A DNA stretch of 64,000 nucleotides from Escherichia phage slur16, in sequence record NC_028248.1. One strand, written 5' to 3'. Under the pieces are notes generated by a model. That model was not told where the DNA came from, ran no database searches, and saw only the letters and a list, made by a program, of their open reading frames with translations. The translations under genes were made by a program, and so were the position numbers. This document shows, piece by piece, positions 1 through 64,000 of the stretch; position 1 is the stretch's first letter, and each line of letters opens with the position of its first letter.

Positions 1-47
1 ATCCAGTGATAGTATCCACACATCGTTTGGAGAATATGGGATACACA

Positions 48-137
48 ATGAAAACATTGTCAGAGGTTTTGGTGGTGATCCTGATGATCATTACGTCCAT
101 AGTGGCTGTTGCCGGAATACTCACGGGTGGAACATGA
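48..137 (+). CDS. small hydrophobic peptide (29 aa, one predicted TM helix)
   Basis: ATG at 48 with GGAGA upstream; stop overlaps ATG of next ORF (ATGA at 134-137); below the 60-aa track cutoff, found by eye. Confidence 0.25.
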   Translation: MKTLSEVLVVILMIITSIVAVAGILTGGT

Positions 138-346
138 TAAACACACATGCATCTGAAGAGACATCCAAAGGAGTGACTATATGTCCCTTGACTGAGCCAG
201 TGCAAGAGGAAAACTTCGATTCTGAAGATTCTTCATCTTCGCTCCAGGTAGATCCTGAGGCTGATGACCTGACGTGGGAAGACATCGTAGATATCTGGTT
301 CTCTATTATGCCTGAGCACGAAGAGTTCAGGGGTGGTAGACTATGA
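134..346 (+). CDS. hypothetical acidic protein (70 aa)
   Basis: Track ORF; start overlaps the upstream small ORF stop; competes with antisense ORF 121..360. Confidence 0.35.
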   Translation: MINTHASEETSKGVTICPLTEPVQEENFDSEDSSSSLQVDPEADDLTWEDIVDIWFSIMPEHEEFRGGRL

Positions 347-468
347 AGCACCGAGCCCACACCGGTTCCTCATGCTAAAGCATGGCCTGAAGAGGCAAAC
401 GTGCATAATTCCAGCGTATTGGAACGCATAAAACCCTGTTCACACTCTCATTTTCCAGAGGAGATTTC

Positions 469-684
469 ATGAAGATAGAGATATTTGGTGGAGCTGACAA
501 CACTCGTGGCCTGATTTACCTTGAATTCGATGAATCATACCTGCCAGAGGTGTTAAATATAGACTCTGTTGCTGAGGCTTTGGGAGTAAACCCTAAAGAA
601 CTCCACTCTTGTGCTGAGATTGATGGTTGGGAGGAGACCATGAACATTGATTTCAGTGAAGTAGGTGATGAACCACTGGACTGA
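469..684 (+). CDS. hypothetical protein (71 aa)
   Basis: Track ORF; GAGGAG 5 nt upstream of ATG. Confidence 0.45.
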   Translation: MKIEIFGGADNTRGLIYLEFDESYLPEVLNIDSVAEALGVNPKELHSCAEIDGWEETMNIDFSEVGDEPLD

Positions 685-813
685 CACACAATTAGCTGCC
701 CGGTTAAAGTGCTGGAAGCGCACCTATAACACATCTTTCAACTAAATTTCCCACCACCACAATCACTTACCTTCCACACATGACTGTTTGCTTGTTTAGT
801 GAGCAGTCATGCC

Positions 814-841
814 TTGACATTCTTGCCTATCCTGATAAAAT
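814..841 (+). promoter_or_regulatory. sigma70-like promoter (TTGACA-N16-TAAAAT) with no ORF downstream
   Basis: TTGACA at 814-819, TAAAAT at 836-841; followed by hairpin CCGAgtaatTCGG plus T-rich run (~860-885) and a GC-rich ORF-free stretch. Confidence 0.3.
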
Positions 842-1036
842 TAAGTTCTTCTCTTTTCTTTTACCGAGTAATTCGGGTTTTCTGTTCTCTTCGGTTTGAA
901 GGGGTATGGAGATACACCTGAGTGAACAGGGTGAACAACCGAACCATTGGCTATGGCATTAGCATGGCGAAGCGGACGGGTGACGAAAGAGGGGCCGGAG
1001 GACACCAGTCACTGCCATATGATATATGGGTGATAA

Positions 1037-1596
1037 CCTGAAGAGTCTGAATAAGTGTTTAAGTACCAGTCAGAGGAAAAGGTGAATGGTAGCCGAAGGG
1101 GGAGGGGGGTTTCTTGTATCTTTAATTTGTATATTATGTATACACTTGTAAACCAATCTCATCTGAATCTGTTTACCACACAAAGCGGATAGAGACAAAT
1201 ATCACCTATTAAACTTGAATTATTTATAGAAAATACCACAACACCACTTAAGTCTTTGATTTTACACACAAATCCTACAGATATTCAACCTCCATATTTA
1301 ACATACTTGTAACATATTCCATACTCTACCTGTCTGATCAATCTACCCAACCACATCCTTCATATTTTCCCTGTCTGTACCACCCCTGCCCCGCCGGGAG
1401 TCCCGTCATATCTGGCTTTCCAGCAAATATCACACCCACAAATATCATTGCCTGAAGAGGGTTTCATCCCATAATACATGCCTTACCTGAAGAGCGCTTC
1501 ATACACCACGTAAATTTTTTAATTGACCTGCAATTTTCCCGTCATGACCCCCTGCCCCGCCGGAGAGGTTGGCTTTTCCCACACAGACCTGAAGAG
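1037..1596. repeat. dispersed short repeats: cctgaagag x4 and cccctgccccgccgg x2
   Basis: cctgaagag at 1037, 1451, 1486, 1588; cccctgccccgccgg(g)ag at 1383 and 1548. Confidence 0.5.
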
Positions 1597-2165
1597 TCAG
1601 CCAGAAATATCTGAACAGGCCCAATTCTACCACGATTTTGACCTGACCTACAGGAGTGCTGCCAGGCGGACGAAATGGGAATACTTCTCATTCTTATAAC
1701 AATTCTCAAATATCAAGGCAGTGAGGCAAATTAATAGGCTAGGCCGTTCACACAGTGGCACAACATTTGCAACCTATCTTGTGGGGGTGAATGAGAATAC
1801 CTATCATTGTGAGAATAGTTATCATTACGGGCAATTTAACATAATACCCATTATGCGCACCACTGGCGATACATACAGGGATTGATAACATGGGTTACTG
1901 TTTACGCACATAACAATTATATTTCTTATTATTTGTGGGGGATATAGTTAGCAGCCGATAGATTAGATATTAACCTGCAGACTTCTGACCGTCCAGACGT
2001 CTAAACGCCCACACACCAAGGATTATACATACACTCCTGAATGTAAACAGGGCCGCAAAAATGCTACCATACAAGCTTGTAAATTTTTCATGCAGCACTT
2101 GACAAAGAGGAGGAAAACTTGTCTGACACTTTAGACACAATAGTGACACAATATGACATAATTGA

Positions 2166-2310
2166 CATGCATGACTGTTTACGCTCTCATTATTCACGCT
2201 ATTACTATTCACTCCCTTTACTATTCACGCTCTTACTGTTTACATGCTTAATAGTACACATGACCAATAGTTTACATAGCTAACTGTTCACGTATAGACT
2301 ATTTACACAA
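2166..2310. repeat. iteron-like tandem array (~8 copies of ~16-bp unit, consensus ACTRTTYACNC)
   Basis: Tandem units such as attattcacgc, actattcactc, actattcacgc, actgtttacatgc, agtttacatagc, actgttcacg, ctatttacac read directly. Confidence 0.5.
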
Positions 2311-2321
2311 AGATGATAAGA

Positions 2322-2577
2322 CATGCCATTCGTTTGCATGACAATAATTATACATGACAATAATCACACTGATTATAATTAGCATGACATAATATAAAAG
2401 CAGGGCAACTATTAGCAGATCTATAGTTGCCTTGCTTGTTATGTCATGATTAACTAAATACAAGGCAACTATGATCTGATTAATAGTTTGCAGACAAACC
2501 ATCACGGGGGTGATGGTTACTGCTTTTATATTATGTCGCGACTCCGTCGCGCCATGCCATTCGTTTGCATAGTTGCC
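2322..2577. repeat. 18-bp direct repeat pair bracketing three palindromes
   Basis: catgccattcgtttgcat at 2322-2339 and 2553-2570; palindromes ggcaactat/atagttgcc (2404-2431), aaccatca-cggggg-tgatggtt (2497-2518), cgcgac-tcc-gtcgcg (2536-2550). Confidence 0.5.
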
Positions 2578-3231
2578 TTATTGTTACGAATAAAACAATT
2601 GCATTGTTAATGATTTCTTATCTTTCTCTTAGTCATCTAATGATTCCAGTCAGTATAGTAATGTACAGTAAACATTAGACGACTAAAGATTTCTCTGTTT
2701 ATTATAACTCACCGTTATAATTTCGAGCTGTTTACGAAAAATGTTGACATCCTAGCCGATTTATGTTATGCAGTTTACACGAATAATTATTTTATGCAGG
2801 TATTGACTATTCCGTTATTCTATGGTTGGAATAAATACTTAGCAGGCTATAGACTGGTGAGCGTACGTAAATTCTGAGATCTGGCGGCTATAGTTATACT
2901 CGATTTTTCACGTAGAACACGCTTTTGTGGTTATGTAAGTGCATGACTTATAAAGATTTTTAGTTGTTGACAAGATATTGGAGATGTGCATCAGGTTAAA
3001 ATTTGTGCAATAGCGGCATTACGTGCAATTTTGGAAGGGAAAACGGGTAAAAATGGCCTTGCTACCACACAATGAAAAATTATGCAATAGTTATTTTCCA
3101 TGTATATTTGTACAGTGTGCGGGATTGATGGCTCGTCAATTATTCCACTTGCCAGGTAGGGCCGTTTATGGTAGGAAAAGAGAAGACAAAAAGAAAGGGG
3201 CTTTAAGCCCCTGACCGTTCATCTTGTTGTA

Positions 3232-3495
3232 TTATTTGTTGCTCATCCAGTTTTCCCAAGCTGCCTGATAATCTGCCTCACTACGGCGGATCTCTTCTTG
3301 TTCTTCAAGTCGGATCTCTTCTTCCAGGTACCCCAAGATGTCAGCCTTTTTGGTCTGGCGTAGCATCCAGTCATCTTTTTTGCGGGTAAAGATCTTATAA
3401 GCTTTCTCGCAAACCTCTTTTTTGCTACCTTTCTGGACTTCCAGAACACGATAAGCCATATATTGAACTAGTTTGAGCTGGTCAAGACGTTTCAT
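3232..3495 (-). CDS. hypothetical protein (87 aa)
   Basis: Track ORF; last gene of the minus-strand early array. Confidence 0.45.
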   Translation of the reverse strand: MKRLDQLKLVQYMAYRVLEVQKGSKKEVCEKAYKIFTRKKDDWMLRQTKKADILGYLEEEIRLEEQEEIRRSEADYQAAWENWMSNK

Positions 3496-3557
3496 GATGT
3501 TTTTCCTCTTTATGTGGTTTTTGTTTAGTGGGCCTTTTGGCCCGTGTCATTATCTTA

Positions 3558-3830
3558 TTACTTACGGCGGCAGAATTCAAGCGTTTTTAATTGATAATCT
3601 TCCTCAGCCTGGAGTACAACCGCCTCGATCATTTCGTTGGCATTGTTGAAGCCATACCCTTTAGCGAACTCATCCGCACCACCTTCGTGATCATGTTCTG
3701 CGTTCATCGCTTCCACGAAATGGAATTCAAGATTATTGAGATAAGGGCTTGATGTTCCGTCCTCTTTTTCGATGAGATCCCAAATAGCATTAAAACGTGA
3801 TTCGACTTCTTGATTAATCCAGCTTGACAT
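3558..3830 (-). CDS. hypothetical acidic protein (90 aa)
   Basis: Track ORF; preceded on minus strand by promoter, hairpin gggcacttttgcccc and AGAGAGGAAAA before ATG. Confidence 0.5.
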   Translation of the reverse strand: MSSWINQEVESRFNAIWDLIEKEDGTSSPYLNNLEFHFVEAMNAEHDHEGGADEFAKGYGFNNANEMIEAVVLQAEEDYQLKTLEFCRRK

Positions 3831-3883
3831 AATGTTTTCCTCTCTTCTGGTTGTTGTGTGGGCACTTTTGCCCCTTCAAGATA

Positions 3884-3912
3884 AATGTTACCCCACCACC
3901 TGGCAGATGTCA
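3884..3912 (-). promoter_or_regulatory. sigma70-like promoter (TTGACA-N17-TAACAT)
   Basis: Minus strand TTGACAtctgccaggtggtggggTAACAT; -35 = plus 3907-3912, -10 = plus 3884-3889. Confidence 0.4.
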
Positions 3913-3938
3913 ACGGTTTTTATAGTTCTTATATGACA

Positions 3939-3969
3939 GGCAGGCCCGGTGATTGTCTCCCCCCCCCCC
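3939..3969 (-). repeat. E-element copy C (inverted) ending in an 11-nt homopolymer tract
   Basis: Plus 3939-3961 is the exact reverse complement of 13530-13552 (23 nt); C run at 3959-3969. Confidence 0.55.
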
Positions 3970-4039
3970 GTCGCCAGGTGCCTGCCGTGTAATAAGTATA
4001 ACAAAAAACAGGACAAAAGCAAGCCCTGTTTTGTAAAGA

Positions 4040-4243
4040 TTAGATGATCTGCATATCCTCCACGATAATTTCTAATTTCCAAACAAGATGATCTAAGCTC
4101 CCTGATAAAAATGATTCCGATACATAACCGCCATCGGACACCGTAGCAAGGATCTCGCCATTTGCTTGCTCTTTGATTTGAACATCCAGGCGGTTAGCCT
4201 TTGCTTTGTTCAGGACGGCGATCAGGCGGTTAGCTGTAGTCAT
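4040..4243 (-). CDS. hypothetical protein (67 aa)
   Basis: Track ORF; followed on minus strand by hairpin acaggGCTTGCTTTTGTcctgt plus T-run. Confidence 0.45.
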   Translation of the reverse strand: MTTANRLIAVLNKAKANRLDVQIKEQANGEILATVSDGGYVSESFLSGSLDHLVWKLEIIVEDMQII

Positions 4244-4327
4244 GGTGTTTTCCTTTCAGTTGTGAGCGGCACCATTGCCGCCCTACGTGATACATCTTAC
4301 ACTATCAGATACATTGTGCAAGCTATT

Positions 4328-4519
4328 TTAGATCTCGTCACCTATATAATCAGATCTGTTCTTCTCTGTCATACGCTTAAGCAATTCCTGCATATAGCTT
4401 ATGGCTTGCAAGGTGTCTTCCTCCAGGCTTGAATCAACATAATCAGGATCATTCTCAACCTTGCTATAGTTATGATAGCGTAACGCTGCCAATACCTTTC
4501 TAACTTGTTCAACATTCAT
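4328..4519 (-). CDS. hypothetical protein (63 aa)
   Basis: Track ORF in co-directional array. Confidence 0.4.
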   Translation of the reverse strand: MNVEQVRKVLAALRYHNYSKVENDPDYVDSSLEEDTLQAISYMQELLKRMTEKNRSDYIGDEI

Positions 4520-4668
4520 TTTTATCGCTCTTTAAAACAAGGTGCCAACCGTTTCTAGTAGATCACTGACCACCAGGACAATACTGATCAGCACATATCT
4601 AACCATAAGGGGAAAGAGCGCCAGCGATCCCGCCACAATCCCCAAGGTAATGATTATCTTTTTCACGG

Positions 4669-4953
4669 TTAACGGTTAACGTAAGCTTTACCGTTCACGG
4701 TTATGGGTAGATCCTCCAGGTCTGGATCTTCCTTAAGGTCGCGAGCAAGCTCACCGCACCGGATACCCTCGAATCCGTAGTACTCTGTTGTACCGTCATT
4801 AAAAGTTTTAGCGGCAAGGCATAAGCGATAAGTAACCCCGATTTGATTGACGGCATGGATATCCGTTAGATCAACCTCTTTTGCCAGCTCTTTAGCCATT
4901 ACAGGCGCATTAAGTCCAACAACCAGGGCAACTACTGCGATCATCTTTTTCAT
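4669..4953 (-). CDS. hypothetical secreted protein (94 aa, N-terminal signal peptide)
   Basis: N-terminus MKKMIAVVALVVGLNAPVMA looks like a signal peptide. Confidence 0.5.
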   Translation of the reverse strand: MKKMIAVVALVVGLNAPVMAKELAKEVDLTDIHAVNQIGVTYRLCLAAKTFNDGTTEYYGFEGIRCGELARDLKEDPDLEDLPITVNGKAYVNR

Positions 4954-5044
4954 TGTGTCTATCCTCTTTCTGCTACGTTTAAGGCGGCGGTAACCGCCTG
5001 TTTATGATTTATTGGTTAATTTTCAGGTATCGCTATAAATTAAA

Positions 5045-5269
5045 CTATGCTGTACGCTCAACTATAACAACGGTTTGAGGGATCTCACCTTCCACCACTA
5101 TCAAGGCCTTTTTCTGCGTGATGGATATCTTTACCCGTTGCAGCGTGGCGGTGAAGTCTTTCATTTCGTCACGTGGTGTTTTAGTGCAATGCCAGATCTC
5201 AGGCTTACCTATTTGCAAGCCGCGTAAAAATTCTGTTTTACCTGTCTTATTCGTGATCATTTGATTCAC
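5045..5269 (-). CDS. hypothetical protein (74 aa)
   Basis: Track ORF. Confidence 0.4.
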   Translation of the reverse strand: MNQMITNKTGKTEFLRGLQIGKPEIWHCTKTPRDEMKDFTATLQRVKISITQKKALIVVEGEIPQTVVIVERTA

Positions 5270-5270
5270 C

Positions 5271-5375
5271 TTAACCGATACCGTGGGAAGATAGGATCAT
5301 GTTAGCCATAGTTGCAACCACTCCAACCGATAATGCCAGGCCAACTACTACAACCGTGAAAATTTTCTCTAACAT
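5271..5375 (-). CDS. small membrane peptide (34 aa; track version starts at 5474)
   Basis: Internal ATG at 5375 preceded by GAGGGT; the longer track start would overlap the upstream small ORF. Confidence 0.3.
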   Translation of the reverse strand: MLEKIFTVVVVGLALSVGVVATMANMILSSHGIG

Positions 5376-5458
5376 GATTCTACCCTCATTAATGGGCGTT
5401 GCCTTATTGCCCCGCCCTACGAAATACAGTCTATCAAGTAATAAACTATTGTCAAGAT

Positions 5459-5596
5459 TTATTTTACTTCCCAAACGGAAAATTCACTACCTGGCGGAAT
5501 CATCTTTTTAATCTTGTTTGCTGCTGCTACCAGATCCACGGCTTGTACTGTAATAATATAACCAATTGTCGAGGCTGTTGCGTTGAAAGTTTTCAT
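5459..5596 (-). CDS. small hypothetical protein (45 aa)
   Basis: Found by eye: promoter, hairpin gcgggaatacttcccgc, GAGGGT, ATG at 5596, TAA at 5459-5461. Confidence 0.3.
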   Translation of the reverse strand: MKTFNATASTIGYIITVQAVDLVAAANKIKKMIPPGSEFSVWEVK

Positions 5597-5644
5597 TAAA
5601 TTACCCTCATTAATGGCGGGAAGTATTCCCGCGCTATGTAGTAC

Positions 5645-5672
5645 ACTTTACCAGATTGTTGACTGTTGTCAA
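5645..5672 (-). promoter_or_regulatory. sigma70-like promoter (TTGACA-N16-TAAAGT)
   Basis: Minus strand TTGACAacagtcaacaatctggTAAAGT. Confidence 0.35.
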
Positions 5673-5678
5673 ACTATT

Positions 5679-5858
5679 TTAACGATAATCATCATATGCT
5701 TTATTGACCTGGCGAATATAACATTCAAAAGCTAGATCAATAGATTTATATTCACGGATATATTCACCATAGGAAACCACATACATTTCTATAGCTTCCT
5801 CATATGCGAGGAGAATAGAATCTAAGCCTACGATCTCAGTCTTTGCAATAATAGCCAT
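5679..5858 (-). CDS. small hypothetical protein (59 aa)
   Basis: Found by eye, just under track cutoff: ATG at 5858 (MAIIAKTEIVGL...), TAA at 5679-5681. Confidence 0.35.
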   Translation of the reverse strand: MAIIAKTEIVGLDSILLAYEEAIEMYVVSYGEYIREYKSIDLAFECYIRQVNKAYDDYR

Positions 5859-5935
5859 GATTTTTATCCTCTTTGTGGTTGGTGGGGCTTGTTGCCCCCC
5901 CTTTGATTTATATATTACAGTCTTATATGGTCATG

Positions 5936-6169
5936 TCAACTATTTTCAAAAAATTTTTCTGCTGTGATATTTTTCCCGGTCGGATTTGCTACTTTCAAAA
6001 TTCTATCATGAACCGGACGCCCGAAAGAATAAGATCCGTATACAGTAAACCAATAATCGCCGTCAGGTTGTACTATTACCGCCGCATATGGTACGCCTTT
6101 TTCGTTTTTGCTGACAAAATAGATCACATTGCCATTAATAGCCTCAGCGCGTTTAATTTGTTCCATCAT
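5936..6169 (-). CDS. hypothetical protein (77 aa)
   Basis: Track ORF; hairpin ggggccttttcggcccc upstream. Confidence 0.45.
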   Translation of the reverse strand: MMEQIKRAEAINGNVIYFVSKNEKGVPYAAVIVQPDGDYWFTVYGSYSFGRPVHDRILKVANPTGKNITAEKFFENS

Positions 6170-6223
6170 GATGATTTACCTCTCTTTATTTTCATAATTG
6201 GGGCCTTTTCGGCCCCGCCAGGT

Positions 6224-6508
6224 TTATTTATTGATAGCGTGCAGCGGGAAAGGTACTCCAGGTTGATAGATAACTTTTACAACCTCATCAGGGCAAAAGA
6301 AATTGCAGAATTCACCCTGATAAGCCTCATCCTCTTTCAATTCTTCATCAACATACTCAAAAAAGTAGTCGATGCTTGGATAATCCTGGCCGGGATTATA
6401 GTCTACCATCGTTAATAACAATTCTTGATCATTCCGTAGGATATGCATACCCGCTTTTAAGTATTTTGCTTCCATTTCCACTACATCGCCAACGGTGATA
6501 ATAGCCAT
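6224..6508 (-). CDS. hypothetical acidic protein (94 aa)
   Basis: Track ORF. Confidence 0.45.
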   Translation of the reverse strand: MAIITVGDVVEMEAKYLKAGMHILRNDQELLLTMVDYNPGQDYPSIDYFFEYVDEELKEDEAYQGEFCNFFCPDEVVKVIYQPGVPFPLHAINK

Positions 6509-6709
6509 GATTTTAACTCCTATCTATCCGGTTAATGATTGGGGGCCGCCCCCCTGACACGTCCTATTATCCATATTGTAGGACTTGATGCAAGTACTTC
6601 TTTAAAAATTTTTTAAGCGCCTTGGGGCCGCTGTAACGCTAAAATAATAAAGGCCATGCAACCGCATAGCCTTTATGTGATTATATCGCTGCAGGCCCTG
6701 CCTGGGGCC

Positions 6710-7060
6710 TTATTTTGCATTCTTGCCTGTATTGCCGCCACGGTACCAGCGTTTGCGGTGAAAATGGTAATAATCACCCTCGGCATTAAACATCAGATGA
6801 TTTTCAATAACCAGCTTACGAAGGTGGGCCGGATCTTGTTCCATTCTTGCCAGATTCCGGCGGCTGTTACGTAAACGTATAAATTCCATATTCAGGCCGT
6901 TGATTGCAGCATGGATGTCAAAGTAACCCCCTTTGAGACGTTCACGCATGGCGTTAAGCTCAACACAATATGCAGATTTCTCACAAATCAAGGTATTAGC
7001 TAGGGCGCGGACCTGGGCAAGGGGGTTAAGCTCATTAAGGTAGTATAGTTTGACTTTCAT
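6710..7060 (-). CDS. hypothetical protein (116 aa)
   Basis: Track ORF. Confidence 0.45.
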   Translation of the reverse strand: MKVKLYYLNELNPLAQVRALANTLICEKSAYCVELNAMRERLKGGYFDIHAAINGLNMEFIRLRNSRRNLARMEQDPAHLRKLVIENHLMFNAEGDYYHFHRKRWYRGGNTGKNAK

Positions 7061-7077
7061 AAAATCACCTGCTGAAA

Positions 7078-7386
7078 TTAGTTTGAGAAAACATCGTTCA
7101 CAATAGCGATCACAATGCCGCCCACCTTGTCACGGTCAACAATGCACAAATCGCCATGGATCATGCGGTAGTCTGGATGATCTTTCACAGAATAGTCAAT
7201 AAGTGTTTTCTTGTCGTCCAGCTTCGTAACTTCCATTCTCATAACGATATGAGAATCATCAAAGGCATTATTCCGAAAAGTCATAGCCTGACCGCCAGGG
7301 CACCCGGTGATCTCCACTTCCACACCGTCTACGATCTGACCATCAAAGAAATAAAGATTATTAGCCTGGATAAACATGTCTATCAC
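7078..7386 (-). CDS. hypothetical protein (102 aa)
   Basis: Track ORF; 45-bp hairpin element lies ~40 nt upstream of its start. Confidence 0.45.
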   Translation of the reverse strand: MIDMFIQANNLYFFDGQIVDGVEVEITGCPGGQAMTFRNNAFDDSHIVMRMEVTKLDDKKTLIDYSVKDHPDYRMIHGDLCIVDRDKVGGIVIAIVNDVFSN

Positions 7387-7425
7387 TCCTTGTTAACTGC
7401 GTGGTATTTTTAACAGGGTTTAAAT

Positions 7426-7470
7426 TTACTTTATTGATGGCCCTGGAGTCAAGGCCATCTAAAAATAAAT
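7426..7470 (-). repeat. 45-bp intergenic hairpin element, copy 1
   Basis: tttactttattGATGGCCctggagtcaaGGCCATCtaaaaataaa; 7-bp stem GATGGCC/GGCCATC; starts 2 nt after the upstream gene stop. Confidence 0.55.
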
Positions 7471-7471
7471 T

Positions 7472-7672
7472 TTACAGGCCTACAATCTCTTTGATTCGTT
7501 TAACCGCTGCCTCAGCGCCTTGGGGGTAAAAATTATGGTAACCAATCACGCGAGTGATACTAATCGCCGTTTGATGATCTTCATAGTCGCCCTTGAAGAT
7601 TTCTTGACCGTCAATCAGCACGGCAATTTTTTCTTCTTTTTTGAAGTTAATAACGCGGATATTGTTGCTCAT
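7472..7672 (-). CDS. hypothetical protein (66 aa)
   Basis: Track ORF. Confidence 0.45.
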   Translation of the reverse strand: MSNNIRVINFKKEEKIAVLIDGQEIFKGDYEDHQTAISITRVIGYHNFYPQGAEAAVKRIKEIVGL

Positions 7673-7812
7673 TTTGTTTCTCCTTTCTGGTTTTTGTGGT
7701 GGTGGGGATTAGCTCCCCGTTGATTGTTATTATCCACATTCCGGACCGGATTGCAACACCCCGGAAGAATTTTTTTTTTAAAAGATAGGCCCCCATGATC
7801 GGGGGGCCGTTC

Positions 7813-7932
7813 TTAGTTACTTACAGCGATAAAGTACATCCCTACCCCTAACAATATTTCAAGGGCGATGATCTCAAGCCATACCATAACACGGCGCGCC
7901 TTATCGGTGCGGGGCTTATCCTTGGGTGTCAT
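7813..7932 (-). CDS. small membrane peptide (39 aa)
   Basis: Found by eye: ATG at 7932 (MTPKDKPRTDKARRVMVWLEIIALEILLGVGMYFIAVSN), TAA at 7813-7815. Confidence 0.25.
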   Translation of the reverse strand: MTPKDKPRTDKARRVMVWLEIIALEILLGVGMYFIAVSN

Positions 7933-7952
7933 CGTCTCCCCCTTTCCCCCTG

Positions 7953-8174
7953 TTAGTAGTGACGTGGTTTACAATGGCCCCCAGGAGTACCATCACTACG
8001 CACACCACAAGAAAAATTATCTCTGTCGTTGTTCGATCCATTGTTATAAAATTCCTCAAGATCAGGCTTGAAAATAAAGCGTTCGTTATTGAATCCATCA
8101 CGCCAGGCGGCTGGCTTCAAATCTTCACTAAAGGGATTAATTAACGTGGCATTATTTAAACGGTTGGCCCACAT
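7953..8174 (-). CDS. hypothetical protein (73 aa; track start 8192)
   Basis: GAGAGGAA 8 nt upstream of the ATG at 8174. Confidence 0.35.
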   Translation of the reverse strand: MWANRLNNATLINPFSEDLKPAAWRDGFNNERFIFKPDLEEFYNNGSNNDRDNFSCGVRSDGTPGGHCKPRHY

Positions 8175-8556
8175 ATTTTCTATTCCTCTCAAATAGGCGA
8201 TCCGCCTCAGTTAAACATATCTCATGGGCTTGATCTCTGGTTTTAGCCTCATCGAAAACTTGTTGTGCCAGGCTGCAGCGTAGGGAGACTGGAAGATCAC
8301 TATAATAGGCGTTGACAAACGTTTGAGCGTCGTACAGGTCTGAAAATACTTTACCCTTTCTATTATTCCCCTTGTCAACAATTGCAAGGATAACAAGCAC
8401 AATAGTTGCAACCACCCCCAGGAAAATAGATATAATAAACCATAAAAAGGCGGATCTACCCATCTTGCCAGCGATCCAGGCGTTGAACAAGGCAACTACT
8501 ACAGCCAAAATAATAAATTCCATTCTATGTACCTCTTTTGCAGTTCTGTTTAACAA
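8152..8556 (-). CDS. hypothetical membrane protein (134 aa)
   Basis: Two hydrophobic segments near the N-terminus. Confidence 0.45.
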   Translation of the reverse strand: MLNRTAKEVHRMEFIILAVVVALFNAWIAGKMGRSAFLWFIISIFLGVVATIVLVILAIVDKGNNRKGKVFSDLYDAQTFVNAYYSDLPVSLRCSLAQQVFDEAKTRDQAHEICLTEADRLFERNRKYVGQPFK

Positions 8557-8587
8557 TAAGGCGGCAAATATGCCGCCTGTTACCTGA

Positions 8588-8968
8588 TTAAAAATTATCG
8601 CCGTAAATCTTTCCGCTTTCTGCCCACACCACCACGCGGGGCATGTTATCCCATACGTCTTGTTTTAGATTGAGCGCGTGCAATTCTTCGGTGGTGCCCA
8701 TACCGGGCACGGGCTGATTGTATACTGCAAAACGACCACCCGCATAGTCATAGGCCAGGGTTAAATCACACTGGATCATCTTTTTGATCATGGCGTTGAG
8801 CATAGCGTTAGCCGCATACTGGTCACGTTTTAGGGGCAACTCTTTGATTAGTTTGCGATAGTTTTCAATGTGATCGCACACTGTTTCACGTGGAAGATCT
8901 TTCATATCTTCACGGAATGTAACCAGGTTAAACATAACGGTGTCAATAGCCTTGGTAGTGTTTTTCAT
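8588..8968 (-). CDS. hypothetical protein (126 aa)
   Basis: Track ORF. Confidence 0.45.
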   Translation of the reverse strand: MKNTTKAIDTVMFNLVTFREDMKDLPRETVCDHIENYRKLIKELPLKRDQYAANAMLNAMIKKMIQCDLTLAYDYAGGRFAVYNQPVPGMGTTEELHALNLKQDVWDNMPRVVVWAESGKIYGDNF

Positions 8969-9057
8969 AATGTTTTCCTCTTTGTTTTGTGTGGGGCAAA
9001 CGTCTTGCCCCCTTGAGTTTTAATATAGCAGGTTTTTAGGTTATTGCAACACTTTAT

Positions 9058-9681
9058 TTATGAAAAAGTCATCTCGCCATATTCATCCACATCAAACCGC
9101 CAATCATTGGCCTCAATAAGGCCGATCAGGTTTTCGGTAGTAAACTGTTCAAGATAGGCCTCCTCCAGGTCTACGTAAACCTTGCGGGATAGCTCCCGTA
9201 CCGTCTCGGTGATCAGCTCTTCCAGGTCTTCCACTTTGTTTTCTTGTTTGGCGGTCAGATCTAGCCAGGTGGTATCAATGTATCCGCTTACAGTGTTTTC
9301 GTGACTATAGCGGCTATATGGATCACGCTCAACACTGGCTGATAACTCGCCATCGTGCATTGTGCCGAACAAGTGACGAATTGATCGGAACTTGGTCAGG
9401 GCCTTTACTTTACGCAAAAATTTTTCTAAATCCACGTTTTCAGCACTGATTGACGCGCCGTCACCCTGGCACCAAAAGCCTGACCAATGTACTTCGGTAT
9501 CTTCAAGGCCATACTCTGGAAAAACATATTCTTTATAGTATTCAATTACACTTTCTGCAAAAAAGTTATCCCCGCTGTGTTCTTCTCTTTCGCGGACCAT
9601 TTCAACGGCTTTTTCTTTTTGTTCGTCGGTCAGCACGTCGAAAGATAAATTGTAACCTGCGGTAATGTTAACGGTGGTCAT
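9058..9681 (-). CDS. hypothetical acidic protein (207 aa)
   Basis: Strongly Asp/Glu-rich; promoter, hairpin ggcgggaaaaattcccgcc and GGAGA upstream. Confidence 0.5.
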   Translation of the reverse strand: MTTVNITAGYNLSFDVLTDEQKEKAVEMVREREEHSGDNFFAESVIEYYKEYVFPEYGLEDTEVHWSGFWCQGDGASISAENVDLEKFLRKVKALTKFRSIRHLFGTMHDGELSASVERDPYSRYSHENTVSGYIDTTWLDLTAKQENKVEDLEELITETVRELSRKVYVDLEEAYLEQFTTENLIGLIEANDWRFDVDEYGEMTFS

Positions 9682-9738
9682 GATATTTTCTCCTATTTTC
9701 TTTGTTAGTGGCGGGAATTTTTCCCGCCTGTGTGTTTA

Positions 9739-9766
9739 AGTATACTTATTGAGGCTTACTTGTCAA
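9739..9766 (-). promoter_or_regulatory. sigma70-like promoter (TTGACA-N16-TATACT)
   Basis: Minus strand TTGACAagtaagcctcaataagTATACT. Confidence 0.4.
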
Positions 9767-10016
9767 CACTATTTTTTAAATTATTGTGGCGTAAAATGTT
9801 TAGAATCTCTTCAACGTCATCAACACGGCGGCAATTTTTAAACGCTACCAATTGCCCCCGGATCTTAATCACTGGGCGGCCTTGCCAGTGCCCCTGGAGA
9901 AAGCGCGCTTTAACTTTATCGGTGGAACTATCACGCCACCAAACGGCCTTATTATTGCAGTAGTAAAAATTATTCAGGACAACATCGACTTTATCAAAAT
10001 TTTTTAATTTACGCAT
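9756..10016 (-). CDS. hypothetical protein (86 aa)
   Basis: Track ORF; GAAAGGAG before ATG. Confidence 0.4.
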   Translation of the reverse strand: MRKLKNFDKVDVVLNNFYYCNNKAVWWRDSSTDKVKARFLQGHWQGRPVIKIRGQLVAFKNCRRVDDVEEILNILRHNNLKNSVDK

Positions 10017-10051
10017 GGCGTTTACTCCTTTCTTCTTGCTTTGATGTGGTT

Positions 10052-10080
10052 AGTATATCCAGGCGATTCCAAGGTGTCAA
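10052..10080 (-). promoter_or_regulatory. sigma70-like promoter (TTGACA-N17-TATACT)
   Basis: Minus strand TTGACAccttggaatcgcctggaTATACT. Confidence 0.4.
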
Positions 10081-10250
10081 GCTTTAAATAAAAGATATTT
10101 TTAACACCATAAAACGGTCCTGGGTGATGTTTTCAGGCTAAGAAAGGGGATTGCATAGGTAGGGGCTTTTGTGGCGTTTGTGGGGCCAACCAGGGGCGCT
10201 ATTCGTAGGATAGAAATAAAAAGCCCCGCACAATGGCGGGGCGTTGGTTG

Positions 10251-10472
10251 TTATTTGCCTTTGTGGCGGTATCGTTCCGCCTGTCGTTCACGTTCCAAAA
10301 GCAGGCCCGGTAATTTGCGATCATAGTGATTCCTCCAGATCTTCCCGAACCTTTTCGGTTTATTCAGTTTATTGTTACGCTGGCGGCGTTCCGGCAGCTC
10401 TTCGGAATCGTGGGGGCGCTTTACAATTTTTTCGAAATTAATTTTCATAAATTTCCCCTTTACTAATTTCAA
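10251..10472 (-). CDS. hypothetical basic protein (73 aa)
   Basis: Track ORF, Lys/Arg-rich; overlaps upstream gene 3-prime end. Confidence 0.3.
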   Translation of the reverse strand: MKLVKGKFMKINFEKIVKRPHDSEELPERRQRNNKLNKPKRFGKIWRNHYDRKLPGLLLERERQAERYRHKGK

Positions 10473-10791
10473 TATTTGCCTGAATCGCCCGGATACGACG
10501 TTTTATGACCTCCTGATCCTTGCAATCATATCCCCAAAAGTCTACGATCTTTGCGCCTCCGGCCTTTAGGCGGTATAGTGTTTCCTGCATCTTGTAAGCT
10601 GGGATCGGTCGCGGTGTTACCTGGTCGCCTCTCTCATCTTTGTACTTGATTATGTAGTCTTCGTTGTCGTTGAATACCCAAAATGGGTATTCTGTGAGCG
10701 CGTTGCTATCTTTTTCGTTTTTAGATTGGATCTTGTTTACAATTAAAGCCGTAGCAATAGCGCCAATAATAAAACTAGCCCCGCTGATCAT
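10438..10791 (-). CDS. hypothetical membrane-anchored protein (117 aa; track start 10854)
   Basis: AAGGAG 6 nt upstream of the ATG at 10791; N-terminal hydrophobic helix. Confidence 0.4.
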   Translation of the reverse strand: MISGASFIIGAIATALIVNKIQSKNEKDSNALTEYPFWVFNDNEDYIIKYKDERGDQVTPRPIPAYKMQETLYRLKAGGAKIVDFWGYDCKDQEVIKRRIRAIQANIEISKGEIYEN

Positions 10792-10819
10792 GTACTTTCT
10801 CCTTTCATGGTGTTGATAA

Positions 10820-10865
10820 ATTATCTTTATAGATGGCCCTGCAGCCAGGACCACCGAAAAAATAA
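10820..10865 (-). repeat. degenerate copy of the 45-bp intergenic element
   Basis: ttatctttatagatggccctgcagccaggaccaccgaaaaaataa shares the ctttatagatggccctg half; palindrome not preserved. Confidence 0.35.
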
Positions 10866-11111
10866 CTATTTCACAATGCCTACAAAACAGATCCCGCCTT
10901 CACCTATATAAGCAATATCGGTCACTTTATAACTTGTCAAGATCTGCTTATTTAGTTCATTAATAAAATCGGTCATTGCGTTGGTGTAGTTGTCTTCCGT
11001 GTCTAAGGCATAATCCCAGGTGTACACCTTTTTACGTCCGAAGCCTTTTACCATGATACGGGCGCTTTTGGTGTTGGTAGGGGCATAATATTTGGTGATT
11101 AGTGCTGCCAT
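10866..11111 (-). CDS. hypothetical protein (81 aa)
   Basis: Track ORF; AGGAG before ATG. Confidence 0.45.
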   Translation of the reverse strand: MAALITKYYAPTNTKSARIMVKGFGRKKVYTWDYALDTEDNYTNAMTDFINELNKQILTSYKVTDIAYIGEGGICFVGIVK

Positions 11112-11154
11112 GGTTTTAACTCCTATGCATTAGTTCAGTGTTAACAGTATAAAG

Positions 11155-11198
11155 TTTACTTTATAGATGGCCCTGGTGTCAAGGCCATCTAAAAATAA
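11155..11198 (-). repeat. 45-bp intergenic hairpin element, copy 2
   Basis: tttactttataGATGGCCctggtgtcaaGGCCATCtaaaaataa. Confidence 0.55.
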
Positions 11199-11200
11199 GC

Positions 11201-11542
11201 TTACTCGTTTTCTTCCAGCTCCGCAAGCTCTTCTTTTGCTTCTTCTAACTCTGTCTGTAATTCCTGGTATTCTTCATCGTCCTCAATATCCAGGCTGTCG
11301 ATGTAGTCGCTAAATCCGCAGCGGTAAGCGATAGGATCTAGCTCCTTGAGGATACGCGACGGAAGAAAAGAAATGTTTCCGATCATAATTTCGCCGTAGA
11401 TCTCGTCTAACCATTCATCATAGTTTTCGTCGTACTTGTCCTCGTCGATTTCAAAGTTATCGATCTTATTCTCAAGGTCTGCGATCTGTTTTTTCAGTTC
11501 AGCGATCTGCATAGCTTTTTCTGAGGCGGTCATAGTAGTCAT
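11201..11542 (-). CDS. hypothetical acidic coiled-coil protein (113 aa)
   Basis: Heptad-like N-terminus, very acidic C-terminus (…EEAKEELAELEENE); near-consensus promoter upstream. Confidence 0.5.
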   Translation of the reverse strand: MTTMTASEKAMQIAELKKQIADLENKIDNFEIDEDKYDENYDEWLDEIYGEIMIGNISFLPSRILKELDPIAYRCGFSDYIDSLDIEDDEEYQELQTELEEAKEELAELEENE

Positions 11543-11593
11543 GGTGTTTTTCTCCTTTTGTGTGTTCTGGGAAGTTTTCCCGTTTATGTGCTT

Positions 11594-11621
11594 ATTATAT
11601 CGATTTAAGTTAGCTTGTCAA
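11594..11621 (-). promoter_or_regulatory. sigma70 promoter, near consensus (TTGACA-N16-TATAAT)
   Basis: Minus strand TTGACAagctaacttaaatcgaTATAAT, then hairpin gggaaaacttccc and GGAGA. Confidence 0.5.
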
Positions 11622-11741
11622 TTAAAAGTTTAAGAAAAATTTTGCGACACCGTTGGCGCTACCCATCAACATTTGCGCCAGGATGTACCCAATGATGCAA
11701 ACGATGATGGTTACCTTTGTGTGCTGGCGTGTAGTGCTCAT
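11622..11741 (-). CDS. small membrane peptide (39 aa)
   Basis: Found by eye: GGAGG then ATG at 11741 (MSTTRQHTKVTIIVCIIGYILAQMLMGSANGVAKFFLNF). Confidence 0.3.
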   Translation of the reverse strand: MSTTRQHTKVTIIVCIIGYILAQMLMGSANGVAKFFLNF

Positions 11742-11775
11742 CTTTAAGCCTCCTTTTCCGCTCAACTGTGGTTAG

Positions 11776-11820
11776 TTTACTTTATTGATGGCCCTGGTGT
11801 CAAGGCCATCTAAAAATAAA
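11776..11820 (-). repeat. 45-bp intergenic hairpin element, copy 3
   Basis: tttactttattGATGGCCctggtgtcaaGGCCATCtaaaaataaa; ends 2 nt before the upstream gene stop. Confidence 0.55.
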
Positions 11821-11821
11821 C

Positions 11822-12217
11822 TCAATAAGTTTTTAGTACTTTCCCGTCCAATCTGTCAAGCTGGATCTCAATAGCTGCAGAAAATCTATTGTAAACCACA
11901 TCGCCCAGGGAGTCCAGCCAATCTATGACGTTATACACCTGCTCTTTATTCTTGCAAGTCCGGATCCGTTTCATTACGTAAGACGGATCAATATTAGCGC
12001 TCTCGTTGTTGTGGTCCTGCGCCTGGCCTGCTGCGCTAGTTATAGATTTTACAACCACCTGAAAGGGCTTTAAGGTGCCTTTTGCGTTCATCTCACGCGC
12101 TTTTGCGGCGCGGTTGTTATATGTTACACAACGGCGGCAAATGTTGACCAAATGCATATCAATAATTTTTTCATCGTTTGCCAGTTCGTTCATGATGCGG
12201 CGTACGTTCTTATTCAT
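11822..12217 (-). CDS. hypothetical protein (131 aa)
   Basis: Track ORF; promoter, hairpin ggcgggaaacatcccgcc and AGAGGAAA upstream. Confidence 0.5.
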   Translation of the reverse strand: MNKNVRRIMNELANDEKIIDMHLVNICRRCVTYNNRAAKAREMNAKGTLKPFQVVVKSITSAAGQAQDHNNESANIDPSYVMKRIRTCKNKEQVYNVIDWLDSLGDVVYNRFSAAIEIQLDRLDGKVLKTY

Positions 12218-12262
12218 AGCTTTTCCTCTGTGTTGGCGGGATGTTTCCCGCCTTTTGTGCCT

Positions 12263-12290
12263 AGTTTACTTGAATTTTGCAGCGTGTCAA
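12263..12290 (-). promoter_or_regulatory. sigma70-like promoter (TTGACA-N16-TAAACT) with A-tract upstream
   Basis: Minus strand aaaaaaaaaaaaattaTTGACAcgctgcaaaattcaagTAAACT. Confidence 0.45.
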
Positions 12291-12304
12291 TAATTTTTTT
12301 TTTT

Positions 12305-12703
12305 TTATTCGTGGGCGCATGTTACAATGTGCTTTTTATAGCCCAAGTGGTTAGCAAGTGCCGCCAAAAACTCTTCTTCATAGATCCAGCCGTCGGCAGT
12401 GATTCCCATGGCACTTAATGCGCTTTCAAGTGCAGCGTTGGCTTTATCATAACCGTGACCGCTCGCCTTGCCGCCAGTATAACCGTACTTATTGTTCTTG
12501 TTGTCGTGAATCCAAAATACACAGTAATGAGTGTTACCGCTGGCGGCGGCATAATACCGGATCTCAGCTACTTCGTGCAAATTATTGTCATCGTCCAGGC
12601 CCACCAGATTATAGGCCTTGTAGAATCCGCGATCACGGCGGCAGCTTTTAACATCAGAAAAAGAGAAGTCAGCATTATTAAAATTAAAGGTTGTGGTTTT
12701 CAT
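12305..12703 (-). CDS. hypothetical protein (132 aa)
   Basis: Track ORF; AAGAGGA before ATG. Confidence 0.5.
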   Translation of the reverse strand: MKTTTFNFNNADFSFSDVKSCRRDRGFYKAYNLVGLDDDNNLHEVAEIRYYAAASGNTHYCVFWIHDNKNNKYGYTGGKASGHGYDKANAALESALSAMGITADGWIYEEEFLAALANHLGYKKHIVTCAHE

Positions 12704-12735
12704 GATTTTATCCTCTTAGTGTCTTTTGTGCTTTC

Positions 12736-12764
12736 AGTATATTTTGTTTCAGACTGTATGTCAA
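12736..12764 (-). promoter_or_regulatory. sigma70-like promoter (TTGACA-N17-TATACT)
   Basis: Minus strand TTGACAtacagtctgaaacaaaaTATACT. Confidence 0.4.
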
Positions 12765-12767
12765 TAC

Positions 12768-12965
12768 TTATTTTTTATTAAACCAGTGGTTGATCTGACC
12801 TTTTGTCAGGGCGCAACGATTAAGCTGTTGCAGGGTATAGCTATGACCGCGACGAAATTTATAAAGGCCTTGCCCGTTGTTGATGGTTACATCCACCCGG
12901 CAAATCACTTGATTGGTGACCACCTGGCGAGTGTTGCGACGTGCTTTGATTCCGTATGCGTTCAT
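12768..12965 (-). CDS. hypothetical basic protein (65 aa)
   Basis: Track ORF; AGAGAGGATAA before ATG. Confidence 0.35.
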   Translation of the reverse strand: MNAYGIKARRNTRQVVTNQVICRVDVTINNGQGLYKFRRGHSYTLQQLNRCALTKGQINHWFNKK

Positions 12966-13259
12966 GATTTCTTATCCTCTCTGTTAATTAGTGTGGTGTT
13001 GTTCACCTTGCGAGAATAAGAATAACAAGAACTGTCCGAGCTGTCAACCACTATGCAAAATTATTTTTGGGCAAAATTCTCCAGCCGCCGCCCCTGCCAG
13101 GTTAACCACCGTTTTCGTACTCTTCTTTATGTTCCGGTGCTTCCGTTTTAGCCTTCTCGACCAGGGCGATAGCTTCCGTATCATCAATTACTATTTTCCA
13201 GGTGAGTAGCATTACCTTTCATTTTTGTACCTCTTCTGTAGCTGTTCACTTTATAGCGC

Positions 13260-13560
13260 GGACCTGCCAGGTTGGCCCCGCCAGGTCCCGACAGTGGGCG
13301 CACCTGGTTATAATTTTTTTTTTGAAAGGTGTTGACAGCGGCCCCGCCAGGTGGCACAATATACCTATCGAAAGGACGGCAGGCACCGGTGACGGGGGAG
13401 ACAACCACCGGAGATGGGCGCTGCGTAAAATGAGAACGGTTATCATTATCATTTAAAAATTTATGCAAAAAATCCTTGCTTTCTTTGTCCTGTGTGATAC
13501 TATAATAACAAGCCGGGGCAACAGGGGCCGGGAGACAATCACCGGGCCTGCCCGTTATTC
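13260..13560 (+). promoter_or_regulatory. promoter-like cluster with ccaggt boxes and two direct E-element copies
   Basis: ggccccgccaggt exact at 13274-13286 and 13340-13352; TTATAAT at 13308-13314; TTGACA at 13333-13338; TATAAT at 13501-13506; E cores at 13394-13411 and 13530-13552. Confidence 0.4.
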
Positions 13561-13699
13561 TGCAAACGAGAATGATTATCATTCAAAATTCTAAATGAGA
13601 ACTCCTCGCATTTAATAAATTTAATTAGCATGCTAATTACCCTCCGTAACAATTTCCTATAAAACAGTATCCCATAAAATATTCCCATATAGAAATTTT

Positions 13700-13890
13700 A
13701 AAAATCCATTTCTGAAAACGAAAAATCGATTTCGTCCCCAAAAATTTCAGGTCGAGATCCGGAACGATTTCCAGAAAATCCGATTTAGAAAACGAAAAAC
13801 AGATCGAGTACTGAGAAATTTATCGAGAAAAATTTTCAGAAAATCCAAGCCATGAAATGAAAAGTAGATCGAGTACTGGAAAAATTGTAC
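13700..13890. repeat. degenerate tandem repeats (~3 copies, period ~65 bp)
   Basis: agaaaatccgatttagaaaacgaaaaacagatcgagtactgagaaa vs agaaaatccaagccatgaaatgaaaagtagatcgagtactggaaaa; aaaatcc box also at ~14045 and ~14132; inverted repeat atcaggag/ctcctgat at 14124-14158. Confidence 0.5.
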
Positions 13891-14185
13891 CGCAACCCAC
13901 TGATAGTGATGGGTTTTCCGTCATAAATCACTAAGAGTGAGTGGAGAAAGGTATGGTGGAGAGGTGTGTATGTGTGGGAAATCTGTAATGGTGGCCTGAA
14001 ATATGGTGCAAACGGCTAGATAGATTGGCACAATTTTCCGCGCCTGTGTTGAAAAAATCCATTTCAGTTTTCGATCCATTTTCTGATTTTCTAAGAATTT
14101 TAAAATATCTATGTGTTCAAAATATCAGGAGAAAATCCATTTTAGAAATTCTCCTGATTTCTGGCAACTTGGCAATTTAAAAATA

Positions 14186-14518
14186 TCAGGTGCCCAGTTT
14201 GTTCTTTCCTTTATATAAACGCAAGGGTATAGTTTTTGTAACAGTCCACCTTCCTACACCTTCCCAGTTCCAGTTGTAGGCATGGTACCCGGTTACGCAT
14301 GCACTGCTAGAGTGGTCATAGGCATAAGAGAACGCTATACGCACCAGGTGGGGCCAGTCCTTCCATGGTTGTGGTCCGTAAGCTTTTCTCCAACACCGAC
14401 ACAAACTAAATGTCTCAAGAATAGGTAGGATAACAAATCCATACACCGCCACCAGAATAGCCAGCGCAATGATTGTCAGGAATACATACCCTGCAGTTGA
14501 AACGATGATCTCTGTCAT
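14186..14518 (-). CDS. hypothetical membrane protein (110 aa)
   Basis: Long N-terminal hydrophobic segment. Confidence 0.45.
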   Translation of the reverse strand: MTEIIVSTAGYVFLTIIALAILVAVYGFVILPILETFSLCRCWRKAYGPQPWKDWPHLVRIAFSYAYDHSSSACVTGYHAYNWNWEGVGRWTVTKTIPLRLYKGKNKLGT

Positions 14519-14712
14519 TTGTCGTCCCCTTTCTTACGAATATAGATGTGAGAGCCTGCCTGTATATAAATTTCTCGACCATCCTCTGCAAAGATATGAA
14601 ATACACGATCACCTTCGTACTCGATACGAGATATCTTCATAATGGTCTTTCCACCTGGGATACGGATCTCGTCCCCCACAGCGATGTTCCATGCAGATTT
14701 AAGCTTAAACAT
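14515..14712 (-). CDS. hypothetical protein (65 aa; track start 14778)
   Basis: AAGGAAGG 5 nt upstream of the ATG at 14712 gives a short overlap with the upstream gene. Confidence 0.4.
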   Translation of the reverse strand: MFKLKSAWNIAVGDEIRIPGGKTIMKISRIEYEGDRVFHIFAEDGREIYIQAGSHIYIRKKGDDK

Positions 14713-14950
14713 CTGCACCTTCCTTTGGGAGCTCGAACTCTGGCATAGCCATATACGCCACAACAGGGTTGTAATCAAAGTAGAAATGACCGTTAATTAT
14801 CCCAGTTTTGTGAGCATAGTCACCAGATCCTGCAAGAACAACCTCGCAAACTCCGAAATCAACCTTGCCATTCTCATCTGCCATGGCTACAATATACTTT
14901 CCTAGAGGTATGTTTTTAACGCCGTCTACAAATGTCCACCCTTTGTTCAT
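14705..14950 (-). CDS. hypothetical protein (81 aa)
   Basis: Track ORF. Confidence 0.45.
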   Translation of the reverse strand: MNKGWTFVDGVKNIPLGKYIVAMADENGKVDFGVCEVVLAGSGDYAHKTGIINGHFYFDYNPVVAYMAMPEFELPKEGADV

Positions 14951-14971
14951 AACTTTATCTCCTGGACTTTC

Positions 14972-15304
14972 TTAAGGTAACCAGTAAACAATTTCGCCTT
15001 TCAGTTCCATGTCGTTACCGACATAGATTTTCCAGCCATCCATTTTAGCCACTGCAGGAGTGAAGTCCGAAGAACCACTAACCTCTTTCCAAGTCCCGTA
15101 GTCAGGTTGCCAGATATAGAATCCACCTTCCTTGTCCCATGCTCCATATACCACATCGAGCAGGTTGCCCATTGCAACAATAGTAGGCCGTGGGAATAAT
15201 ACATCTACAGATGCACCACAATTTCGGGTAGATTTTAAATTACAATTCCAAAAGATGTCTGCCAGTGTGGCGGCAATAGCTTTACGTCTTTCCAATGTTA
15301 CCAT
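14972..15304 (-). CDS. hypothetical protein (110 aa)
   Basis: Track ORF. Confidence 0.45.
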   Translation of the reverse strand: MVTLERRKAIAATLADIFWNCNLKSTRNCGASVDVLFPRPTIVAMGNLLDVVYGAWDKEGGFYIWQPDYGTWKEVSGSSDFTPAVAKMDGWKIYVGNDMELKGEIVYWLP

Positions 15305-15311
15305 ATCATAC

Positions 15312-15503
15312 TCACTTGTTGTTAATAAGTTCTAAAACTTTCTGTCTTACTTTGTCAAGGTCTGTGGATTCAAAAACTGTACGGTATCCCCAACTTTGCC
15401 CATAGGAGTGACTGCAATCCCCGTAGCACCATTGCTCAATTTGATAGTATTCAAGGAACGGGTGCTGTCTAACTATGATACCATCTCGGTTAAAAATTAC
15501 CAT
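15312..15503 (-). CDS. hypothetical protein (63 aa)
   Basis: Track ORF. Confidence 0.4.
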   Translation of the reverse strand: MVIFNRDGIIVRQHPFLEYYQIEQWCYGDCSHSYGQSWGYRTVFESTDLDKVRQKVLELINNK

Positions 15504-15566
15504 AATACATCGCTCTCTGTTAGTTTATGCGTATATTATACACTGCAGTTTTCAGATGTCAACCTC

Positions 15567-15818
15567 TTACAGATTGCTCCAGTACAATCGGCATTTACAT
15601 TTTGGGCAATGAGGTTCTTTTATATAATAACCATCAGTCTTTGGAACACTTTTTGGTGCAGTTTTAAGATTGTACCTGGTAAAACATCGGAAGCAGGTTA
15701 CCTCTCCCACCTGTTGATCGTTGATCCACTCACCAGAGTAAAGTTCTTTCTTGTTTCTCATAATTCTCTCCCAAATCATCTGCAATCTTATACCAAAATC
15801 TCCAGCCAGAAAGCACAC
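15567..15818 (-). CDS. hypothetical zinc-ribbon protein (83 aa)
   Basis: CxxC…CPKCKC cysteine pattern. Confidence 0.4.
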   Translation of the reverse strand: MCFLAGDFGIRLQMIWERIMRNKKELYSGEWINDQQVGEVTCFRCFTRYNLKTAPKSVPKTDGYYIKEPHCPKCKCRLYWSNL

Positions 15819-16012
15819 GGGAACACTTTGAGGATTGAATCTTTACTTGGCTCGGAAGTTCTTTTTCCGTATGGTAGGTAGAAATACTCTCCTGCAGATT
15901 CGAATATAGCTCCTTCGGTTGTATCTACCACAGCAAGAATTAAGATTTTAGTCTCCACAGTGCTCTCCTCTCTTAGTTGTTGTGGAGACTATATCACCTC
16001 AGAAGATGGTCG

Positions 16013-16471
16013 TCAACACTTTTTGTACTCTACTACAACCACATCAATATCTGTGGTTGCAAGATTAATTACATCTTCCACATGTTCCCACTTTAGACCG
16101 CCAATACCGCATCCGATTTTAGGAATGTAGAACGGCAATGACACACCTTTGAATACCTCGTTGACTCGCTCAAAACCTTTCATGATTGAGAAGTATTCAG
16201 CATTGGGCCCTGGGTAGAACTGGGTATACAGGTTGATTCCATATACGACCCTGTTCTTGGCAAAATGCTCCCAACAAGAAAACATACCCAGCTTGTCTAG
16301 ATTCCCATAAGCAGTCTCTTTGTCGGCTGCCAGTGCTTGAGGGAACTCACGGGCAATATCTTTCGCTATGCCTGCACCCATTGTGTGAAAGCAGTTACAA
16401 CCGTGGATCATGTGGCCTGACCCTTTCTTGAAAATGGAGATTAGATCTCCACCTATAGTATCAATAATCAC
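16013..16471 (-). CDS. macro-domain protein (ADP-ribose binding / ADP-ribosyl hydrolase-like)
   Basis: GDLISIFKKGSGHMIHGCNCFHTMGAGIA resembles the macro N-terminal GDIT…NAAN…GGGV block; later IGCGIGGL glycine loop; likely GTG start at 16471 with GAGGAG upstream (track start 16570). Confidence 0.55.
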   Translation of the reverse strand: MIIDTIGGDLISIFKKGSGHMIHGCNCFHTMGAGIAKDIAREFPQALAADKETAYGNLDKLGMFSCWEHFAKNRVVYGINLYTQFYPGPNAEYFSIMKGFERVNEVFKGVSLPFYIPKIGCGIGGLKWEHVEDVINLATTDIDVVVVEYKKC

Positions 16472-16886
16472 GGTATGCCAGCTCCTCTTCTGCAATTTCA
16501 AAAAACTCAGTCCAGCACTGTGGCATATTGGAGTTACCGAAGTGGCTTTCATAGTAAAGGTTCTCACCACTTGGAAGATAGAAATCTGTTACCTCATAGA
16601 ATCCACAATCGTCGCACTCACCTTCTTCAAACTTGGCCTCAACCTTAATACCGAGGAAGGTGAAAAGTTTATGGATATCTTCAGTTTCGAACTCCCAGTG
16701 AATGTTGTTTTCCGCATCGGTGTAGAACTGGATCAGCAGACCATTGTCCAGTTTACCAAAATACTCTGTGAAGTAACTTCCTTCCCAGAAATCTTTATGA
16801 CAAATAATATCCATGCGTTTGCCCATAATAATGGTGTGAGCGTTTTGGGCATCATCACGAATCAGTTTTGGCATTTCATAGATCAT
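16461..16886 (-). CDS. hypothetical acidic protein (141 aa)
   Basis: Track ORF. Confidence 0.45.
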   Translation of the reverse strand: MIYEMPKLIRDDAQNAHTIIMGKRMDIICHKDFWEGSYFTEYFGKLDNGLLIQFYTDAENNIHWEFETEDIHKLFTFLGIKVEAKFEEGECDDCGFYEVTDFYLPSGENLYYESHFGNSNMPQCWTEFFEIAEEELAYRDY

Positions 16887-16954
16887 CTTAGTTCTCCGGG
16901 TTCAACAGGTGGTGGTGCTACAGGAAGATCATAAAACATGGCTATCACAGTCTC

Positions 16955-17152
16955 TTACACAGGAATTGCTTCAAATAGACCGTTATCTATACCGTCCTTC
17001 AGATAGAGATTATATTCTATATCGGTATCTGTATAAAGGGCAGCATCCAGCATTCTATCTGTGAGTCCATCCATCGGGTGGAGAAACCACCACCCACGCC
17101 AGTCAAAGTAACAGCCTGGTGCATCTTCTCTTACACGGATTCTATAAATCAT
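16955..17152 (-). CDS. hypothetical protein (65 aa)
   Basis: Track ORF. Confidence 0.35.
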   Translation of the reverse strand: MIYRIRVREDAPGCYFDWRGWWFLHPMDGLTDRMLDAALYTDTDIEYNLYLKDGIDNGLFEAIPV

Positions 17153-17248
17153 GGGCAGTGGCCTCCTGTTAGTTATACATCCCAGTTTTCTTCGTTCATC
17201 ACGTCCTCCCGTTCTATGAAGTTATAATTACACACCTTTCAACTTGTG

Positions 17249-17665
17249 TCAACAGAAAACTTCAACAAATTCTTCCACAGTTTTAATGTCGTGGGAAAAA
17301 GGTTTACGGCTATAACGGGCAATAGCACTATCAACCACCGCCCGGTACTCCAAATCTTCAGAATATTTCATGAAGCATTGCAGCGTCTCTGGGCAGATAG
17401 CTAAATAGCTCCACCACCCCTCTTCAGATTGGTAGTCGAATCCCATACTCTCCAACCATGAAGCATATACGCCTGCACCCTCAAGCCAGTGAGTATTTTC
17501 ATCCAGAAACTTGTTAATAGACATGTGAGCTTCTAAGCATTTATCCAGCTCTTTTCCGTTAACCAGCCACGCACTGACCGTGGCGCATCCAAAGTCTACA
17601 GATTGAGTTGACAGGTTGTATTGGTCATAGTTCTCAGGTTTAACAATGATATCTTCTAATGTCAT
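17249..17665 (-). CDS. hypothetical protein (138 aa)
   Basis: Track ORF. Confidence 0.45.
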   Translation of the reverse strand: MTLEDIIVKPENYDQYNLSTQSVDFGCATVSAWLVNGKELDKCLEAHMSINKFLDENTHWLEGAGVYASWLESMGFDYQSEEGWWSYLAICPETLQCFMKYSEDLEYRAVVDSAIARYSRKPFSHDIKTVEEFVEVFC

Positions 17666-17690
17666 TTTTCAGATCTTCTTATACAAAAAT

Positions 17691-17712
17691 GCCCCACCCT
17701 TTCGGGCAGGGC
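17691..17712 (-). terminator. intrinsic terminator-like hairpin
   Basis: Minus strand gccctgcccgaaagggtggggc followed by atttttg; identical 22-mer at 28457-28478. Confidence 0.5.
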
Positions 17713-17727
17713 TATGTTAACTAGATG

Positions 17728-18306
17728 TTAGAAGTATTCATAGAGGTATCCATCGGGAGCTGGAATTTTTTCATGAATGTAGTAATCAACACATATCCCT
17801 GTTTCTCTTCGGCAAGAATTGTGGGATACCCATTCTTTAAGAACGTTGCCATTCATGTCCAGCCTCCTTACATTTTTACACCGTCTACCACTGGTGCTTC
17901 TATGTAACAGAATATCCTCTGTCTGCTTGTCTTTATTTTCTCCCCAAGTCGTTAAACGGATATTATCAAAAGAGTATCCTTTGAAATCATCTATCCTGTC
18001 ACAAGAAGGCTTTTTCCTTTTGTCGTATCCGCTGGCTACCCACTGGTCATACAACTCTTTGTAACCGTTCAGGTATAGCCACTCCTTAAACTCTTTTTTG
18101 GTGTAAGTCGGAGGAGGGTGACCTCTTTGCTTGCTGTTGCACTTTTGAGCCTTGTACAGCACGCGTATTACACCTTTTTCTGAAGAGTTGTGGGAAAACT
18201 GGTCAGCCTCCCTACTGGCCTTCTTGCAACACTCTTTGCACGTTGATTTGTTACTGGTGTAGAAGTCGGAGGCCTCCTTGTCCTCTCCACAACGTTTGCA
18301 TTTCAT
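17728..18306 (-). CDS. HNH / endonuclease VII-like (His-Me finger) protein with N-terminal Cys cluster
   Basis: CDRIDDFKGYSFDNIRLTTWGENKDKQ resembles the HNH core; CKRCG…CKECC zinc-finger-like N-terminus; free-standing next to the SSB-like gene. Confidence 0.4.
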   Translation of the reverse strand: MKCKRCGEDKEASDFYTSNKSTCKECCKKASREADQFSHNSSEKGVIRVLYKAQKCNSKQRGHPPPTYTKKEFKEWLYLNGYKELYDQWVASGYDKRKKPSCDRIDDFKGYSFDNIRLTTWGENKDKQTEDILLHRSTSGRRCKNVRRLDMNGNVLKEWVSHNSCRRETGICVDYYIHEKIPAPDGYLYEYF

Positions 18307-18314
18307 AACTGACC

Positions 18315-19541
18315 TCAGAAAGGGATCGAGTCATCGAACTCATACTGTGCTGGATTCTGATCCATCGGGTCATCTTCCTCATCATTTACAGGAGGAGCGT
18401 CTACAGTGTTTTGCTGTGGAGCGGCTTCCTGTTTGGCAGCCTGAGGTTCTTGATGGTCAGTTGACCCAGCACCGTTCTTGATCCAATCGTACAACGGCTC
18501 AGCCAGATTAGTCAAGACATCTTTTGCTTCTGCAGTAATTGCCGCTGCAAAATCATCAACTTTCGTTTTCTTGTCAATACGGCGACAAGCGTTCAACACC
18601 GCATTACCGACACTGGCACCTACTTCATCCTCAGTTCGGTTGGTGGCTTGAGCATACTCTTTCTTAAGCTCAATGGTGACTACGTGCAGTGTTTTAGCCA
18701 CGCTTAGTGGGTCGTCCACCTTAAACCCGCGATCTAGGATGATTTGCAACGCATTGATGCTATGTCCCGTCTCCACACCAATAGGGTCGTAAGAGGATTT
18801 ACGCTTGCCACCAGAGCCTTGGGTGCCGTTCTCTGCCTTAGGTGGATAGGCTTTGAAACCACTGATAATGTTTCCGGTGTCTTTGTCAACAATGGCTGCA
18901 ACACGACCACCTACCACCAGGTCTTTAAGCTGCTCATCAGTGACAACCATGGCACCTTCGCCAATCTTGTGGTCATTAACAGTAACCACGTTGCCAACAA
19001 TCTGAGTCACATCGCCATAGATGCGTAAAACGTCCTGATTGGCATTCTGCTGAGGTTTCTGCTTCTGGCCTTGTGATTGTGCACCTTGTTGCTGTTTTTG
19101 CTGCTGAGTCGCTGCTGGAGCCTCTCCTGCACCCAGCTTGACCATCTTAGCTAGTGAGCCTTTGTAATAGGTCTTACCGTTATGCTCGTTTGCCTTCAAA
19201 GGGATATTTACGATCCATCCCGGCGTTACGGTTTCCCACTTGTCATCAATTTTAACAGAGACAGAGTCTTGATGACCAGGTTTAAGCAGCTTATCACCCA
19301 TACTGATCCAAACTTCTTCACCACCTTGAAGCAGGTTATCAGAGGAATCCAGTTCAGAAATCAGTAAAGAGATGGTGTGGCTGGATTCAATTTTCTTACC
19401 TTGCCACACAGTGGTTTTAATACCTGTTGTAGGATCAGCACCTTTGATAGGTTTGATGCTGACACGTTTAATCATGCCGTGAGCCAGTAAAACAGTTTCA
19501 CGCGGATTCATCGGGTTAGCGAATTGTTGAATAACGCTCAT
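18315..19541 (-). CDS. single-stranded DNA-binding protein-like, with acidic C-terminal tip
   Basis: C-terminus …YEFDDSIPF closely matches the bacterial SSB tip; Gln/Ala-rich linker; position next to replication genes. Confidence 0.5.
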   Translation of the reverse strand: MSVIQQFANPMNPRETVLLAHGMIKRVSIKPIKGADPTTGIKTTVWQGKKIESSHTISLLISELDSSDNLLQGGEEVWISMGDKLLKPGHQDSVSVKIDDKWETVTPGWIVNIPLKANEHNGKTYYKGSLAKMVKLGAGEAPAATQQQKQQQGAQSQGQKQKPQQNANQDVLRIYGDVTQIVGNVVTVNDHKIGEGAMVVTDEQLKDLVVGGRVAAIVDKDTGNIISGFKAYPPKAENGTQGSGGKRKSSYDPIGVETGHSINALQIILDRGFKVDDPLSVAKTLHVVTIELKKEYAQATNRTEDEVGASVGNAVLNACRRIDKKTKVDDFAAAITAEAKDVLTNLAEPLYDWIKNGAGSTDHQEPQAAKQEAAPQQNTVDAPPVNDEEDDPMDQNPAQYEFDDSIPF

Positions 19542-19906
19542 TATTTGTCTCCTTGTTCTTCGTTAGTGTTTGCTGTGTGTGCAAACCCTGCTTGAATTAA
19601 TTTGTCCTGAACTTGAGCCAACAGGCCCATTGCAAAACTTGTAGTCCCAGAGAGGGCCATTAGCATATCTCGTTGTTGAGCTACCCAACCTAAGGCATAG
19701 TCCAAACGACGATATTTTTCTTCTTCACGCAGAGCCTGAAATAATTGTTCAGCCTCCGGTTGTTGTGTGAGCTCCTGAAGTCTTCCCATGAAAGAAGAAA
19801 GCACTAGCAAAAGAGACACTTGATCTTTACTTAACCCTAAGAAAAATTCTTGAGGTTGTTCTTGCTCGTTCATCGCAACCGACGCTTGATCGTTCATTTG
19901 TTCCAT
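19541..19906 (-). CDS. hypothetical protein (121 aa)
   Basis: Track ORF; start overlaps the SSB-like gene stop. Confidence 0.45.
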   Translation of the reverse strand: MEQMNDQASVAMNEQEQPQEFFLGLSKDQVSLLLVLSSFMGRLQELTQQPEAEQLFQALREEEKYRRLDYALGWVAQQRDMLMALSGTTSFAMGLLAQVQDKLIQAGFAHTANTNEEQGDK

Positions 19907-19989
19907 TATGGAATCTCCGATTTTATTTGAACAACATAGAAGGAGACACTATTTTAGCATCCCCTTCTGTAAATTACAATAGATATTTG

Positions 19990-20235
19990 TTAGCCAATCA
20001 CTTCAAAAGTTCCCCAATTCCCGTCCAGCAGGCAGGTGATCGGATCCCCATCGTCGTCAAAGATTTCAAAGTTTTCAGCATCCAGGATGTGGCCCTCGAA
20101 CACAATACTTTCGTCGCCACCACCAGAAATAACAGCGTATTCCTTACCTTGAGTCAAGTTTTGACACCCTTTGCCACCAAAACCTACTTCAACACAACGT
20201 ACTTTCTGTCCTACGCGAGCAACTACTTCAGTCAT
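19990..20235 (-). CDS. hypothetical protein (81 aa)
   Basis: Track ORF. Confidence 0.4.
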   Translation of the reverse strand: MTEVVARVGQKVRCVEVGFGGKGCQNLTQGKEYAVISGGGDESIVFEGHILDAENFEIFDDDGDPITCLLDGNWGTFEVIG

Positions 20236-20252
20236 CTTAAGGTCTCCTGATA

Positions 20253-20573
20253 TTAATCGTCAAGTTCAAAATAGATTTTAACAGCTTCATCAAAGATTGG
20301 AATCCCGATGTTGTTGATAAGCTGCCAAACTACCATATCTTTACCTGGATCTGGGAGAATGTCAACCTTTCTCCATGCGCTGTATACCCAGTTCGGACCG
20401 CCTTCTGCACTAACTGGCAGATTTTCACCAGCTTCCTGTAGATACTTATACAGCAAAAGATATTCTGGATACTCTAGAACACTGTCCTCTGTAGTATATA
20501 GCAGTTCACGGTATACTTTTAAGAACCCTGCTGGGGTAATGTTTTCAGTCTTCATTTGCCGCTTCTCCTGCAT
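20253..20573 (-). CDS. hypothetical protein (106 aa)
   Basis: Track ORF. Confidence 0.45.
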   Translation of the reverse strand: MQEKRQMKTENITPAGFLKVYRELLYTTEDSVLEYPEYLLLYKYLQEAGENLPVSAEGGPNWVYSAWRKVDILPDPGKDMVVWQLINNIGIPIFDEAVKIYFELDD

Positions 20574-20937
20574 TCATCAGGTCTGCCATAGCGTCACCCA
20601 CGAAGAGAACAACCACATCGTTGACAGCGTCAGCATCATCTTTGTTGACGTTGCTGAATTTAGGACACACAGCAATGATCATATAGACACCGTTACCCAC
20701 CTGAACTGTCCGTGTGGTGCACATCATGGCTGTATTTGTGCCTTCTTTGAAGGCGAAGCCTTGAAGACGCTCCTCTAAAGTGTTACCGGTAGATTTCAGA
20801 AGCGCCAGCTCGTCCAAGGCATAGATGATATCTCCTGAAGTTAGTGTTGCCTTGCCATCAGACACCATAATCACTCCATCAGCACCGTCAAGCTTAGAGG
20901 CTTCAAAGATATCAATATCCCAAATATTTTTCATCAC
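20545..20937 (-). CDS. hypothetical protein (130 aa)
   Basis: Track ORF. Confidence 0.45.
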   Translation of the reverse strand: MMKNIWDIDIFEASKLDGADGVIMVSDGKATLTSGDIIYALDELALLKSTGNTLEERLQGFAFKEGTNTAMMCTTRTVQVGNGVYMIIAVCPKFSNVNKDDADAVNDVVVLFVGDAMADLMNAGEAANED

Positions 20938-21266
20938 GCTTCCTCGTCGTCTAAGTAATCATCAAGAGAGGTGAAGATTTCACCGAAGTATTCTAAGATT
21001 TCTAGCTCACGTGTGGTGCAGAAAACACAGTCACCGTTGTCATCCTCGATAACGGCCTTTTTACCCAGCACATCTACTTCAAGTTTATCGTTCAACAGGA
21101 CAGCTCCTGTGTAAACTTTGTCGGCTGTACAGTCCCGAAAAGCAGAATCCTTCTCCAGATAGTCTGGCTTAACCTTGGCTTTAATTCGTTGATATTGTTT
21201 AGTCATTGCTGTGGTCCCCTTTCGTTTTGATAGGGCCATTATATTAGGCCCCATCACTGTTGTCAA
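20934..21266 (-). CDS. hypothetical protein, paralog of 21270..21524
   Basis: Shares KP…D.AF.DCT…DD.GD.V.CT..E pattern with the adjacent ORF. Confidence 0.45.
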   Translation of the reverse strand: MTTVMGPNIMALSKRKGTTAMTKQYQRIKAKVKPDYLEKDSAFRDCTADKVYTGAVLLNDKLEVDVLGKKAVIEDDNGDCVFCTTRELEILEYFGEIFTSLDDYLDDEEA

Positions 21267-21269
21267 GTA

Positions 21270-21524
21270 TTAATGTTCAGGTTTTACAAAAACTACTTCG
21301 TTAACAGTGCACCAGACAGAATCTCCTTCGTCATCTTTAAAGGTAAGGCACTGGGCTGAGTTTTCCAGCTCATCAATCTCTTCTTGTGATAAAGGAGCCC
21401 CTTCTTCCAAAAGGGCTTTTACTAAAGGGTTCTCACAAAACTCTGCTTCATAAATAGCACCAAGCGTGCAATCTTTAAAAGCTCGGTCATTTGCAACGCA
21501 TGCTGGTTTCAACATGATTTTCAT
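21270..21524 (-). CDS. hypothetical protein, paralog of 20934..21266
   Basis: DRAFKDCTLGAIY / DSAFRDCTADKVY and DSVWCTVNE / DCVFCTTRE alignable by eye. Confidence 0.45.
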   Translation of the reverse strand: MKIMLKPACVANDRAFKDCTLGAIYEAEFCENPLVKALLEEGAPLSQEEIDELENSAQCLTFKDDEGDSVWCTVNEVVFVKPEH

Positions 21525-21600
21525 TTTAGCAGTCTCCTCAATTATTTAAAAATCAACTCTCTGTTTGTGTGAAGCATCTTATATCTAATCTTACTTCTTA

Positions 21601-21999
21601 TCAATGACTATTTTCAATCAGCCACACAGGGTCGAGGTAAATTTGTTGGCGTGTTGCCCAATGACAAACTTCATTGTACGTCTGAACCTCTTTGTCTGTC
21701 AATTCACGAATAGGCTCATCTATACCCTCATTTTTGTGGTAATCCCAGTCGGCATCGATTTCCCACAGCCATGACTTGTTGTCACCACGCTTACGCACAC
21801 AGAAGTCACCAGGACGGCCTGCCAGTGCATTTAAGAACTCGTTCTCTGCTCGCTCCTGAAGAATGCTAAGGAGCAAAACGTTGGAGCATGACCGTAAAAT
21901 ATGCTTCAGCTCGCAGTCATCAATCTCAACTTCAATACGTTGTTTGACTGTGTGGGTACCTTTTACTAACATTCTACCTCCTCTATACAAACTCTGCAA
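21601..21999 (-). CDS. hypothetical protein (132 aa)
   Basis: Track ORF. Confidence 0.45.
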   Translation of the reverse strand: MQSLYRGGRMLVKGTHTVKQRIEVEIDDCELKHILRSCSNVLLLSILQERAENEFLNALAGRPGDFCVRKRGDNKSWLWEIDADWDYHKNEGIDEPIRELTDKEVQTYNEVCHWATRQQIYLDPVWLIENSH

Positions 22000-22177
22000 G
22001 TGTTGTGTTGTTCACTGCACCGCAGTAAATGGAGTATCCCAGCCCATTAGGGTGCAGAAACCACGGCGTGCCGAAATTATCTTTCACGTAGACATCGCCG
22101 TTGCTTGTAAAGGGCCAATATTCTTCACCAAGGGTGAAATACCTACTCATACCCTCAGCCAGATACTTTACTTTCAT
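21983..22177 (-). CDS. hypothetical protein (64 aa)
   Basis: Track ORF. Confidence 0.35.
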   Translation of the reverse strand: MKVKYLAEGMSRYFTLGEEYWPFTSNGDVYVKDNFGTPWFLHPNGLGYSIYCGAVNNTTLAEFV

Positions 22178-22401
22178 AGGTCCTCTTCAACAGCTACAAA
22201 CTTGGCAAGCAGGGTGGTTCCGTAGATATGATACTCACCGTTTGCCAGATGGGAGATAAACCAGGCAATCCCTTCCTCGTCTTTAATCATCTTGTTTGCA
22301 CGAGCTTTATCGTAATAAACCTCGTAGGTCTTTCCTTCTTTAAAGAATGACAGGTCTGTCATCTTTTCTTCTACAAAGGTAGCTTTAACCAAAGTCGTCA
22401 T
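22174..22401 (-). CDS. hypothetical protein (75 aa)
   Basis: Track ORF. Confidence 0.4.
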   Translation of the reverse strand: MTTLVKATFVEEKMTDLSFFKEGKTYEVYYDKARANKMIKDEEGIAWFISHLANGEYHIYGTTLLAKFVAVEEDL

Positions 22402-22805
22402 TGATCAGTCTCCTTCTTGTTAAGTCTGAATACTGCAATAATAGCATTCCCAAGGTGCAGTGTCAAATCATTTCCAAGATACCACAGCATTCCACGGTCA
22501 TCTTTGATGAAAGGGTAGCAATTTGGTGCCTTCTCTTTAATGAAAGGGTGACAATCTGGTGCCTTCCAGACATTGTACACTTTCCCAACCTGAAAGAAAT
22601 CAGGCCCTGTTGGGATTTTAGTGCCTGGCCACACTTGAGATACCTGAACACACTCCACCTGCATAATAACAGGGATAGTCATGGATGTAAATGTTTTTGT
22701 TGGTTCTACTACCATAAAAGTCTCCTCTTTGCTCAACAACACTTCCATGTGTTGATAGTTTACATTAGTGACAATCACCCCAATTACGACCACACAGGTA
22801 TTCAC
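22398..22805 (-). CDS. hypothetical protein (135 aa; start uncertain)
   Basis: Track start overlaps the polymerase 3-prime end by 40 nt; internal Met at 22748 is an alternative. Confidence 0.4.
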   Translation of the reverse strand: MNTCVVVIGVIVTNVNYQHMEVLLSKEETFMVVEPTKTFTSMTIPVIMQVECVQVSQVWPGTKIPTGPDFFQVGKVYNVWKAPDCHPFIKEKAPNCYPFIKDDRGMLWYLGNDLTLHLGNAIIAVFRLNKKETDQ

Positions 22806-25542
22806 CTGTGATCTGGAACGGGACGCCCATCATTTTAGAAGCTTGCCAGAAGCAATGCACCACCATTTCACCCACAGGGCTCCAGATAAGTTCAAGCTTT
22901 CCGTCATCGTTCAGGATAGGATCGTACACCGTGTTTCCGTCTCTGTCAACCACTTCGTTTCCGTCCTCATCCTTGCGTGCCTTTTTGTACTTATGACCGT
23001 CGAACACATGAAGTTTGGCCTCCTGCTCTGCCTTAAATGCTTCCAGTTCTTCGATTGTGTCGAAGGTGTACACAGTCTTATACTTCGGTGTGTCAGGGAC
23101 TTGAAGCTGATATTCGTCATGGTAATAGATAATACGACGAACACCTTCATCGTACCACCCACGCTTCACCATTTGATGGTGCATGAGTATCCCAACTAAG
23201 TCACACAACGATGCGCCGCCATTTTGTTGGTATGCATTAAGTAAAGAGTGTTTAGATCGGGTCCAGATAGCATGACCATCAAAAGAGTAGATAAACTTCT
23301 TACCCGTTGCTTCCCAGAATTTCTCCAGATCTTCTTTACGCCCCTTAAGACCAGGGTTGGCATCCCAGAGTGCATCGATTACCCTTTGTCCCAACTCTGG
23401 AGAGATGTCCAGCATATCTGCAACTTTATCTTTTTGTGCCCCATACATAACCCCATACGTGATAGGTTTACCGTCGTTACGAGACACCTCTCTACCTGCT
23501 ACTTTTGTATATGCCTCAGCATTGTTTTGGTGTGCGTCCCCGTTACTTACAACATCGTAATACAGGCCGTTGTCGAACTCAAAGGCACCCCAAGCCCCGA
23601 TAAGCTGCTCTAAGTTGGACCCGTCAATACCGATCTCAAAGTATCCTGGAGGAACACCCCACAGACTACGCATCTCTTTACCCATAACCACTTTAGGAGA
23701 TGGTTTAGGCATGTTTGCACAAATACTGTGTTTCTGTCGGGAAGTGTTTGTTAATCCAGAACTTTTAGCAGGAAGCTTATGGTCAATCTTCAAACGTGGG
23801 TGATTAAGAAGACCAGTATCAACCTTATCCTCCTTGATTGGATCAAGGACCGATCTGCGGTTTCGCAATGATAACCACAAGACGATATCTTTAGCCATCT
23901 CTCCGTTCAATTTTTCAAGATTCGGGCATAGGTGTCCAAACGTATCTTTCAGTTGCGGAGAAGTAATAAGTGCCCTAGCTTTTCTACGTATTTTCCCGAA
24001 TACTTCCTTTTTAATCCTTTCGGAGTTAGGAAAGCTTCGGAACTTGTGCACGGTTGTCTGGAACTTAGCATCAGTTTTGTTCCAGAAGTTGATAATTAGG
24101 TCACAATACTCTGACTCTAAAAGCTCGTCCATATATGCATACACTCGTGCATCAACATCTGCATCAGGTAGAGCTTTCTTCTTGCTGTCTTTAGTTACAT
24201 CCTTAGTTCTCCACATTGTCGGAAGCCAACCAGCACTGATCAGGTATCGCTTAATATCGTCCTGATTGCTGATTTTCATAGGTATCTTGCAGTCAGGCAT
24301 TCGCTTCTGCTGTAGATCACTTATTGCCTGATCCATTAGCTCTTTAGGTAAAGGTTGTGGTGTGGAGGTGCCCTTGATATAGCCCCTCAAGAAATCCGCC
24401 ATCTTATCAGGGTCTTTACAGCCCATCTCTTCACACCATTTTATCCCCATCTTACTGACATCTCCTGTGGAGGTAAATGCTCGCTTAGGAGGAGCTTTGA
24501 ATTCTAAAGCACTCATGTCCACAGGGTAGCCAAGCTTGTCTTTTAACCATTTCCAACCATTATTGGAGATTGTCCCATCCTGGTTAAACGGCTTTTCAGG
24601 GAACTTAGGCCGCTGAGACATTGATAACTCTTTTAAAGGAAGTTGTGGTTCAACACGATCAGCGATCTCTTTCATCCACGCATCGCAGCGGTCACGTAAA
24701 GCAATAGCCCCATCTATGTCGAAATACACACCCTGTCGAGCCTGCAGCTCCATCAGGAAATGCTGCAGCATGCCTCGGCGTAATGCATTCTTCCAGGTAA
24801 TCTTCTTGAATCCTTTAGGCTTCTCTTTGGCAGGGTCATACATAAAGTTCTGCATGTCAGATTTGCCGTAGAATACACCTTTTGATTCCGCTACCAACTC
24901 TTTCCAGAGCAACTCCTGGATGATAACGTCCTCGAACACACGATCCACATATTTCCACAGCGGAAGATCGCGCCAGTCATCAATTTGAACTTTCTGGTTA
25001 CCAAGGGCGTAGCCCCATGCCATAAGGCCGTGAGGACCAACAGGTTGCATTTTCTTAGTAACCGGGTTGAATACAGCGTCCGGACAACCTTTTGGTAAAG
25101 GGCGATCAGGCCACAAGATTCGGCTCATAGCCAACGTATCAAACAGATTAACCTGGTGGTCGTTGATAGTCCCCATGCATTTAGGATCACGGAACATATC
25201 AAAATGAATACCGGATAATCTTTCCATTAGCATAAAGTCATAACTGTAGCAGTTATGGCAGTTCAAAGCTGTTGGTGACCAGTCAGAATTGCCTGTAAGC
25301 CAACCTTCCAACTCCGAAAAATCTGCTATGCGAACTTCAAAATCTTTATAAAGAGTTTTCTTTGCCAGAATGAAGTTCTTAGCCTTTTCTATATCCTCCT
25401 CGGAGTAGTGTGTGCGGTCATTTAGAGGAAGGAACAGCATAAAACGGTTCTTATTCAGCTCTTTAAACAGACCGCAGTGATAATAAAGATCTGGGTCTTC
25501 CAGCAAACCGGATGACTCAAAATCGAAAGACCACATACTCAT
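22765..25542 (-). CDS. DNA polymerase, family A (Pol I-like) with N-terminal 3-prime-5-prime exonuclease
   Basis: Exo motif FDFESSG; motif A IDGSNLEQ; motif B RNDGKPITYGVMYG; motif C YYHDEYQL; 925 aa. Confidence 0.85.
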   Translation of the reverse strand: MSMWSFDFESSGLLEDPDLYYHCGLFKELNKNRFMLFLPLNDRTHYSEEDIEKAKNFILAKKTLYKDFEVRIADFSELEGWLTGNSDWSPTALNCHNCYSYDFMLMERLSGIHFDMFRDPKCMGTINDHQVNLFDTLAMSRILWPDRPLPKGCPDAVFNPVTKKMQPVGPHGLMAWGYALGNQKVQIDDWRDLPLWKYVDRVFEDVIIQELLWKELVAESKGVFYGKSDMQNFMYDPAKEKPKGFKKITWKNALRRGMLQHFLMELQARQGVYFDIDGAIALRDRCDAWMKEIADRVEPQLPLKELSMSQRPKFPEKPFNQDGTISNNGWKWLKDKLGYPVDMSALEFKAPPKRAFTSTGDVSKMGIKWCEEMGCKDPDKMADFLRGYIKGTSTPQPLPKELMDQAISDLQQKRMPDCKIPMKISNQDDIKRYLISAGWLPTMWRTKDVTKDSKKKALPDADVDARVYAYMDELLESEYCDLIINFWNKTDAKFQTTVHKFRSFPNSERIKKEVFGKIRRKARALITSPQLKDTFGHLCPNLEKLNGEMAKDIVLWLSLRNRRSVLDPIKEDKVDTGLLNHPRLKIDHKLPAKSSGLTNTSRQKHSICANMPKPSPKVVMGKEMRSLWGVPPGYFEIGIDGSNLEQLIGAWGAFEFDNGLYYDVVSNGDAHQNNAEAYTKVAGREVSRNDGKPITYGVMYGAQKDKVADMLDISPELGQRVIDALWDANPGLKGRKEDLEKFWEATGKKFIYSFDGHAIWTRSKHSLLNAYQQNGGASLCDLVGILMHHQMVKRGWYDEGVRRIIYYHDEYQLQVPDTPKYKTVYTFDTIEELEAFKAEQEAKLHVFDGHKYKKARKDEDGNEVVDRDGNTVYDPILNDDGKLELIWSPVGEMVVHCFWQASKMMGVPFQITGEYLCGRNWGDCH

Positions 25543-25600
25543 ATACAGTTCTCCTTAAAGGGGAGGCGGTTGTACTACCCCTCCCACTCTTTGTTAAACA

Positions 25601-27679
25601 TTAAAAAGGCGTTTCATCATCCTCAAAACCAGGGACTGGGTCAGAGGATGGATCATCGTACTGGAGGTCTTCCTGCGTGTCAACAGGCTTAACAGTAGGA
25701 GTTACAACCTTATCAGCCACAACCTTGCCCATAGGTGTTTCTACAACTGCATGCTCCTGATCCTCAAACATAGCCTGAGGTCTCCAAACAACCTCCCCAC
25801 CTTCTCCGTCTGTAAACATTTGCATTTCTTTGTCCCAGTACCAATTACTGGCATCATGGAACTTACCTGTGTGCGGGTCCATAACCAAAGTGTCAGCAAT
25901 ACCTAGAGTTTTTGCTGGACGGTTTTTAAGACCTACCAGACGGACACGTCCACGAGAACGATCCACCATTTCTTCGGCCTCGACACCTATGACTACCCAA
26001 CTCAACTGTTCAAGCCCCGCCGATCCTCGCAAATTCTCTTTTCGCACAGGATACCAGAAAGGTAACGGGTTACCATCCTTGTCCTTAGGAGGCACAATCT
26101 CTGTACGTTTGAGGTGAGCGATCACCAAGATAAACACGTTAAACTGCTTACAAAACGCAGCCAGCTGAGTCATAGCCATGTCCAGTTCTTTTCGCTCATC
26201 CTTAACATTAAGCCCTGAAATTACCATGGACAGGTGATCCAGCACAATATAACGGCAATGGTACAGGCAAACCATTTGCTTAAGCTTGGTAATCAACTCG
26301 TCCACCGGAATAGATCCGAAATGTTTGAACACTTTGATTTTTCCAGCTTTTGCCCATGATTGGTGAATCTCTGCGTGTTCTTGATCAGTTAAAAACTGGC
26401 TAGGATCTTCAACAAACTCTTTAACATCAAACCCTAACTGGTTTGCATACAAGGAGTTAATTGCTTCCTCTGGGTCCTCCTCAAGATGGATCATACATAG
26501 ACGATCATCCTCTTCATAGTCATCAGCCTTCGGGCATGTCGGGTCCATTAGGTATCTTGCAATACAATGTTCCAGTTTTTTAGCTACAGTTGTTTTACCG
26601 CCCCCTGATGGCCCTGTAAGCATTACGAGTGTCCCTTTGTGCAAGCCTTTTAGCATTTTTTGCAGTTTTGGGAACTCTGCGCTGATATCTACCCCGTTGG
26701 AAGTCTTTTTCCGCAAAGACTCGATAGAGAAGTCTTCTAAATCCGACACAGCATCAGGCACATATTTAACAGGGTGCCGGAACATGTTGACAATATCTTC
26801 CAGCTTTTTAGCCTTCAGCATGTCACGGATATCTTTTACCCCGTCAGGGTCATTTACTTCACCAGGGTATTCTACGTGGTAAACGTTATCAGCCATCAAA
26901 AATGCTGCGATATTGTGCGTGGCCTCAACACCTTTAATGACGTGTTTTTGCTTCTCTACCTCGTTAGCTGCATCGTTATCCATTGCCAGCACAACTGTTC
27001 CATAGCTACGGATAAACTTCTCATTGTTTGCAAAAGTATCTACTGCGTTTGCACATCCACAGTTAATTCCAACAAAAGGCAGGCAGGGTTTTCCTGCCAG
27101 ATCACCACCGTTGATAACTGCGTCGATCCCGTCCTGGACCTCTTTAGCCCACTGCTTCACCTTTGCCGGGGCTTTAGCGTTGGTGAGAATCCCTTTTACT
27201 TGTATCTGATATGCAGCCTGCCATGCTGCAATAACATCACCTTCTCCCTCACAAACGTTAATCTGCTTACGGTTGTTGGAAGATGCACACAGCTTTTGAC
27301 CAAACATCTGGGAGTTGGCCTTTACGATGCCAACAACGGAGAAGTGGCCCCTTTGTTCTTTAGGAATAGTCCAGTCACGCTTTTTGAAACCGGACAGATT
27401 TCCGTAGCGGTCGTAATATGGGAAATATGTTGCAGTGACTGTCACACCGTCTTCTTGTGACAATGCTGATCGCACACCAAAATATTGTGCAGCCATCAGA
27501 CCGATATTTTGTTGTGGGACAGGGACAATTTTAGTATTTTCTAAAACAGTCTCTACAGTTTCAACTTCTTTTTCATCACGATAGTCTCGTTTCACACTTC
27601 CCCCACTTTTATACTTAGTTGCTTTCGGGTTTGGCTCACCGAAACGGTTGTATGCAGATGCCATAAATTTACTTCCCAT
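25601..27679 (-). CDS. primase-helicase (TOPRIM primase fused to DnaB-like helicase)
   Basis: TOPRIM-like VCEGEGD and LAMDNDAANE; Walker A GPSGGGKTT; acidic C-terminus …GFEDDETPF. Confidence 0.8.
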   Translation of the reverse strand: MGSKFMASAYNRFGEPNPKATKYKSGGSVKRDYRDEKEVETVETVLENTKIVPVPQQNIGLMAAQYFGVRSALSQEDGVTVTATYFPYYDRYGNLSGFKKRDWTIPKEQRGHFSVVGIVKANSQMFGQKLCASSNNRKQINVCEGEGDVIAAWQAAYQIQVKGILTNAKAPAKVKQWAKEVQDGIDAVINGGDLAGKPCLPFVGINCGCANAVDTFANNEKFIRSYGTVVLAMDNDAANEVEKQKHVIKGVEATHNIAAFLMADNVYHVEYPGEVNDPDGVKDIRDMLKAKKLEDIVNMFRHPVKYVPDAVSDLEDFSIESLRKKTSNGVDISAEFPKLQKMLKGLHKGTLVMLTGPSGGGKTTVAKKLEHCIARYLMDPTCPKADDYEEDDRLCMIHLEEDPEEAINSLYANQLGFDVKEFVEDPSQFLTDQEHAEIHQSWAKAGKIKVFKHFGSIPVDELITKLKQMVCLYHCRYIVLDHLSMVISGLNVKDERKELDMAMTQLAAFCKQFNVFILVIAHLKRTEIVPPKDKDGNPLPFWYPVRKENLRGSAGLEQLSWVVIGVEAEEMVDRSRGRVRLVGLKNRPAKTLGIADTLVMDPHTGKFHDASNWYWDKEMQMFTDGEGGEVVWRPQAMFEDQEHAVVETPMGKVVADKVVTPTVKPVDTQEDLQYDDPSSDPVPGFEDDETPF

Positions 27680-28433
27680 TAATTCTGCTCCTTACTACAG
27701 GCTCGTTTGCTAGGAATACGGCTTTTGCCCAGCCACGTGGTGTGAGGCTTCGAATCATCTTCGTTCTTGCACTCTTTCCACCCAGCTTGGCGTGTTGCAT
27801 GGAATACCCGCTAACCGCGTCAACTATTTGCGGGACAGGTTTTGTGGCTGGGATTATAAATCCATTACCTATCCAGCCGCAAGTTATTTTTGGATAGGCA
27901 TCACGTGGAGCTATAAATTCAGGAAACCATGGGTTTACATCATCTTCCGGTAAATACCCGCCATAATCCGAAGGGTGAAAACGGTAATCAGGTTTGCGCC
28001 ACAGTGTGGACATAACACCCACAGGATTCTCTACATGCCACGGGCAATCGTAAATCTCTCCCAGCTCTTCCGCAACCCGAGCATCCTTTACAGCATTAAT
28101 TTGGATCATGGGGTCCTTAGCCAGTTTTTTCTTAAAATGTGCAGCACCTGATACCGCTAAATGCGTGCACGGAGGAAATGCAAGAATAAAATCTGGAGCC
28201 GGATACATGCAAAAAGTTTCCTGAGGGAACCACGGGTCAATCCAATAGTCCACATAGTGAATGTTGGGATGATCGGTGATCACCTCTGCATAACTGCCGT
28301 GATCAGCGCCTTCTGCATTAAAGCACAGGCACAGGTACCCAGCTTTTGCCCAGTCAATGACTGCACCACCAGACCCGTCAAATAGACTCCACACAACACC
28401 TTTGTGGTAGTGTTCTTTGTAGATAAATTTCAA
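27669..28433 (-). CDS. putative DNA (cytosine-5)-methyltransferase-like protein
   Basis: LFDGSGG (motif I-like), FPPCTHL (PC motif-like), HVENPVG (ENV-like); the track GTG start at 28463 sits inside a terminator hairpin, so TTG at 28433 with GGAGA 7 nt upstream is preferred. Confidence 0.45.
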   Translation of the reverse strand: MKFIYKEHYHKGVVWSLFDGSGGAVIDWAKAGYLCLCFNAEGADHGSYAEVITDHPNIHYVDYWIDPWFPQETFCMYPAPDFILAFPPCTHLAVSGAAHFKKKLAKDPMIQINAVKDARVAEELGEIYDCPWHVENPVGVMSTLWRKPDYRFHPSDYGGYLPEDDVNPWFPEFIAPRDAYPKITCGWIGNGFIIPATKPVPQIVDAVSGYSMQHAKLGGKSARTKMIRSLTPRGWAKAVFLANEPVVRSRINGK

Positions 28434-28456
28434 TTTGCTGTCTCCTAATGCAAAAA

Positions 28457-28478
28457 GCCCCACCCTTTCGGGCAGGGC
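28457..28478 (-). terminator. intrinsic terminator-like hairpin (second copy)
   Basis: Identical to the 17691-17712 hairpin; followed on minus strand by cttttt, then GGAGA and start codon. Confidence 0.5.
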
Positions 28479-28484
28479 CTAGTG

Positions 28485-28967
28485 TTAAACCCGGATACCT
28501 ATTGTATACTCGGTGGATACCAATGTCAAATCTAAATTTAAAATTTCTTGCATCTCATAATATGCGTCCAGGGTTAGATACATTTCCCCATCCTTTTCTG
28601 CATACTTGTCCAAGTGCTTAAGGCATTTCGGATAACTATCGAGTGCAGCTTTCAGACACTCAAATTCTGTGCTGTTAATGAATCCTTCCATCTTAGCTAC
28701 CCGTTCTGGAGTAACGATAGCACTGTAGTGAGATTTAGCTTCCTGAATGCAATGGGTCCAAGCATCAACTTTCTCTTCGAAAAGCCCGAAGAACTTCTTT
28801 TTGGTGAGCTTCAGATTCTTTAAGTGCTTAAGCACTCGGTTGCCGATCACAGCCACATCACGAAACTTAAGGATCACTTTGTCGATATCCTCGCGGCCTA
28901 TTTTCACAAAGCAAGCCTCGCACATTTCAGGAGTGGCATAACCTACTTTCCACATAAAATCTGACAT
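28485..28967 (-). CDS. hypothetical protein (160 aa)
   Basis: Track ORF. Confidence 0.5.
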   Translation of the reverse strand: MSDFMWKVGYATPEMCEACFVKIGREDIDKVILKFRDVAVIGNRVLKHLKNLKLTKKKFFGLFEEKVDAWTHCIQEAKSHYSAIVTPERVAKMEGFINSTEFECLKAALDSYPKCLKHLDKYAEKDGEMYLTLDAYYEMQEILNLDLTLVSTEYTIGIRV

Positions 28968-28979
28968 AACACCCTCTCC

Positions 28980-29375
28980 TTATTCCTGAAAAGCAACGAT
29001 ATCATATGAACTTGCAGATGATCCTGGTGAAGAATGACTCCAGTCTAGGTCATCAGAGTAGTCAGCGTACTGTGCACCACTACGTAGTTTGTATTTTACC
29101 CACTTACCTGGTGCAGGGTTTTCACCACCTTCCCATACTTCCCAGCCTTCTGGCAGGCCGTCCTGGGGGTAGTCATCCACCTCACTAATAATCTTAGGGT
29201 TTGGCACCAAGATCCCTGCAGGCTCTTCCTTCCTGATAAGTGTCCACACAGCGTAGGTGTCTGAGCAGGCGCATGATAGCAAAGTATATCCACTATTCAG
29301 AACTTCTGCAAGCTCTTTCTCAGCATCTTCCAACTTGGTTAAGTGGTATTGGACAATCTTCACATCTGTAATCAT
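28980..29375 (-). CDS. hypothetical protein (131 aa)
   Basis: Track ORF. Confidence 0.5.
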   Translation of the reverse strand: MITDVKIVQYHLTKLEDAEKELAEVLNSGYTLLSCACSDTYAVWTLIRKEEPAGILVPNPKIISEVDDYPQDGLPEGWEVWEGGENPAPGKWVKYKLRSGAQYADYSDDLDWSHSSPGSSASSYDIVAFQE

Positions 29376-29719
29376 CAGAAACCTCCCACTTCTTCGGCAA
29401 ATGCAGCTGCTGTCGTCGCTGCATCAAGATAGGACTCTAGTTCACGGGCTGCACGTTTGTAAATTGAGTGGCGCATATCGTTTGGCAGTTTGTGGAAGTC
29501 CACCTCTTCACCGTTGTGGTAAACATGCACATCAGTGATCTGTCTAAATCCATAATAGTCAACATCAGAATCACGACACTCTGGGTCTGGCAACTGGACA
29601 ACTGCCTGAGCTTCCACAGTGAACATATCGTCAAGTTCAAAATCGATTTCAAAAGTGTATGGTTTATAACGTTTCATCATTTGATTGTACTCTTTATTGA
29701 TCAGACTTATCTTTCGCAA
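29375..29719 (-). CDS. hypothetical protein (114 aa)
   Basis: Track ORF; start overlaps upstream stop. Confidence 0.5.
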   Translation of the reverse strand: MRKISLINKEYNQMMKRYKPYTFEIDFELDDMFTVEAQAVVQLPDPECRDSDVDYYGFRQITDVHVYHNGEEVDFHKLPNDMRHSIYKRAARELESYLDAATTAAAFAEEVGGF

Positions 29720-31019
29720 CTAAGGCCGGGGCAAGTTTGTAATAACGGAAGCCACCACCACCTTGCCAGTTTACAGACTTAGAAATACCACCTTGATCTT
29801 CGCCATCGATCACTTTTTCCAAGCGCGGAATAATATGGGTATGACAATGATCACCTAGCTCGATTGAGATCCAGCGTCTTTTCATCTTATGAGCTACAGC
29901 AGCAGTAGTTCCCGAACCACCGAATGAATCCAATACCAAATCGCCTTCTCGCGTGCACATTTCGAAAATCCGCTTCAAAAGCGCTTCTGGTTTTTTCCCA
30001 TTTTTGAAACTAACGCCGCCTTCATTTGCTATTCCATTCCAACTAATGTCTGTCCAAACATCAGTTATTAGTTCCGCAGGTTGCATCTCACCGTCAATTT
30101 CCAAAAGCCTATTGGAGTAAAAGACCATTTGCCTACCATTTGCGATATAAAATCCTTCAACATCCTCATTTGGATGTACATAAACCTTATCCCTATCTTT
30201 CTTTGACTTCTCGATAGTTTCTTTTCTCTTTATTTTAGCACCACCACCAATTGCAACAGATTGAAATACACGTTCTGCATTATCAATTGCGAATTGTGCT
30301 AATTCATCATCGAATGTATCAGGCAGTTTTTTCTTGGCTTCTTTTGCATCTTTATAGCCATTGGCCTTTGCAAACGCATCGGCAATACCGCACCACGTCC
30401 AATTTTTATAATGGTCATCCGGGTTTAATAGGTATTTGTTATATCCTGTATCATACCCTTTAGGTATATAGATTTTGTTAAGCGGTTTCTGGGTGCGATC
30501 TTTTGCATATACAAGCAAAAAGTTTGCTGTGGAGAAAACTGTGGCTCCTGTTGCCTTAAATCCTGAAGGGGAATTTGTGGTCATCGATATAGTATTTAAC
30601 TGATTTGCACGACCAAAAATCTCGTCCATCAAAACTTTTAAATACGCCATTTCGCAATCATCTAAGTGAACGAATATTACCCCATCATCACTTAGAAGAT
30701 TACGAATTATTTCTAACCTATCCCTCATTAAGCCCAGCCAAATGGAATGCTCCAGGCTATCATCGTAATGCTCAAAAGCCCTCCCGGTATTGAATGGTGG
30801 GTCTATGTAAACACACTTCACTTTGCCTGCATACTCTTGCTCTAGCGCCTTCAATGCTAATAAGTTATCTCCAAAAATCAGTTTATTATCAAAAATATCG
30901 TTTTCGGTCACTTTCTGGCTGTGGTAAGATTTGCTAGAATCTTCTAACAAAATGTGTGGCTCTAACTTTTTGCGCTCGTTTTTACCTATCCAGGTAAGTT
31001 CTAATTTGGTTTTGCTCAT
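29694..31019 (-). CDS. DNA methyltransferase, amino-methyltransferase beta class (N6-adenine or N4-cytosine)
   Basis: VYIDPPF (motif IV) precedes LDSFGGSGTT (motif I); 441 aa. Confidence 0.8.
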   Translation of the reverse strand: MSKTKLELTWIGKNERKKLEPHILLEDSSKSYHSQKVTENDIFDNKLIFGDNLLALKALEQEYAGKVKCVYIDPPFNTGRAFEHYDDSLEHSIWLGLMRDRLEIIRNLLSDDGVIFVHLDDCEMAYLKVLMDEIFGRANQLNTISMTTNSPSGFKATGATVFSTANFLLVYAKDRTQKPLNKIYIPKGYDTGYNKYLLNPDDHYKNWTWCGIADAFAKANGYKDAKEAKKKLPDTFDDELAQFAIDNAERVFQSVAIGGGAKIKRKETIEKSKKDRDKVYVHPNEDVEGFYIANGRQMVFYSNRLLEIDGEMQPAELITDVWTDISWNGIANEGGVSFKNGKKPEALLKRIFEMCTREGDLVLDSFGGSGTTAAVAHKMKRRWISIELGDHCHTHIIPRLEKVIDGEDQGGISKSVNWQGGGGFRYYKLAPALVAKDKSDQ

Positions 31020-31080
31020 CGTTTGGTGCTCTCCTTAGTTTTTTGTGGGGAGGAGGCCTCCCCTTTATACTCACATCTTA

Positions 31081-31422
31081 CTACTCAAGGTCTTCAGAGT
31101 CAAGCTCAAAAAGAATCAAACTGTGCATGCCTGCAGATAGATTAACACACCCTGAAACAATAAGGGTCTGATAGTAAGGTTCAGCACCCTCAATGTCTTC
31201 GTTAAAATCCACAACAAGGTAGTCACCTTTGTTAAAGGTGTATTTGTCCGATGTAAACGCAAAACCTGCCCAGTCCCCTACTGCAGGGTCTTTATCAGTC
31301 ACCTTTGTTAACAGTAGATCTTTTTCACGGGATCTTTTAGTAAAATCGTGAATCACAACATCCTTCTCTTCAGGAGTTGGATTGCCACACACGTAGTTAA
31401 CTATATTTCTCCACAAACTCAT
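31081..31422 (-). CDS. hypothetical protein (113 aa)
   Basis: Track ORF. Confidence 0.5.
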   Translation of the reverse strand: MSLWRNIVNYVCGNPTPEEKDVVIHDFTKRSREKDLLLTKVTDKDPAVGDWAGFAFTSDKYTFNKGDYLVVDFNEDIEGAEPYYQTLIVSGCVNLSAGMHSLILFELDSEDLE

Positions 31423-32789
31423 ACGTCCCCCTCTTCGGCTCTGGTTTCAAAATCTTTCCTGACAATTTTGTCTAAGTCAGGGAATGTTGTATTGTAAAAC
31501 TCTACGACTCGCGGGTCAACAATAATGTCAACTTCTCTTAGTGGACGCAACAAGTTTATTCCTTGTATTGTCTTAACCCGACTCAAAGCAACATACGTCA
31601 TCCCAGGAGAGAAAGCTCCGTTCTTTCCAAGGTCCAGGTTGTAACAATCTAGCGTAAGTCCTTGACTTTTATGAGATGTTACAGCATACCCAGATTTCAG
31701 AGGAAGTTGCCTGTATGACCCAATCACTACCCTCTCTATAAACTTCTCCATCTTCCTTTCTGCAATGTTGTATCTCTGAGATGGCTTATACTCGTTATTC
31801 TCCCACAACCTTTGCTCTATGTCAACCTGTGTTCCATCTTCAAGCTCTACCACCACTGCCTTGTTCTTAAATTTAACAATTGTGGCACGTGTTCCGTTAA
31901 CATAATAAGGTACTTTGTGCGTCGGGTCAACATCGTTGGCGGTTATCATAACTTTCATGCCAATTTTCAACTTCATCTCCTGCTCAACTGGCAGGGTGGA
32001 GGGAAACTTACCCTTCATTTCACCAGTGTATACCTTCTCTGGGGCGTTGATGGCATCATAGAACCTTCTGTTCACTTCCTCTGCTTGTTTGTTGGTGGCG
32101 CAAATTGTGAGAGCATCTGTTGGTACACCACCTTTGTAACAGCGAGCATTAAGTTCTGCTACAACCTCTTTTATGCGACGACCCTCACGAACACAGTTGA
32201 GCATTGTGGCAAATCGAATAGACTCCTGTCGGAACTGATCTATTAGGGCTATGTTGTGGAGGTCAAGCTCTTTCCAAGATTCGGTATAGCAACACAGGTC
32301 CGTATGGTAGAAGTTGAAATAGGCCTCCTTCTCCATAAAAGAGACAACAGGAGGAGCCTGGTAAAAATCGCCAAACAATATGACCTGTATGCCTCCGAAA
32401 GGTTTGTCATTTTTTCGAAGGAAGCGGAGTTTCCTATCCATCTCTATAAACTTATCAGCACGGATCATAGAGATTTCATCGATAATTAGGATGGTAAATG
32501 CCTTGCTTTTCAAAGGCTTTGCTGTTTTTGCCCTTATTGCGGTCCAGTCTGACTCCATGCTCACACCTGCTGCAAGATCGAAGGTTCGGTGTGCTGTTGC
32601 TCCATTAACGTTTAAAGCGGCTACCCCTGTCGGGGCAACCGTTATGCAAGAGTCTCCATACATTGACTGGATCATGTTGATGAGGTACGTCTTCCCACAA
32701 CCTGCGGGTCCTGAAACGAAGACATTCTCACCACTCATGATTGCAACGAGGGCAGCATCTGTGCCTACATCATACTGCCCTTTTTCCAT
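31419..32789 (-). CDS. SF1 helicase, Dda/PIF1/RecD-like
   Basis: Walker A VSGPAGCGKTY; Walker B ILIIDEISMI; 456 aa. Confidence 0.75.
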   Translation of the reverse strand: MEKGQYDVGTDAALVAIMSGENVFVSGPAGCGKTYLINMIQSMYGDSCITVAPTGVAALNVNGATAHRTFDLAAGVSMESDWTAIRAKTAKPLKSKAFTILIIDEISMIRADKFIEMDRKLRFLRKNDKPFGGIQVILFGDFYQAPPVVSFMEKEAYFNFYHTDLCCYTESWKELDLHNIALIDQFRQESIRFATMLNCVREGRRIKEVVAELNARCYKGGVPTDALTICATNKQAEEVNRRFYDAINAPEKVYTGEMKGKFPSTLPVEQEMKLKIGMKVMITANDVDPTHKVPYYVNGTRATIVKFKNKAVVVELEDGTQVDIEQRLWENNEYKPSQRYNIAERKMEKFIERVVIGSYRQLPLKSGYAVTSHKSQGLTLDCYNLDLGKNGAFSPGMTYVALSRVKTIQGINLLRPLREVDIIVDPRVVEFYNTTFPDLDKIVRKDFETRAEEGDV

Positions 32790-34030
32790 TACGCCTCCTC
32801 GTAAAGAATGTCGATAGTGTTACCGTCACGATCAACTACATATTCAATAGGGTCTCCATCTTTGCGTGCTTCCGGAGCTACCACAATCTCATAGCGGCAT
32901 GCACGGCACTTAGCGCTATTGTGTTGGTATGGCACACTAACCACATCTGCAGGGTCAACCATAACAGTCATTACAGTGCCGTAGCTCTTTGCATACTCTT
33001 TGCTGGCGCAGTGTAAGCCATAGGAGCACGCAGCTTCAGGATCATCCTCTACAAAGTTACGAGGCATGGATACAAAAGCACCTTGGTATTGTGGGACTTT
33101 ACCACTGTGCCAATCCACCCACTTGCTGCCGTTAAACTGAACCCCTTTGTAGCAAATGATTCGACCATCTTCTGCAATCTGGATATCGTTGGCCTGCATA
33201 AAGTCGTAGAGCATGTTTACAGATTTTGCAGAAGGATTGCGTAGCAGGCGAACGAGGAATTTCACATAGCGGTCATCCAGTGTTCCGTCTGCATAATCTT
33301 TCTCAATTTTCTTTGCAATGGTGGATCGCATCTCTACACCGTAGTAGTAGAGCTTACCATCTTTCATGATCAGGTTGTCTGCAAGTGTGGTGAACTCATT
33401 CTTGCGTTCCAGCCAGACAAGGATTTCACCAATTGCCTCATCATATTCCTGAACAGAGATATGGTCGAAGACTTTCTGGTAAACTTCCTCACTTTCGCTG
33501 CGGCGAATTTCAAAAATGCCTTCGTTGCAGGTGATCTGGAGGAGTTCCCCGCAAATAACTACCAAAGGTTCGATGCTTCGAGTCTGTTGCTGAGACACAC
33601 TACTCACCACTTCCAGCACCGGATCTTTGACTTCTACTAAAGGTTCTTCTGACTTGATTGCTACTCCAGTGAACCCCACACCGTGAACAACACACAGTGG
33701 GTATACCACGCCCCAACGTTTAACGGAACCTTCGCCTAAATCTAAGATCATGGCGTACTTACCGTTATCTTCCAGACCGTATCGAAATAAACGGGCTTCT
33801 TCGCGGGTTTCAAAATCCTCACGGGTGTAGCAGACGCTGTCACGGTCAGGATCGAACAACTCTGGGGCACCCACTGCCAGTGTCCAGGTTGTGTCGCCTT
33901 TCTCAATAGTACATGTGAAACCCTTCTTCTCAAGTTCTGCACGGCGGTCGCGTGCTTCTTTACGAGTTTTGAAGTGTTCGTAGATGAAAATCATAACTGT
34001 CTCCTTATTTGGTGTTATTCTTTGTATCAA
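32789..34030 (-). CDS. hypothetical protein, possible rIIB-like partner of the upstream GHKL ATPase
   Basis: Positional only: immediately downstream of the rIIA-like gene with overlapping start/stop. Confidence 0.3.
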   Translation of the reverse strand: MIQRITPNKETVMIFIYEHFKTRKEARDRRAELEKKGFTCTIEKGDTTWTLAVGAPELFDPDRDSVCYTREDFETREEARLFRYGLEDNGKYAMILDLGEGSVKRWGVVYPLCVVHGVGFTGVAIKSEEPLVEVKDPVLEVVSSVSQQQTRSIEPLVVICGELLQITCNEGIFEIRRSESEEVYQKVFDHISVQEYDEAIGEILVWLERKNEFTTLADNLIMKDGKLYYYGVEMRSTIAKKIEKDYADGTLDDRYVKFLVRLLRNPSAKSVNMLYDFMQANDIQIAEDGRIICYKGVQFNGSKWVDWHSGKVPQYQGAFVSMPRNFVEDDPEAACSYGLHCASKEYAKSYGTVMTVMVDPADVVSVPYQHNSAKCRACRYEIVVAPEARKDGDPIEYVVDRDGNTIDILYEEA

Positions 34031-35987
34031 TCAGCTCACGGTATTCAATCATAGCAGGGGTGTCCCAATATTTCAAGCCTACATGCTTCAAAAGTGGATA
34101 TTTCTTTTCCAATCTTGCAATATAGGCCTTCCCGCATTTGACTCGGTTGGCGATTAAGATTTTGGCACGATGATTTAGCTCACTATGCTTCCACGCGGTG
34201 TTACCTTCCCACTTGTGGAAATGTGGCCGATAATTTCCAAAATCTTGCATGGGGATAATTTTCCCCAATTGTCTATACAGGCTGTCATATGAAGTTTCAT
34301 TTGCTGCGCGAGTCAGTAAGAATTTCCAAGCATCCTCTTTCAACAAATGTTCCACACTCTTCTCTGTAACATACTGGCAATCAGGATCAGTCCAAAGCAG
34401 ACGAGATTCTGATACCAGGTACAGATCTTCCCCTTCAGGAATCTGAAGTGCCGCACGCACACGGTCATAATTTTGCTGGTAGATGTTACTCAGCTGTCCC
34501 AGCCAACAACTTCCACGTTGGATATCACCCTCATAAGGGATGCAGTGTTTAATCTTCCGGAACTCTGCCTTAGTAATACGCTCACGGCGAAAGTAACCAT
34601 CCTTCTCAAGTTTTTTAACCCAATAACCTGGCTCATAACGAGTTTTTGTTTCACCTTTCTTGACAGGTCGGCGAGGGAGCTCTGATAACAATTTGACCGT
34701 ATCTGCAAAGAACGGGTGGTGTGCCGCTTCTTTAAACTCTTCCACCAGATCCGTGTTACGGCAATAGAAAACGTTGCGTCCGGTGATCTCGCTTAAGTAG
34801 TTACACTTATTTCGGTTATATTTGCCGTCTCCGTCGTTAAATACTAAATAGACTCCCCGCAAAAACTCTGACTTTCCATAACGAGCATAGCCTATGCGGC
34901 CTTTATTTAAGCCGCCAGCGAAAATTTCACAATCGCCTAAGTCTCCAAGTCCTGTTTCTTCCCAACGGTTCCACATAAAGTTTTTGCCGAAGATGTGTCC
35001 GAACACCCCACTATTCTTCATCATTTCACGTGCTTCTGCGGAGGTTTTTGCCGTCTCCAGTTCTGCAACAACTTCTGCCCCGCGAAGACGTATACCTTCT
35101 TTGACAAAGGCCTCCAGGCGATCCTGGAATCCACCGTCGTCATGGCCCTCTATGGTCCATTCACGCCCAGGGTTAATATTGCAATCCCCAATAGGAATTT
35201 CCACGCAGATTGCAGGGTAATCGGTCAATGTCTCCAGGAACTTAGAGCGGTAAGGTTGGTGACCCATCACAACACGGCTCTCATCAGAGCTGGTATAACC
35301 TTTCAGGATAGTCATTTTCCAACCATCTTTCTCGTAGCGATACTGCGCCTCAACCTTGTCACCTTCCAGCATCTTACTGGTCATAGGGTCGGTAACGGTA
35401 AACGGAAACTTTGCATAGCGTAGGCATGACGCAATAGCAGTGCGATATTTCAGAACATGCTCTTTCTTAACATGGAACTGAACTTTTACCCCGTTGTGCT
35501 CTTCAGTCTTCCGCTCGCGGATCTTGGTAACGTTTGGGATACCCTGATCCAAGAACAATAGATATGTGCTTTCAACACCGTTGTGCACACTGATCACATC
35601 GAAAGTGTCCACCATGCTGAACGGGGCCTTTGAACCTACACCTTTATTACCTACCAGAGCGTTGCTGTTGCGCTTGGTTGACTCCCCGAGGTTCATGAAA
35701 GTGTTGCGGACCATCTCTTCTGACATACCCAATCCAACGTCCTGCACAAAGAAGTATGGTTCAAGGTCTGTAGGGGAGTGAATGATGATCGGTACATCAC
35801 CCCGTCCAGACTCAACATGGGAGTCCACAGCATTGAAGATTGGTTCACGGCAGCTTGCCAGCACCTTATCTTCGTAAATCCCTTTAATGATTAGCCCAAA
35901 AGTCTCTTTGTTCAGAGAAATTGAGCCCCTGGTGACCTCCATATTTCCGGTTAGTACTGCTTTAGTTTCATTACTGTTTACAATCAT
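34005..35987 (-). CDS. GHKL-family ATPase, rIIA-like
   Basis: N-box EPIFNAVD; G1 box VQDVGLGM; G2 box GNKGVGSKA; 660 aa. Confidence 0.6.
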   Translation of the reverse strand: MIVNSNETKAVLTGNMEVTRGSISLNKETFGLIIKGIYEDKVLASCREPIFNAVDSHVESGRGDVPIIIHSPTDLEPYFFVQDVGLGMSEEMVRNTFMNLGESTKRNSNALVGNKGVGSKAPFSMVDTFDVISVHNGVESTYLLFLDQGIPNVTKIRERKTEEHNGVKVQFHVKKEHVLKYRTAIASCLRYAKFPFTVTDPMTSKMLEGDKVEAQYRYEKDGWKMTILKGYTSSDESRVVMGHQPYRSKFLETLTDYPAICVEIPIGDCNINPGREWTIEGHDDGGFQDRLEAFVKEGIRLRGAEVVAELETAKTSAEAREMMKNSGVFGHIFGKNFMWNRWEETGLGDLGDCEIFAGGLNKGRIGYARYGKSEFLRGVYLVFNDGDGKYNRNKCNYLSEITGRNVFYCRNTDLVEEFKEAAHHPFFADTVKLLSELPRRPVKKGETKTRYEPGYWVKKLEKDGYFRRERITKAEFRKIKHCIPYEGDIQRGSCWLGQLSNIYQQNYDRVRAALQIPEGEDLYLVSESRLLWTDPDCQYVTEKSVEHLLKEDAWKFLLTRAANETSYDSLYRQLGKIIPMQDFGNYRPHFHKWEGNTAWKHSELNHRAKILIANRVKCGKAYIARLEKKYPLLKHVGLKYWDTPAMIEYRELIDTKNNTK

Positions 35988-36484
35988 TTATTGCGCTCCT
36001 TGTAGTAGATATGACTCCCGAATTGAGCTGTCCTCTGCATCTTTTTTGCCCATTTCGGTCGTACTTTGGTTGTATGGTAGTGTGTTGCTCCACCTGTTAT
36101 GTCCATAGCCATGTATGCAACATGGTTGTTATTATAGACCTTTAGAAGCATCTTTGCAAGACTTTTAGCGTGATCCCATGAATCTTTTTCTGTCACCTTA
36201 AAAGTTTTGCCGTGGTTTGTCCACGAAAACTGGTTAGGTTGGTAGACAATCTTTCTTATAGTGTCTGGGTATTTGGGGTGAGATTTCCTGTTTAGTGTGG
36301 CAAATCCTGATGCCAGCATACCCATCGTGCCATCCCCTCTAGCCTCCCTGTAGATATTGCATGCCAGAATGTTTTCCTTAGTATCTGAGGGCTTGCAAGT
36401 ATGATATACTTTTTGTTTTGGTGCTGCAACAACAGGCAGCGATAAAAATGCGCTCAAAATAATAGCAAAGATCTTAATTTTCAC
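35984..36484 (-). CDS. secreted cell wall hydrolase, SleB / Hydrolase_2-like
   Basis: Signal peptide MKIKIFAIILSAFLSLPVVAAP; NIYREARGDG…LNR…QPNQFSW…ATHYH matches the SleB-type pattern; GTG start with GGAG 5 nt upstream. Confidence 0.5.
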   Translation of the reverse strand: MKIKIFAIILSAFLSLPVVAAPKQKVYHTCKPSDTKENILACNIYREARGDGTMGMLASGFATLNRKSHPKYPDTIRKIVYQPNQFSWTNHGKTFKVTEKDSWDHAKSLAKMLLKVYNNNHVAYMAMDITGGATHYHTTKVRPKWAKKMQRTAQFGSHIYYKERNK

Positions 36485-36504
36485 AATAACTCCAAATAGA
36501 AAAT

Positions 36505-36520
36505 CCCCGCCGAAGCGGGG
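36505..36520 (-). terminator. intrinsic terminator hairpin
   Basis: Minus strand ccccgcttcggcgggg followed by attttctattt; same 16-mer at 62751-62766. Confidence 0.55.
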
Positions 36521-36533
36521 GAGGTCTTAGAAA

Positions 36534-36914
36534 TCAATCGTAGTGTGCCAAAATCTCTCCATCGTTGCAAGTTCCCTCTACAAAGTTATGAAGATTCATG
36601 CACTCATCTTGATAGAAGAATTTACCGCTTTTCAGCCGTAAGCCAAACAACTCCGCATCTCCACGATGGCAAGCCTCTACAAGTTCATAGATTTCATACG
36701 GCAACTCTCCGTCGTCATGGAAGAACCCAGCCTTATCGTTGACATAGATGAAGAAATAATCACTGCTATCGCAAGCGTCCAATATTTCAAACCAGATTTC
36801 ATCTACATCTTTTTCTCGGATATCGATCACGCAAGTGGAGCTGCATTCGTACTCCTTCTCCGGCTCTTCGGTCAATACTACCAGGTAGTTTCCCCGCTTA
36901 CCTACTTTAGCCAT
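36534..36914 (-). CDS. hypothetical acidic protein (126 aa)
   Basis: Track ORF. Confidence 0.5.
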   Translation of the reverse strand: MAKVGKRGNYLVVLTEEPEKEYECSSTCVIDIREKDVDEIWFEILDACDSSDYFFIYVNDKAGFFHDDGELPYEIYELVEACHRGDAELFGLRLKSGKFFYQDECMNLHNFVEGTCNDGEILAHYD

Positions 36915-36923
36915 ACAACCTCC

Positions 36924-38108
36924 TCAAGCTTTAGCCAAAATGGCGCTAAACTCTTCACCAAACTCTTTTACAATCTTCATCAGGTTTGGGTATGCTTTAA
37001 TCAGCTGAGCAACAATCTTGTCACGCCCTTTACCGATAAGCAAGGCATTTCCTAAGGCATTAGGTTTCATCATCGCCATAAAGACTGAGAATACAAAATC
37101 TCGGTTCTCGTCCTTGAAATTTTCCCAAAGGAAATCGAGGAAGTTTGCCACACAGCTAACAAGATCTTCGTCGGAGATACTTGCATTTTCCATCATATTA
37201 CGAATAGCGATACAACCTTCAGACCCAAGAATCCACAAGATGTCTGGCTGTTTAGGACCTATGTATTCTTTGCAACCCCCTGCCATAATCCGACCGATTT
37301 CCGGTAAGTTGCGTTTCTTGGTGTGGTAGGTCCAGATCTCTACCGCTGCAGTGTGACCAATAGCACCTTGCAGAAGAACACGGGCCATAGCGTCAGAAAT
37401 AATACCGCTGTCAAAATCGTGCAAGATGTCAGATGCAGCAACCCAAGATCGCGGTGTGGCAAAAGATGGACAATTAATCTCAGCCATAGCCTCATAATTA
37501 TCGATAGCTGATGGAACTCTTTTCAGATACCCAATTACAGAGGAGTGCACCCCATTGAGGAATGCGTAGTCCTCAATAAACACCTCTGCATTGCTTGTAA
37601 CCTCTACAATGATAAAGCGGTTAGCCAGAGGAGCTTCGAGCGCCGAAAGAACAGCACCATCTGTAGAACGGTTACCCGCAGCCACAAAAACAGAGCCTTT
37701 AGGGAATGCATAGGTGCCGCACTTGTGGTCGAGCATAATCTGCATTGCAACCTTTTGCAGATAGTTATCTGCATGAGTAAGCTCATCCAGAAAGATAATT
37801 CCACCCCAGTTCGGATCTGCAGGCCAAAATTCTGGAATTGCAAACACTGTACGTGTAGTTCCATCAGCTTCTACAGGGATAGGTAGCCCAGATAAGTCGG
37901 CAGGATCTTTATCTGACAGCCGCACGTCAACCAGGTTGTCATCTCGCTCACCGAACATATTATCGGCGATCTGCTTCATCACCTGGCTCTTTCCCACGCC
38001 CATTGGTCCTAAAATCAGGACAGATCGGTTATGACGCTGGGCAAACTGAATGATAGCTGGCAACTCACGGACAGTGATTTGACCACTTTCAAATACGTTT
38101 CTTGACAT
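36924..38108 (-). CDS. AAA+ ATPase, MoxR / CobS-like
   Basis: Walker A LILGPMGVGKSQ; Walker B GIIFLDELTHA; 394 aa. Confidence 0.7.
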   Translation of the reverse strand: MSRNVFESGQITVRELPAIIQFAQRHNRSVLILGPMGVGKSQVMKQIADNMFGERDDNLVDVRLSDKDPADLSGLPIPVEADGTTRTVFAIPEFWPADPNWGGIIFLDELTHADNYLQKVAMQIMLDHKCGTYAFPKGSVFVAAGNRSTDGAVLSALEAPLANRFIIVEVTSNAEVFIEDYAFLNGVHSSVIGYLKRVPSAIDNYEAMAEINCPSFATPRSWVAASDILHDFDSGIISDAMARVLLQGAIGHTAAVEIWTYHTKKRNLPEIGRIMAGGCKEYIGPKQPDILWILGSEGCIAIRNMMENASISDEDLVSCVANFLDFLWENFKDENRDFVFSVFMAMMKPNALGNALLIGKGRDKIVAQLIKAYPNLMKIVKEFGEEFSAILAKA

Positions 38109-38416
38109 TAGTAAAAGTCCTCTACTTGTGTGTAAGTGTTTTCAAAGTTTTCCAAAACAGATGCCACATCGGATCTGTCAATATCGTACACAACTTCCCA
38201 GTTGTATGCAACCCTTTCTGCTGTTGCTTCTTCAGGACTTAGCCGTCTACTGGGGTGAAAGAATGTTGGGGTACACCTTCTTAGTTGTCTTCCGGTTTTC
38301 CCATAACAATATCTGTGGATAACTTTGTCAAAATTTAACTCTTTTTCTGCACAAAGTTCGTGTTTCTGGTATAACATGTTTATTACTCTTCTAAGCGGCA
38401 TCCCTGCCACCACCAC
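38108..38416 (-). CDS. hypothetical protein (102 aa)
   Basis: Track ORF; stop overlaps the MoxR start. Confidence 0.45.
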   Translation of the reverse strand: MVVAGMPLRRVINMLYQKHELCAEKELNFDKVIHRYCYGKTGRQLRRCTPTFFHPSRRLSPEEATAERVAYNWEVVYDIDRSDVASVLENFENTYTQVEDFY

Positions 38417-38419
38417 CTG

Positions 38420-38800
38420 CTAGAATGCAGTTCGAATCCAGACAAGGTTCTTATCTGCCCAATCATAGAGGCAAGTCATTGCGCTATTGAATTGCTCACA
38501 CGGAGGATAATCTTCTTCCATCTGGCGCATAGCAGAGCCTTGTGGGTAAAGCTCCCGTGCTGCAAGCCACGCATCGTAGTCATCCACGGTATCGAAGTAG
38601 TATACAACATCCTCCAACTCAGGATCGAACTTTGAATTATCAGGATCCAGTTGTTCAGGGAACTTGGAGCGTAACTTGCCAGCCACAATGCTTGCCAACT
38701 CGCTAACATGCTTATTGTCCCACTCTACTAGTTTCCCGTCTTCAGCGATGCGTCCTAACCACTGATCATGAAGGTCAACTGTTGTCTTCCACCGGGCCAT
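38420..38800 (-). CDS. hypothetical protein (126 aa)
   Basis: Track ORF. Confidence 0.45.
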   Translation of the reverse strand: MARWKTTVDLHDQWLGRIAEDGKLVEWDNKHVSELASIVAGKLRSKFPEQLDPDNSKFDPELEDVVYYFDTVDDYDAWLAARELYPQGSAMRQMEEDYPPCEQFNSAMTCLYDWADKNLVWIRTAF

Positions 38801-38802
38801 TA

Positions 38803-39060
38803 TCAGTCCACCTCTTCTTCTCGTTGCAGTTCAAGATACCCGTAGGTCTGGATATCTTCAAGGGTGTGGAAATCCCCATCTGCCGCTAAGGCACGAACAA
38901 CTTGGCACAAAACTTTATGAGGAACTTCATCCAGACCCAGATTCAGTGCAGGGAACACCTTATCTAAGTCAACAAAATAAACGAACTGTAGCTCACCAGC
39001 TTCAAAAGGTGTATCTTCAATAAACATCTTCTCGGCATTAGTCAAGATCTGCACTTTCAT
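38803..39060 (-). CDS. hypothetical acidic protein (85 aa)
   Basis: Track ORF. Confidence 0.45.
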   Translation of the reverse strand: MKVQILTNAEKMFIEDTPFEAGELQFVYFVDLDKVFPALNLGLDEVPHKVLCQVVRALAADGDFHTLEDIQTYGYLELQREEEVD

Positions 39061-39437
39061 TATTCTGCCTCCTCTTCTTTTTCTTCGGCGTTAGTTTCAG
39101 TGCTACCCCACTCTGGAGTTTCCACCTCGATAGTAAACTCACGCACTACACGGTAATTGCCCATGAAGCGCTCCACCTCGTCAAGGCTTATGGCGAGGCC
39201 ATTGGAAACCAGGTCTGCAGCACCCTCTTCTACCAGATAGTCCAGATTGGCTTCCAAAGCTTCAGGCTCGAACCCTGTCAATGCAATCAGATAACCTTTC
39301 CCTTCATCAGGTAGGACAATACAGCCCAACTGATTTTCTTTAAAAAGGCAGTGACCATCATTATTGATGGGGTGTTCATTGCAGTAAATAGCTGCACGAT
39401 AAGTAGCTTTAGACATCGGTAAGGCCTCCTTAGGCAA
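39060..39437 (-). CDS. hypothetical protein (125 aa)
   Basis: Track ORF. Confidence 0.45.
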   Translation of the reverse strand: MPKEALPMSKATYRAAIYCNEHPINNDGHCLFKENQLGCIVLPDEGKGYLIALTGFEPEALEANLDYLVEEGAADLVSNGLAISLDEVERFMGNYRVVREFTIEVETPEWGSTETNAEEKEEEAE

Positions 39438-39708
39438 TTGTCATTTTACATTCTTGAAATTTTAACACAAGACGGTGATTGTGTCTAGTGTCTAAAAAGA
39501 TTTTTTCAACCATCAGGCACACGGTATAACCGTCCATCTTGTTAACAACAAAATCTCCAGGGTGAGGGAGGATGTCCCCTGGATTGGGGAAACATAACCC
39601 GCTCAAGAAGGCATCATCGGTGGTGGACTTAATGGATTTCCACACATTGTCTGCCTGAACATTTTCACCCACATAGTATACACTACCACATGCCTTCATC
39701 ATAGTCAA
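39430..39708 (-). CDS. hypothetical protein (92 aa)
   Basis: Track ORF. Confidence 0.4.
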   Translation of the reverse strand: MTMMKACGSVYYVGENVQADNVWKSIKSTTDDAFLSGLCFPNPGDILPHPGDFVVNKMDGYTVCLMVEKIFLDTRHNHRLVLKFQECKMTIA

Positions 39709-40604
39709 ATCTCCGCGTAAATTAAACTGGAATCAGTATACTTCTTTAACGGGTAAATATCCTGTCCATAGATGCCGTCATTAAACACCTCATCTACCCA
39801 AAGGCTACACTTATATCCCATCATTTCTAAAACGCCCATCTCTTCTTCGGTGAACTTATCACCGCTCTTGCAAGATGTCAATACCTCATTCTGTACTCTT
39901 GCTACCTCGAAGCGGTTATTGGCAATATCACTATTGGCAATCAAATACTCACCTAAAGGGTGTGCAGCATTAAAGATGCACAGTGGACGGTTGACGTAAT
40001 AGTCTCCCGGTGTATAAAAATTGTTGAGATCCTTCACCAGAACATTCTTATCAGTCACTTCATTTATAACATCATGCATATCACACATCTTTATATGTTT
40101 GAGGATTCCATCCCCCATCACAAAATAAAAACTTGCTGAGACACTCTCGGCATAGATCTTACTAGATCCGTTGTAGTTGTATTTTACGCGAATGCTTACA
40201 GGGGTTTTGCCTGTCGCGTTAGCCATCATCCAAAGGAACGGAAGTTCAAACCTCTCCTCTGAGGAAACAAAAGGTGAAGTTGCCAGAGATCGGAAACCTC
40301 CAGAAAAGTTGAAAGTTACAGAGCCGCTCCGGCGGTATGATACCGCGTATTCTACTTTTATATCGACGTACCCATTGGAATAGGTGTGTCCTTCATTATC
40401 TAAATATGTCCACTTATCAGACCCAGATACCAATCTACGCTCAATAACCTTCATCACTACAGGAATTAGTGGGTTGGTACAAACCGCTTTTGAAGTAGCT
40501 TTATCATCTAAAGCCTCGTAAATTGCAGAAAGGATGTCCCCAGCTGAAAGATTGGTTGTTATGTCCTGTTTCCACCGCGTACTAAAACTGTTAAGATTTG
40601 CCAT
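39705..40604 (-). CDS. hypothetical protein (299 aa), first gene of the leftward unit
   Basis: Track ORF; start faces the divergent intergenic region 40605-40680. Confidence 0.5.
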   Translation of the reverse strand: MANLNSFSTRWKQDITTNLSAGDILSAIYEALDDKATSKAVCTNPLIPVVMKVIERRLVSGSDKWTYLDNEGHTYSNGYVDIKVEYAVSYRRSGSVTFNFSGGFRSLATSPFVSSEERFELPFLWMMANATGKTPVSIRVKYNYNGSSKIYAESVSASFYFVMGDGILKHIKMCDMHDVINEVTDKNVLVKDLNNFYTPGDYYVNRPLCIFNAAHPLGEYLIANSDIANNRFEVARVQNEVLTSCKSGDKFTEEEMGVLEMMGYKCSLWVDEVFNDGIYGQDIYPLKKYTDSSLIYAEI

Positions 40605-40683
40605 AAGTAAGTGCTCCTATGTTAGTTTTCTTTCGAATGGGTGCACTATATTGTGGAGTTAGAGTAAAGTCAACACGTTTTTG

Positions 40684-41724
40684 ATGTTGACATCTGTTGA
40701 GACAATTGATACGATTTCTTCACTTACAGAGCACGAGAGACGACTCATGAATCTTGAAAAATATTATACACCAGAAGAGTTAGAGCGCTTGCTCAAAAAA
40801 TATAGACGCAAACAGAATAACGCACGGAAACGAGATATAGAGTTCGACCTGTCATGGGAAGAATACCTCCTATTTGGTAAAAAACTTTTAGGGGAGGGGG
40901 TATGCGACTACACCCTTATACCTTTCGACATGCACACAGATGAAAACGGACTGGGAAATCCTTTCTACCCATCTCTGGAGCGGATAGATGATGAAGGTCC
41001 TTACGCAATTGATAATTGTTGTGTGGTAGGGTTGAGGTGCAATGCTCTGAAAGACTGTCTGGTAGATAAAAAGACTGCAATCCTGATTAAAGACAAAACT
41101 GATCGAAAAATTGTCCAGCAGATGATGCTCCACCTGAGCGAAGAGCGTATGGAGAAATTGAAAGGTGATTATACTTTTGAAGATTTCATCTTGCAATACG
41201 GGACAGAAGAAGATAAACTAGCACTATTTGACGAAGAGGAGGAAGATATGTCACCAATGCAGGACTTTAAAAATTTCATGGCTGATCGTGCAGCCAACAA
41301 ACACATTTCAGACATCGTAAACGAGACTGTGGCAGAAGAAATTGAAGAACAGAACTCTGAAGAGGAAAAAGATCCTCAGGAGGTCGAAGAGGAGATTGCA
41401 GAAGAAGTTCCTGCACTGCCTGATGATGTTGAGATTGCTAAGGCTTACACTTTCTATTGTCAAACGTTCTACGATGCAGGTATGAAAGTTGATCTGTCGT
41501 TCAGCCAATTTAAGAGTTCGTATATTCGCAAATGCTGTGCTTTAACTGGTGAACGTCTCGGAGCTGGACTTAAACCACTGTTGGTGACCGACTGGAATAA
41601 AGGTTTCACTAAAGGAAACTTTATGGTAGTATCTCCAATTATGGAGAAAGCTATGACAGATCTTATGAAGACCACCCGCATGACAATGACCGAGTTGGCA
41701 GGTATTTTCAAACACGTTAAATAA
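40684..41724 (+). CDS. protein with two degenerate HNH / endonuclease VII-like repeats and an acidic linker
   Basis: Repeat 1 DLSWEEY…CDYT…SLERIDDEGPYAIDNCCVVGLRCNALK; repeat 2 DLSFSQF…CALTGERL…LLVTDWNKGFTKGNFMVVSPIMEKAM; track TTG start 40681, no clear RBS. Confidence 0.4.
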   Translation: MLTSVETIDTISSLTEHERRLMNLEKYYTPEELERLLKKYRRKQNNARKRDIEFDLSWEEYLLFGKKLLGEGVCDYTLIPFDMHTDENGLGNPFYPSLERIDDEGPYAIDNCCVVGLRCNALKDCLVDKKTAILIKDKTDRKIVQQMMLHLSEERMEKLKGDYTFEDFILQYGTEEDKLALFDEEEEDMSPMQDFKNFMADRAANKHISDIVNETVAEEIEEQNSEEEKDPQEVEEEIAEEVPALPDDVEIAKAYTFYCQTFYDAGMKVDLSFSQFKSSYIRKCCALTGERLGAGLKPLLVTDWNKGFTKGNFMVVSPIMEKAMTDLMKTTRMTMTELAGIFKHVK

Positions 41725-41736
41725 TGACAGGGGCCA

Positions 41737-43218
41737 ATGGCCCCTTCTGGAGTTTTAATGGATAGCAGAAGTTCAGAAATCATTGCCTCACAGAAAGATG
41801 ATGCCCTGAGAATGTTGCAGGCTGCACGTATGTATCTCCTTGAAAAGCTGCCGTTTTATGGCACACTGCTGTCAGGGTTGCAGTTCGTAGAAAACCACAC
41901 ATGGTGCTCCACCATGGCAACCGACCATAAACGCATTTATTACAGCCCTGAGTTCATTATGGGATTGGCTGATGAACGCAAGGCTATTCTTAAGGCTTCT
42001 CTAACTGACGAGCAGTTTGAGATGGCTGAAGTTTTCTATTCCCCAAAATCTGTGAAAGAGGTGGCCTTCCTTCTGTCACATGAGGTGGGGCATATTATCT
42101 GTGATCACCTGGTCCGTGGTAAAAGCTTTGAGCCGGAACTGTTCAATATTGCTTGTGATCACGTTATCAACACAGGTCTTGTGGTTGACTTTAGCAAGCC
42201 TCCTTGTGTTTTCTTCCCGAAGGGGAAAAGCACTACGTTCGTGAAAGGCAAGCCTTTTGGCTTCTTAGCTAACTGCTACTGCGACATGAAGTTTCATGGA
42301 TGGATTGCTGAGAACGTCTATGCAGTTCTTGATAAGCAAAGAGATCAGAATAACGGTAAAAGTAAGAGCGGTAAAGGTGAGAACTCTCAAGGAGATAAGC
42401 GACAAACCGATGATCACATGAGTGGGAACGGTGGCACCAGTGATGATCTTGGAAAGGCTATGGGGTATGATCAGCCACAACCTGTAATCAGCCAATCTGA
42501 TAAAGATCAGGCCATGCAGGACTCTGGCGATATGCTGGAGGCAGCAATGCAAGCGTCCGGAGGTCGTTGCCCTGAGGCGGTTCGTGAGTTTGTCAAGAAT
42601 AGAGGTAAGCCTGTAATCAATTATATAGACATCATCAAGCAGCGTATGTTGTCTAAAAGAAAGGCCGAACTGACCTACAGAAAACCTGGTCGCCGATCTG
42701 GGTCTTTGACCAGCACAATGCGAAAAGTCGGAGCTATAAACAAGAACCAGCACGTTATTGTTCCTGGTCGTAATCCGGAAAACACTATAGATATTGTGGT
42801 GGCTTTAGACGTTTCTGGCTCGATCTCTCAAAGAACTTTAAAGAAAATGTTCAATGAAATCACCGGATTGTGCAATCTGTATAAAGAATTTAAGGTTACA
42901 ATGTTCTGTTGGTCAACTGAGGTTGGAGAGGTTAAAGTATACACTCGCGGCAACATAGACGAAATGATCAACTATGAGGTCCACTCAACATGGGGAACAA
43001 CAGCTGCTTGCGTGTTCGAGTATCTGGATGCCAACATACCAAATGCAAAAGATGTCATCGTCCTGACCGACCTATACTTTGAGCATAACTTTGAACAAAA
43101 GGCTGTTGACAACAAGTGGAAAAAGTACGATACTTTATGGGTTCTAACCGAAGGGTATAATAAAAATTATATCCCTAGCTTTGGTAAAACTGTGGAATTA
43201 ATCGAGTACGCTAAGTAA
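41737..43218 (+). CDS. VWA-domain protein with N-terminal HExxH metallopeptidase-like domain
   Basis: HExxH at SHEVGHIICDH; MIDAS-like VVALDVSGSIS; 493 aa. Confidence 0.65.
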   Translation: MAPSGVLMDSRSSEIIASQKDDALRMLQAARMYLLEKLPFYGTLLSGLQFVENHTWCSTMATDHKRIYYSPEFIMGLADERKAILKASLTDEQFEMAEVFYSPKSVKEVAFLLSHEVGHIICDHLVRGKSFEPELFNIACDHVINTGLVVDFSKPPCVFFPKGKSTTFVKGKPFGFLANCYCDMKFHGWIAENVYAVLDKQRDQNNGKSKSGKGENSQGDKRQTDDHMSGNGGTSDDLGKAMGYDQPQPVISQSDKDQAMQDSGDMLEAAMQASGGRCPEAVREFVKNRGKPVINYIDIIKQRMLSKRKAELTYRKPGRRSGSLTSTMRKVGAINKNQHVIVPGRNPENTIDIVVALDVSGSISQRTLKKMFNEITGLCNLYKEFKVTMFCWSTEVGEVKVYTRGNIDEMINYEVHSTWGTTAACVFEYLDANIPNAKDVIVLTDLYFEHNFEQKAVDNKWKKYDTLWVLTEGYNKNYIPSFGKTVELIEYAK

Positions 43219-43224
43219 GAGAGG

Positions 43225-43491
43225 ATGTTATTTATGGCAACAGAGGTAGTAATTAAAGCTGAACGCCCAGTTAAAAAAGCTATCAACACGTTCCCTGTGG
43301 GAACCATTGTGAGCATGATCACAGAGTCAGGTCGTGTATCTACGCTGCTGATTGTGAAATCTGCATGTTCTTCTTGTGTGTGGGCTTACGATCTGGACGA
43401 GAAAGAACTAAAAGATTTTGTTGGGGAGCTGAAAGCAACCGAGCTCGATGCTCGTATCGAAGTATTTGGTGAAACTATGGAGGAAGAGTAA
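43225..43491 (+). CDS. hypothetical protein (88 aa)
   Basis: Track ORF; GAGAGGA before ATG. Confidence 0.45.
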   Translation: MLFMATEVVIKAERPVKKAINTFPVGTIVSMITESGRVSTLLIVKSACSSCVWAYDLDEKELKDFVGELKATELDARIEVFGETMEEE

Positions 43492-43754
43492 TGACCACGA
43501 AAATCACTATTGCAGAACCGAAAGCTAACACTCAACCCATCGAAAAGTTTAAATGCGGTGAGGTGGTAACATTTACGCCAGATAATGAAGATGCTAAGAT
43601 TTTCGCCATGGTCACAGCTGAGTGGATGTGTGACAACACCACACAGGTTCTGCGTTTTGACACCTACCTTACAGATGAAATCAGGAACGATAAGATCGTG
43701 ACTGGTGTAGATACTGAAATTATTTTCTACAAGAGCTTTTTAGAGGGTTTCTAA
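43491..43754 (+). CDS. hypothetical protein (87 aa)
   Basis: Track ORF; ATG overlaps upstream stop. Confidence 0.45.
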   Translation: MTTKITIAEPKANTQPIEKFKCGEVVTFTPDNEDAKIFAMVTAEWMCDNTTQVLRFDTYLTDEIRNDKIVTGVDTEIIFYKSFLEGF

Positions 43755-43755
43755 T

Positions 43756-43992
43756 ATGGCGAAAATTCGTAAATTATCCAACAATCAGGTTGTTAAAGAT
43801 TTTGAACCCGGGGAGATTCTGTATGTTCGTGATGCAGATGACGAAGGAGAAGATCTTGTTATGCTGCTAGGACACGCTGCTGAGGACGGATGCATCCAGG
43901 CTGTTTTTCTTGAAACAGCTATGGTGCACTGGATAGAGCTGGACATGAAAGCACGAAAACCTAAAGCAGAAATCCTGATTTACGAAGATTAA
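43756..43992 (+). CDS. hypothetical protein (78 aa)
   Basis: Track ORF. Confidence 0.45.
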   Translation: MAKIRKLSNNQVVKDFEPGEILYVRDADDEGEDLVMLLGHAAEDGCIQAVFLETAMVHWIELDMKARKPKAEILIYED

Positions 43993-44008
43993 CAAAAAGG
44001 AGAGAGCC

Positions 44009-44458
44009 GTGTTGAGCAAACGTGAATGCGACAGCATTAGCCTGAATTCTTATAAGAAACAATGGTTTGGGGTAGAAGTTTGCCGACTGCGGCTAGGCTC
44101 CTACCTGAACTTCGTTTATTACGAGAGCGACAGTCGTATCGTTTCTTATGAAGTGTTCTACACTAAGAACACATTCGAACTGCGCCGTAAAGTAGAGGGA
44201 GGGAGAACTACCACCCAGAATAATTGGGAAACTATTCTGCCTCCAGATGTTATAGGAAGTCCCCTGAATGTATCTGAAGATGAAAATCTTATGGTTCATG
44301 CTATGATGGGACTTGACAGCTTAGAGCTGGCGATCTATGATATGTCCATCGAAGCAGTTAAGCTGGACTACATCGAAAACACTTTAGAGGAAGGTATCAA
44401 GAAGTTTCTCAGTGAGAAATTAAAAGATCACTTTCATAAGGAGCTATACCTGTTATGA
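44009..44458 (+). CDS. hypothetical protein (149 aa)
   Basis: Track ORF; AAAGGAGAGAG upstream. Confidence 0.45.
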   Translation: MLSKRECDSISLNSYKKQWFGVEVCRLRLGSYLNFVYYESDSRIVSYEVFYTKNTFELRRKVEGGRTTTQNNWETILPPDVIGSPLNVSEDENLMVHAMMGLDSLELAIYDMSIEAVKLDYIENTLEEGIKKFLSEKLKDHFHKELYLL

Positions 44459-44700
44459 AGACCCGTAAAGAACGTAACAAAATTTTACCTGGGGCTCTCG
44501 AACACCTGATGAAGTGCAGATCTATTTGGCACTCTGCCAAGGAAGGGCAGAAGGTGGTTGTGGTTAGTGACAATACCAACCCGTTTGGAGATTATACCAC
44601 CATGATGGCCCCATATGTCCGTGATGGCGTTGTGGAAGTGGTCCCTTACAACGGTCTGCATGAACGTCACTTTGAAAGCACTTTGCTAGTGGAGCTATAG
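44455..44700 (+). CDS. hypothetical protein (81 aa)
   Basis: Track ORF; overlapping start/stop. Confidence 0.45.
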   Translation: MKTRKERNKILPGALEHLMKCRSIWHSAKEGQKVVVVSDNTNPFGDYTTMMAPYVRDGVVEVVPYNGLHERHFESTLLVEL

Positions 44701-44702
44701 TC

Positions 44703-45269
44703 ATGGCGGTCAATGTGGCTTACAACACAGGAAAGCTTGACAGAGACATTGGGTGTCTTGTCCTTTCAGATACAGAAGAGTATTGGGGTCATGGGTTGCT
44801 GTCAGACCCACACCCGAGCAACCTTGTATCAACAGTGCTATACCGCTACGACCCTGTGCCAACGGTACACGACAAAGACATTCACGACCTTCGGATCAAG
44901 TGTCTGGAAGATCTGCTGAACAATGGTTGCAACGATCTGCGGGTAGCCAAAGAGAAGCTTACAAACATTCACAAAGAGGAAGTGATGAGCACCATCAGTA
45001 AGAGATCAGTGCACAAAAAGATGATGCTGAACTTTGCAATGGGTATCTACATGGACGGGTATAAGGGGGGTGATCCGATTCTCAAGCTTCGCTGCCCAAC
45101 ACTGTGGGAAAGAGTGGTTGACAGTAAGGACGGCACTGCCCTGCTCGAACTCCACACCGCAGGTTGGATTTGGCGGTATGTAGACGGATACCCTCTGTGG
45201 GCATGTGGACCTGGGGAATTTGTTGACAGACCTAGCGCGGTAGTGGACTTGCTATTACAGTTTGAATAA
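44703..45269 (+). CDS. hypothetical protein (188 aa)
   Basis: Track ORF. Confidence 0.45.
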   Translation: MAVNVAYNTGKLDRDIGCLVLSDTEEYWGHGLLSDPHPSNLVSTVLYRYDPVPTVHDKDIHDLRIKCLEDLLNNGCNDLRVAKEKLTNIHKEEVMSTISKRSVHKKMMLNFAMGIYMDGYKGGDPILKLRCPTLWERVVDSKDGTALLELHTAGWIWRYVDGYPLWACGPGEFVDRPSAVVDLLLQFE

Positions 45270-45328
45270 AAGGTGAGTTATAAGGTATTCATGCACCTAC
45301 CAACAACAATACAACAGGAGAGACTGAG

Positions 45329-45604
45329 ATGACGAAAGAAGAGGCCGACGTATTAGATTTTGCACTAGAGGCTACGCAGGAGGCTTTGGTGTTAGCTTGG
45401 AAAATGAACCAGCGTGCTGCAGAATGCAACCGCCGCATCAATGAGATTCTGGGCATGTCTATGTATGATTTTACCATGCATGCCGGAGAGATTCCTGAAT
45501 TAACTGCAGAGATGAATGATCTTGACAATAAAATTAATATCATTCTGAAGACAGCAGAAACAACTCACCAAACCGCCCGTAAATTTATCAACGAGAAGGT
45601 GTGA
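45329..45604 (+). CDS. hypothetical protein (91 aa)
   Basis: Track ORF; AGGAGAGA upstream. Confidence 0.45.
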   Translation: MTKEEADVLDFALEATQEALVLAWKMNQRAAECNRRINEILGMSMYDFTMHAGEIPELTAEMNDLDNKINIILKTAETTHQTARKFINEKV

Positions 45605-46071
45605 ATATGGACTACAGCTACTGCGGGGAAGAAGTTCCTTTTAACTACAGCAATCTTACCACGAGCAATCCATATGAGACTCGCCACGGCACGCACATCA
45701 TCGCCATTGACTTTGATGGAACGTTTAATGCGAGCCCTTTCATCTTCTCCCGCCTGATCAGGGATCTGAAGAAAGAGGGGTGGACAGTCTACCTTGTGAC
45801 TTTCCGATTCATTACTCAAGACAATGTAGACATCGAGTATTGGCGCAAGGAGCTCAATGTTGGTGTGTTTTATACTGGTGGTGTTCAGAAGGCAGCCTAT
45901 CTGGCGCAGTTTGATATCTACCCAGATATCTGGATTGATGATTCTCCGGCATGTATTCCGGCTAAGAATCAGTTAGAGTTTGCAATGAAGGAGATCGAGT
46001 ATAAGTCTGAGGCTAAGCGGAACGGATGGCCCTTTATTATTGAAGATTACCCAGATCCTGAACCGGAGTAA
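45601..46071 (+). CDS. HAD-superfamily phosphatase-like protein
   Basis: IIAIDFDGTF (DxDxT motif I), LVTFR, WIDDS. Confidence 0.5.
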   Translation: MNMDYSYCGEEVPFNYSNLTTSNPYETRHGTHIIAIDFDGTFNASPFIFSRLIRDLKKEGWTVYLVTFRFITQDNVDIEYWRKELNVGVFYTGGVQKAAYLAQFDIYPDIWIDDSPACIPAKNQLEFAMKEIEYKSEAKRNGWPFIIEDYPDPEPE

Positions 46072-46076
46072 GAGCC

Positions 46077-46247
46077 ATGAGGCGAAGATATCATTACCTG
46101 ATGTGGAAGTTATATCAAAATGCTGCCAAAGCCTATCATACCATGTTTGGCAATGACGATCACTACATCATGCTACATCTCACCGCTATTGAGCATCACA
46201 ATGAGTGGATTCATGCAATCGTGGCAGGTGATAAAGACTTTAAGTAA
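46077..46247 (+). CDS. small hypothetical protein (56 aa)
   Basis: Found by eye: ATG at 46077 (MRRRYHYLMWKLYQNAAKAY…), TAA at 46245-46247. Confidence 0.3.
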   Translation: MRRRYHYLMWKLYQNAAKAYHTMFGNDDHYIMLHLTAIEHHNEWIHAIVAGDKDFK

Positions 46248-46374
46248 GATATGACTTAAAACGCAACAGGAGCCCCTGCAGCGCACTTAACTCACCGCAG
46301 GTATAAGATTGCATTGCTAGGTAGTTTTGTGCGTCATTTTTAGTTACATAGCTTTCTAGACGGAGACTGATTAA

Positions 46375-46755
46375 ATGTGCAAGTGTAAATCCTATAATTG
46401 GAAAGTGAAAGGTGCCAAGCATCCAAATGTTATCGTTGATGTGCCTAAAAAGCTCCGTGACGGCAAAAAACGTGTGTGCCTTGATAAGTGCATGGTTAAG
46501 CCTATTATGAGTCTATGGGCAGCAGGATTGAAAACTCTAAACTGCTGCTGTGGTCACAACAAAGATGTTCCAAGCATCATTATCCCAGAAGATGCAGACC
46601 CTAAAGCTTATGCCAAAATACTGACCCGCTACCCAAGCACCTTTCTGATCGGAAAATGGTGTCACGATGAACTTCAATGGTGGATAGCGTACGGTAGTGT
46701 AGGTGCTGCTTTTGGCTTCCCAGCTTTGTCAGAGCGCTACGTCAAAGCGTCATAA
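46375..46755 (+). CDS. hypothetical Cys-rich protein (126 aa)
   Basis: MCKCKSY…CLDKC…CCCGHN cysteine clusters. Confidence 0.45.
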   Translation: MCKCKSYNWKVKGAKHPNVIVDVPKKLRDGKKRVCLDKCMVKPIMSLWAAGLKTLNCCCGHNKDVPSIIIPEDADPKAYAKILTRYPSTFLIGKWCHDELQWWIAYGSVGAAFGFPALSERYVKAS

Positions 46756-46880
46756 TCTGTTTTAAGGCCTCAAACGAGGCCTGTGCCTTCATAAATTGCC
46801 CTACCTTATGTGATTACCCTCCTGAACAAAATACCTCCCCAAAATCGTTTAAAATTAAGCTTGACCCCAACATCAGATCT

Positions 46881-47327
46881 ATGTATGATTATCTCACCAA
46901 CCAAACAGGGGAGATCGTCATGGATAATCTTGCAAATGTGAACGTCGAAATTGTTAAACTAAAGTTTTTGGGATTTCGAGACCCTAATTCTTTAACAGCC
47001 ATACTAATGGATACCCACTTCACGCCAGGGAAAGAGTACACTGCCTTCCGTTATATTTGCGGAGATCACGAATCAGCTTACAGTGTGAATACAAACCTCG
47101 GCGAGGGATATTTCATCAGAGATATCACAGATCACTTGTGGGGTATGTGGGAGTTGGTGGAGGAAGAGAATAAATCCCTTCCTAAAGAGATTTGGGTGCA
47201 CACCTTCCACACAGGTAAGTTTGGAGGTACGGAACATAAGTCTATCCACTATGATGAAGAAAGTGCCATCAAACAACAAGCTGTGCTTGGTGGATCTATA
47301 GAAAAATTTGTTAAATGCGAGGACTGA
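46881..47327 (+). CDS. hypothetical protein (148 aa)
   Basis: Track ORF. Confidence 0.45.
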   Translation: MYDYLTNQTGEIVMDNLANVNVEIVKLKFLGFRDPNSLTAILMDTHFTPGKEYTAFRYICGDHESAYSVNTNLGEGYFIRDITDHLWGMWELVEEENKSLPKEIWVHTFHTGKFGGTEHKSIHYDEESAIKQQAVLGGSIEKFVKCED

Positions 47328-47330
47328 GAA

Positions 47331-47531
47331 ATGGCTGATTTTTGTAAAGATTGCTCTGAAGAGTTGTTTGGCTTTGACTGCAAAGATTTGGAAGGTCTGA
47401 TCACTGAGGATCAGTGGAAGGAAGGCTATGCAGCACCTGTTATTTGTGAAGGTTGTGGCTATACCTATGTTGACCATAAAGGTAAGCGCGTCAAGCCGTC
47501 TGAAGATGGGGCATGTTGGGAGTATTACTAA
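47331..47531 (+). CDS. hypothetical zinc-ribbon protein (66 aa)
   Basis: CKDCS…CEGCG cysteine pairs. Confidence 0.45.
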   Translation: MADFCKDCSEELFGFDCKDLEGLITEDQWKEGYAAPVICEGCGYTYVDHKGKRVKPSEDGACWEYY

Positions 47532-47540
47532 CTATAAAAA

Positions 47541-47566
47541 GAAAGGGGCCGTTTGGCCCCTTTTTA
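47541..47566. terminator. bidirectional intrinsic terminator between convergent units
   Basis: aaaGGGGCCgtttGGCCCCttttt, A-run and T-run on either side. Confidence 0.6.
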
Positions 47567-47578
47567 TTTACCCCCTTG

Positions 47579-50500
47579 TTAACGAGAAAAGGTTGCGTAG
47601 GCTTCTAGACGATACTGCTGGTCACCAGGGAACATAACACCTATAGAGGCTGTCCCTAGAATCCTGCCTTCCTTTCCAGACTCCATTCTGAACCCTACCC
47701 ATCCTGAACTCCTTGCAGCCTCGATGTTGTCGCTATACCCGAAAGTGGCAAGATCGTCAACACCAGCCCCAAACAGCAACTGAAGCTGACTTCTCGGAAG
47801 CCCTATAATTTCAGGAATATACGCACCAAAGTACACCATCTGCCCTACCTTAGGACCGCTGCCGTACTCCATCGGTTTGCTTGTAGAGAAAGTCTTCATA
47901 CCAGAAGTACCTGCCGGATTAGGGTATGCCCCGTTTGTTGCTGTACCTATCCACATTCTCCACTGTGGTGCCATCTGTTTGACAGTAAAAGATGTTGAAG
48001 ACGTTTTGCGCCCTGCATCATCTGTAACTACAAACTTTATGGTGACATTCCCAGTAGCTTTAAATGTTACCAGTCCTGTGGTGGCATCCACTGTTGCAAT
48101 GTTGGTATTACTACTTTCCCAAGTCTTTCTAATCCCGGATACGTTGGAAGGGGTAATAGAAGGTTCCTGCATCTGCAGTTTACCACCCACAATCCCTATG
48201 CCGTTGCCCGGATTATACAGCACACCAACCTCGTCTATAATGTTCCCTGCTTTGAGACTATACTTCCTTGAGAAGTTGTAGGTTCCGTTATAAGTGTGTG
48301 TCCCTGAGAAGGTGACATCTGCCTTCCCGTAAGAGATGCAAACCAAAGCATACTTCCTGTCAGGCAACGTTTCTCCAGTCTCTGGGTGAGTTTTACCTAC
48401 CTGGAACACACTCGGGTCAGTAGAGTCGTGACTATCACTAACGGAGCTTGGACCGCCCATCAACTGTGACAAACAATTCCTTACCCATGTCCAGTTATTA
48501 TCGCTGGAGAAGTCCACAGTCAAATCAAACACAACCCACTCATTTGGCTTCCACACAGGTGTTGTAATGGACTTGCCTACACCACCTCCTTGGAGTGTTG
48601 CCGACTGTTCAGTGATCAGGGCCGCATAGGCCAGAGTTCCTAAACTCAAAGTCTGGCTTGCTGTCCTCACTACCTTAGAATCAGCATCTGTGAAGTTGTT
48701 GATGATCTGGAATGTGCCATAAGTGTTTTTACAGGTAATTCTGGCGTTCAGCGTGTCAATCTTCCTCACATCTGCCATAGCAGTGTTAGACACAGAGAAG
48801 TCAGAAGCTTTAGCTGAGTTTGCCGCAACAGCAGGATCAACGTTAAGAGTTGCGTTGAACTGACAGGCAGGGGTAACCAGCAGCTTGTTATCACCTATTT
48901 GCTTCCATGAAATACTTTGGACAGGTAGATTCCATTTAATGCCTGAGAAAACTTTAGCAACCCGTGGCCCCAAAGCTCCAGTCCTGTTGTCTTTACAGCA
49001 CATAGACATGGTGATCGTTGACGGAGTTGCCTGACCAAATAATTGCTGTGCTTTTGCAGAGGACATAGTGTAGAAATTGTCCTTAACAAACTCATCAGCA
49101 GCTAAAGATCCATCAGCTCTCCACCACTGAACCTGGTACCCTGTTTTGTCCCAACCACCGACCTGCTTCAAGTCCTCCCAGGAGATTTCTAGATCCCCAG
49201 TGGTAGGGTTGATTGCAGCAGTTCCCGGTGTTCCGGGTGACCACAATGGAATATCGAACCACGCTGGTTTAACCGACTGCACTGCGCTGGGACCTATTGC
49301 GGCAGCAAGTTGCTGGCCCATCAATACGCGAGCATCTTTCACCAGACCCCACTCGATCATAGACCCAGAGTAACCTTCTTTCTTGTAGGCTGAGGATCCG
49401 TTCAAATGGATGAGTCGGCTTGTGCCAAAGTTATGTGCTCCACCACCGTTGTCGTCTGCAAAATTGGTTATGATTCTATCCCTGATATTTTTCCATGCCC
49501 TGCCCCCAATCTCATAGTCATGGTCATAACATCTTTGCAGTGTTGTCCAGCAAATGATCGCCATCCTTCTACCATCGCTGAATCCAAAGGCCTGATCGTT
49601 AAGCTCTCTCCACAAGTAGCAGTTAGTGGTCCACATGGCCCTATGAATGTTAAACCAGTTTATAGATTTGGCTGAGTTGTCCCACTGAGTCCCAGGTAAT
49701 TCAGGCCATACTGCATTAACCAGCATGTCTTCTGTTCCTGCATCAACCAAGAACCCTCTTACCTTCTTACCCATGCCTACCCTATCTTTTGCAATCCAAC
49801 TGCCAAACAATCTCAGTTTTGGACCATAGACAACATCTTCCGGATGCTCAAAAGAAATATATTTTAGGTATATTGTAGGGTCACCATAGGTGCCATCACA
49901 AACAGCTTTGTGCATGTTCTCGCCAAGGTCTAGACGAAGTCCTGTTACAACTTTAGATGTGTCGGTGAATTTGTCTGTTAAATCAAACTCATACCACCAC
50001 CAACCTGCACCCAACAATACTTTCTTACAACGCTGTGCATCTGTATCAGATATTCTCTTATCACCTGCAAAAGGCGAGTCAGCAAACTGATAGTGCAGAG
50101 CAATCTCAAAAGGATGTGTGGATGTCCCGTTTTCTGCAAGAACTTGTTTACCTATTAAGTCGCACTTAATGATCATCACAACACGTTTGTACCCGTTTGT
50201 TACCGGAATTTGCATAGACATGGATGTCCCGTCCATGTTTGATCTCAGTGCAGTCATGATGATATAAGGGTCAACGGCATTGCCCAGAGTCTCAGGACCG
50301 GGGATTATCTTATACTTCTTGACCTGCCCCATGATGTAGTCACTGGCGTAAGTTGCCTCATTCAAGCAAGATCCTCCACCAGGTAACTCACCAGGTCCCC
50401 AGAAAAATGCGCCGTAACAGTTGTAGAACCACTTGTTAGGATCGTATTTATTCTTGAAGGTCTGAACCTCGTTGGCCTGTTTTGTCAAGAAAACCTGCGT

Positions 50501-53215
50501 ATCTGTGAAGATTGCAGGGTTTACTCTCGCCTGACGTGGAGGGTATCCTGTTGATTGGTTAAACCACTGATTACAAGAGTAATCCCTCATATAGTCATAA
50601 TCAGAGTATTTGTTTGCATCCTCGTTCCAACACATGTTCAGGTTGGTACCACCCATGCATACAATATATTCTGCGACATACTTATCACTTCTGGTAGGAA
50701 TACCTATGAACCATCTGTTAACAGGTTCATCCCAAGCTGTGCGCTCATCTTTAACGCAGATAGCAATCCAGTCATGTGTTCCTGTTTTCTTGCACACATC
50801 TCGCTTCATACCATAGTAGAACTCTTTAGTATTCGGCTCAGGTGCATTTATCAGGTAACTCCATGCCTGATTTGCATAAGTTCCATTGGTGCGTGGATCA
50901 TGATCAAAGGCATACATGATGATCCTTTCCCCACCAAGATGTTCGCCAAGAGTAACTTTGACATTCACATCGCCGTAACCATTGCGAACAACATCCATAT
51001 TATCAATAGAGATACCTCTGGGCGTGTAGGCAATTTTCAGCGAGTTATCTTCACTAGTGCCGCCAAGTGTAATCCCTATGTTGTTTGTTGTCCCGTCGAC
51101 ATATCTTACTGTAGCTTCCCAACGTATTCCGAAATATCCTGCATCATGGCTGACAATTTTCAGTGTACGAGCCCCAGAGTTAGGTTTTCCAGGATCAGGC
51201 CAAGGATCTGGATGTTCATGGACAGTCAACGATGTTCCGTTTTGCTCGTTGACCTGCAACATTTTACCGCCTCTGCCGTTAGGGTTGAACTCCCACAAGG
51301 CTTGTGTTTTCACAACATTGTCATACGTGGTACGTCTCTGATCGTAGATCTCTTGAGTCACATCGTAGGTTACAGACCCGGCATCCATTCTATGGAGTCG
51401 TACCATATACGATGTATCGCCTTCTACAACAGGTTGAGCTGCGTTAAGCCCGAAGTATACAGTATCGTTGACATGGAACTGTTTGTTTCTACCGACAGTA
51501 TGCCACTTGCCGTTGGACGGATACGCAGGAACTATGGTGTTCCAGTTCAAAGTTCTTGTCGTATGGGTTCTGCCTGTGCCATGCTTGTCATGATAGGTTA
51601 TTTTTACAGAGTACAGGCCACGTCTGTTAACATTTCTGTTATACTGGGTAACAACAACTTCGTTGGCCCCACCGTGGTTCCAGTTGGTGGAGAATTGGTA
51701 ATTTGCATCTGTAACAACCGTACCTGCAGCATTTACCAACTCAATCTTGTCAATAATGAACGTAGCCCCCTCTGGCTGAGGCTTCAATTTCATCTTGACC
51801 GTGTCACCAATGTAGATATTGCTAACACTACTAACACCATTAACGTCGAAAATATCATCAACGCCCCAACTGTCTACTGGGACATTTTTATACCAATTCT
51901 CAGGAACCTCTGTGAACCCCTGACTATTAAGTCTGCCGCCAAACAGGTTATTAGAGCCTGCAAAACTTCCCCTTGGGATGCCTGACCACCAAAGTTTGCC
52001 ATTAACAACAGTAAAGGTCCCTAAGAAACCTTCTCTGTGGATACCCTGGAAATAAACACTTTCTGTCCAGCTTACTGGCATCCGTTGCTCGACGTATTTA
52101 GCCGTAGCCAGAGCCTGATAGTGAATAAAATTAGCCCTAGGACTGTTGTTTGCAGATTGTGCACCAATATCATTGCACAGATTGCGAGAGAAGCCACGAT
52201 ACTGTTTGGTGCCATTATTGAAGAAAATGCCACTTGTGCCGTATCCACGAGCCATTATCACCTCATGGGTGTAGGTGATATTTAAGGAACGCCATGTGTC
52301 ATCTCCCCAGACGTCTTGCCCGTAGAATACGTTAACAAGCTGTTGGTCATCAGGTTTGTGCATCCTTTCTGTGGCTATAATTGCACCATTAGGTCCACAC
52401 ATAAACCCTTTCCACTCCTCATCTGCAGGAATGCCCCTCAAATCGTTACGAGTAATCTGCACAGGAGGCCAAACAAGGTCGTTTCTACTGTTATTTCTCA
52501 GAAAGTCGTATCCAGCAATCCAGAAACCTCTAGGACCACCGAAAATAACAGAGTTGTCATGCACCTCGCAGTTGATGCTTGGGTTTTTCCAAGGACCTGT
52601 TTCAGGATTTTCCGATGTCTCACCAATCTTTACAGGGGTTGCATGCTGATTTTTGTCAACATGAAGAGAGCCGTAAGTATTATTGCCAGAGCCGTACAGG
52701 TGAAGCATACCATCAGCCTCTGGTGCAGCAATTACCCACACTGTATTGTTTACGCCACCCATTACTTCAACAAGTCTCTCAGGATGGGTGTCCAAATGCA
52801 ACCCTGTTACGATCTGTTCCGGCAAAGGTGTCCACTCTCTGACACAAACATCGTTTCCACCTGCTGCCTCCGATCCGATAAGACCAGCTGTGCAACCAAT
52901 ATAGAAAAATTTATTATCGAATGTGCGGATTACAAATGCACGGTCAGCTCTCCAAACATGGTCTACGTTCCAAGCTGCCTCATTAGGATAGTTTATTGTA
53001 TCAAGATCTCCAGTCCGACACTCTCCGAACCTATTATAGCCAGTAATATTAAGCTGACCATCATCAAAAAGTATAGCTAAGCTATTTACATAGGATACTG
53101 TGTTGCTTGTACCATCACTGTTGTCTATTGGGTATGACAGAACAGCAAGTTCCTTAATTCCACCCCTCTTATCGAGGAAATGACGACCAAGTTTTAGCAA
53201 AGGGATTGGAAGCAT
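47579..53215 (-). CDS. large tail fibre protein (1878 aa) with Ig-like segment
   Basis: Size and position at the end of the structural unit; segment TWESSNTNIATVDATTGLVTFKATGNVTIKFVVTDDAG resembles a bacterial Ig-like (BIG2) domain. Confidence 0.65.
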   Translation of the reverse strand: MLPIPLLKLGRHFLDKRGGIKELAVLSYPIDNSDGTSNTVSYVNSLAILFDDGQLNITGYNRFGECRTGDLDTINYPNEAAWNVDHVWRADRAFVIRTFDNKFFYIGCTAGLIGSEAAGGNDVCVREWTPLPEQIVTGLHLDTHPERLVEVMGGVNNTVWVIAAPEADGMLHLYGSGNNTYGSLHVDKNQHATPVKIGETSENPETGPWKNPSINCEVHDNSVIFGGPRGFWIAGYDFLRNNSRNDLVWPPVQITRNDLRGIPADEEWKGFMCGPNGAIIATERMHKPDDQQLVNVFYGQDVWGDDTWRSLNITYTHEVIMARGYGTSGIFFNNGTKQYRGFSRNLCNDIGAQSANNSPRANFIHYQALATAKYVEQRMPVSWTESVYFQGIHREGFLGTFTVVNGKLWWSGIPRGSFAGSNNLFGGRLNSQGFTEVPENWYKNVPVDSWGVDDIFDVNGVSSVSNIYIGDTVKMKLKPQPEGATFIIDKIELVNAAGTVVTDANYQFSTNWNHGGANEVVVTQYNRNVNRRGLYSVKITYHDKHGTGRTHTTRTLNWNTIVPAYPSNGKWHTVGRNKQFHVNDTVYFGLNAAQPVVEGDTSYMVRLHRMDAGSVTYDVTQEIYDQRRTTYDNVVKTQALWEFNPNGRGGKMLQVNEQNGTSLTVHEHPDPWPDPGKPNSGARTLKIVSHDAGYFGIRWEATVRYVDGTTNNIGITLGGTSEDNSLKIAYTPRGISIDNMDVVRNGYGDVNVKVTLGEHLGGERIIMYAFDHDPRTNGTYANQAWSYLINAPEPNTKEFYYGMKRDVCKKTGTHDWIAICVKDERTAWDEPVNRWFIGIPTRSDKYVAEYIVCMGGTNLNMCWNEDANKYSDYDYMRDYSCNQWFNQSTGYPPRQARVNPAIFTDTQVFLTKQANEVQTFKNKYDPNKWFYNCYGAFFWGPGELPGGGSCLNEATYASDYIMGQVKKYKIIPGPETLGNAVDPYIIMTALRSNMDGTSMSMQIPVTNGYKRVVMIIKCDLIGKQVLAENGTSTHPFEIALHYQFADSPFAGDKRISDTDAQRCKKVLLGAGWWWYEFDLTDKFTDTSKVVTGLRLDLGENMHKAVCDGTYGDPTIYLKYISFEHPEDVVYGPKLRLFGSWIAKDRVGMGKKVRGFLVDAGTEDMLVNAVWPELPGTQWDNSAKSINWFNIHRAMWTTNCYLWRELNDQAFGFSDGRRMAIICWTTLQRCYDHDYEIGGRAWKNIRDRIITNFADDNGGGAHNFGTSRLIHLNGSSAYKKEGYSGSMIEWGLVKDARVLMGQQLAAAIGPSAVQSVKPAWFDIPLWSPGTPGTAAINPTTGDLEISWEDLKQVGGWDKTGYQVQWWRADGSLAADEFVKDNFYTMSSAKAQQLFGQATPSTITMSMCCKDNRTGALGPRVAKVFSGIKWNLPVQSISWKQIGDNKLLVTPACQFNATLNVDPAVAANSAKASDFSVSNTAMADVRKIDTLNARITCKNTYGTFQIINNFTDADSKVVRTASQTLSLGTLAYAALITEQSATLQGGGVGKSITTPVWKPNEWVVFDLTVDFSSDNNWTWVRNCLSQLMGGPSSVSDSHDSTDPSVFQVGKTHPETGETLPDRKYALVCISYGKADVTFSGTHTYNGTYNFSRKYSLKAGNIIDEVGVLYNPGNGIGIVGGKLQMQEPSITPSNVSGIRKTWESSNTNIATVDATTGLVTFKATGNVTIKFVVTDDAGRKTSSTSFTVKQMAPQWRMWIGTATNGAYPNPAGTSGMKTFSTSKPMEYGSGPKVGQMVYFGAYIPEIIGLPRSQLQLLFGAGVDDLATFGYSDNIEAARSSGWVGFRMESGKEGRILGTASIGVMFPGDQQYRLEAYATFSR

Positions 53216-53265
53216 TGTGTTCTCCAGATAAGAAAACCGCCCCGTCAGGAGCGGTTAGATATATA

Positions 53266-55011
53266 TTAACGTTGTGCAATTACTACGTCTACGATATCAC
53301 CAACACCACAATATGTTAATTGCAGCAAGGTAACACTATTAGCCTTGTTATTAATAACAGGCGTTGCCGACAGGATAGCATACTTATCGTGCAAAGTCAC
53401 GTTGTGACCTACAGCATCCTGAATGACATAGATAACCGCAGTGAATGGATAAGGTTTATCTTCCGCTGATGTACCAGGCCATTGTCCTATTGTAAAATCC
53501 CCTTTCGCGTGGACAACATACATACTGGCCTGCCCGTTAGGTGTCCATGTCCCACTGGACGCGTCAACCTCCTCTAAATCAAAATCTACCTTTCCTGCGT
53601 GGAAAGTAGGGGCAGTAATGGTTTTACCCGCCTCAATTTCTTGAGAGGTGGTTATCTTGCCACTGGAGTTAATGCCATTACAAACAAAGTTGACATTAGA
53701 GAAGTCTGGCAGCCACCCAGTCACTGTGCCGGATATTTCAAGGTTGTGAAGGTAGGTGGTGCCCGTCCCTGCTGCGTTTAAACTAACATCTCCATTTACC
53801 TGCAAGTTTCTGGTAACGTTGCAGTTTTCAGAGTTTGCAGTTGTTGCAGTTAAAGTAGTGGTTGTCAGCTCGGTAATTACACCTTTGTTGGCTGTAAGCC
53901 CTTCCCCTTCAAAAGTTGCACGCTCATTGACTCTTAGGGTATTCAGAGCTATGTTTTGGATAGAGGCTGTACCTCGAACAACTACAGATCCGCCAACTTC
54001 TAAATCACCATTTATTAATGCGTCCCCCGTGCTTTCAATATAGCTAGGGTAAATCATGGTGCCATCGACAGAGTAGGTTATCCCTGTAACAGTGCCTGTC
54101 ACCTCAAGGTTCTTAACCCTGGTGGTTCCATCTACCTGCAATGTCGGTTCGGTTGCTGCCTTCATGGCATTACCACGAATGTACACGTAGTCAAAAAAGT
54201 TATTACCTAGACCATCAAAATGCACATCGTTATTATTAGCCACTGGTTTCCCAGAAGTTATAGTGTCAGCTATAACCCTGTGGGTGGACACTTCATGAGG
54301 TTGCAGCTCTGTGCTTCTCCAGTCTGCATGCTTAGGATCACTCCACGCAAAAGTAAGTGTAGAAGTATTTGCCGTGAGGATTAGGTTCCTGAAGCGTGCA
54401 GTAGAATCTGCTCCATTAACAGGCCCATGTAAGGTGAGTGTGCCACCAACTATAGTGTTAGCAAGTTCTGTAAGACCTTTTACCACCAAAGACCCTACAG
54501 TAACTTTCATTCCCTCCATGGCTTCAAATATGCTATCCACATAGTCAACAACAAACTCTGTGTTTGCTATAGACTCGGATTTGTCGTCCATTGGAGGCGT
54601 AGGTACTCGCGGGTCACCTTCGAACCTCGGACTGTTAAGTTTTGCGTAGTATTTTGCCATTACTGCAGAGTCGGTATATAATCTCCAGTTTGGAGATTGT
54701 GAAGGATCTGCTGGCATTCTAACCGGGTTAGATTTTGATGCTGCGGGAGCGTACCACCACTGAGGGCCTGTGTCCCCTTTAAACTCGTACAGCTGGTTAA
54801 AAACTGTTGTGGATGCACCATACGCCCAAGGGATCGGTGGCGTTTTAAAATAAAGGTTGTCAAGCATGGCTTTTCGTACCGTAGGGATGGTGGTCCCATC
54901 CTCTACGACAACTTCATCCACAGCGTTACCGTTGACAACCAAGTGCAAACGTTCAGAATCAACAATTACTTGATCTACCGCCTGCTCAAAGCTTGTCATG
55001 TCTTGCGCCAT
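53266..55011 (-). CDS. tail fibre / tailspike-like protein (581 aa)
   Basis: Gly/Thr/Asn-rich beta-type repeats; located between fibre genes. Confidence 0.5.
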   Translation of the reverse strand: MAQDMTSFEQAVDQVIVDSERLHLVVNGNAVDEVVVEDGTTIPTVRKAMLDNLYFKTPPIPWAYGASTTVFNQLYEFKGDTGPQWWYAPAASKSNPVRMPADPSQSPNWRLYTDSAVMAKYYAKLNSPRFEGDPRVPTPPMDDKSESIANTEFVVDYVDSIFEAMEGMKVTVGSLVVKGLTELANTIVGGTLTLHGPVNGADSTARFRNLILTANTSTLTFAWSDPKHADWRSTELQPHEVSTHRVIADTITSGKPVANNNDVHFDGLGNNFFDYVYIRGNAMKAATEPTLQVDGTTRVKNLEVTGTVTGITYSVDGTMIYPSYIESTGDALINGDLEVGGSVVVRGTASIQNIALNTLRVNERATFEGEGLTANKGVITELTTTTLTATTANSENCNVTRNLQVNGDVSLNAAGTGTTYLHNLEISGTVTGWLPDFSNVNFVCNGINSSGKITTSQEIEAGKTITAPTFHAGKVDFDLEEVDASSGTWTPNGQASMYVVHAKGDFTIGQWPGTSAEDKPYPFTAVIYVIQDAVGHNVTLHDKYAILSATPVINNKANSVTLLQLTYCGVGDIVDVVIAQR

Positions 55012-55020
55012 GATTTCTCC

Positions 55021-55287
55021 TTAAGCTTTTTGCTCTTCGTTTTTAACGTGGTCAGGGTGCTGGCAACCCCACCGGAGCGAGATGAATTTGCTAATAAGCT
55101 GGGGGCAAGCTACTGAAGGCGCGTATATCCACGCATACCATTCAGGAAGCGTATCATTATACCCCATATGAATAAACACCCCAGTCATCACCGCCATGCC
55201 TATGTTTGACCATAGCTTAGATTGGGACACTTTCGTAGGGTCATCAGATGCCGCAACCAGTCCCCATAAAAACTGAGTTAGTTTCAT
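55021..55287 (-). CDS. small membrane protein (88 aa), holin-like candidate
   Basis: Two or three hydrophobic segments and a charged C-terminus; embedded in the fibre cluster. Confidence 0.35.
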   Translation of the reverse strand: MKLTQFLWGLVAASDDPTKVSQSKLWSNIGMAVMTGVFIHMGYNDTLPEWYAWIYAPSVACPQLISKFISLRWGCQHPDHVKNEEQKA

Positions 55288-55298
55288 TTACCCTCTTT

Positions 55299-56345
55299 TT
55301 AAGCATAAGATATAGTGATCCATTGACCATTTACAAGTTTTTGGATAGCACCTGTCCAGTAATCACCTTGATAAGGGTGTTTATAAGCGTAGTTACCAGA
55401 GCACATCACATGTCCAGGGTAGACTCTTGACTCTCTGTAGGTGGTTTTAAAACGGTTTGCTATCCTTACATCATCAACCCCTCTGCTAGGCATAGGGATA
55501 GTAAGGTTACCGCTACTGTCTGCGCCGTTACCATTTACCCTGCGGACCACGTTTCTTCCACCAACTGTTGCATATTGGCCCCTGACGGTTTCATCGTTAC
55601 AATCAACTCTTCCACCTATTTGAGCGCTTCCGCAGGATTGTTGTCCATTAACAGTGGCTCTTGGTATCGTGACCGCATTGGCATTTGCAGAGGAACTTTT
55701 TGCATCGTTGCATTCAAGATTTCCTTGGATAGCCAGTCTTGCACGGTTGGCAGTTATAGCATTGAGCTTCATAGCTGAAAACACAGGCTGCCCACCAGAA
55801 GGTTGAAATCTCCAACGGAACCCATCTATTTGGTGAGAAGGATCATCAAGGTCTGTGCCGTCAGCACCACCGATGTTGTCCATAATCCAGAAATCCATCG
55901 TCGTCTTGTCTGGAGTTATGGTGGTATATATTGCCGCACTGTCTGTTGACGCAGATGCAAACTCGATTCTTTGAAGACCTAAAGTTTGAGTCTGAGTCAT
56001 TATGTCTCCAGACTTGTCAACATATAGATCGTCCATTTCTTCAGGTGAGTATACATTGAGAACTTGACGTGCAGCAGCTTTGTCTGGAACGTCTGCTAGA
56101 TTATTAGTGACCCTTAAGAATCTATTATCCCATCCTGGGACAACATCTTCTGTTAAATGCTTCAACCACGCAGAAAGCATGTGAAGTTCAAAGTTAACAA
56201 CTTCACATGCCATTCTTTGTGTCATATCCCAACCTTTCAATCTCTCTTCTTTTTTTGGTTGAGATTTATTCAACTCTCCCGTATTTTCAAGCACAACATC
56301 CTGATTGGCCCAAATATCAAGAGGGATAACTGGTTTAGTCATCAC
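55299..56345 (-). CDS. tail fibre protein, paralog B
   Basis: Alignable along its length with 57357..58397; shared termini PLDIWANQD and QKLVNGQWITISYA. Confidence 0.6.
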   Translation of the reverse strand: MMTKPVIPLDIWANQDVVLENTGELNKSQPKKEERLKGWDMTQRMACEVVNFELHMLSAWLKHLTEDVVPGWDNRFLRVTNNLADVPDKAAARQVLNVYSPEEMDDLYVDKSGDIMTQTQTLGLQRIEFASASTDSAAIYTTITPDKTTMDFWIMDNIGGADGTDLDDPSHQIDGFRWRFQPSGGQPVFSAMKLNAITANRARLAIQGNLECNDAKSSSANANAVTIPRATVNGQQSCGSAQIGGRVDCNDETVRGQYATVGGRNVVRRVNGNGADSSGNLTIPMPSRGVDDVRIANRFKTTYRESRVYPGHVMCSGNYAYKHPYQGDYWTGAIQKLVNGQWITISYA

Positions 56346-56431
56346 GTTCTCCTGAGAAAATTCCTTAGGACTATTTTAACACTTTAGAGAACAAAATGCA
56401 AGAACGGAGTCCTTTCCGTTCTGACCTTTGT

Positions 56432-56746
56432 TTACCTTTTACTATGCTCTACGAGCATGTGCAAAATCTTTTGTACATCAGCTCGGATGCCGGAGACATC
56501 TGTCCTGACATCCTGCTTAAGGTCGTTAATATCGGCCTCTAGCTTGCTTAACCGAGTCTCGATAACGGAATCAAGTCTATCTTTTGTAACCATACTGTTT
56601 TTCACTAAGATGAGGTCTTTCTCCAGCTCATCCAACCTCTTGGAAATGCCTTTCCATTTGGTGTGCCACTGGTTGAAAGCCCATACACAGATCGGGACAA
56701 CGGTACCCATGCAGATACCGTACAATGCCGCCAAATCCAACTCCAC
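56432..56746 (-). CDS. membrane-anchored coiled-coil protein (104 aa)
   Basis: N-terminal hydrophobic helix then heptad-like sequence. Confidence 0.4.
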   Translation of the reverse strand: MELDLAALYGICMGTVVPICVWAFNQWHTKWKGISKRLDELEKDLILVKNSMVTKDRLDSVIETRLSKLEADINDLKQDVRTDVSGIRADVQKILHMLVEHSKR

Positions 56747-56757
56747 AACACCTCCTC

Positions 56758-57342
56758 TTAGAGGGTAGGTCGCTCCGGGAAGAAAATGTCAGGGGCTTTA
56801 GATGTATCTATTTCAAGAAGTTTTACCCTGTACATTTTCAAATCTCTGATGTTACGTTTCTGGTCATCAGTAAGATCATATTCAAGGTCAATCATGTCTT
56901 GATAGGCACCAATTCTAGCAGTAGCCCAAGCAAGTTCTGTCTCTATGACACCCTCTGCCTGTTGAACAAAGAATTCATTGTCTGTGACAAATCCATCACC
57001 AACTAAACGCAAAGCGTCGTGGTGAAGCATAATGTTTTCTGGTACCTCTTCTTTTTTGGCGATAACCACACGAAGACCTGGAGCAGGCCATAAGGCATCA
57101 GGTTCTTCTGTAGATGTCTTAAGAATTCCCTTCTCGTCAACAAGCAGGAAGATACAACCTGGATTTTCTTGTCGTAATGTTCGTGACTGCACATACCAAT
57201 CGCCATCATCATTACGTAAAAAATACCCGGTGTATGCGGTGTAATCCTCAACCTCTTGAGGGGTCAGCTCTTTGGTTTCCTTGTTGGCGTGGTATTCGCC
57301 AGATCCCGGTTGGTAAAGTTTAAACTCTTGAAGTATTTTCAT
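56758..57342 (-). CDS. tail fibre assembly (chaperone) protein-like
   Basis: Directly downstream of fibre paralog A; C-terminus …KLLEIDTSKAPDIFFPERP resembles the tail fibre assembly protein C-terminal signature. Confidence 0.5.
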   Translation of the reverse strand: MKILQEFKLYQPGSGEYHANKETKELTPQEVEDYTAYTGYFLRNDDGDWYVQSRTLRQENPGCIFLLVDEKGILKTSTEEPDALWPAPGLRVVIAKKEEVPENIMLHHDALRLVGDGFVTDNEFFVQQAEGVIETELAWATARIGAYQDMIDLEYDLTDDQKRNIRDLKMYRVKLLEIDTSKAPDIFFPERPTL

Positions 57343-57356
57343 GCTAGTCCTCCGAT

Positions 57357-58397
57357 CTATGCATAATTAACAGTGATCCATTGACCATTTACAAGTTTTT
57401 GTAAAGGTCCTGCCCAGTAGGTTGAACCACGCATCTCTTTTTTGTCACCGAAATGCCAGCCTGTGACAACGTAGCCGTTGCGGATTGGAGATTCAGAAAC
57501 GCCGTCCACAAGTCTTGCACCGATTCTGATGTCTTGCACACCTGTCTGCGGGATAGTGATCGTTACATCACCGTTACCGTTAGCCGTCACTCCGTTCACA
57601 GAGCGAACCACATTTCTGTTACCTACAACACAGTGCTGGCTTCTTACAACCATACTGTCACAACTTGCACCACCATTAACATATACTGACCCAGCCGTCA
57701 ACTGACTGGCCACATTACAGTTGGTGAATGTTGCGGTATTGCTGATAGTAAGGTTATTGCACCTCATGTTATCGACAACTTCAACATTGCCTACCACTTT
57801 CAACAGCGCACGGTTAGCCGTGATCGCGTTAAGGTACATCAAAGTGAACTCCGGATTAATATCCGGCTGAGTTGGCTGGAATCTCCAACGAAACGCATCT
57901 ATTGTAGATGTGCCACCATCATCAAACGCCCCAGTATTATCACTTAACCCAAAGTCGAGAGTTGTCTTATCTGGGCCAATAGTTGTCTCTATCCAAGCCT
58001 TATCTGTCTCGGCAGCTTTAAAGTTGATACGTTGCAAACCCAATGGGCCTGTCATTGTATCACCTGTAACTTTTACATACCTGGCGTCTGCCTCTTCCTT
58101 AGTAATAATCCCAAGGTTTCTACGGGCAACAGGAATGTTCAAAAGATCACTCAAGTTATTATCACGTACCAGATAACGGCCTTCTTGAGCGGGGATCTGC
58201 TCGTCAGCAATGTATTTTGCCCAAGTTCCGAGCATATTGAAAATATAGTTAAGTTCTTCACATGAGGGCTTTTGACCAAGATCCCAACCTTTTCTCCACA
58301 AATCATCAATCGGGCGTAGCCTGTTCTGTCTGTGGGTGTTAGGCAGAACCTGATCCTCCTCTGCCCAAATCTCTAATGGAAAACTAGGTTTTGACAT
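57357..58397 (-). CDS. tail fibre protein, paralog A
   Basis: Paralog of 55299..56345; termini PLEIWAEEDQ and QKLVNGQWITVNYA. Confidence 0.6.
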   Translation of the reverse strand: MSKPSFPLEIWAEEDQVLPNTHRQNRLRPIDDLWRKGWDLGQKPSCEELNYIFNMLGTWAKYIADEQIPAQEGRYLVRDNNLSDLLNIPVARRNLGIITKEEADARYVKVTGDTMTGPLGLQRINFKAAETDKAWIETTIGPDKTTLDFGLSDNTGAFDDGGTSTIDAFRWRFQPTQPDINPEFTLMYLNAITANRALLKVVGNVEVVDNMRCNNLTISNTATFTNCNVASQLTAGSVYVNGGASCDSMVVRSQHCVVGNRNVVRSVNGVTANGNGDVTITIPQTGVQDIRIGARLVDGVSESPIRNGYVVTGWHFGDKKEMRGSTYWAGPLQKLVNGQWITVNYA

Positions 58398-58409
58398 TTT
58401 ATCTCCTGA

Positions 58410-60482
58410 TTATGAGAAGTCTGGCGGGACAACATCTTCTACATACCCTTTCAGAGCAACCTGCCCCATATGAAGCACGGTAGAATCTCTAGCGGTAACA
58501 GTGATGCTGTCAGACATTACTTGCGGATATGCCCATACATACTGTTTTACCTCAGGGTATCTATACTCTATAGTTGCCATGTTTCCGCAAATACATCTCC
58601 ATAAAAATTCTTGGTAATTCCTAGTTGGGTCGTAGCCATATACCGGAGCAAGCTCTTTACTAGGAACGAACCCTGCAAGGTATTGTATTTCAGACGGTTG
58701 CCAACCTAACTTAACGATAGGTATGTTTACAGACTCTTTTGCCTTTTCAATACCTCCCTGCATCACCCAATCGTAGCACTCAGTACAGAAGAAATCAAGA
58801 GCACCTGCTTCCTTTTTATATTGGTCAGCAAGGTTCAGCTTTTGCGTAAGCTCGGTTTCCATAATGGTTGGGAAAAACAGCAAAGCTGTCATCTGAGCTG
58901 ATGCAGCGTGTGCCTTTACTGCCTTTGAAATAGCCGCAATACGAGCGCCAAGCTTACCACGACAAAATGCTACATACTTGTCGTAAACACCGCCAGTTTT
59001 AGGATCGTCAATAGTCCCAATATCTAATGCATACTCACCTGTCTCATCATAAAACGCCTGCTTTGTAGGGTAATCATAAATACAAGGTCTACGAGTATCG
59101 GTATTGTACCACCACCACGGTTCACCAACCTGCATAATCACTGGCAGGTTGTTTCTCATAGCGGCTGATGCAAAATTCTTAAATACTGCAGTAAGGAAAT
59201 TCATACCCTCTTCAATGGTTGGAGACAGGAGGTAGCTACAAGGTGTATACCCTGTTTTAGCGTAGTTATCGTTCCAGTCTCTTTGGGTCCATTCCAACGG
59301 GCAGGCATCGCTGAAAAGCTCAAAACTTACAGATTGCATAACGTCGAAGTTATGTCGTTTGGCATTGTACATAAAATCATCATGCCATTTATAAGCTGCA
59401 GCGTTTAGCGCTCCTGTTCTGTTTATAGACCATTGAGTTCCTGACCATGTGTAGTCATAATAATGACTCATACCAACATAATGGTTTATGGTTCCGGTAT
59501 AGCCCAGACGCTTGATATTGTTCAACACCCTTAAAGGAGACACGTTCCACATATCGTCATATGCTGTGCAGATCCCAACGTCGTGTTCTTTCACCTGAAT
59601 ATTGTTAAGTTGCATCATTTTCCAGCCTGTGTCTGGCTGAAGCAGATCTAGGCGCAACTCACACTCTACATTTTCCGTTCTTGGGTTTGTGCTATTGCTT
59701 ACCCAATCTTTAGGCATAAGCGGTATTAAAATCCTTCTCACCTGTCGAGGATCAACACCCATCATATTGTTGTTCTGGTCCATCCCGACGCAGTCCTCGA
59801 AATCAATATGAATTTCTGCAACATTCTTATCCTCTGAGATGCTGACAGCATATTGAGCTAAAGGAACATAGATGATTGTGCCATCAACAAGGTCTACAGT
59901 CATAATCATCTTTTCAGGAGTGGAGAAGTTGCTGGCGTTGGTTATTGACATTCTGAACCAAAGCTTGGTATTTCTCATCTCATAATGATCATCAAACCCA
60001 ATACCGAAATGGTCATACTTGTCAACTGTTTCCCAAATGCACCCAGCCATACCTCCATATGTTCTTGACACTAAACGGTTAATACAACAGTTATTATCTG
60101 CAACAATACAGGTGCTTTCAGTCTGCTGGGTAGTTGTAACCCAATATCTTGGGTGAAACATTCTCTCCTCGACAGTATCCCAAGATATCCTGTCAAGATT
60201 CTCATCTGAAACTATTGTACATTTCGCCCTTTGTGTTCCAATCATCACCCCTTGAGATTTTGATGAAAACTCCATAAAGAAGCTTCTTGGCAACCTGTTG
60301 GGTAATTTGTCAACAATTTCCACTGGGATCTCAATACTGGTTGCCCCAATTGGGATAGTTACATCACCCTCAACATGATTATAATCCCTACCAGGAACGG
60401 CAGTATCCTGAACTGTGCGGTAATGAAACCGTGCAGCCATTGTAGAGTAATCACGGTAAGGTTTAAAAATAGCTGTTGCCAT
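58410..60482 (-). CDS. tail / baseplate structural protein (690 aa)
   Basis: Size, aromatic-rich composition, position between baseplate-like and fibre genes. Confidence 0.45.
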   Translation of the reverse strand: MATAIFKPYRDYSTMAARFHYRTVQDTAVPGRDYNHVEGDVTIPIGATSIEIPVEIVDKLPNRLPRSFFMEFSSKSQGVMIGTQRAKCTIVSDENLDRISWDTVEERMFHPRYWVTTTQQTESTCIVADNNCCINRLVSRTYGGMAGCIWETVDKYDHFGIGFDDHYEMRNTKLWFRMSITNASNFSTPEKMIMTVDLVDGTIIYVPLAQYAVSISEDKNVAEIHIDFEDCVGMDQNNNMMGVDPRQVRRILIPLMPKDWVSNSTNPRTENVECELRLDLLQPDTGWKMMQLNNIQVKEHDVGICTAYDDMWNVSPLRVLNNIKRLGYTGTINHYVGMSHYYDYTWSGTQWSINRTGALNAAAYKWHDDFMYNAKRHNFDVMQSVSFELFSDACPLEWTQRDWNDNYAKTGYTPCSYLLSPTIEEGMNFLTAVFKNFASAAMRNNLPVIMQVGEPWWWYNTDTRRPCIYDYPTKQAFYDETGEYALDIGTIDDPKTGGVYDKYVAFCRGKLGARIAAISKAVKAHAASAQMTALLFFPTIMETELTQKLNLADQYKKEAGALDFFCTECYDWVMQGGIEKAKESVNIPIVKLGWQPSEIQYLAGFVPSKELAPVYGYDPTRNYQEFLWRCICGNMATIEYRYPEVKQYVWAYPQVMSDSITVTARDSTVLHMGQVALKGYVEDVVPPDFS

Positions 60483-61168
60483 TAACCCTCCTGTCTAGTT
60501 GCGTTTACTGTAATACTTTCACAATAAATGGTTGTGGTGTCCCAATCAGGTCTTACGTCAGGAACATACAGCAAAGTAGCCAGCCCACCAACTCCGAATT
60601 GGTTTTCTTCCCACACTGATCCGAAGCCAAGAGCTGTATGGTCCCCTTCAAAACCAAAAGCTTGCCCTTGCGATTCTGTAAGACGCAAATGACAAGGCAA
60701 TGGTAGCATATCTAAGATCTGATCGATAGACTGCAATATGTCAAAGCAAGTTTTTCTAATATTTATGTCAAACCTGAAGTTGTCTCCTTTCCACGTATCG
60801 AAATTGTTTCTTCCGAACAATTGTCGCAAGGTGGAGATGACATCTTCGCGAGTCCCGCCCCTTGATGCTGCGGCCTGCTGAATAATTAGTGTGGCACGAA
60901 AATCAGCATCTGAAAGTCCATTCCTAAGAATACCAAGTTGATTACCAACTTCGTCAAGGTATCTTCCGCTGGCATTGTTAAGCAATCTTCCTTCAGCCAA
61001 ACCTACCAGCATCTTATCAACATCCTCCAACCTTTTAAGGTACACGGTTAAGAATGTGACCAAATTAACCTTCTCAGCCAGAAAATCTCCAGGCAGGTAG
61101 TCAAGACCTCCCTGAACAAAATCTGGCAGAGTGTGGATGTGGTTAACATCCGACTTAATCTCTGCCAT
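60482..61168 (-). CDS. putative baseplate protein (228 aa)
   Basis: Positional; start overlaps upstream stop. Confidence 0.3.
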   Translation of the reverse strand: MAEIKSDVNHIHTLPDFVQGGLDYLPGDFLAEKVNLVTFLTVYLKRLEDVDKMLVGLAEGRLLNNASGRYLDEVGNQLGILRNGLSDADFRATLIIQQAAASRGGTREDVISTLRQLFGRNNFDTWKGDNFRFDINIRKTCFDILQSIDQILDMLPLPCHLRLTESQGQAFGFEGDHTALGFGSVWEENQFGVGGLATLLYVPDVRPDWDTTTIYCESITVNATRQEG

Positions 61169-61179
61169 ATCTCGCCGCC

Positions 61180-62670
61180 TTAAATAGTTTGTTGGAAAGT
61201 TATATTACTTTCGTCGAGGTCAAACACCTCGGTCATGTTCGCAACAATATCGTTTGTAGTGTAAGCTTCATCAGAAGCTCCTACTGGTTTAACTTGAATT
61301 ACCAGTCTATTAAATCTGCCTATTGATACAGCAGCAGATGCAGCGCCGACCAATTGGATATTATACAACGTATCTGCAACATCCAGTCCGTTAACAACCT
61401 GCAAAAGAGCCTCTACAATGGCATCTTTTTCGGTTGTGGAAAGTGCGGCACCGGAGTAGGTAATTCTTACATCTAGGCGGTAGGTATTTGCCTTGGAGTA
61501 ATAAATTCTTTCAGTTTGACCATCAGATGTAGTGACATCGTAGAAAATATTACCATAAGTCCTGTTAGTACAGGCTATAGTTTGGTAAAGTGCTTGGCAA
61601 ATGTCCTCCGTTGCACCACCAAACACAACCACTTGGAACTTGTAAGGAGGTATACCTTTAGCATCAGTTTTATCGGTGTTGTTGGAGAACACCCTCACTT
61701 TCTCAACACCTTTCACCTCGCTTACAGCGCTAAGGATTGCAGGACGGGTAGCCTTAGATGTTAACTGTTTTGTGCTGGAAGCTCTTAAGCGATACTCTGA
61801 GTCTTTCTCAACATCCCTGCCCTCATTGAATCTTTCTCGGTTGGTAAGCTTGATAAATCCACTGGGAGTAGGTGACATTGTTGTCACGGTTTCTGCCTCT
61901 CTTGACAGCTCACCAGCCTCGTTAGCGATAACATCCAGGGTGATAGTTCTTTCCCCTACAATCGGGGATACTCTGAAATCTACTCTACTATTAAGTCCAA
62001 CTTGATCAAGATTCGAATTGTACCCTATCCACAACGTTCCTGTCAACATATCGACCTGAATCAAATCGTCGTTCAACAGGGTTGTATTATCGACAATGAA
62101 TTGCTTAATCTCTCCGTAAAAGCTTGGCAAATCAGAAGAGTCCAGAGACTTATCTGTTAAAACCAGACTTTTTGTTTTGATACTTCCATCTGTCTGGTTG
62201 GTAATTTGAAAGTTGTATTTACCAATCCTTAGGTCTGGAGCATTTATTCTGTGAGCAATAAGATTCCCTGCTACTTGCACATCGTTGCTAAGAACAAAGT
62301 TGCCACTGTCCAGCGTATAAGTTTTGGAATCATAAATCATATTGTACGGCACAGTTGTGTTGATTGTCAACTGGCAGGTACCTGATGATTTAGAACGGCC
62401 TCTTCGGTAAATACCCTGTCTTCCAAGAAGCTCATCCAGGTAAATACCTTCTGCCCCATACAGCGTCTGTGATGCGTATACAGATGCTGCCATAAGAATA
62501 AGTTGATACTCTCGCTCGTTGAAGATAGTGGTCAGCTTATCTGCAACGGAGTTACTCTGTACGTTGAAGTTTTCGCCAAAAGCACGGATCAGGCTTTGCT
62601 TAGTTTCAACGATTAGGTCATTTAGGGTTGGTATAACGAAACCAGCCTCTGTCAATCCATACTTAGCCAC
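61180..62670 (-). CDS. putative baseplate wedge protein (gpJ-like)
   Basis: Positional and size only; not verified by motif. Confidence 0.35.
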   Translation of the reverse strand: MAKYGLTEAGFVIPTLNDLIVETKQSLIRAFGENFNVQSNSVADKLTTIFNEREYQLILMAASVYASQTLYGAEGIYLDELLGRQGIYRRGRSKSSGTCQLTINTTVPYNMIYDSKTYTLDSGNFVLSNDVQVAGNLIAHRINAPDLRIGKYNFQITNQTDGSIKTKSLVLTDKSLDSSDLPSFYGEIKQFIVDNTTLLNDDLIQVDMLTGTLWIGYNSNLDQVGLNSRVDFRVSPIVGERTITLDVIANEAGELSREAETVTTMSPTPSGFIKLTNRERFNEGRDVEKDSEYRLRASSTKQLTSKATRPAILSAVSEVKGVEKVRVFSNNTDKTDAKGIPPYKFQVVVFGGATEDICQALYQTIACTNRTYGNIFYDVTTSDGQTERIYYSKANTYRLDVRITYSGAALSTTEKDAIVEALLQVVNGLDVADTLYNIQLVGAASAAVSIGRFNRLVIQVKPVGASDEAYTTNDIVANMTEVFDLDESNITFQQTI

Positions 62671-62750
62671 GTCACTCCTCCGGTATGAAAATCTCTACAA
62701 GGTATTTTACCAAATTTTGTAACAATAGTCAATCTGAGCATAAAAATAAA

Positions 62751-62766
62751 CCCCGCCGAAGCGGGG
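62751..62766 (-). terminator. intrinsic terminator hairpin
   Basis: Minus strand ccccgcttcggcgggg followed by tttattttt. Confidence 0.6.
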
Positions 62767-62775
62767 CTTTAAAGG

Positions 62776-64000
62776 TTAGTCGTGAGACTCGTTCCAAGGT
62801 CCTTGGAAACTAGAGTTAGAACGGCTTACCACAACAGTAGGACAGGATATTGCGACCCCTGTTACAGAAGACGTTGACCATGGTGTGTAGATTTCAACAA
62901 CAATATCTATGGTTTGTTCACCAAGACCCGTTATCCCTACCGCACACATGCCGTTGTTGTCGTTTCCGTACTTCTTACCTGCAAGGATTTGATGTCCGGC
63001 TATCCAAACGTTAAGCTGGGAGCTGGCAAGAGTACCATTCAGTTTAAAGAAGAATGTTACGTTCTTACCCTGACCTGAAACGTTATCTACGTATCTCCAC
63101 CTCCAACGGCAAACCCTTTGCTGGGAGTTATATACTGGAGCACAATCTCCGTAAGTCCTGTGTGCAACAATTGCACCTTCGAACTGGTTAGCGCGGATAA
63201 CAGAAGCTTCTACACGACCACGGAAGGTACCTCCGGTTGCATCTATGGTGCCTCTAAAGCTACCATTATTGGCATAAACATCCCCACGGAAGGTACCACT
63301 AGTGGCGTTAACTGCCCCTGTGAAGTTACCAGAACTGGCGTTGATGTTGCCTTTCACCCACACATCCATAAATTGGGCGTGCCCGTTCTTGTTAATATAC
63401 CAACCGTATTTATGGTACCCGTTGCCATCGTAGTTGTTTGACGAAATTTCTTGTGCAATCTTGGCAGAGGAGATCGTGCCATTCTCTATAAAAGCGTCTT
63501 TCAAGAACGCTTGGTTGTTCTTGATTGCGAAAGCAAGGGTTGCTGTTCCATTGCCAGGGTTGTATACCGCAAAATTGTTTGCGCTAACCATGAAGTAGGA
63601 TTGAACTTGGCCTCCAGACCCTTCCATCCCCAACTGAATACCTGCAACATATTTATTCCCTGCGGAGTCTACCTGTATTTTTGTGCCCCATTGAGCATTT
63701 ACTTTACCCTCTAAGTCGGTTACAGCCTTAGATGTTGTAGCTACTGCAGCCCTGATCTCAGACACATCCCCAACATCATCAATGATCTCCTGCTTAGCAA
63801 CAGCAAGTTCTTGACGAATAGCTGACGCTGTGCCGTTGATAAGGTCCACAGTGGCTTTATTGGTATCGGAAATTGTAGCATCCAGCGCTGTTTTTGTGGA
63901 GGTCAGTTTTCCATCCAAAGCATCAATCGCTTGCTTGTTGGTAGAAATCTCCCCACGTGCAGAAGTTATCTGCTCTGACAGTGCAGATGTTTTCTGATTC
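62776..64000 (-). CDS. tail fibre-like protein, 5-prime partial (runs off the window edge)
   Basis: Reading frame stays open from 63918 to position 64000; track start is a TTG; coiled-coil N-terminal region then beta-rich C-terminus. Confidence 0.5.
   Translation of the reverse strand, partial: NQKTSALSEQITSARGEISTNKQAIDALDGKLTSTKTALDATISDTNKATVDLINGTASAIRQELAVAKQEIIDDVGDVSEIRAAVATTSKAVTDLEGKVNAQWGTKIQVDSAGNKYVAGIQLGMEGSGGQVQSYFMVSANNFAVYNPGNGTATLAFAIKNNQAFLKDAFIENGTISSAKIAQEISSNNYDGNGYHKYGWYINKNGHAQFMDVWVKGNINASSGNFTGAVNATSGTFRGDVYANNGSFRGTIDATGGTFRGRVEASVIRANQFEGAIVAHRTYGDCAPVYNSQQRVCRWRWRYVDNVSGQGKNVTFFFKLNGTLASSQLNVWIAGHQILAGKKYGNDNNGMCAVGITGLGEQTIDIVVEIYTPWSTSSVTGVAISCPTVVVSRSNSSFQGPWNESHD

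Follow-up and report, generated by a model that had tools for sequence, protein, structure and literature searches.

The ORF-free region at positions 685 to 3231 of the window (the whole 64,000-nt stretch of the Escherichia phage slur16 record NC_028248.1 that was analysed) is, with a probability of about 80%, the terminal (concatemer-junction) region of a T7-like chromosome whose ends are fixed and carry a short, exact direct terminal repeat (DTR). The phage is an rV5-like Vequintavirus. Because the chromosome ends (the DTR and both cut sites) and conserved flanking signals lie within it, the region reads, as judged from sequence, as one for packaging and end maturation and not as a demonstrated replication origin. 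The finding alone is of a known kind and its core, the repeat, has been published together with the ends themselves; the conserved anatomy around these ends is unpublished.

Setting and coding potential

The region was 100% identical to positions 4317–1771 of slur12 (LN881735.1), and corresponds to the "non-coding" box on the genome map of rV5 (rV5 paper, Fig. 2 legend).

685–3231, no strand: ORF-free region between converging gene units, ~2.5 kb, equivalent to the "non-coding" box of the rV5 map
3196–3212, − strand: intrinsic terminator of the converging − strand unit at the right border of the region, found by sequence scan

As the initial annotation had proposed, the region lies between convergent units: genes on the + strand stop at 684 and those on the − strand at 3232, so that the two units converge on it. 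The flanking genes encode hypothetical proteins of 71 and 87 aa, and a terminator equivalent to 3196–3212 is annotated in the Alma, Murica and HdK5 records. The description of the region as ORF-poor also held, and it was found to be non-coding. Among 15 aligned genomes, no ORF in 685–3231 varied more at third codon positions than at the first two, whereas the real flanking gene at 469–684 varied at 7, 4 and 26 sites at codon positions 1, 2 and 3, respectively. Hidden small genes were rejected on this ground, ORFs of the region being open in relatives only through conservation of the DNA.

The layout was alike in Seunavirus, Mydovirus and the A5-4/LTH01 group, where converging genes enclosed an ORF-free gap of 1.7–2.3 kb with a repeat in its middle. 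Equivalent regions in other genera were located through the right-flank proteins. An upstream 101-aa regulator-like protein was tried as a synteny guide; it is conserved in other genera, but gene order differs there and it was therefore no guide to the equivalent region. The promoter, repeats, array and palindromes listed in the initial annotation were all recovered in place.

Physical ends of the genome

1665–2123, no strand: DTR of 459 bp, from the HdK5 and Gotham records and published repeats
1664/1665, no strand: left cut, placed from the record ends of relatives
2123/2124, no strand: right cut, placed in the same way

Relatives carried the same sequence at both ends. The first and last 459 bp of the HdK5 record were identical and mapped to 1665–2123 at 98% identity. 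The Gotham record contained a repeat_region at 1–459 and 136567–137025, with identical copies mapping to 1665–2123 at 97.4%. These repeats, from different laboratories, had the same boundaries, indicating that they are the same element as 1665–2123 (97–98% identity). The left boundary coincided with the start of the bov11CS3 and bov25_3 records, and the right boundary with the end of the ECP2303 record. A terminal redundancy of 458 bp has been reported (Korf 2019), and the Gotham terminal repeat was published by Dias 2020. For the Klebsiella phage KPP-1, a 514-bp DTR has been described that showed 2x read coverage and was classed as T7-type by PhageTerm (KPP-1 paper); fixed positions of the virion ends are in the literature for both Gotham (Dias 2020) and KPP-1.

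In an alignment of 25 loci, the boundaries of the 514-bp DTR of KPP-1 fell on the same two columns as the ends of 1665–2123, the two repeats being homologous column for column. Both ends of a 148,842-bp contig of a third genus, with identical 519-bp copies, fell on these columns as well. Three independent determinations of the ends (HdK5/Gotham, KPP-1 and the 148,842-bp contig) therefore agreed. From relatives that are 97–98% identical and share the boundary sequences exactly, the ends of the phage in the window are predicted at 1664/1665 and 2123/2124. The packaging site that the initial annotation had offered as a possibility was thus supported, by way of the relatives. That annotation would have been undone by ends mapping elsewhere and by an unconserved region; the ends mapped inside and the region was conserved, so it stands as a real functional region.

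Headful packaging from a pac site in this region, yielding permuted, terminally redundant genomes and making the 459-bp repeat an assembly artefact, is highly improbable. It would agree with a 2026 paper on a Vequintavirus (BpE1AUH), in which the PhageTerm output was headful and partially permuted, and with the many GenBank records of the genus that begin at arbitrary points; such starts, however, are the expected outcome of assemblers circularising a short repeat. Against it, a 458/459-bp repeat with identical boundaries came from two laboratories, coverage in the KPP-1 paper was doubled exactly over the homologous segment, and the ends of the contig of the third genus lay on the same alignment columns. 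Rather than being permuted, with no fixed right end, the ends were fixed and homologous in three lineages.

With fixed ends, virion DNA would begin at 1665 and end at 2123, carrying 1665–2123 at both ends, as shown for the relatives. In replicating concatemers a single copy of the repeat would join two genomes, and terminase would cut at 1664/1665 and 2123/2124, which would require the repeat to be duplicated. The papers on published Vequintavirinae repeats (HdK5, EdH4, Gotham and KPP-1) give length and position only. They draw no link from the repeat to the rV5 "non-coding" box, and contain no description of the stem element, the arrays, the motifs at the cut sites or the spacing of AAATATC, which are treated below.

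Conserved motifs at the cut sites and in the repeat

2098–2123, + strand: right-end block of CTTGACA, 17–18 purine-rich nt and TGTC, followed by the cut
1197, 1425, 1440, 1605 and 1708 (span 1197–1714), + strand: five AAATATC words, the last one 43 nt inside the repeat
1037, 1451, 1486 and 1588 (span 1037–1596), with a fifth at 386, all + strand: CCTGAAGAG motifs
1834–1860, + strand: 27-mer ATTTAACATAAWACNNNTTATRCGCAC within the repeat, conserved more widely than any other sequence here

The left cut motif TGCYA/GRCGGAC (the slash marks the cut), here TGCCA/GGCGGAC, and the right cut motif CTTGACA-N17/18-TGTY/TAGCA were conserved across Vequintavirinae, in 19–21 distinct sequences. The right-end block was kept in 17 of 19 distinct subfamily sequences, and 2087–2146 was 100% identical in L030, a contig 86% identical to the window phage overall.

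AAATATC occurred 27 times in the window (11 expected). Each of the 22 subfamily loci had a copy at +43/+44 from the left cut and more copies on the same strand upstream. These same-strand words, one at a fixed 43–44 nt inside the repeat and others upstream, are the best candidates for a recognition site. Roles given here to the promoter, AAATATC, the arrays and the stem are read from position and conservation.

The four copies of CCTGAAGAG in the initial annotation were joined by the fifth at 386; there were six in the window against 0.52 expected, five of them at 386–1596 and all on the + strand. The motif was conserved in relatives, and CCTAAAGAG was present twice on the equivalent strand in A5-4 and LTH01. 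A second repeat, CCCCTGCCCCGCCGG, was exact at 1383 and 1549 as claimed, the stretch with the copy at 1549 being gapped in about one third of the relatives. ATTTAACATAAWACNNNTTATRCGCAC was the only blastn match of the region to A5-4 and LTH01. Its exact pattern was found in 21 IMG/VR stretches (20 contigs), most of which aligned with the subfamily and three of which did not.

More than 100 rV5-like genomes, many from phages proposed for therapy or biocontrol, have been deposited opened at arbitrary points, with this region left blank. With TGCYA/GRCGGAC and TGTY/TAGCA, true ends can be placed from sequence alone throughout the subfamily. Such placement is useful for annotation, for genome rebooting or synthesis and for judging the risk of transduction, which differs between fixed-end and headful packaging. 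What is known of end maturation comes chiefly from T7. For a large myovirus, this region offers a compact set of candidate cis-elements for the process: a promoter directed at the junction, the sequence blocks at both boundaries, the stem and the AAATATC word at its fixed distance from the cut.

Promoter and conserved stretch upstream of the repeat

814–841, + strand: sigma-70 promoter, TTGACA-16-TAAAAT with TGn before the −10 hexamer, directed towards the repeat, with no ORF after it; 11 of 12 positions match
848–1112, + strand: nearly invariant purine-rich stretch of ~265 nt with low variability in relatives, a candidate non-coding transcript
1115–1330, no strand: AT-rich DNA (29.6% G+C) following the conserved block

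The sigma70-like promoter that had been noted on the + strand with no ORF behind it was confirmed. It was the top site of the scan, with TG at 833–834 and the −10 hexamer at 836–841, and its hexamers were conserved; promoter-like sites in the region were not above chance as a class (14 found, 10.2 expected). In L030, both hexamers were kept while the spacer had diverged and was 2 nt longer.

Within the region, conservation was highest in the stretch behind the promoter, which was G-rich (32% G, 17% C) and ended in G5AG6 (1098–1109) with a T-rich run behind it. In 15 genomes, by a tally from a binned table, about 14 of 330 sites varied in 785–1114, compared with about 31 of 180 in the gene next to it. 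L030 was 97–100% identical over 887–1126 and 82–93% in the flanking gene. No match to the 785–1114 block was found among 5,426 E. coli genomes when a host origin was looked for.

These properties make it possible, though it is not the reading we prefer, that the region is a non-coding RNA locus in which 814–841 drives an early regulatory or anti-host RNA of ~265 nt (848 to ~1112), perhaps with the 152-nt stem element as a second structured RNA. In its favour, the promoter hexamers were kept while the spacer diverged, and the 283 nt downstream of the promoter carried only five substitutions in L030. On the other hand, the fold of 846–1125 was no better than that of shuffled sequence (z = −0.8), and a canonical terminator was absent at ~1112. 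Rfam 15 gave no match in 1–6000 at E up to 1 and only two weak matches (13 and 11 bits) in 780–1300 at E up to 10, nor did Rfam give a match in five other genera. No tRNA was found by ARAGORN. Literature searches found no transcriptome or origin mapping for any member of Vequintavirinae.

Tandem arrays and the question of an origin

2125–2171, + strand: five GACAY units at a spacing of 9–11 bp, the first 2 nt past the right cut
2176–2306, + strand: nine units with core TRTTYAC at a spacing of 15–16 bp (the "iteron" array)

About eight tandem units of ~16 bp had been described at 2166–2310. The array itself stood, as nine units at 2176–2306 with a period of 15–16 bp, but its iteron nature did not. 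Well-conserved repeats of ~17–22 bp, at least three in number and stable in close relatives, were not what was found: the units were only 70–75% alike, and the array was the least conserved part of the region, being hypervariable across 15 genomes, both in sequence and in the number of copies. Other genera had no array at this position or arrays of unrelated sequence. No initiator (Rep) gene was adjacent, there being no conserved ORF in the 2.5 kb. AT-rich DNA that could serve as an unwinding element was present, with 27.8% G+C in 2311–2400 and 34.2% in 2124–2310. The array thus resembles the iteron origins of plasmids and lambdoid phages in having short direct repeats of one orientation beside AT-rich DNA and palindromes, and differs from them in its period, the likeness and variability of its units and the lack of an adjacent initiator gene.

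An iteron-type origin, the lead reading of the initial annotation, therefore found no direct support and is doubtful; an origin of any type is unsupported at this place, with a small probability left to it. In its wider form the reading would have the array and palindromes bind an initiator beside AT-rich DNA, or a primer RNA from 814–841 end at G5AG6 before 1115–1330, as in origins of the T7 primary or ColE1 type, and it may coexist with genome ends. We consider it unlikely. It draws on the AT-rich stretches 1115–1330 and 2311–2400, on a strong, conserved, ORF-less promoter followed by a G-rich invariant stretch, and on seven near-DnaA boxes (one mismatch) on the + strand at 1260–2198; moreover, the GC-skew switch of the rV5 paper is located here, and a T7-like replisome (family A polymerase and gp4-like primase-helicase) is reported in the same paper. 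But this is a point of convergence of transcription, and the rV5 authors ascribe the change in skew to gene orientation. DnaA boxes were not enriched over the window (78 found, 76 expected), and the array unit consensus is two mismatches from a DnaA box, a likeness estimated to be within chance for one consensus. As for a transcription-primed origin, the promoter and the AT-rich 1115–1330 were present, but the 785–1114 block was absent from other genera, KPP-1 and LTH01 included.

G5AG6 was considered as a conserved feature that might be akin to conserved sequence block II, a G-rich element of mitochondrial DNA, and was rejected: LTH01 and CR3-type genomes have their G-tracts inside the repeat rather than 560 bp upstream of it, and positional conservation is therefore lacking.

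Between the cut and the stem, the arrays may form a fast-evolving spacer or a set of accessory binding sites. That they and the optional hairpin inserts are functionless, products of slippage or template switching in a tolerated spacer by the genome end, is a plausible alternative that we hold with some reserve. It would account for differences in copy number and sequence between genomes that are 92–97% identical elsewhere, for the gain and loss of whole array units and small hairpin modules among relatives, and for same-place arrays of unrelated sequence in other genera. It sits less well with the uniform orientation and 15–16 bp period of all nine units, with the occurrence of arrays at this position in at least four lineages, and with an array start 2 nt past the cut that reuses GACAYWAT, a word common to the GACAY units and the outer part of the conserved stem arms.

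Comparison with T7, T3 and T5

Like the T7/T3 junction, the region combines fixed cut sites with a short, exact direct terminal repeat that has non-coding DNA on both sides, and a gene-less promoter reads towards or through the junction. Short-repeat arrays reportedly flank the T7 repeat. There is no sequence similarity to T7. The present system is a 137-kb myovirus rather than a 40-kb podovirus, its repeat is 459 bp and not 160–230 bp, its promoter is of the host sigma-70 type, and transcription of the genes on either side runs towards the ends. In T7 and T3, RNA polymerase pauses at the concatemer junction and recruits terminase, and in T7 this pausing initiates maturation and packaging (PMC3276506). 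The promoter at 814–841, conserved, of host type and reading towards the junction like T7 phiOR, may open or mark the junction, although this is speculative. A hairpin form that includes the repeat appears while T7 DNA is processed and has been implicated in duplication of the repeat (PMC4281155).

In T5, the untranslated "injection stop signal" region is part of a ~10-kb terminal repeat and is connected with injection in two steps. The repeat described here measures 459 bp, the likeness to DnaA boxes is weak and nothing suggests two-step entry.

Multi-hairpin stem element

2322–2339 and 2553–2570, + strand: 18-bp exact direct repeats CATGCCATTCGTTTGCAT bracketing a 231-bp module
2386–2537, no strand: multi-hairpin element of 152 nt closed by an 18-bp perfect stem
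2398–2437, ~2461–2495 and 2497–2518: palindromes, the last a terminator-like hairpin
2538–2552: GC-rich block GCGACTCCGTCGCGCC directly after the stem element

The 18-bp direct repeat noted at 2322 and 2553 was exact at both places, and the three palindromes said to lie between its copies were all present. An enclosing 18-bp perfect inverted repeat at 2386–2403/2520–2537 was new. Apart from two short self-overlapping palindromes, long-range inverted repeats in the window lay only in or overlapping this element. Its fold z-scores were −10 to −12, and −6 to −14 in ten genomes. The core 2384–2552 was present in 116 records, and an equivalent element was located 183–405 bp past the right cut in every genus examined. 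Arm sequences differed there; both sides had changed at 15 of the 18 positions between genera and complementarity stayed perfect.

The extreme stability of the stem, with both arms changed between genera, and the + strand hairpin with a T-run at 2497–2518 would suit the RNA locus considered above. The stems of 18–23 bp, however, are perfect and without wobble pairs, and thus fit symmetry at the DNA level as well as RNA pairing; there is also no good promoter ahead of the element.

For a region of fixed genome ends, we speculate that this long-stem multi-hairpin element, ~260 bp inside the left end, could be a strand-folding element for end maturation or priming. In T7, it is the side of the right end that takes part in the hairpin, whereas the folded element here is on the left-end side and is a multi-hairpin domain of 100–250 nt. 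Single-strand initiation signals, the G4-type ssi and plasmid sso, are a lead for the stem element. The likeness is one of architecture, a domain of several hairpins over 100–250 nt that would fold only in single-stranded DNA, and of location, at a place where synthesis of the lagging strand or of the end has to begin; a priming role is conceivable on these grounds. It would be a bold and rather unlikely extension, drawn from sequence comparison, that the element represents an undescribed cis-acting class in large fixed-end myoviruses, a folding signal that primes or templates repeat duplication or end-proximal lagging-strand synthesis and is triggered by a genus-specific, nearly invariant RNA from 814–841 reading across the junction.

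The 231-bp module was missing from the FV3 record, so the stem element is either dispensable or was lost there in cloning or assembly. The possibility that the module is a miniature transposon whose insertion duplicated an 18-bp target was also considered and was rejected: the inverted repeat lies 47 and 15 nt from the direct repeats and does not abut them, so a deletion between the direct repeats is the simpler reading of FV3.

A conserved non-coding region between convergent genes

The region at 685-3231 of the window was 100% identical to phage slur12 (LN881735.1, Vequintavirus) and matched 120 phage records, every one of them rV5-like; no nucleotide-level match was found outside Vequintavirus. 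On the rV5 genome map (2013 paper) its equivalent is a grey "non-coding" box at genes 163/164 between converging transcription units, which was given no function, the GC-skew switch there being ascribed to gene orientation. None of the region's ORFs, aligned across 15 genomes, varied more at the third codon position than at the first two, indicating that the region was truly non-coding; the flanking gene 469-684 did so, with 7, 4 and 26 variable sites at its first, second and third positions. Codon-position variability and the rV5 map thus bore out the initial annotation of an ORF-poor stretch between convergent units, and all the features it had listed were found.

Features of the region (window coordinates)
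814-841, + strand: promoter, 11/12 positions matching, extended -10
1197, 1425, 1440, 1605 and 1708, all on the same strand: AAATATC
2125-2164: five GACAY units, ahead of the tandem array
2176-2306: tandem array, nine units spaced 15-16 bp
2386-2403/2520-2537: perfect 18-bp inverted repeat enclosing the palindromes

In addition, CCTGAAGAG occurred six times in the window (0.52 expected), five copies being clustered on a single strand at 386-1596, and the 15-mer and 18-mer were both exact repeats. Conservation across the region was a mosaic: 785-1114 was nearly invariant among the aligned relatives, 1205-2100 and 2555-3215 were moderately conserved, 2384-2552 kept 95-99% identity in most of 116 records, and the tandem array (2105-2310), with units gained, lost or replaced between genomes, was the least conserved part.

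Physical ends of the chromosome

Several GenBank records start or stop within the region. The first and last 459 bp of phage HdK5, whose terminal repeat is published (Korf 2019), were the same sequence, and both mapped to window 1665-2123 at 98% identity. For phage Gotham, also with a published terminal repeat (Dias 2020), a repeat_region is annotated at 1-459 and 136567-137025; these two copies, identical to each other, fell on window 1665-2123 as well, and their boundary sequences were also the same. The left boundary was the exact start of the bov11CS3 and bov25_3 records, and the right one the exact end of ECP2303. Therefore, the physical ends lay within the region, at 1664/1665 and 2123/2124, and the packaging site that the initial annotation had offered as a second option was supported. 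These results showed T7-type packaging in the relatives, whose ends are fixed and carry an exact repeat of 459 bp, from which we infer the same for slur12.

Homologous ends across the subfamily

Between slur12 and the ORF-poor gaps of A5-4 and LTH01, other lineages of the Vequintavirinae, the only blastn match was a short stretch within the repeat. A 27-mer there, ATTTAACATAAWACNNNTTATRCGCAC (1834-1860), had exact matches in 21 IMG/VR stretches from 20 contigs. A set of 25 loci was aligned centred on this 27-mer, and the HdK5 boundaries fixed two columns. In KPP-1 these columns delimited 514 bp, exactly the published repeat coordinates, over which coverage was doubled and PhageTerm called T7-type (KPP-1 paper). 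In a 148,842-bp contig of a further lineage they were the first and last base, and the two 519-bp end copies were identical. Thus, homologous positions were reached by three independent determinations of the ends, each in a different genus. Headful packaging, as one paper reports for a Vequintavirus, is at odds with this concordance and is very improbable.

The left cut had the common sequence ..TGCYA|GRCGGAC.. and the right cut CTTGACA-N17/18 (purine-rich)-TGTY|TAGCA..; by eye, the unique sequence immediately outside the cuts formed an approximate inverted pair, TGCYA/TRGCA. AAATATC lay 43-44 nt inside the repeat in 22/22 loci of the subfamily; 30-640 nt upstream there were one to four additional copies on the same strand. 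Three more same-strand copies (AAAATATCAGG twice) were seen at 14103-14187, in a second intergenic, ORF-poor stretch of about 13690-14185; the word may be a general binding site of the phage rather than packaging-specific. The layout was common: genes converged on an ORF-free gap of 1.7-2.3 kb (1.77 kb in KPP-1; 2,268 bp in PVP-SE1, with flanks of 666 and 1,087 bp) that had the repeat in its middle.

The 27-mer also occurred in three contigs not alignable with the subfamily, L027 (261,806 bp), L042 and L033, and in L027 and L042 was followed a few tens of nt downstream by a second, inverted partial copy (ATTATGTTAAATGCGCAC); they may be unrelated large phages with a common binding site. Immediately past the last + strand gene of KPP-1 (L023 2693-2715), CCTGAAG stood in the loop of a terminator-like hairpin that overlapped a promoter-like site; no comparable hairpin was formed by the slur12 copies (1586-1602 compared).

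A stem element beyond the right cut

The palindromes belonged to a 152-nt multi-hairpin element. For window 2380-2545 the fold z-scores were -10 to -12, whichever strand was taken and whether it was folded as DNA or RNA; for the elements of ten genomes they were -6 to -14. In the 64-kb window, long-range inverted repeats were found only in or overlapping this element, two short self-overlapping palindromes aside. Each genus examined had a perfect inverted repeat of 16-23 bp, beginning 183-405 bp past the right cut, with arms 71-204 nt apart that held further hairpins, followed by a GC-rich block, GTCGC..CGCGCC(A). By estimate, inverted repeats of this length arise by chance about 6e-5 times per kb. 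No Rfam family matched.

Arms of ten sequences from six lineages were compared, anchored at the conserved outer GAC/GTC. Fifteen of 18 positions differed, in every case on both sides; Watson-Crick pairs filled 179/180 cells, a within-genome pairing that follows from how arms were selected, the informative points being the homologous position, the divergence of the sequences and the chance estimate above. Either selection for folding or correction by template switching could maintain the perfect arms, and in either case the strand would fold in vivo. The FV3 record was missing precisely the 231-bp module bracketed by the 18-bp direct repeats (equivalent of 2322-2552), which is present in the similarly named EPFV3-03/2025. 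This may be a natural deletion, or palindromic DNA lost in cloning or assembly; unless it is such an artefact, it speaks against the element being strictly essential.

Small optional hairpins inserted in some relatives and absent from slur12 were GCCAGGTGACCTTTGGTCACCCCTTCGGGTG after 2377 (rV5, Murica, APCEc02, LL12, A147 and S127) and one of 33 bp after 2438 (rV5, LL12 and A147).

The tandem array

The GACAY units began 2 nt beyond the right cut and repeated the word found in the outer part of the stem arms; the nine 15-16 bp units followed. LTH01, A5-4 and two other lineages had short arrays of unrelated sequence in the spacer between cut and stem; in KPP-1 there was just a 7-bp repeat, a trivial one, and PVP-SE1 and the CR3-type genomes yielded none. 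The array, read initially as iterons of a replication origin, was unlike iterons in its hypervariability, its period (15-16 bp) and the lack of an initiator gene, and an iteron-type origin gained no direct support. Its DnaA-box likeness was weak. An origin in the region, possibly coexisting with the genome ends, is unlikely.

The promoter and its possible part in maturation of the ends

In a contig 86% identical to slur12 overall, both hexamers of the promoter at 814-841 were retained, the spacer had diverged and was 2 nt longer, and the next 283 nt carried merely 5 substitutions. This is the pattern expected of a functional promoter whose product or target is under constraint. The invariant block was purine-rich and ended in G5AG6 and a T-run; its fold was not unusual (z = -0.8), it matched no Rfam family or E. 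coli sequence, and it was absent from other genera. A non-coding RNA transcribed from 814-841 is plausible. Promoter and block pointed towards the repeat, the region's five TTGACA hexamers all lay on the + strand, and at the corresponding place KPP-1 and PVP-SE1 had weaker promoter-like sites on the same strand, with an extended -10.

The closest analogue is the T7/T3 concatemer junction, where maturation begins with polymerase pausing (PMC3276506) and a repeat-containing hairpin form is observed in processing (PMC4281155); the untranslated, repeat-rich terminal region of T5 is a looser one. Judging from conservation and geometry, terminase would recognise the boundary blocks and AAATATC words. 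By speculative analogy with T7/T3, end maturation might involve transcription from 814-841 through the junction, together with stem-element folding. The repeat is already published (Korf 2019; Dias 2020; KPP-1 paper) and the rV5 paper of 2013 had already marked the empty region; no description was found in the literature of the link between repeat and "non-coding" box, the cut-site motifs across the subfamily, the constant distance of AAATATC from the cut, the stem element with both-arm changes or the promoter-driven invariant block.

Flanks and related records

ORF164 (L004 4105-4524; "Rel homology domain" in Murica), a 420-nt gene directly right of the region in most relatives, was missing at 3231/3232 from slur12, pangalan, HdK5 and a few others. 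The 87-aa product of 3232-3495 (- strand), named "DNA translocase FtsK" in several records, is seemingly over-annotated, the protein being so small. A C11 homopolymer at ~3958-3968, intergenic and on the side of the - strand genes, may be prone to slippage. On the - strand at 3908-13047, TTGACA recurred at spacings of mostly 60-600 nt, the widest about 1.5 kb, in a small-gene unit, a sequence pattern that suggests many host-type promoters of an early region. Nineteen "Campylobacter phage" records (GenBank MG0656xx) were 87-94% identical to the coliphage region; the one fetched, A147, was marked UNVERIFIED and carried no annotation. They look like rV5-like coliphages, with doubtful host names.

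Follow-up and report, generated by a model that had tools for sequence, protein, structure and literature searches.

Organisation of the locus

By its sequence, the DNA analysed here (64,000 nucleotides, hereafter the window) is that of an rV5-like E. coli phage of the genus Vequintavirus, and it shows ~100% identity to slur12. The core locus is a gene-free stretch of ~1 kb (13.24-14.19 kb); a 'non-coding' box is marked in the rV5 paper as well. Two plus-strand promoters, PA and PB, are embedded here in a block of minus-strand genes, and each is followed by a G-rich leader, the E element. These promoter-E units (13.33-13.56 kb), which are oriented opposite to the flanking genes and drive no genes, read into Fur-box-like palindromes and then into AT-rich iterons, while a third, inverted unit lies at 3.9 kb. 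The repeated motifs are most likely components of one conserved cis-acting control module, with the following elements (window coordinates):

3885-3913, minus strand: second promoter, TTGACA-17-TAACAT, directly behind E-C; drives early genes 3830-3232; GCCAGGT in the spacer at 3898-3904
3935-3990, minus strand: E-C, inverted third copy of E, core at 3946-3959
3995-4022, minus strand: promoter PC, TTGCTT-16-TATACT, PB homologue; -35 in the loop of a terminator-like hairpin (4032-4005)
6211-6223, plus strand: exact 13-mer; on the minus (gene-sense) strand, one arm of the hairpin GGGGCC-GAAAA-GGCCCC behind a TAA stop
13090-13102, plus strand: 13-mer variant GCCCCTGCCAGGT, directly after a TAA stop codon on the minus strand
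13260-13272, plus strand: GCCAGGT box, variant GGACCTGCCAGGT, upstream of PA
13274-13286, plus strand: exact 13-mer GGCCCCGCCAGGT, a GCCAGGT box unchanged in 8 relatives and ~118 nt ahead of the E-A core
13302-13307, minus strand: inverted CCAGGT box (ACCTGG on the plus strand)
13332-13360, plus strand: promoter PA, TTGACA-17-CACAAT, opposing the flanking minus-strand genes
13340-13352, plus strand: exact 13-mer in the PA spacer
13376-13425, plus strand: E-A, G-rich leader, core GAGACAACCACCGG at 13398-13411
13426-13456, plus strand: Fur-box-like array A, GAGAACGGTTATCATTATC, matching the E. coli Fur consensus at 16/19 positions, overlapping matches in 6-nt register
13476-13506, plus strand: promoter PB, TTGCTT-19-TATAAT
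13511-13556, plus strand: E-B, G-rich leader, core GAGACAATCACCGG at 13532-13545, part of the block most conserved across genera
13562-13613, plus strand: Fur-box-like palindrome B, GAGAATGATTATCATTC, unchanged in all aligned genera; a weaker copy, AAATGAGAACTCCTCGCATTT, accompanies it
13622-13639, no strand: perfect 18-bp palindrome TAATTAGCATGCTAATTA, between the Fur-like boxes and the iterons
13677-14160, plus strand: AT-rich iteron region, GC 0.29-0.36

The 19-nt spacer of PB is suboptimal for sigma70. In the iteron region, three units (13683-13886) are spaced by 74 and 65 nt, the core TCGAGTAC occurs at 13804 and 13869, and repeats of the type AGAAAATCCnnTTnAGAAA are present in addition.

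The E element

As originally noted, the 23-mer GGGAGACAATCACCGGGCCTGCC at 13530-13552 has an exact inverted copy at 3939-3961, a match that a repeat finder stretched to 35 nt at 89%, and a third variant, GGGGGAGACAACCACCGG, is present at 13394-13411. A sigma70-like promoter (TTGACA-17-TAACAT, 3913-3885, minus strand) directly follows the inverted copy. The invariant core of E is GAGACAAnCACCGG. In more than 10 lineages, every E core follows a sigma70 -10 hexamer at a distance of 16-36 nt, in the orientation of that promoter; because this arrangement is always kept, we conclude that E is a transcribed G-rich leader and not an upstream operator. The former view of E as a dispersed binding motif is not supported: E is not palindromic and lies downstream of the -10; nor is it spread upstream of one temporal gene class, as it occurs at only two loci.

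The E leaders have a GC content of 0.60 and a positive GC skew in 31 of 33 cases, and runs of three or more G number ~2 per 43 nt, compared with 0.67 in other leaders. The E-C core is preceded by a run of 10 G (11 C on the plus strand, 3959-3969), which in relatives is replaced by 5 G or an interrupted G-tract. The promoter-plus-E unit is most likely portable, with the inverted copy at 3.9 kb being a second such unit placed before an early operon. Units also precede ordinary genes or operons both at 3.9 kb in the window and in the unrelated phage contig L214, where three more were found within 1.6 kb, each followed by a T5-T6 run and one standing alone, converging on a neighbouring gene.

GCCAGGT boxes and the 13-mer

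The 13-mer GGCCCCGCCAGGT occurs exactly at 6211, 13274 and 13340, and the claim that such a number exceeds chance was confirmed: allowing up to 2 mismatches, 6 copies were counted versus 0.60 expected, a number reached in 0 of 100 shuffles. Its 7-mer GCCAGGT occurs 15 times in the window against 6.3 expected (~2.4-fold), with 12 of the 15 copies between 3.1 and 13.4 kb, i.e. in the early region. In a composite of the whole slur12-like genome (137 kb), the 13-mer family and the E core have zero additional copies beyond window positions 3.9-14.4 kb. Both promoter-like sites said to carry a box in their spacer exist and contain GCCAGGT, each shifted by one base from the position first given.

The proposal that these motifs are regulator binding sites thus stands in part. 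It lacks support for E, and it is retained for the conserved cluster of GCCAGGT/13-mer boxes just upstream of and within PA, which recurs in the Pseudomonas phage PAK_P3; clustering around PA and its PAK_P3 homologue fits sequence-specific protein binding. Some copies are explained otherwise: the one at 6211 is an intergenic hairpin arm (conserved in Gotham and L183), three lie inside coding sequence (5489, 5707 and 12922), and the 3.9-kb spacer box lacks conservation, reading GCCATGG in both Gotham and L183 and GCCAGGA in L156.

Conservation in related phages

In 8 other Vequintavirus genomes, the 13-mers at 13274 and 13340 and the units E-A and E-B are nearly invariant and more conserved than adjacent coding DNA; the whole of 13331-13630 shows almost no variation among 9 Vequintavirus genomes, in contrast to the variable coding DNA next to it. 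Phapecoctavirus, Mydovirus, Certrevirus and Seunavirus share a gap of 0.7-1.2 kb without gene-sense (minus-strand) genes, with the E block in the same place. In two records, a single small ORF is annotated within this gap, on the opposite strand. The positions of both PB hexamers are conserved in the five aligned rV5-like genera (Vequintavirus and these four) and in Erwinia phage Hena1, and promoter hexamers hold position while spacers diverge.

The order GCCAGGT boxes, promoter, E and iterons is common to Klebsiella, Salmonella and Cronobacter relatives and to PAK_P3, while the Erwinia relative retains just the promoter, E and a Fur-like box. In Nankokuvirus, the module comprises three GCCAGGT boxes, the promoter TTGACA-cGCCAGGT...-CATTCT, GAGACAAACACCGCCCCTGCGCG (23 nt identical to ESCO5) and then three iterons, GTGAAAATCTGTCGAGTACC; as in the enterobacterial phages, it is antisense to the flanking genes. 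The 3 kb around the homologous promoter of PAK_P3 hold 9 GCCAGGT versus 0.69 expected (13-fold). The iteron core TCGAG(T/A)AC is present in 2-3 copies downstream of E in slur12, Bas54, L146, BIS47, SSE121 and PAK_P3; it is absent from ESCO5 and Hena1, and GCCAGGT is absent near E in ESCO5.

Transposon insertion data

Published transposon data for phage Bas54 (MaxBurger) cover the locus as pseudo-ORFs. Insertions hit 5 of the 15 TA sites of bas54_0102 (window 13304-13582), called 'strong fitness defect', 0 of 11 in bas54_0101 (13637-13741), called 'Essential', and 1 of 3 in bas54_0100. The fully insertion-free segment, 13637-13741, lies downstream of E where the iterons start, and the iteron region overlaps the 0/11 and 1/3 segments. 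Since the flanking bas54_0099 and bas54_0104 are non-essential and bas54_0103 is 'Intermediate' (12/14 TA sites hit), polarity is excluded as the cause of this intolerance, which is compatible with either a cis-acting site or an essential RNA. Insertions are also absent from another non-coding region, at window ~700-3200, which contains the terminal repeat.

A candidate replication origin

Our preferred reading, held tentatively and as somewhat short of probable, is that 13.24-14.19 kb is an iteron-type replication origin that is activated or primed by transcription. Host sigma70 RNA polymerase would initiate at PA and PB, in the direction opposite to the early genes around them, and transcribe the G-cluster-rich leader with its GAGACAAnCACCGG core toward the iterons with their TCGAGTAC core. 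This transcription would open or prime the origin, for instance through an RNA-DNA hybrid displacing the G-rich strand with the E core. A phage or host protein controlling PA would bind the GCCAGGT boxes (extended form GGCCCCGCCAGGT) that lie within this promoter and upstream of it, and the Fur-box-like palindromes behind each E may be further protein sites. An origin is favoured by the promoter-E position, the antisense orientation, the positional conservation, the Pseudomonas module, the iteron core, the insertion intolerance, the sequence constraint, the composition and the box enrichment. Against it, the region at ~700-3200 could be the origin instead, and origin function alone leaves unexplained both the invariance of the 13-14-nt core and the units before ordinary genes. 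In addition, the locus has neither DnaA-box or GATC enrichment nor a turn in global GC skew, the predicted E promoter of PAK_P3 has no start site in the ONT-cappable-seq list (a ~50-nt RNA could escape detection), and the ESCO5 and Hena1 gaps and the PB spacer count on the same side.

The main rival, possible though distinctly doubtful, is that the promoter-E units are genes for short (~50-90 nt) non-coding RNAs whose largely unpaired invariant core binds a conserved RNA or protein target of host or phage; 13.3-13.6 kb would then be essential through this transcript, with no bearing on origin function. Self-contained, portable units (three in the window, in both orientations), the L214 units with their T5-T6 runs, the T-run right behind E in PAK_P3 and L234 and a core invariant across hosts are consistent with it, as is the insertion intolerance. 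Nevertheless, RNAalifold gave 0 pairs and detected no conserved hairpin at E, the folding z-score averaged only -0.83, the E units have no Rfam match, and the phage genome holds no target complementary to the core. No terminator was called at any E, a U-tract is absent from both copy A and copy C, the PAK_P3 start site is missing, and the segment with 0/11 TA sites hit lies downstream of E. GC-rich terminator or insulator hairpins with remnants of local duplication, devoid of a sequence-specific role, are a very improbable explanation of the motifs: the 6211 hairpin arm behind a stop codon, the similar hairpins that commonly embed promoters in the early region, the termination of PAK_P3 gene-sense transcripts within the homologous region and the folding of the plus strand across E-C (z = -4.4) agree with it, but the lack of conserved pairing and of U-tracts at A and C, the essential region and a 13-14-nt core that stays constant between highly divergent phages whose sequences on either side of it differ all oppose it.

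It is unlikely that the E core and GCCAGGT are both DNA operators by which a phage or host regulator switches early promoters off or on, with E as a roadblock at ~+20 to +40. The tight linkage of both motifs to sigma70 promoters, the GCCAGGT enrichment in PAK_P3 and in the early region of the window, and a core invariant in sequence without structure suit protein recognition; however, the non-palindromic E stands at only three promoters among dozens in the early region, no CCAGGT box lies within 260 nt upstream of the core in the unknown-phage contigs L154, L169, L214, L220 and L234, the 3.9-kb spacer box is unconserved, and several boxes fall in coding DNA or hairpin arms. Moreover, regulating dispensable early genes would not render the region essential. 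Quite unlikely, too, is a promoter-proximal RNA or DNA element acting in cis on host RNA polymerase (in the manner of HK022 put antitermination RNAs or of an ops-type loading site) and making transcription processive. The fixed position and single orientation, the units ahead of operons and a conservation from E. coli to Pseudomonas phages that would suit a highly conserved partner, for instance RNA polymerase, favour it, whereas E has no put-like two-stem structure and no boxA or boxB, T-runs immediately follow E in L214 and PAK_P3, and PA and PB drive no genes.

Comparison with known systems

At the T7 primary origin, promoters phi1.1A and phi1.1B are followed by an AT-rich segment; T4 oriF and oriG combine a promoter with a downstream unwinding element and an R-loop primer, and RNA II of ColE1 exemplifies a transcription-primed plasmid origin. 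The candidate origin resembles these in having one or two promoters that direct transcription into AT-rich DNA, a non-template strand that is G-rich just downstream of the start, non-coding transcription units and more than one unit per genome. It differs in its host sigma70-type promoters, the iteron array that follows and the 13-14-nt invariant core of the leader. With lambda ori, P4 ori/crr and RSF1010 oriV (inverted ssiA/ssiB) it shares direct repeats, helical-phase spacings and adjoining AT-rich DNA; the more distant accessory boxes, repeated in either orientation, recall P4 ori and crr, and the intolerance of insertions is a further point of similarity. Unlike these, its units are long (74 and 65 nt spacing in enterobacterial phages, ~31 nt in PAK_P3), DnaA boxes are missing and an inverted E copy lies 9.5 kb off, in an operon leader.

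Similar to lambda OOP RNA, a short product of host polymerase beside ori, the E unit has its own promoter, is antisense to the flanking genes and adjoins a probable origin; the clear terminator and antisense target (cII) of OOP have no counterpart at E in the window. E shares with HK022 put and lambda nut a promoter-proximal position, one orientation and a place in early transcription units, but not boxA, the boxB hairpin or the two-stem put fold. At 13426-13456 and 13562-13586, candidate Fur-like sites overlap in 6-nt register; the matches to the E. coli consensus GATAATGATAATCATTATC are 15/19 and 16/19, with 16/19 for array A; the aerobactin iucA operator contains GAGAAT hexamers. Unlike Fur boxes, they lie in transcribed DNA downstream of promoters and not over them, and the Pseudomonas homologue carries other repeats in their place. 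A tandem putative Fur-like pair was also found at 1793 and 1811 (14/19 and 13/19).

Repeated motifs in the window and in the complete genome

The window is rV5-like (Vequintavirus) and shows an identity of about 100% to slur12. When positions 1-4874 were compared with the ends of the slur12 record, 127 bases differed at the record junction, and two indels were counted in 13 kb; the window is a near-identical genome to slur12 or a different permutation, rather than the slur12 record itself. The minus strand carries all genes from 3.2 kb to beyond 16 kb. The 459-bp terminal repeat of phage Gotham maps near positions 1270-1730, which places the motif loci in the left-end early region.

The original prediction described a dispersed family of motifs, and the sequence check confirmed its copies: the sequence at 13530-13552 recurs at 3939-3961 as an exact reverse complement, a variant is present at 13394-13411, and a 13-mer, which extends the box GCCAGGT, is exact at 6211, 13274 and 13340, with six copies against 0.6 expected when up to two mismatches are allowed. 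The promoter-like sites at 3.9 and 13.3 kb both hold the box in their spacer, as proposed. GCCAGGT itself occurs 15 times in the window against 6.3 expected, 12 of these copies lying between 3.1 and 13.4 kb, and when a composite of the complete genome (137 kb) was searched, the 13-mer and the core of the second motif, the E-element, were confined to 3.9-14.4 kb. In nine Vequintavirus genomes, positions 13331-13630 are almost invariant, next to variable coding DNA.

The proposal that these motifs are binding sites for a regulator is plausible for GCCAGGT, but was not supported for the E-element, which reads as a transcribed leader. Some copies of the box are better explained otherwise: the 13-mer at 6211 is the arm of a hairpin after a stop codon, some of the 7-mers sit within coding sequence, and the spacer box at 3.9 kb is not conserved in relatives. 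A Dcm/EcoRII site (CCWGG) was rejected as the cause of the box, the conserved unit being the 7-mer GCCAGGT, equally enriched in the Pseudomonas Nankokuvirus PAK_P3, where a 3-kb locus holds nine copies against 0.69 expected. P. aeruginosa is not known to have Dcm.

Organization of the gene-free locus

No credible gene was found between 13190 and 14185. On the plus strand, the region shows the following order of features, to which the 3.9-kb copy is added.

Features of the 13.2-14.2-kb locus in plus-strand order, and of the E copy at 3.9 kb
13260, 13274 and, inverted, 13302: cluster of CCAGGT boxes
13332-13360, plus strand: PA, predicted sigma70 promoter, score 10/12, 17-nt spacer with the 13-mer within it
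13376-13425, plus strand: E-A
13432: Fur-box-like array, best match 16/19
TTGCTT at 13476, TATAAT at 13501, plus strand: PB, predicted sigma70 promoter, TTGCTT-19-TATAAT
13511-13556, plus strand: E-B
13568: Fur-like palindrome GAGAATGATTATCATTC, 15/19, plus a weaker copy
Next in order: perfect palindrome of 18 bp
Last in order: AT-rich DNA of about 500 bp (GC content 0.29-0.36), holding shorter repeats as well as three repeat units at spacings of 74 and 65 nt
4022-3995, minus strand: PC, predicted sigma70 promoter, TTGCTT-16-TATACT
3935-3990, minus strand: E-C

A 132-aa ORF of slur12 (13184-13582, minus strand) was rejected as a protein-coding gene: its frame is broken in relatives by indels of 1, 4 and 20-49 nt, and its translation is not protein-like. 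Among the frame-breaking indels is the T-run at 13311-13321, which has four additional T in Bas54 (phage MaxBurger) and one base fewer in a further compared locus, L201. A Pfam search with this ORF gave no match, and its single PHROG match has no assigned function and was presumably built from similar ORF calls. Small-ORF calls in the region disagree from record to record, and neither the slur12 ORF nor the differing small ORFs called elsewhere are likely to be real. For the genes adjoining E, searches of Pfam and PHROGs yielded no function.

The Fur-like sites at 13432 and 13568 comprise overlapping matches to the 19-bp consensus spaced 6 nt apart, and they are Fur-box-like by consensus match and hexamer phasing. 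At a threshold of at least 13/19, the window holds 42 matches to the Fur consensus, compared to 17 in shuffles.

The E-element as a predicted promoter-proximal leader

All three E copies, read as GAGACAAnCACCGG, lie just downstream of a predicted same-strand promoter of sigma70 type (for which -35 and -10 hexamers 16-18 nt apart are expected; PB has 19 nt), and the hexamer positions of promoters of the PA, PB and PC type are conserved across genera. Judged from position and sequence, E is probably a transcribed leader, because its core follows the -10 box by 23-36 nt, which puts it 16-29 nt past the presumed start of transcription, and because the PAK_P3 copy has 23 consecutive bases in common with that of ESCO5, of which the search pattern fixed only 15. 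The conserved part is a linear core of 13-14 nt within a context rich in G clusters; E leaders have a GC content of 0.60, with positive skew in 31 of 33, compared to a GC content of 0.41 for other leaders of the window.

Several known classes of element were considered and rejected. A conserved hairpin or terminator is disfavoured by weak fold z-scores (mean -0.83 sense and -0.55 antisense), and RNAalifold returned no consensus pairs on 33 E sequences. Rfam searches of the window and four distant loci, at gathering and E-value thresholds, gave nothing relevant, and no intrinsic terminator was called at any E of the window (fold z-scores -2.4, -0.9 and -1.8). T-runs follow E only in PAK_P3 and in two compared contigs, L214 and L234. 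A relationship to lambda nut or HK022 put was discarded, as conserved pairing and a boxA-like sequence are both absent, and a coding role was discarded on the basis of frames that differ between ESCO5 and SSE121 and of a slur12 copy devoid of a start codon.

Within the E-C leader, a run of 11 C at 3959-3969 (10 G directly before GAGACAA) is reduced to five G in Gotham and interrupted in the compared loci L156 and L183; the length of this tract is slippage-variable or a sequencing artefact.

Occurrence in other phages

Through BLAST and pattern scans, the promoter-E arrangement was also found in ESCO5 (Phapecoctavirus), BIS47 (Mydovirus), CR3 (Certrevirus), SSE121 (Seunavirus) and Erwinia phage Hena1, in the Pseudomonas Nankokuvirus Ab03, KPP10 and PAK_P3, and in several IMG/VR contigs, L214 among them with three copies. 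Scans of viral contigs with GAGAATGATTNTCATT and GAGACAANCACCGNNNNTGC gave at least 120 matches each, mostly chance, and homologues were chosen by context. In genome contigs, the E core showed scattered, chance-like matches in unrelated taxa, with no host counterpart.

Phapecoctavirus, Mydovirus, Certrevirus and Seunavirus have, at the same place, a gap of 0.7-1.2 kb free of gene-sense (minus-strand) genes, in which one small opposite-strand ORF is annotated in two records; conservation within the gap is strongest over the block that begins at PB, includes E and ends with the Fur-like box. Most groups have one GCCAGGT box 103-124 nt ahead of an E core, and downstream of E the iteron core TCGAG(T/A)AC is present in 2-3 copies in six lineages (slur12, Bas54, the compared locus L146, BIS47, SSE121 and PAK_P3). 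The homologous intergenic region of PAK_P3 spans about 500 bp, again antisense to its neighbours, and reads GCCAGGT, about 30 nt, GCCAGGT, about 35 nt, TTGACA-cGCCAGGTccgtcctgg-CATTCT, E, a T-run and three iterons GTGAAAATCTGTCGAGTACC.

In L214, three promoter-E units lie within 1.6 kb (1700-3420) in both orientations. After the two that precede genes come a T-run and a palindrome of the AATGTAA...TTACATT type overlapping a second promoter; in the stand-alone third, the T-run leads up to a hairpin terminator. In four loci of the distant genera (L003:2345-2480, L004:2310-2420, L005:2320-2430 and L006:2330-2440), a second sigma70 promoter drives a GC-rich, highly conserved module some 110 nt long (ACAGAAGAGGAAACGCCACCCCACGGCG...GGGGCCAGGTCGGAAGGTGGATCGCCGGTAG), which looks like a structured RNA and gave no match in Rfam.

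Published transposon and transcript data

The rV5 genome paper shows a "non-coding" box, and an origin could not be defined there (PMC3606486). For Bas54, transposon data come from the HIDEN-SEQ study (bioRxiv 10.1101/2025.11.20.689424); coordinates on the compared Bas54 locus (L252) convert to window positions by adding 12655. In that study, bas54_0102 (window 13304-13582, comprising PA, E-A, PB and E-B) was hit at 5 of 15 TA sites with very low read counts and scored as "strong fitness defect", bas54_0101 (13637-13741) was hit at none of 11 sites and scored as "Essential", and bas54_0100 (13747-13893) was hit at one of three. Among the neighbours, bas54_0099 and 0104 were scored as non-essential, and 0103, where insertions hit 12 of 14 TA sites, as "Intermediate"; the bas54_0100-0102 locus is not discussed in that study (bioRxiv 10.1101/2025.11.20.689424). 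With flanking genes that the phage can lose at little or no cost on either side, polarity cannot account for this result. We conclude that the requirement is for the non-coding DNA itself or for its transcript, and action in cis and in trans both fit.

Published ONT-cappable-seq data on PAK_P3 show that gene-sense transcription stops either at E or within the iterons (T022), and resumes at P035. The predicted E promoter has no listed start site in these data, by which a 50-nt RNA could be missed; sRNA1 and sRNA2 map at 85-86 kb, away from the E locus. T022, a terminator mapped in the gene sense, falls within the three TCGAGTAC iterons of the compared locus L254:1640-1745 (PAK_P3 50570-50675), and no read reaches the next promoter.

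A possible replication origin

In sequence terms, the locus is organized like an iteron origin with inward-pointing putative promoters. Three direct repeat units, 74 and 65 nt apart, occupy 13683-13886, and repeats of 17-19 nt are also present; the GC content over 13561-14185 is 0.29-0.36 against 0.42-0.45 in the flanks; and PA and PB point on the plus strand into this DNA, where they serve no gene, all flanking genes being on the minus strand. The best explanation, which we advance tentatively, is that the 13.2-14.2-kb region may act as a transcription-activated or transcription-primed iteron-type replication origin. An RNA-DNA hybrid or the 3' end of a primer would then lie at the origin, and the G-rich E leaders would fit such a role. 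The nearest analogues would be the primary origin of T7, oriF and oriG of T4, ColE1, and lambda ori with OOP. No match to the DnaA box TTATCCACA was found in 13190-14185 at up to one mismatch, and neither GATC density nor a turn in GC skew gave a signal at the locus. Further weak points of the origin reading are a second non-coding region devoid of insertions, at the terminus, and the invariance of the E core, for which it does not account.

Promoter-E units also precede ordinary genes, in the window at 3.9 kb and in L214 at its copies E2 and E3. The 3.9-kb copy is directly followed by a second promoter, and the same layout, with T-runs in addition, recurs at E2 and E3. For this reason, two other readings stay viable: that the promoter-E units are small RNAs, which we regard as somewhat unlikely, and that E is a leader modifying RNA polymerase, which appears quite improbable.

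As an origin, the region would be a new form of a known type, and the promoter-E unit itself could be new. A wider proposal, which we judge unlikely, takes the unit (sigma70 promoter, G clusters and invariant GAGACAAnCACCGG) as an undescribed portable cis element of unrelated lytic phages of Enterobacteria, Pseudomonas and unknown hosts, which would directly recruit a conserved machine, be it a phage primase-helicase or the RNA polymerase of the host, to the G-rich strand once displaced and, with the GCCAGGT and TCGAGTAC boxes, would form a new origin architecture in rV5-like phages, Stephanstirmvirinae and Nankokuvirus. On the template strand the E core reads 5'-TTGTC, which may represent a T7-type primase site. 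Literature searches covering the Vequintavirinae origin, transcript maps and phage Fur boxes retrieved no description of these motifs, nor of an origin for these phages.

Phages of the rV5-like and PAK_P3-like groups are widely used therapy candidates, with no known origin or cis-regulatory element. Our analysis singles out some 900 bp in which motifs of three classes are conserved, a segment that accounts for the small "hypothetical genes" bas54_0100-0102 scoring as essential or strongly deleterious in the transposon screen. A mapped origin would aid phage engineering, in terms of safe insertion sites and infection-dependent replicons, and the promoter-E unit may represent a new kind of promoter-proximal element.

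Terminal region and additional repeats

Adjoining the terminal repeat, 2.5 kb of the window (700-3200) are gene-free and correspond to the Bas54 0134/0135 intergenic region, in which transposon insertions are absent. Many tandem repeats occur here (2134-2167, 2191-2237, 2238-2277 and 2337-2393), with 'cctgaagag' present three times and 'ccctgccccgccgg' twice. The same region includes, at 1792-1826, a tandem pair of Fur-box-like units (TGAGAATACCTATCATTG and TGAGAATAGTTATCATTA) with a spacing of 18 nt, of the type that follows E-A and E-B.

The perfect palindrome AATGAGAATGATTCTCATT is frequent in unrelated viral contigs (IMG/VR contigs L007-L126), often as two or three tandem copies in non-coding DNA; its free position is mostly C, which completes a perfect dyad. 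Over the regions compared, CP057073.1 (E. coli, 137.6 kb, from a plasmid collection) and the 'Campylobacter phage' records MG065659.1, MG065674.1 and MG065658.1 show 87-93% identity to this rV5-like sequence, which suggests that these records are mislabelled or represent carry-over. Finally, four 49-nt repeats (7423-7471, 10819-10867, 11153-11201 and 11774-11822) carry on the minus strand a TTGAC(A/T) -35 element in the loop of a hairpin GATGGCC...GGCCATC, so that promoter and hairpin overlap.

Follow-up and report, generated by a model that had tools for sequence, protein, structure and literature searches.

The repeated element of about 50 nt found in this genome is probably (we put it at roughly 0.55) a composite intergenic cassette of rV5-like early genes that combines an RNA hairpin, a promoter and a crossover site, resembling the PeSL (promoter-early stem-loop) cassettes. 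PeSLs were defined, and their functions described, by Arbiol et al. 2010 (PMC2839356) and Comeau et al. 2014 (PMC4122927) in the T4-like phages RB49/phi1, PST and nt-1; the element would be a further example, from rV5-like phages, of a kind of cassette already known in T4-like phages. The window, i.e., the whole stretch of 64,000 nt that was analysed, belongs to an rV5-like E. coli phage of the genus Vequintavirus, its sequence being 100% identical to that of Escherichia phage slur12.

A repeat search placed the family at 7423-7471, 10819-10867 (73% identity), 11153-11201 and 11774-11822, which gives exactly four copies in the 64-kb window, all on the minus (coding) strand. Pattern searches returned 3 to 4 matches in the window and 0 in shuffled sequence. 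A covariance model trained on 38 distinct instances recovered all four known sites and no others in the window, with scores of 69.7-80.8 bits on the minus strand and 29.9-43.4 bits on the plus strand (about 35 bits higher on the minus strand). An earlier note on this DNA had described a hairpin element repeated right after stop codons, with a degenerate fourth copy, and all three kinds of search agree with that description. Every copy starts 0-3 nt after a minus-strand stop codon (7472, 10866, 11201 and 11822), and the next ATG (7378, 10791, 11111 and 11741), preceded by an AGGAG-type SD, lies 28-47 nt past the element end. The elements occupy spacers between small genes of an early cluster transcribed by the host RNAP, as follows.

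7419..7472, minus strand: element copy 1 (80.8 bits; upper-helix core 7436-7459), with the stop codon of a 66-aa gene (7472-7672) upstream and the next ATG at 7378
7452..7447 and 7428..7423, minus strand: promoter-like hexamers of copy 1, TTGACT-N18-TAAATT, 9/12 match
10223..10242, minus strand: canonical intrinsic terminator, GCCCCGC...GCGGGGC then TTTTTATTTC
10815..10868, minus strand: degenerate copy (69.7 bits; two-helix hairpin as in the other copies), with an 81-aa gene (10866-11111) upstream and the next ATG at 10791
11149..11202, minus strand: element copy 2 (77.3 bits; hairpin core 11166-11189), with a 113-aa gene (11201-11542) upstream and the next ATG at 11111
11182..11177 and 11158..11153, minus strand: hexamers of copy 2, TTGACA-N18-TAAACT, 10/12 match
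11155..11622, minus strand: cassette of promoter, 113-aa gene and element, 93.6% identity with Justusliebigvirus phage KKE7M
11202..11773, minus strand: unit between copies 3 and 2, comprising a small ORF, a consensus promoter and the 113-aa gene
11594..11621, minus strand: consensus sigma70 promoter TTGACA-N16-TATAAT, P192 in the rV5 paper
11770..11823, minus strand: element copy 3 (78.0 bits; hairpin core 11787-11810), with a 131-aa gene (11822-12217) upstream and the next ATG at 11741, which opens a hydrophobic ORF of 39 aa
11803..11798 and 11779..11774, minus strand: hexamers of copy 3, TTGACA-N18-TAAACT, 10/12 match
12263..12290, minus strand: sigma70 promoter TTGACA-N16-TAAACT, P194 in the rV5 paper

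Given this layout, transcripts from P192 (11621) would read through copy 2 and the degenerate copy, and those from P194 (12290) would read into copy 3. The terminator at 10242..10223 closes the transcription unit that holds copy 2 and the degenerate copy. All four positions were retained in nearly all of about 120 related genomes; the element is almost invariant across orthologues, and the adjoining coding sequence and 5' UTR vary. Its distribution is confined to one genus plus one transfer. It was not found in any E. coli genome searched, nor in GTDB species genomes, and an Rfam scan of positions 6000-16000 gave no match on the element at E <= 1.

The evidence supports an RNA hairpin of the coding strand as the conserved core. 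The sense strand of every copy was predicted to fold alike (dG -23.6 to -25.8 kcal/mol, z -4.8 to -7.2) into two 10-bp helices (A/U below, G/C above) on either side of a 2x3 internal loop, capped by a tetraloop, the stem being GAUGGCCUUG/CAGGGCCAUC. The 7-bp palindrome noticed earlier is thus only part of a far longer structure. Over the 38 distinct instances, which come from 21 loci, pairing occurs in 98.2% of cells, compared with 35-56% in slid controls; four lower-helix pairs were altered on both sides, and upper-helix variation consists solely of changes by which a G.U or Watson-Crick pair is retained or gained. The unpaired lower-helix cells include 6 at each of the two outer pairs. Pairing is better on the sense strand (98% of cells) than on the antisense strand (87%), and the alignment contains 95 G.U cells versus 10 A.C cells. 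The earlier note held that all copies carry GATGGCC/GGCCATC, TTGACA and TAAAGTAAA. This is true of three copies, except that copy 1 reads TTGACT; the degenerate copy has GGTGGTCC...GGGCCATC, CTGGCT and TAAAGATAA in place of the usual motifs. Its hairpin is preserved by means of G.U pairs, a single change from U.G to C-G and two A-U pairs of the lower helix that are swapped, and 98% of its cells pair on the coding strand versus 79% on the antisense strand. Because the genomes are at least 90% identical and the four copies are paralogous, the covariation reflects a small number of independent events, chiefly the divergence of the degenerate copy from copies 1 to 3.

The DNA of copies 1 to 3 contains a putative host-type sigma70 promoter. 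All three read TTGAC(A/T)-N18-TAAA(C/T)T, with the -35 at the hairpin apex, the -10 inside the 3' arm of the lower helix and 32-44 nt between the -10 and the ATG, as predicted by match to the consensus; each -10 hexamer carries the sigma70-typical A at position 2 and T at position 6. In shuffled sequence, 44.8 hexamer matches of at least 9/12 occurred per 20 kb on both strands, or about 3% per element-size stretch of the coding strand. Across genomes TTGAC is invariant, the sixth -35 base and the following loop base vary, and TTGACT rather than TTGACA is found in most genomes. The degenerate copy has CTGGCT in place of TTGACA and so no -35, suggesting that its promoter is probably absent or weak. 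The AATAAAGTAAACT block of the element recurs in two phi92-like (Justusliebigvirus) phages as promoter spacer and -10 region, within TTGCAA-N16-TAAACT of UAB_1 and TTGACA-N16-TAAACT of FKP3, and its position there relative to the 5' UTR and RBS is that seen in the element. The -10 of P194 is likewise TAAACT, and neighbouring gaps hold cassettes ordered as stop, TTGACA, N16/17, TAnnnT, hairpin and RBS. The element is missing from the tables of promoters and terminators in the rV5 paper.

These observations contradict the earlier note's view that TTGACA is wrongly spaced for sigma70, since the matches reach 10/12 (TTGACA-N18-TAAACT) and 9/12 (TTGACT-N18-TAAATT). They also speak against a phage-specific promoter: the hexamers are those of ordinary host sigma70, the same -10 block serves the 16-nt-spacer promoters of sister phages, and the T4-late-like TATAAA is not conserved, its first base being A, T or G across genomes. 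We also considered a hairpin promoter of the phage N4 type. In promoters of the N4 virion RNA polymerase the hairpin has a stem of 5-7 bp and a loop of 3 nt, and they depend on a phage RNAP. The element is similar in that a promoter is tied to a DNA hairpin; its stem is 10 + 10 bp, its loop 4 nt and its hexamers of sigma70 type, rV5-like phages are not known to have a phage RNAP, and this candidate was rejected.

For the hairpin half, an RNA processing site is the best reading and a viable one. In a polycistronic transcript the element would give 10 + 10 bp of dsRNA, about two helical turns, broken by a 2x3 internal loop, and the lower A/U helix kept by covariation suits the need for a substrate of roughly 20 bp of dsRNA. 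An intrinsic (rho-independent) terminator or attenuator, by comparison, is improbable, even though the hairpin is stable, G/C-rich and, like those of such terminators, directly after a stop codon. The Murica GenBank record (KT001917) does label two of the copies, copy 1 and the degenerate one, as 'terminator' features of 45 nt, and a PeSL stem-loop cut lacZ expression as strongly as rrnB T1 (PMC2839356). However, no U-tract was found after the upper or the full helix in either orientation of any copy, so the element is not a classic terminator, as the earlier note had correctly pointed out. The 3' flank of the hairpin is AAUAAAGUAAAC; the flanks are U-rich on the 5' side and A-rich on the 3' side, the reverse of a terminator, in both orientations. 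No copy appeared in the terminator-scan output, which did list neighbouring canonical terminators with U-runs, and the HdK5 annotators did not label the copies as terminators. Furthermore, the downstream genes need read-through: no good promoter directly serves the gene 3' of the degenerate copy, efficient termination there would silence it, and a canonical terminator comes only later, at 10242..10223.

Among the remaining alternatives, a pure RNA element, in which the hairpin is the sole function (RNase III site, exonuclease barrier or protein-binding site) and the hexamers are incidental, is rather unlikely but deserves the most weight. It would account for the degenerate copy, which retains the hairpin without TTGACA, and the 18-nt spacer is suboptimal for a promoter whose 9-10/12 matches are not especially rare by chance. 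The -10 hexamer is contained entirely in the lower-helix 3' arm, and base pairing by itself could therefore explain its conservation. Yet the two loop bases that finish TTGAC, A11 and C12, never vary in copies 1 to 3, while the degenerate copy varies freely at three of its four loop bases; the AC of TAAACT in the 3' arm is fixed although its 5' partners change in copy 2; the AATAAAGTAAACT block recurs as the -10 region of the UAB_1 and FKP3 promoters; and the copies occupy positions where every neighbouring gene has a promoter. A DNA operator, in which a dimeric protein of the phage or the host occupies the palindrome AGATGGCC-N8-GGCCATCT over the -35 and turns these early promoters off, is considerably less probable still. 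In its favour are the perfect 7-9-bp inverted repeat centred on the -35 in three copies and the unexplained early-to-late switching in rV5 (PMC3606486). But the degenerate copy pairs only as coding-strand RNA, as its strand difference indicates, and is not a DNA palindrome; several variants also pair only via G.U, which in DNA are asymmetric changes. The compensatory changes reach another 10 bp into the A/U flanks, farther than an operator would extend; the half-sites, centred about 17 bp from each other, do not both fall on one helical face; and no candidate regulator was identified. Least probable of all is a functionless repeat, selfish or MITE-like, spread by duplication or gene conversion and tolerated between genes. 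The narrow distribution and the homogenised copies within genomes would fit it. The four positions, however, are kept in nearly all genomes, conservation exceeds that of the adjacent coding sequence, the old, diverged copy keeps its structure through compensatory changes, and the copies, only four in number, have no target-site duplications or transposase. Of the three interpretations offered in the earlier note, the processing site thus stands as viable, the phage-specific promoter is not supported and the regulator site is disfavoured; the reading as a host promoter and the role in recombination had been missed.

According to the preferred composite-cassette reading, the hairpin, beginning at the upstream stop codon, would form in read-through mRNA from an upstream promoter, and only there, because the start site of the element's own promoter would fall downstream of the hairpin. 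It would mark where the upstream message ends, and its most plausible role is that of an RNase III-type processing site or a 3'-stabilising site; an RNase III-type cut would leave a protective 3' hairpin, as at T7 R0.3 to R1.3. In three of the four copies the sigma70 promoter would then restart transcription for the next gene, and the repeat of about 50 bp around shared promoter motifs is a site for swapping gene cassettes. A more specific and less probable version is a 'cut-and-restart' punctuation module, in which one sequence of about 50 nt ends and stabilises the upstream message as RNA and starts the next as DNA, with RNase III cleavage in the internal loop and the promoter hexamers in the positions given above. 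If so, each small early gene would be an autonomous, portable expression unit.

The early region of T7 offers a structural parallel in the RNase III sites R0.3, R0.5, R1, R1.1 and R1.3, reportedly described by Dunn and Studier. These sites are similar to one another, lie between cistrons of an early operon transcribed by host RNAP, and span about two helical turns, in which an internal loop separates a lower helix from a G/C-rich upper helix of 9-10 bp that is closed by a loop of 4-5 nt; they have no U-tract, and promoters lie in the same intergenic gaps. When folded, R0.3 to R1.3 shared this design with the element in shape only; the sequences are not homologous, the element has an internal loop of 2x3 where that of T7 is about 4x5, the lower helix of the element is longer and purely A/U, and its putative promoter hexamers lie inside the hairpin whereas those of T7 lie outside. 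REP/BIME-type intercistronic hairpins protect upstream mRNA from 3' exonucleases. The element, too, is a repeated intergenic palindrome transcribed in operons and could stabilise the upstream segment, but it is phage-specific, unrelated in sequence, limited to four copies and not present in E. coli genomes.

The element and PeSLs alike are intergenic cassettes of a plastic early region rich in small ORFs, begin at the upstream stop in an A/T-rich stretch and finish at the SD/start of the next gene; PeSLs combine a sigma70-like -35/-10, which is putative in copies 1 to 3 of the element, with a stable stem-loop, whose overlap with the -35 defines one of the five PeSL subclasses, and both are crossover points at which related phages insert, delete or replace ORFs. 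PeSL mini-circles were detected by inverse PCR on infected cells, and promoter and attenuator activity by reporter fusions (PMC2839356). The element differs in its lineage (Vequintavirus, with transfer to Justusliebigvirus), in having no sequence similarity, in its long, bipartite 20-bp hairpin with an A/U lower stem where the PeSL stem is GGGG...CCCC, in its 18-nt spacer and in the four copies of its sequence family. Considering the Vequintavirus genome and the distinct stem, the resemblance is one of architecture, not of descent.

As judged from junctions in related genomes, the element has evidently served as a site of homologous recombination that deletes and inserts cassettes, homogenises copies and moves cassettes between subfamilies. 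Phages magaca and ECP32 and an IMG/VR contig carry a hybrid copy 3/copy 2 element, and all three show a clean loss of the 621-bp unit including one element copy. Copies within a genome share loop variants more often than chance predicts (19 pairs versus 12.7 expected, p = 0.013). In comparison with UAB_1, KKE7M, a phage of another subfamily than the Vequintavirus source, has the cassette of promoter, 113-aa gene and element in place of another gene, with the crossovers inside the promoter motifs TTGACAAG.TAACT.AAATC and AATAAAGTAAA(C/T)T. If the 'cut-and-restart' version is right, the module, because it ends in promoter motifs common to Vequintavirinae and Stephanstirmvirinae, would be a general linker for early-gene exchange between the subfamilies.

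Phage therapy and biocontrol make wide use of rV5-like and phi92-like phages, and such phages are also part of the BASEL phage collection. To our knowledge, their early transcription has never been mapped. The repeated element studied here is best read as a hairpin-plus-promoter cassette resembling the promoter-early stem-loop (PeSL) cassettes of T4-like phages. Positions 7000-12000 of the window match Escherichia phage slur12 at 100% identity and about 120 rV5-like phages (genus Vequintavirus) at 94-99%. The element is located there in a series of small minus-strand ORFs without assigned function, and near-consensus sigma70 promoters (TTGACA-N16/17-TATAAT or TATACT) are scattered among these same-strand ORFs together with a few canonical terminators. 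This is the early cluster transcribed by the host polymerase, as described for rV5 (PMC3606486). The slur12 GenBank record stops at the position matching 4875 of the window; the window extends past that end with positions 1-4874 and therefore represents a differently permuted or joined genome copy. Seventeen GenBank "Campylobacter phage" records (MG0656xx), at least one of them (A147) marked UNVERIFIED, have 94-99% identity to E. coli Vequintavirus genomes in this region, and other records of this name match the phi92-like group; their host labels look doubtful.

A repeat search revealed a single four-member family and confirmed the coordinates in the earlier note. The copies and the neighboring features, with promoter names from the rV5 paper, are as follows:

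7423-7471, minus strand, copy 1 of the element
10819-10867, minus strand, degenerate copy (73% identity)
11153-11201, minus strand, copy 2
11201-11542, minus strand, gene of a 113-aa protein
11594-11621, minus strand, sigma70 promoter P192
11774-11822, minus strand, copy 3
11822-12217, minus strand, gene of a 131-aa protein
12263-12290, minus strand, sigma70 promoter P194

Pattern searches of the element gave three to four matches compared with none in shuffled sequences, and a covariance-model search of the 64-kb window with filters off found no extra or diverged copies beyond the four. A stop codon marks the beginning of every copy, and 28-47 nt separate the end of the copy from the next start. 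The palindrome, TTGACA and TAAAGTAAA, which had been ascribed to all copies, are present in three of them but not in the fourth. Neither 5,426 complete E. coli genomes nor the GTDB species genomes contained a match that would point to a host (REP-like) origin. Scans of IMG/VR and JGI metagenomes for more diverse copies yielded only two and four relevant loci, respectively, and the 17-mer matches in IMG/VR were due to chance in most cases. An Rfam scan of positions 6000-16000 (E <= 1) placed no family on the element. The sole match in that range, a Clostridium-PBP RNA at 8966-9036 on the minus strand, overlies an intergenic hairpin (GGGGCAAGACGTTTGCCCC) and is almost certainly a chance match; its 36.8 bits (E = 0.049) fall short of the gathering score of 94.4. 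In phage isim, the annotated repeat_region is located within the 113-aa gene and is not the element.

The element is real and under selection: among orthologues it is almost invariant, whereas the flanking coding sequence and 5' UTR are variable. On the coding strand it reads, in order, stop codon, UUUAUUUUU, (UA), GAUGGCCUUG, ACAC, CAGGGCCAUC, (AAU) and AAAGUAAACU. All four copies share one bipartite fold, in which a lower A/U helix and an upper G/C helix of 10 bp each are separated by a 2x3 internal loop and capped by a tetraloop, with predicted free energies of -23.6 to -25.8 kcal/mol and z-scores of -4.8 to -7.2. We collected 75 instances at 21 loci from GenBank phages, IMG/VR and metagenomes, representing 41 distinct sequences, and counted pairing in the 38 without insertions or deletions. 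In the proposed structure 98.2% of cells were paired, compared with 35-56% when the partners were slid. Two-sided changes were found at four lower-helix pairs. The degenerate copy differs from the other three by a swap of two adjacent lower-helix pairs (A-U to U-A and U-A to A-U), and among its genomes U-A alternates with C-G. The upper helix has only single pairing-preserving changes (A-U to G.U, C-G to U.G, U.G to C-G and G-C to G.U). Since the sample consists of close genomes and paralogous copies, these changes represent few independent covariation events. Pairing is better kept on the coding strand than on the other strand (98% versus 87% of cells; 98% versus 79% in the degenerate copy), with 95 G.U cells against 10 A.C cells, which argues against a symmetric DNA operator, and the covariance-model score of the minus strand is about 35 bits above that of the plus strand. 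The pairing, strand-asymmetry and conservation data argue for a hairpin in the coding-strand RNA, and we consider it quite likely that this hairpin functions at the RNA level.

Such a strong hairpin could be taken for an intrinsic terminator, and two copies are labelled "terminator" in the Murica record; the copies are unlabelled in the HdK5 annotation, and the element is absent from the tables of the rV5 paper. However, as the earlier note had rightly stated for the U-run, there is no 3' U-tract in either orientation, and the order of the flanks, a U-rich one 5' and an A-rich one 3' of the hairpin, is the reverse of that in a terminator. Furthermore, transcripts from the consensus promoter at 11621 must traverse copy 2 and the degenerate copy before reaching the next genes, the first canonical terminator on that path lies at 10242..10223, and the gene downstream of the degenerate copy lacks a good promoter. 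A terminator was therefore rejected, and the Murica labels look like software calls on a strong hairpin. An RNA processing site is closer in form. The T7 early-region RNase III sites are situated between early cistrons without U-runs, and in the folds of all five an upper helix of 9-10 bp bearing a 4-5-nt loop is joined through an internal loop to a lower helix, a shape like that of the element's hairpin. If about two turns of dsRNA are required, this would account for the maintenance of the weak A/U lower helix by compensatory change, whereas the G/C helix alone would suffice for an exonuclease barrier. Specific action of RNase III, suggested by this analogy, is nevertheless only a tentative assignment. 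The RNA half of the element would probably mark and stabilise, or process, the upstream message.

The earlier note stated that the TTGACA spacing does not fit sigma70. A promoter scan contradicts this, giving TTGACA-N18-TAAACT (10/12) in copies 2 and 3 and TTGACT-N18-TAAATT (9/12) in copy 1. However, the 18-nt spacer is suboptimal, and matches of at least 9/12 are common by chance, shuffled sequences giving 44.8 of them per 20 kb when both strands are counted. TTGAC does not vary among copies 1 to 3, in contrast to the sixth -35 base (A, T or G) and the loop base after it; the degenerate copy reads CTGG.., and variation is free at three of its four loop bases. The strongest evidence for the putative promoter half comes from sister phages. 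In the phi92-like phage UAB_1, the block AAAATAAAGTAAACT forms the spacer and -10 region of TTGCAA-N16-TAAACT; a 5' UTR hairpin, an RBS and a gene come after it. In Klebsiella phage FKP3, the same block follows TTGACA with a 16-nt spacing, and a different bipartite hairpin spans the stop codon through the -35. The 3' third of the element thus corresponds to a -10 module that has the usual 16-nt spacing in these phages. The architecture of a hairpin over the -35 followed by AAAGTAAACT recurs with unrelated stem sequence, and TAAACT is also found in P194. Other promoter types were considered: a T4-late-type promoter (TATAAATA) was rejected because the first base of (T/A/G)ATAAAGT differs among genomes, an N4-type hairpin promoter does not fit in stem and loop size, and a T4 MotA box is absent. 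For Vequintavirus, no TSS, Term-seq or RNA-seq data turned up in literature searches. Judged from these motifs, an active sigma70 promoter in copies 1 to 3 is moderately probable. The DNA half of the element would restart transcription from this predicted promoter, and it provides homology for cassette exchange.

Genome comparison shows that the element is a recombination substrate. In magaca, ECP32 and one IMG/VR contig, a single hybrid element has the context of copy 3 upstream and that of copy 2 downstream, so that a 621-bp unit comprising a 39-aa ORF, P192 and the 113-aa gene is gone; in magaca and the contig, the overlap between two blastn alignments to the window is precisely the 49-nt element. 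The Justusliebigvirus KKE7M, from another subfamily, has only positions 11622-11155 in common with the window, i.e., P192, the 113-aa gene and the element, at 93.6% identity. This cassette takes the place of a different gene present in UAB_1, a relative of KKE7M; the exchange is bounded on the left by a crossover in the shared promoter TTGACAAGATAACTAAAATC and on the right by one inside AATAAAGTAAA(C/T)T. Copies within the same genome share loop variants above expectation (19 identical pairs versus 12.7 expected, p = 0.013), which suggests gene conversion. In the rV5 derivative rV5_ev146, copy 3 and the 131-aa gene are deleted (corresponding to 11730-12228), and similarity to the window also ends beyond 10301; the deletion was not mediated by the element, because the junction overlap is only 10 nt. 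The mobile 113-aa ORF (11204-11542, minus strand) encodes a widespread small phage protein with an acidic tail, with distant homologues (35-50% identity) in many phages of Vibrio, Klebsiella, Serratia, Aeromonas, Pseudomonas (PAK_P5/KPP10-like), Stenotrophomonas and Pelagibacter. The homologue search was uninformative about the element.

Among described entities, the PeSL of T4-like phages comes closest. It combines a stop-codon region rich in A/T with a sigma70-like promoter and a stem-loop and extends to the SD and ATG; the stem-loop may be placed between the hexamers, over them or beside them. PeSLs cluster in plastic regions, and recombination through them shuffles ORFs (PMC2839356; PMC4122927). 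The element agrees with PeSLs in predicted architecture and in recombination. Its sequence and lineage are unrelated, so it is an analogue and not a homologue. Literature searches found no description of it in rV5-like phages. Many other early gaps (in the window 5373-5461, 5594-5681, 9679-9758 and 12215-12309 on the minus strand) contain, in a stereotyped order, a stop codon, TTGACA-N16/17-TAnnnT, 7-10 nt, a hairpin, an RBS and ATG. The hairpin, GGCGGG(A)n..CCCGCC, lies in the 5' UTR, and gaps of the same plan with nearly identical hairpin sequence fill the early regions of KKE7M and FKP3. They appear to constitute a second and larger PeSL-like family. Among the early cassettes of the window, KKE7M and FKP3, the four-copy element represents a subclass with the hairpin over the -35.

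No new type of mechanism is revealed by the element, but it helps in annotation and in understanding how early genes turn over. Recognising the cassettes corrects the annotation of copies called "terminator" in one record and left unlabelled in others, and predicts the transcript boundaries of about 10 early genes without assigned function. The element explains the recurrent presence/absence polymorphism of the 113-aa gene unit, and the crossovers record at base resolution that promoter motifs are the points at which early genes move between phage subfamilies. This extends the PeSL model of modular shuffling past the T4-like phages.

Further repeats were observed in the window. A stretch of about 550 bp (~13630-14190) without an annotated gene in slur12 has long A/T-rich inverted repeats and, at 13683-13886, three imperfect 65-nt direct repeats (62-74% identity); it probably corresponds to the "non-coding" box on the rV5 map and is a candidate for a replication origin or a regulatory region. 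G/C-rich hairpins occur as two near-identical pairs, GCCCCACCCTTTCGGGCAGGGC and CCCCGCCGAAGCGGGG, whose members lie 10-26 kb apart (17686-17712 with 28452-28478, and 36493-36520 with 62739-62766); at least the first has a T-run and resembles a terminator. Direct repeats of 84-87% identity with a constant offset of about 2.06 kb (55300-55361 with 57358-57419, and 55801-55830 with 57874-57903) suggest two tandem paralogous genes.
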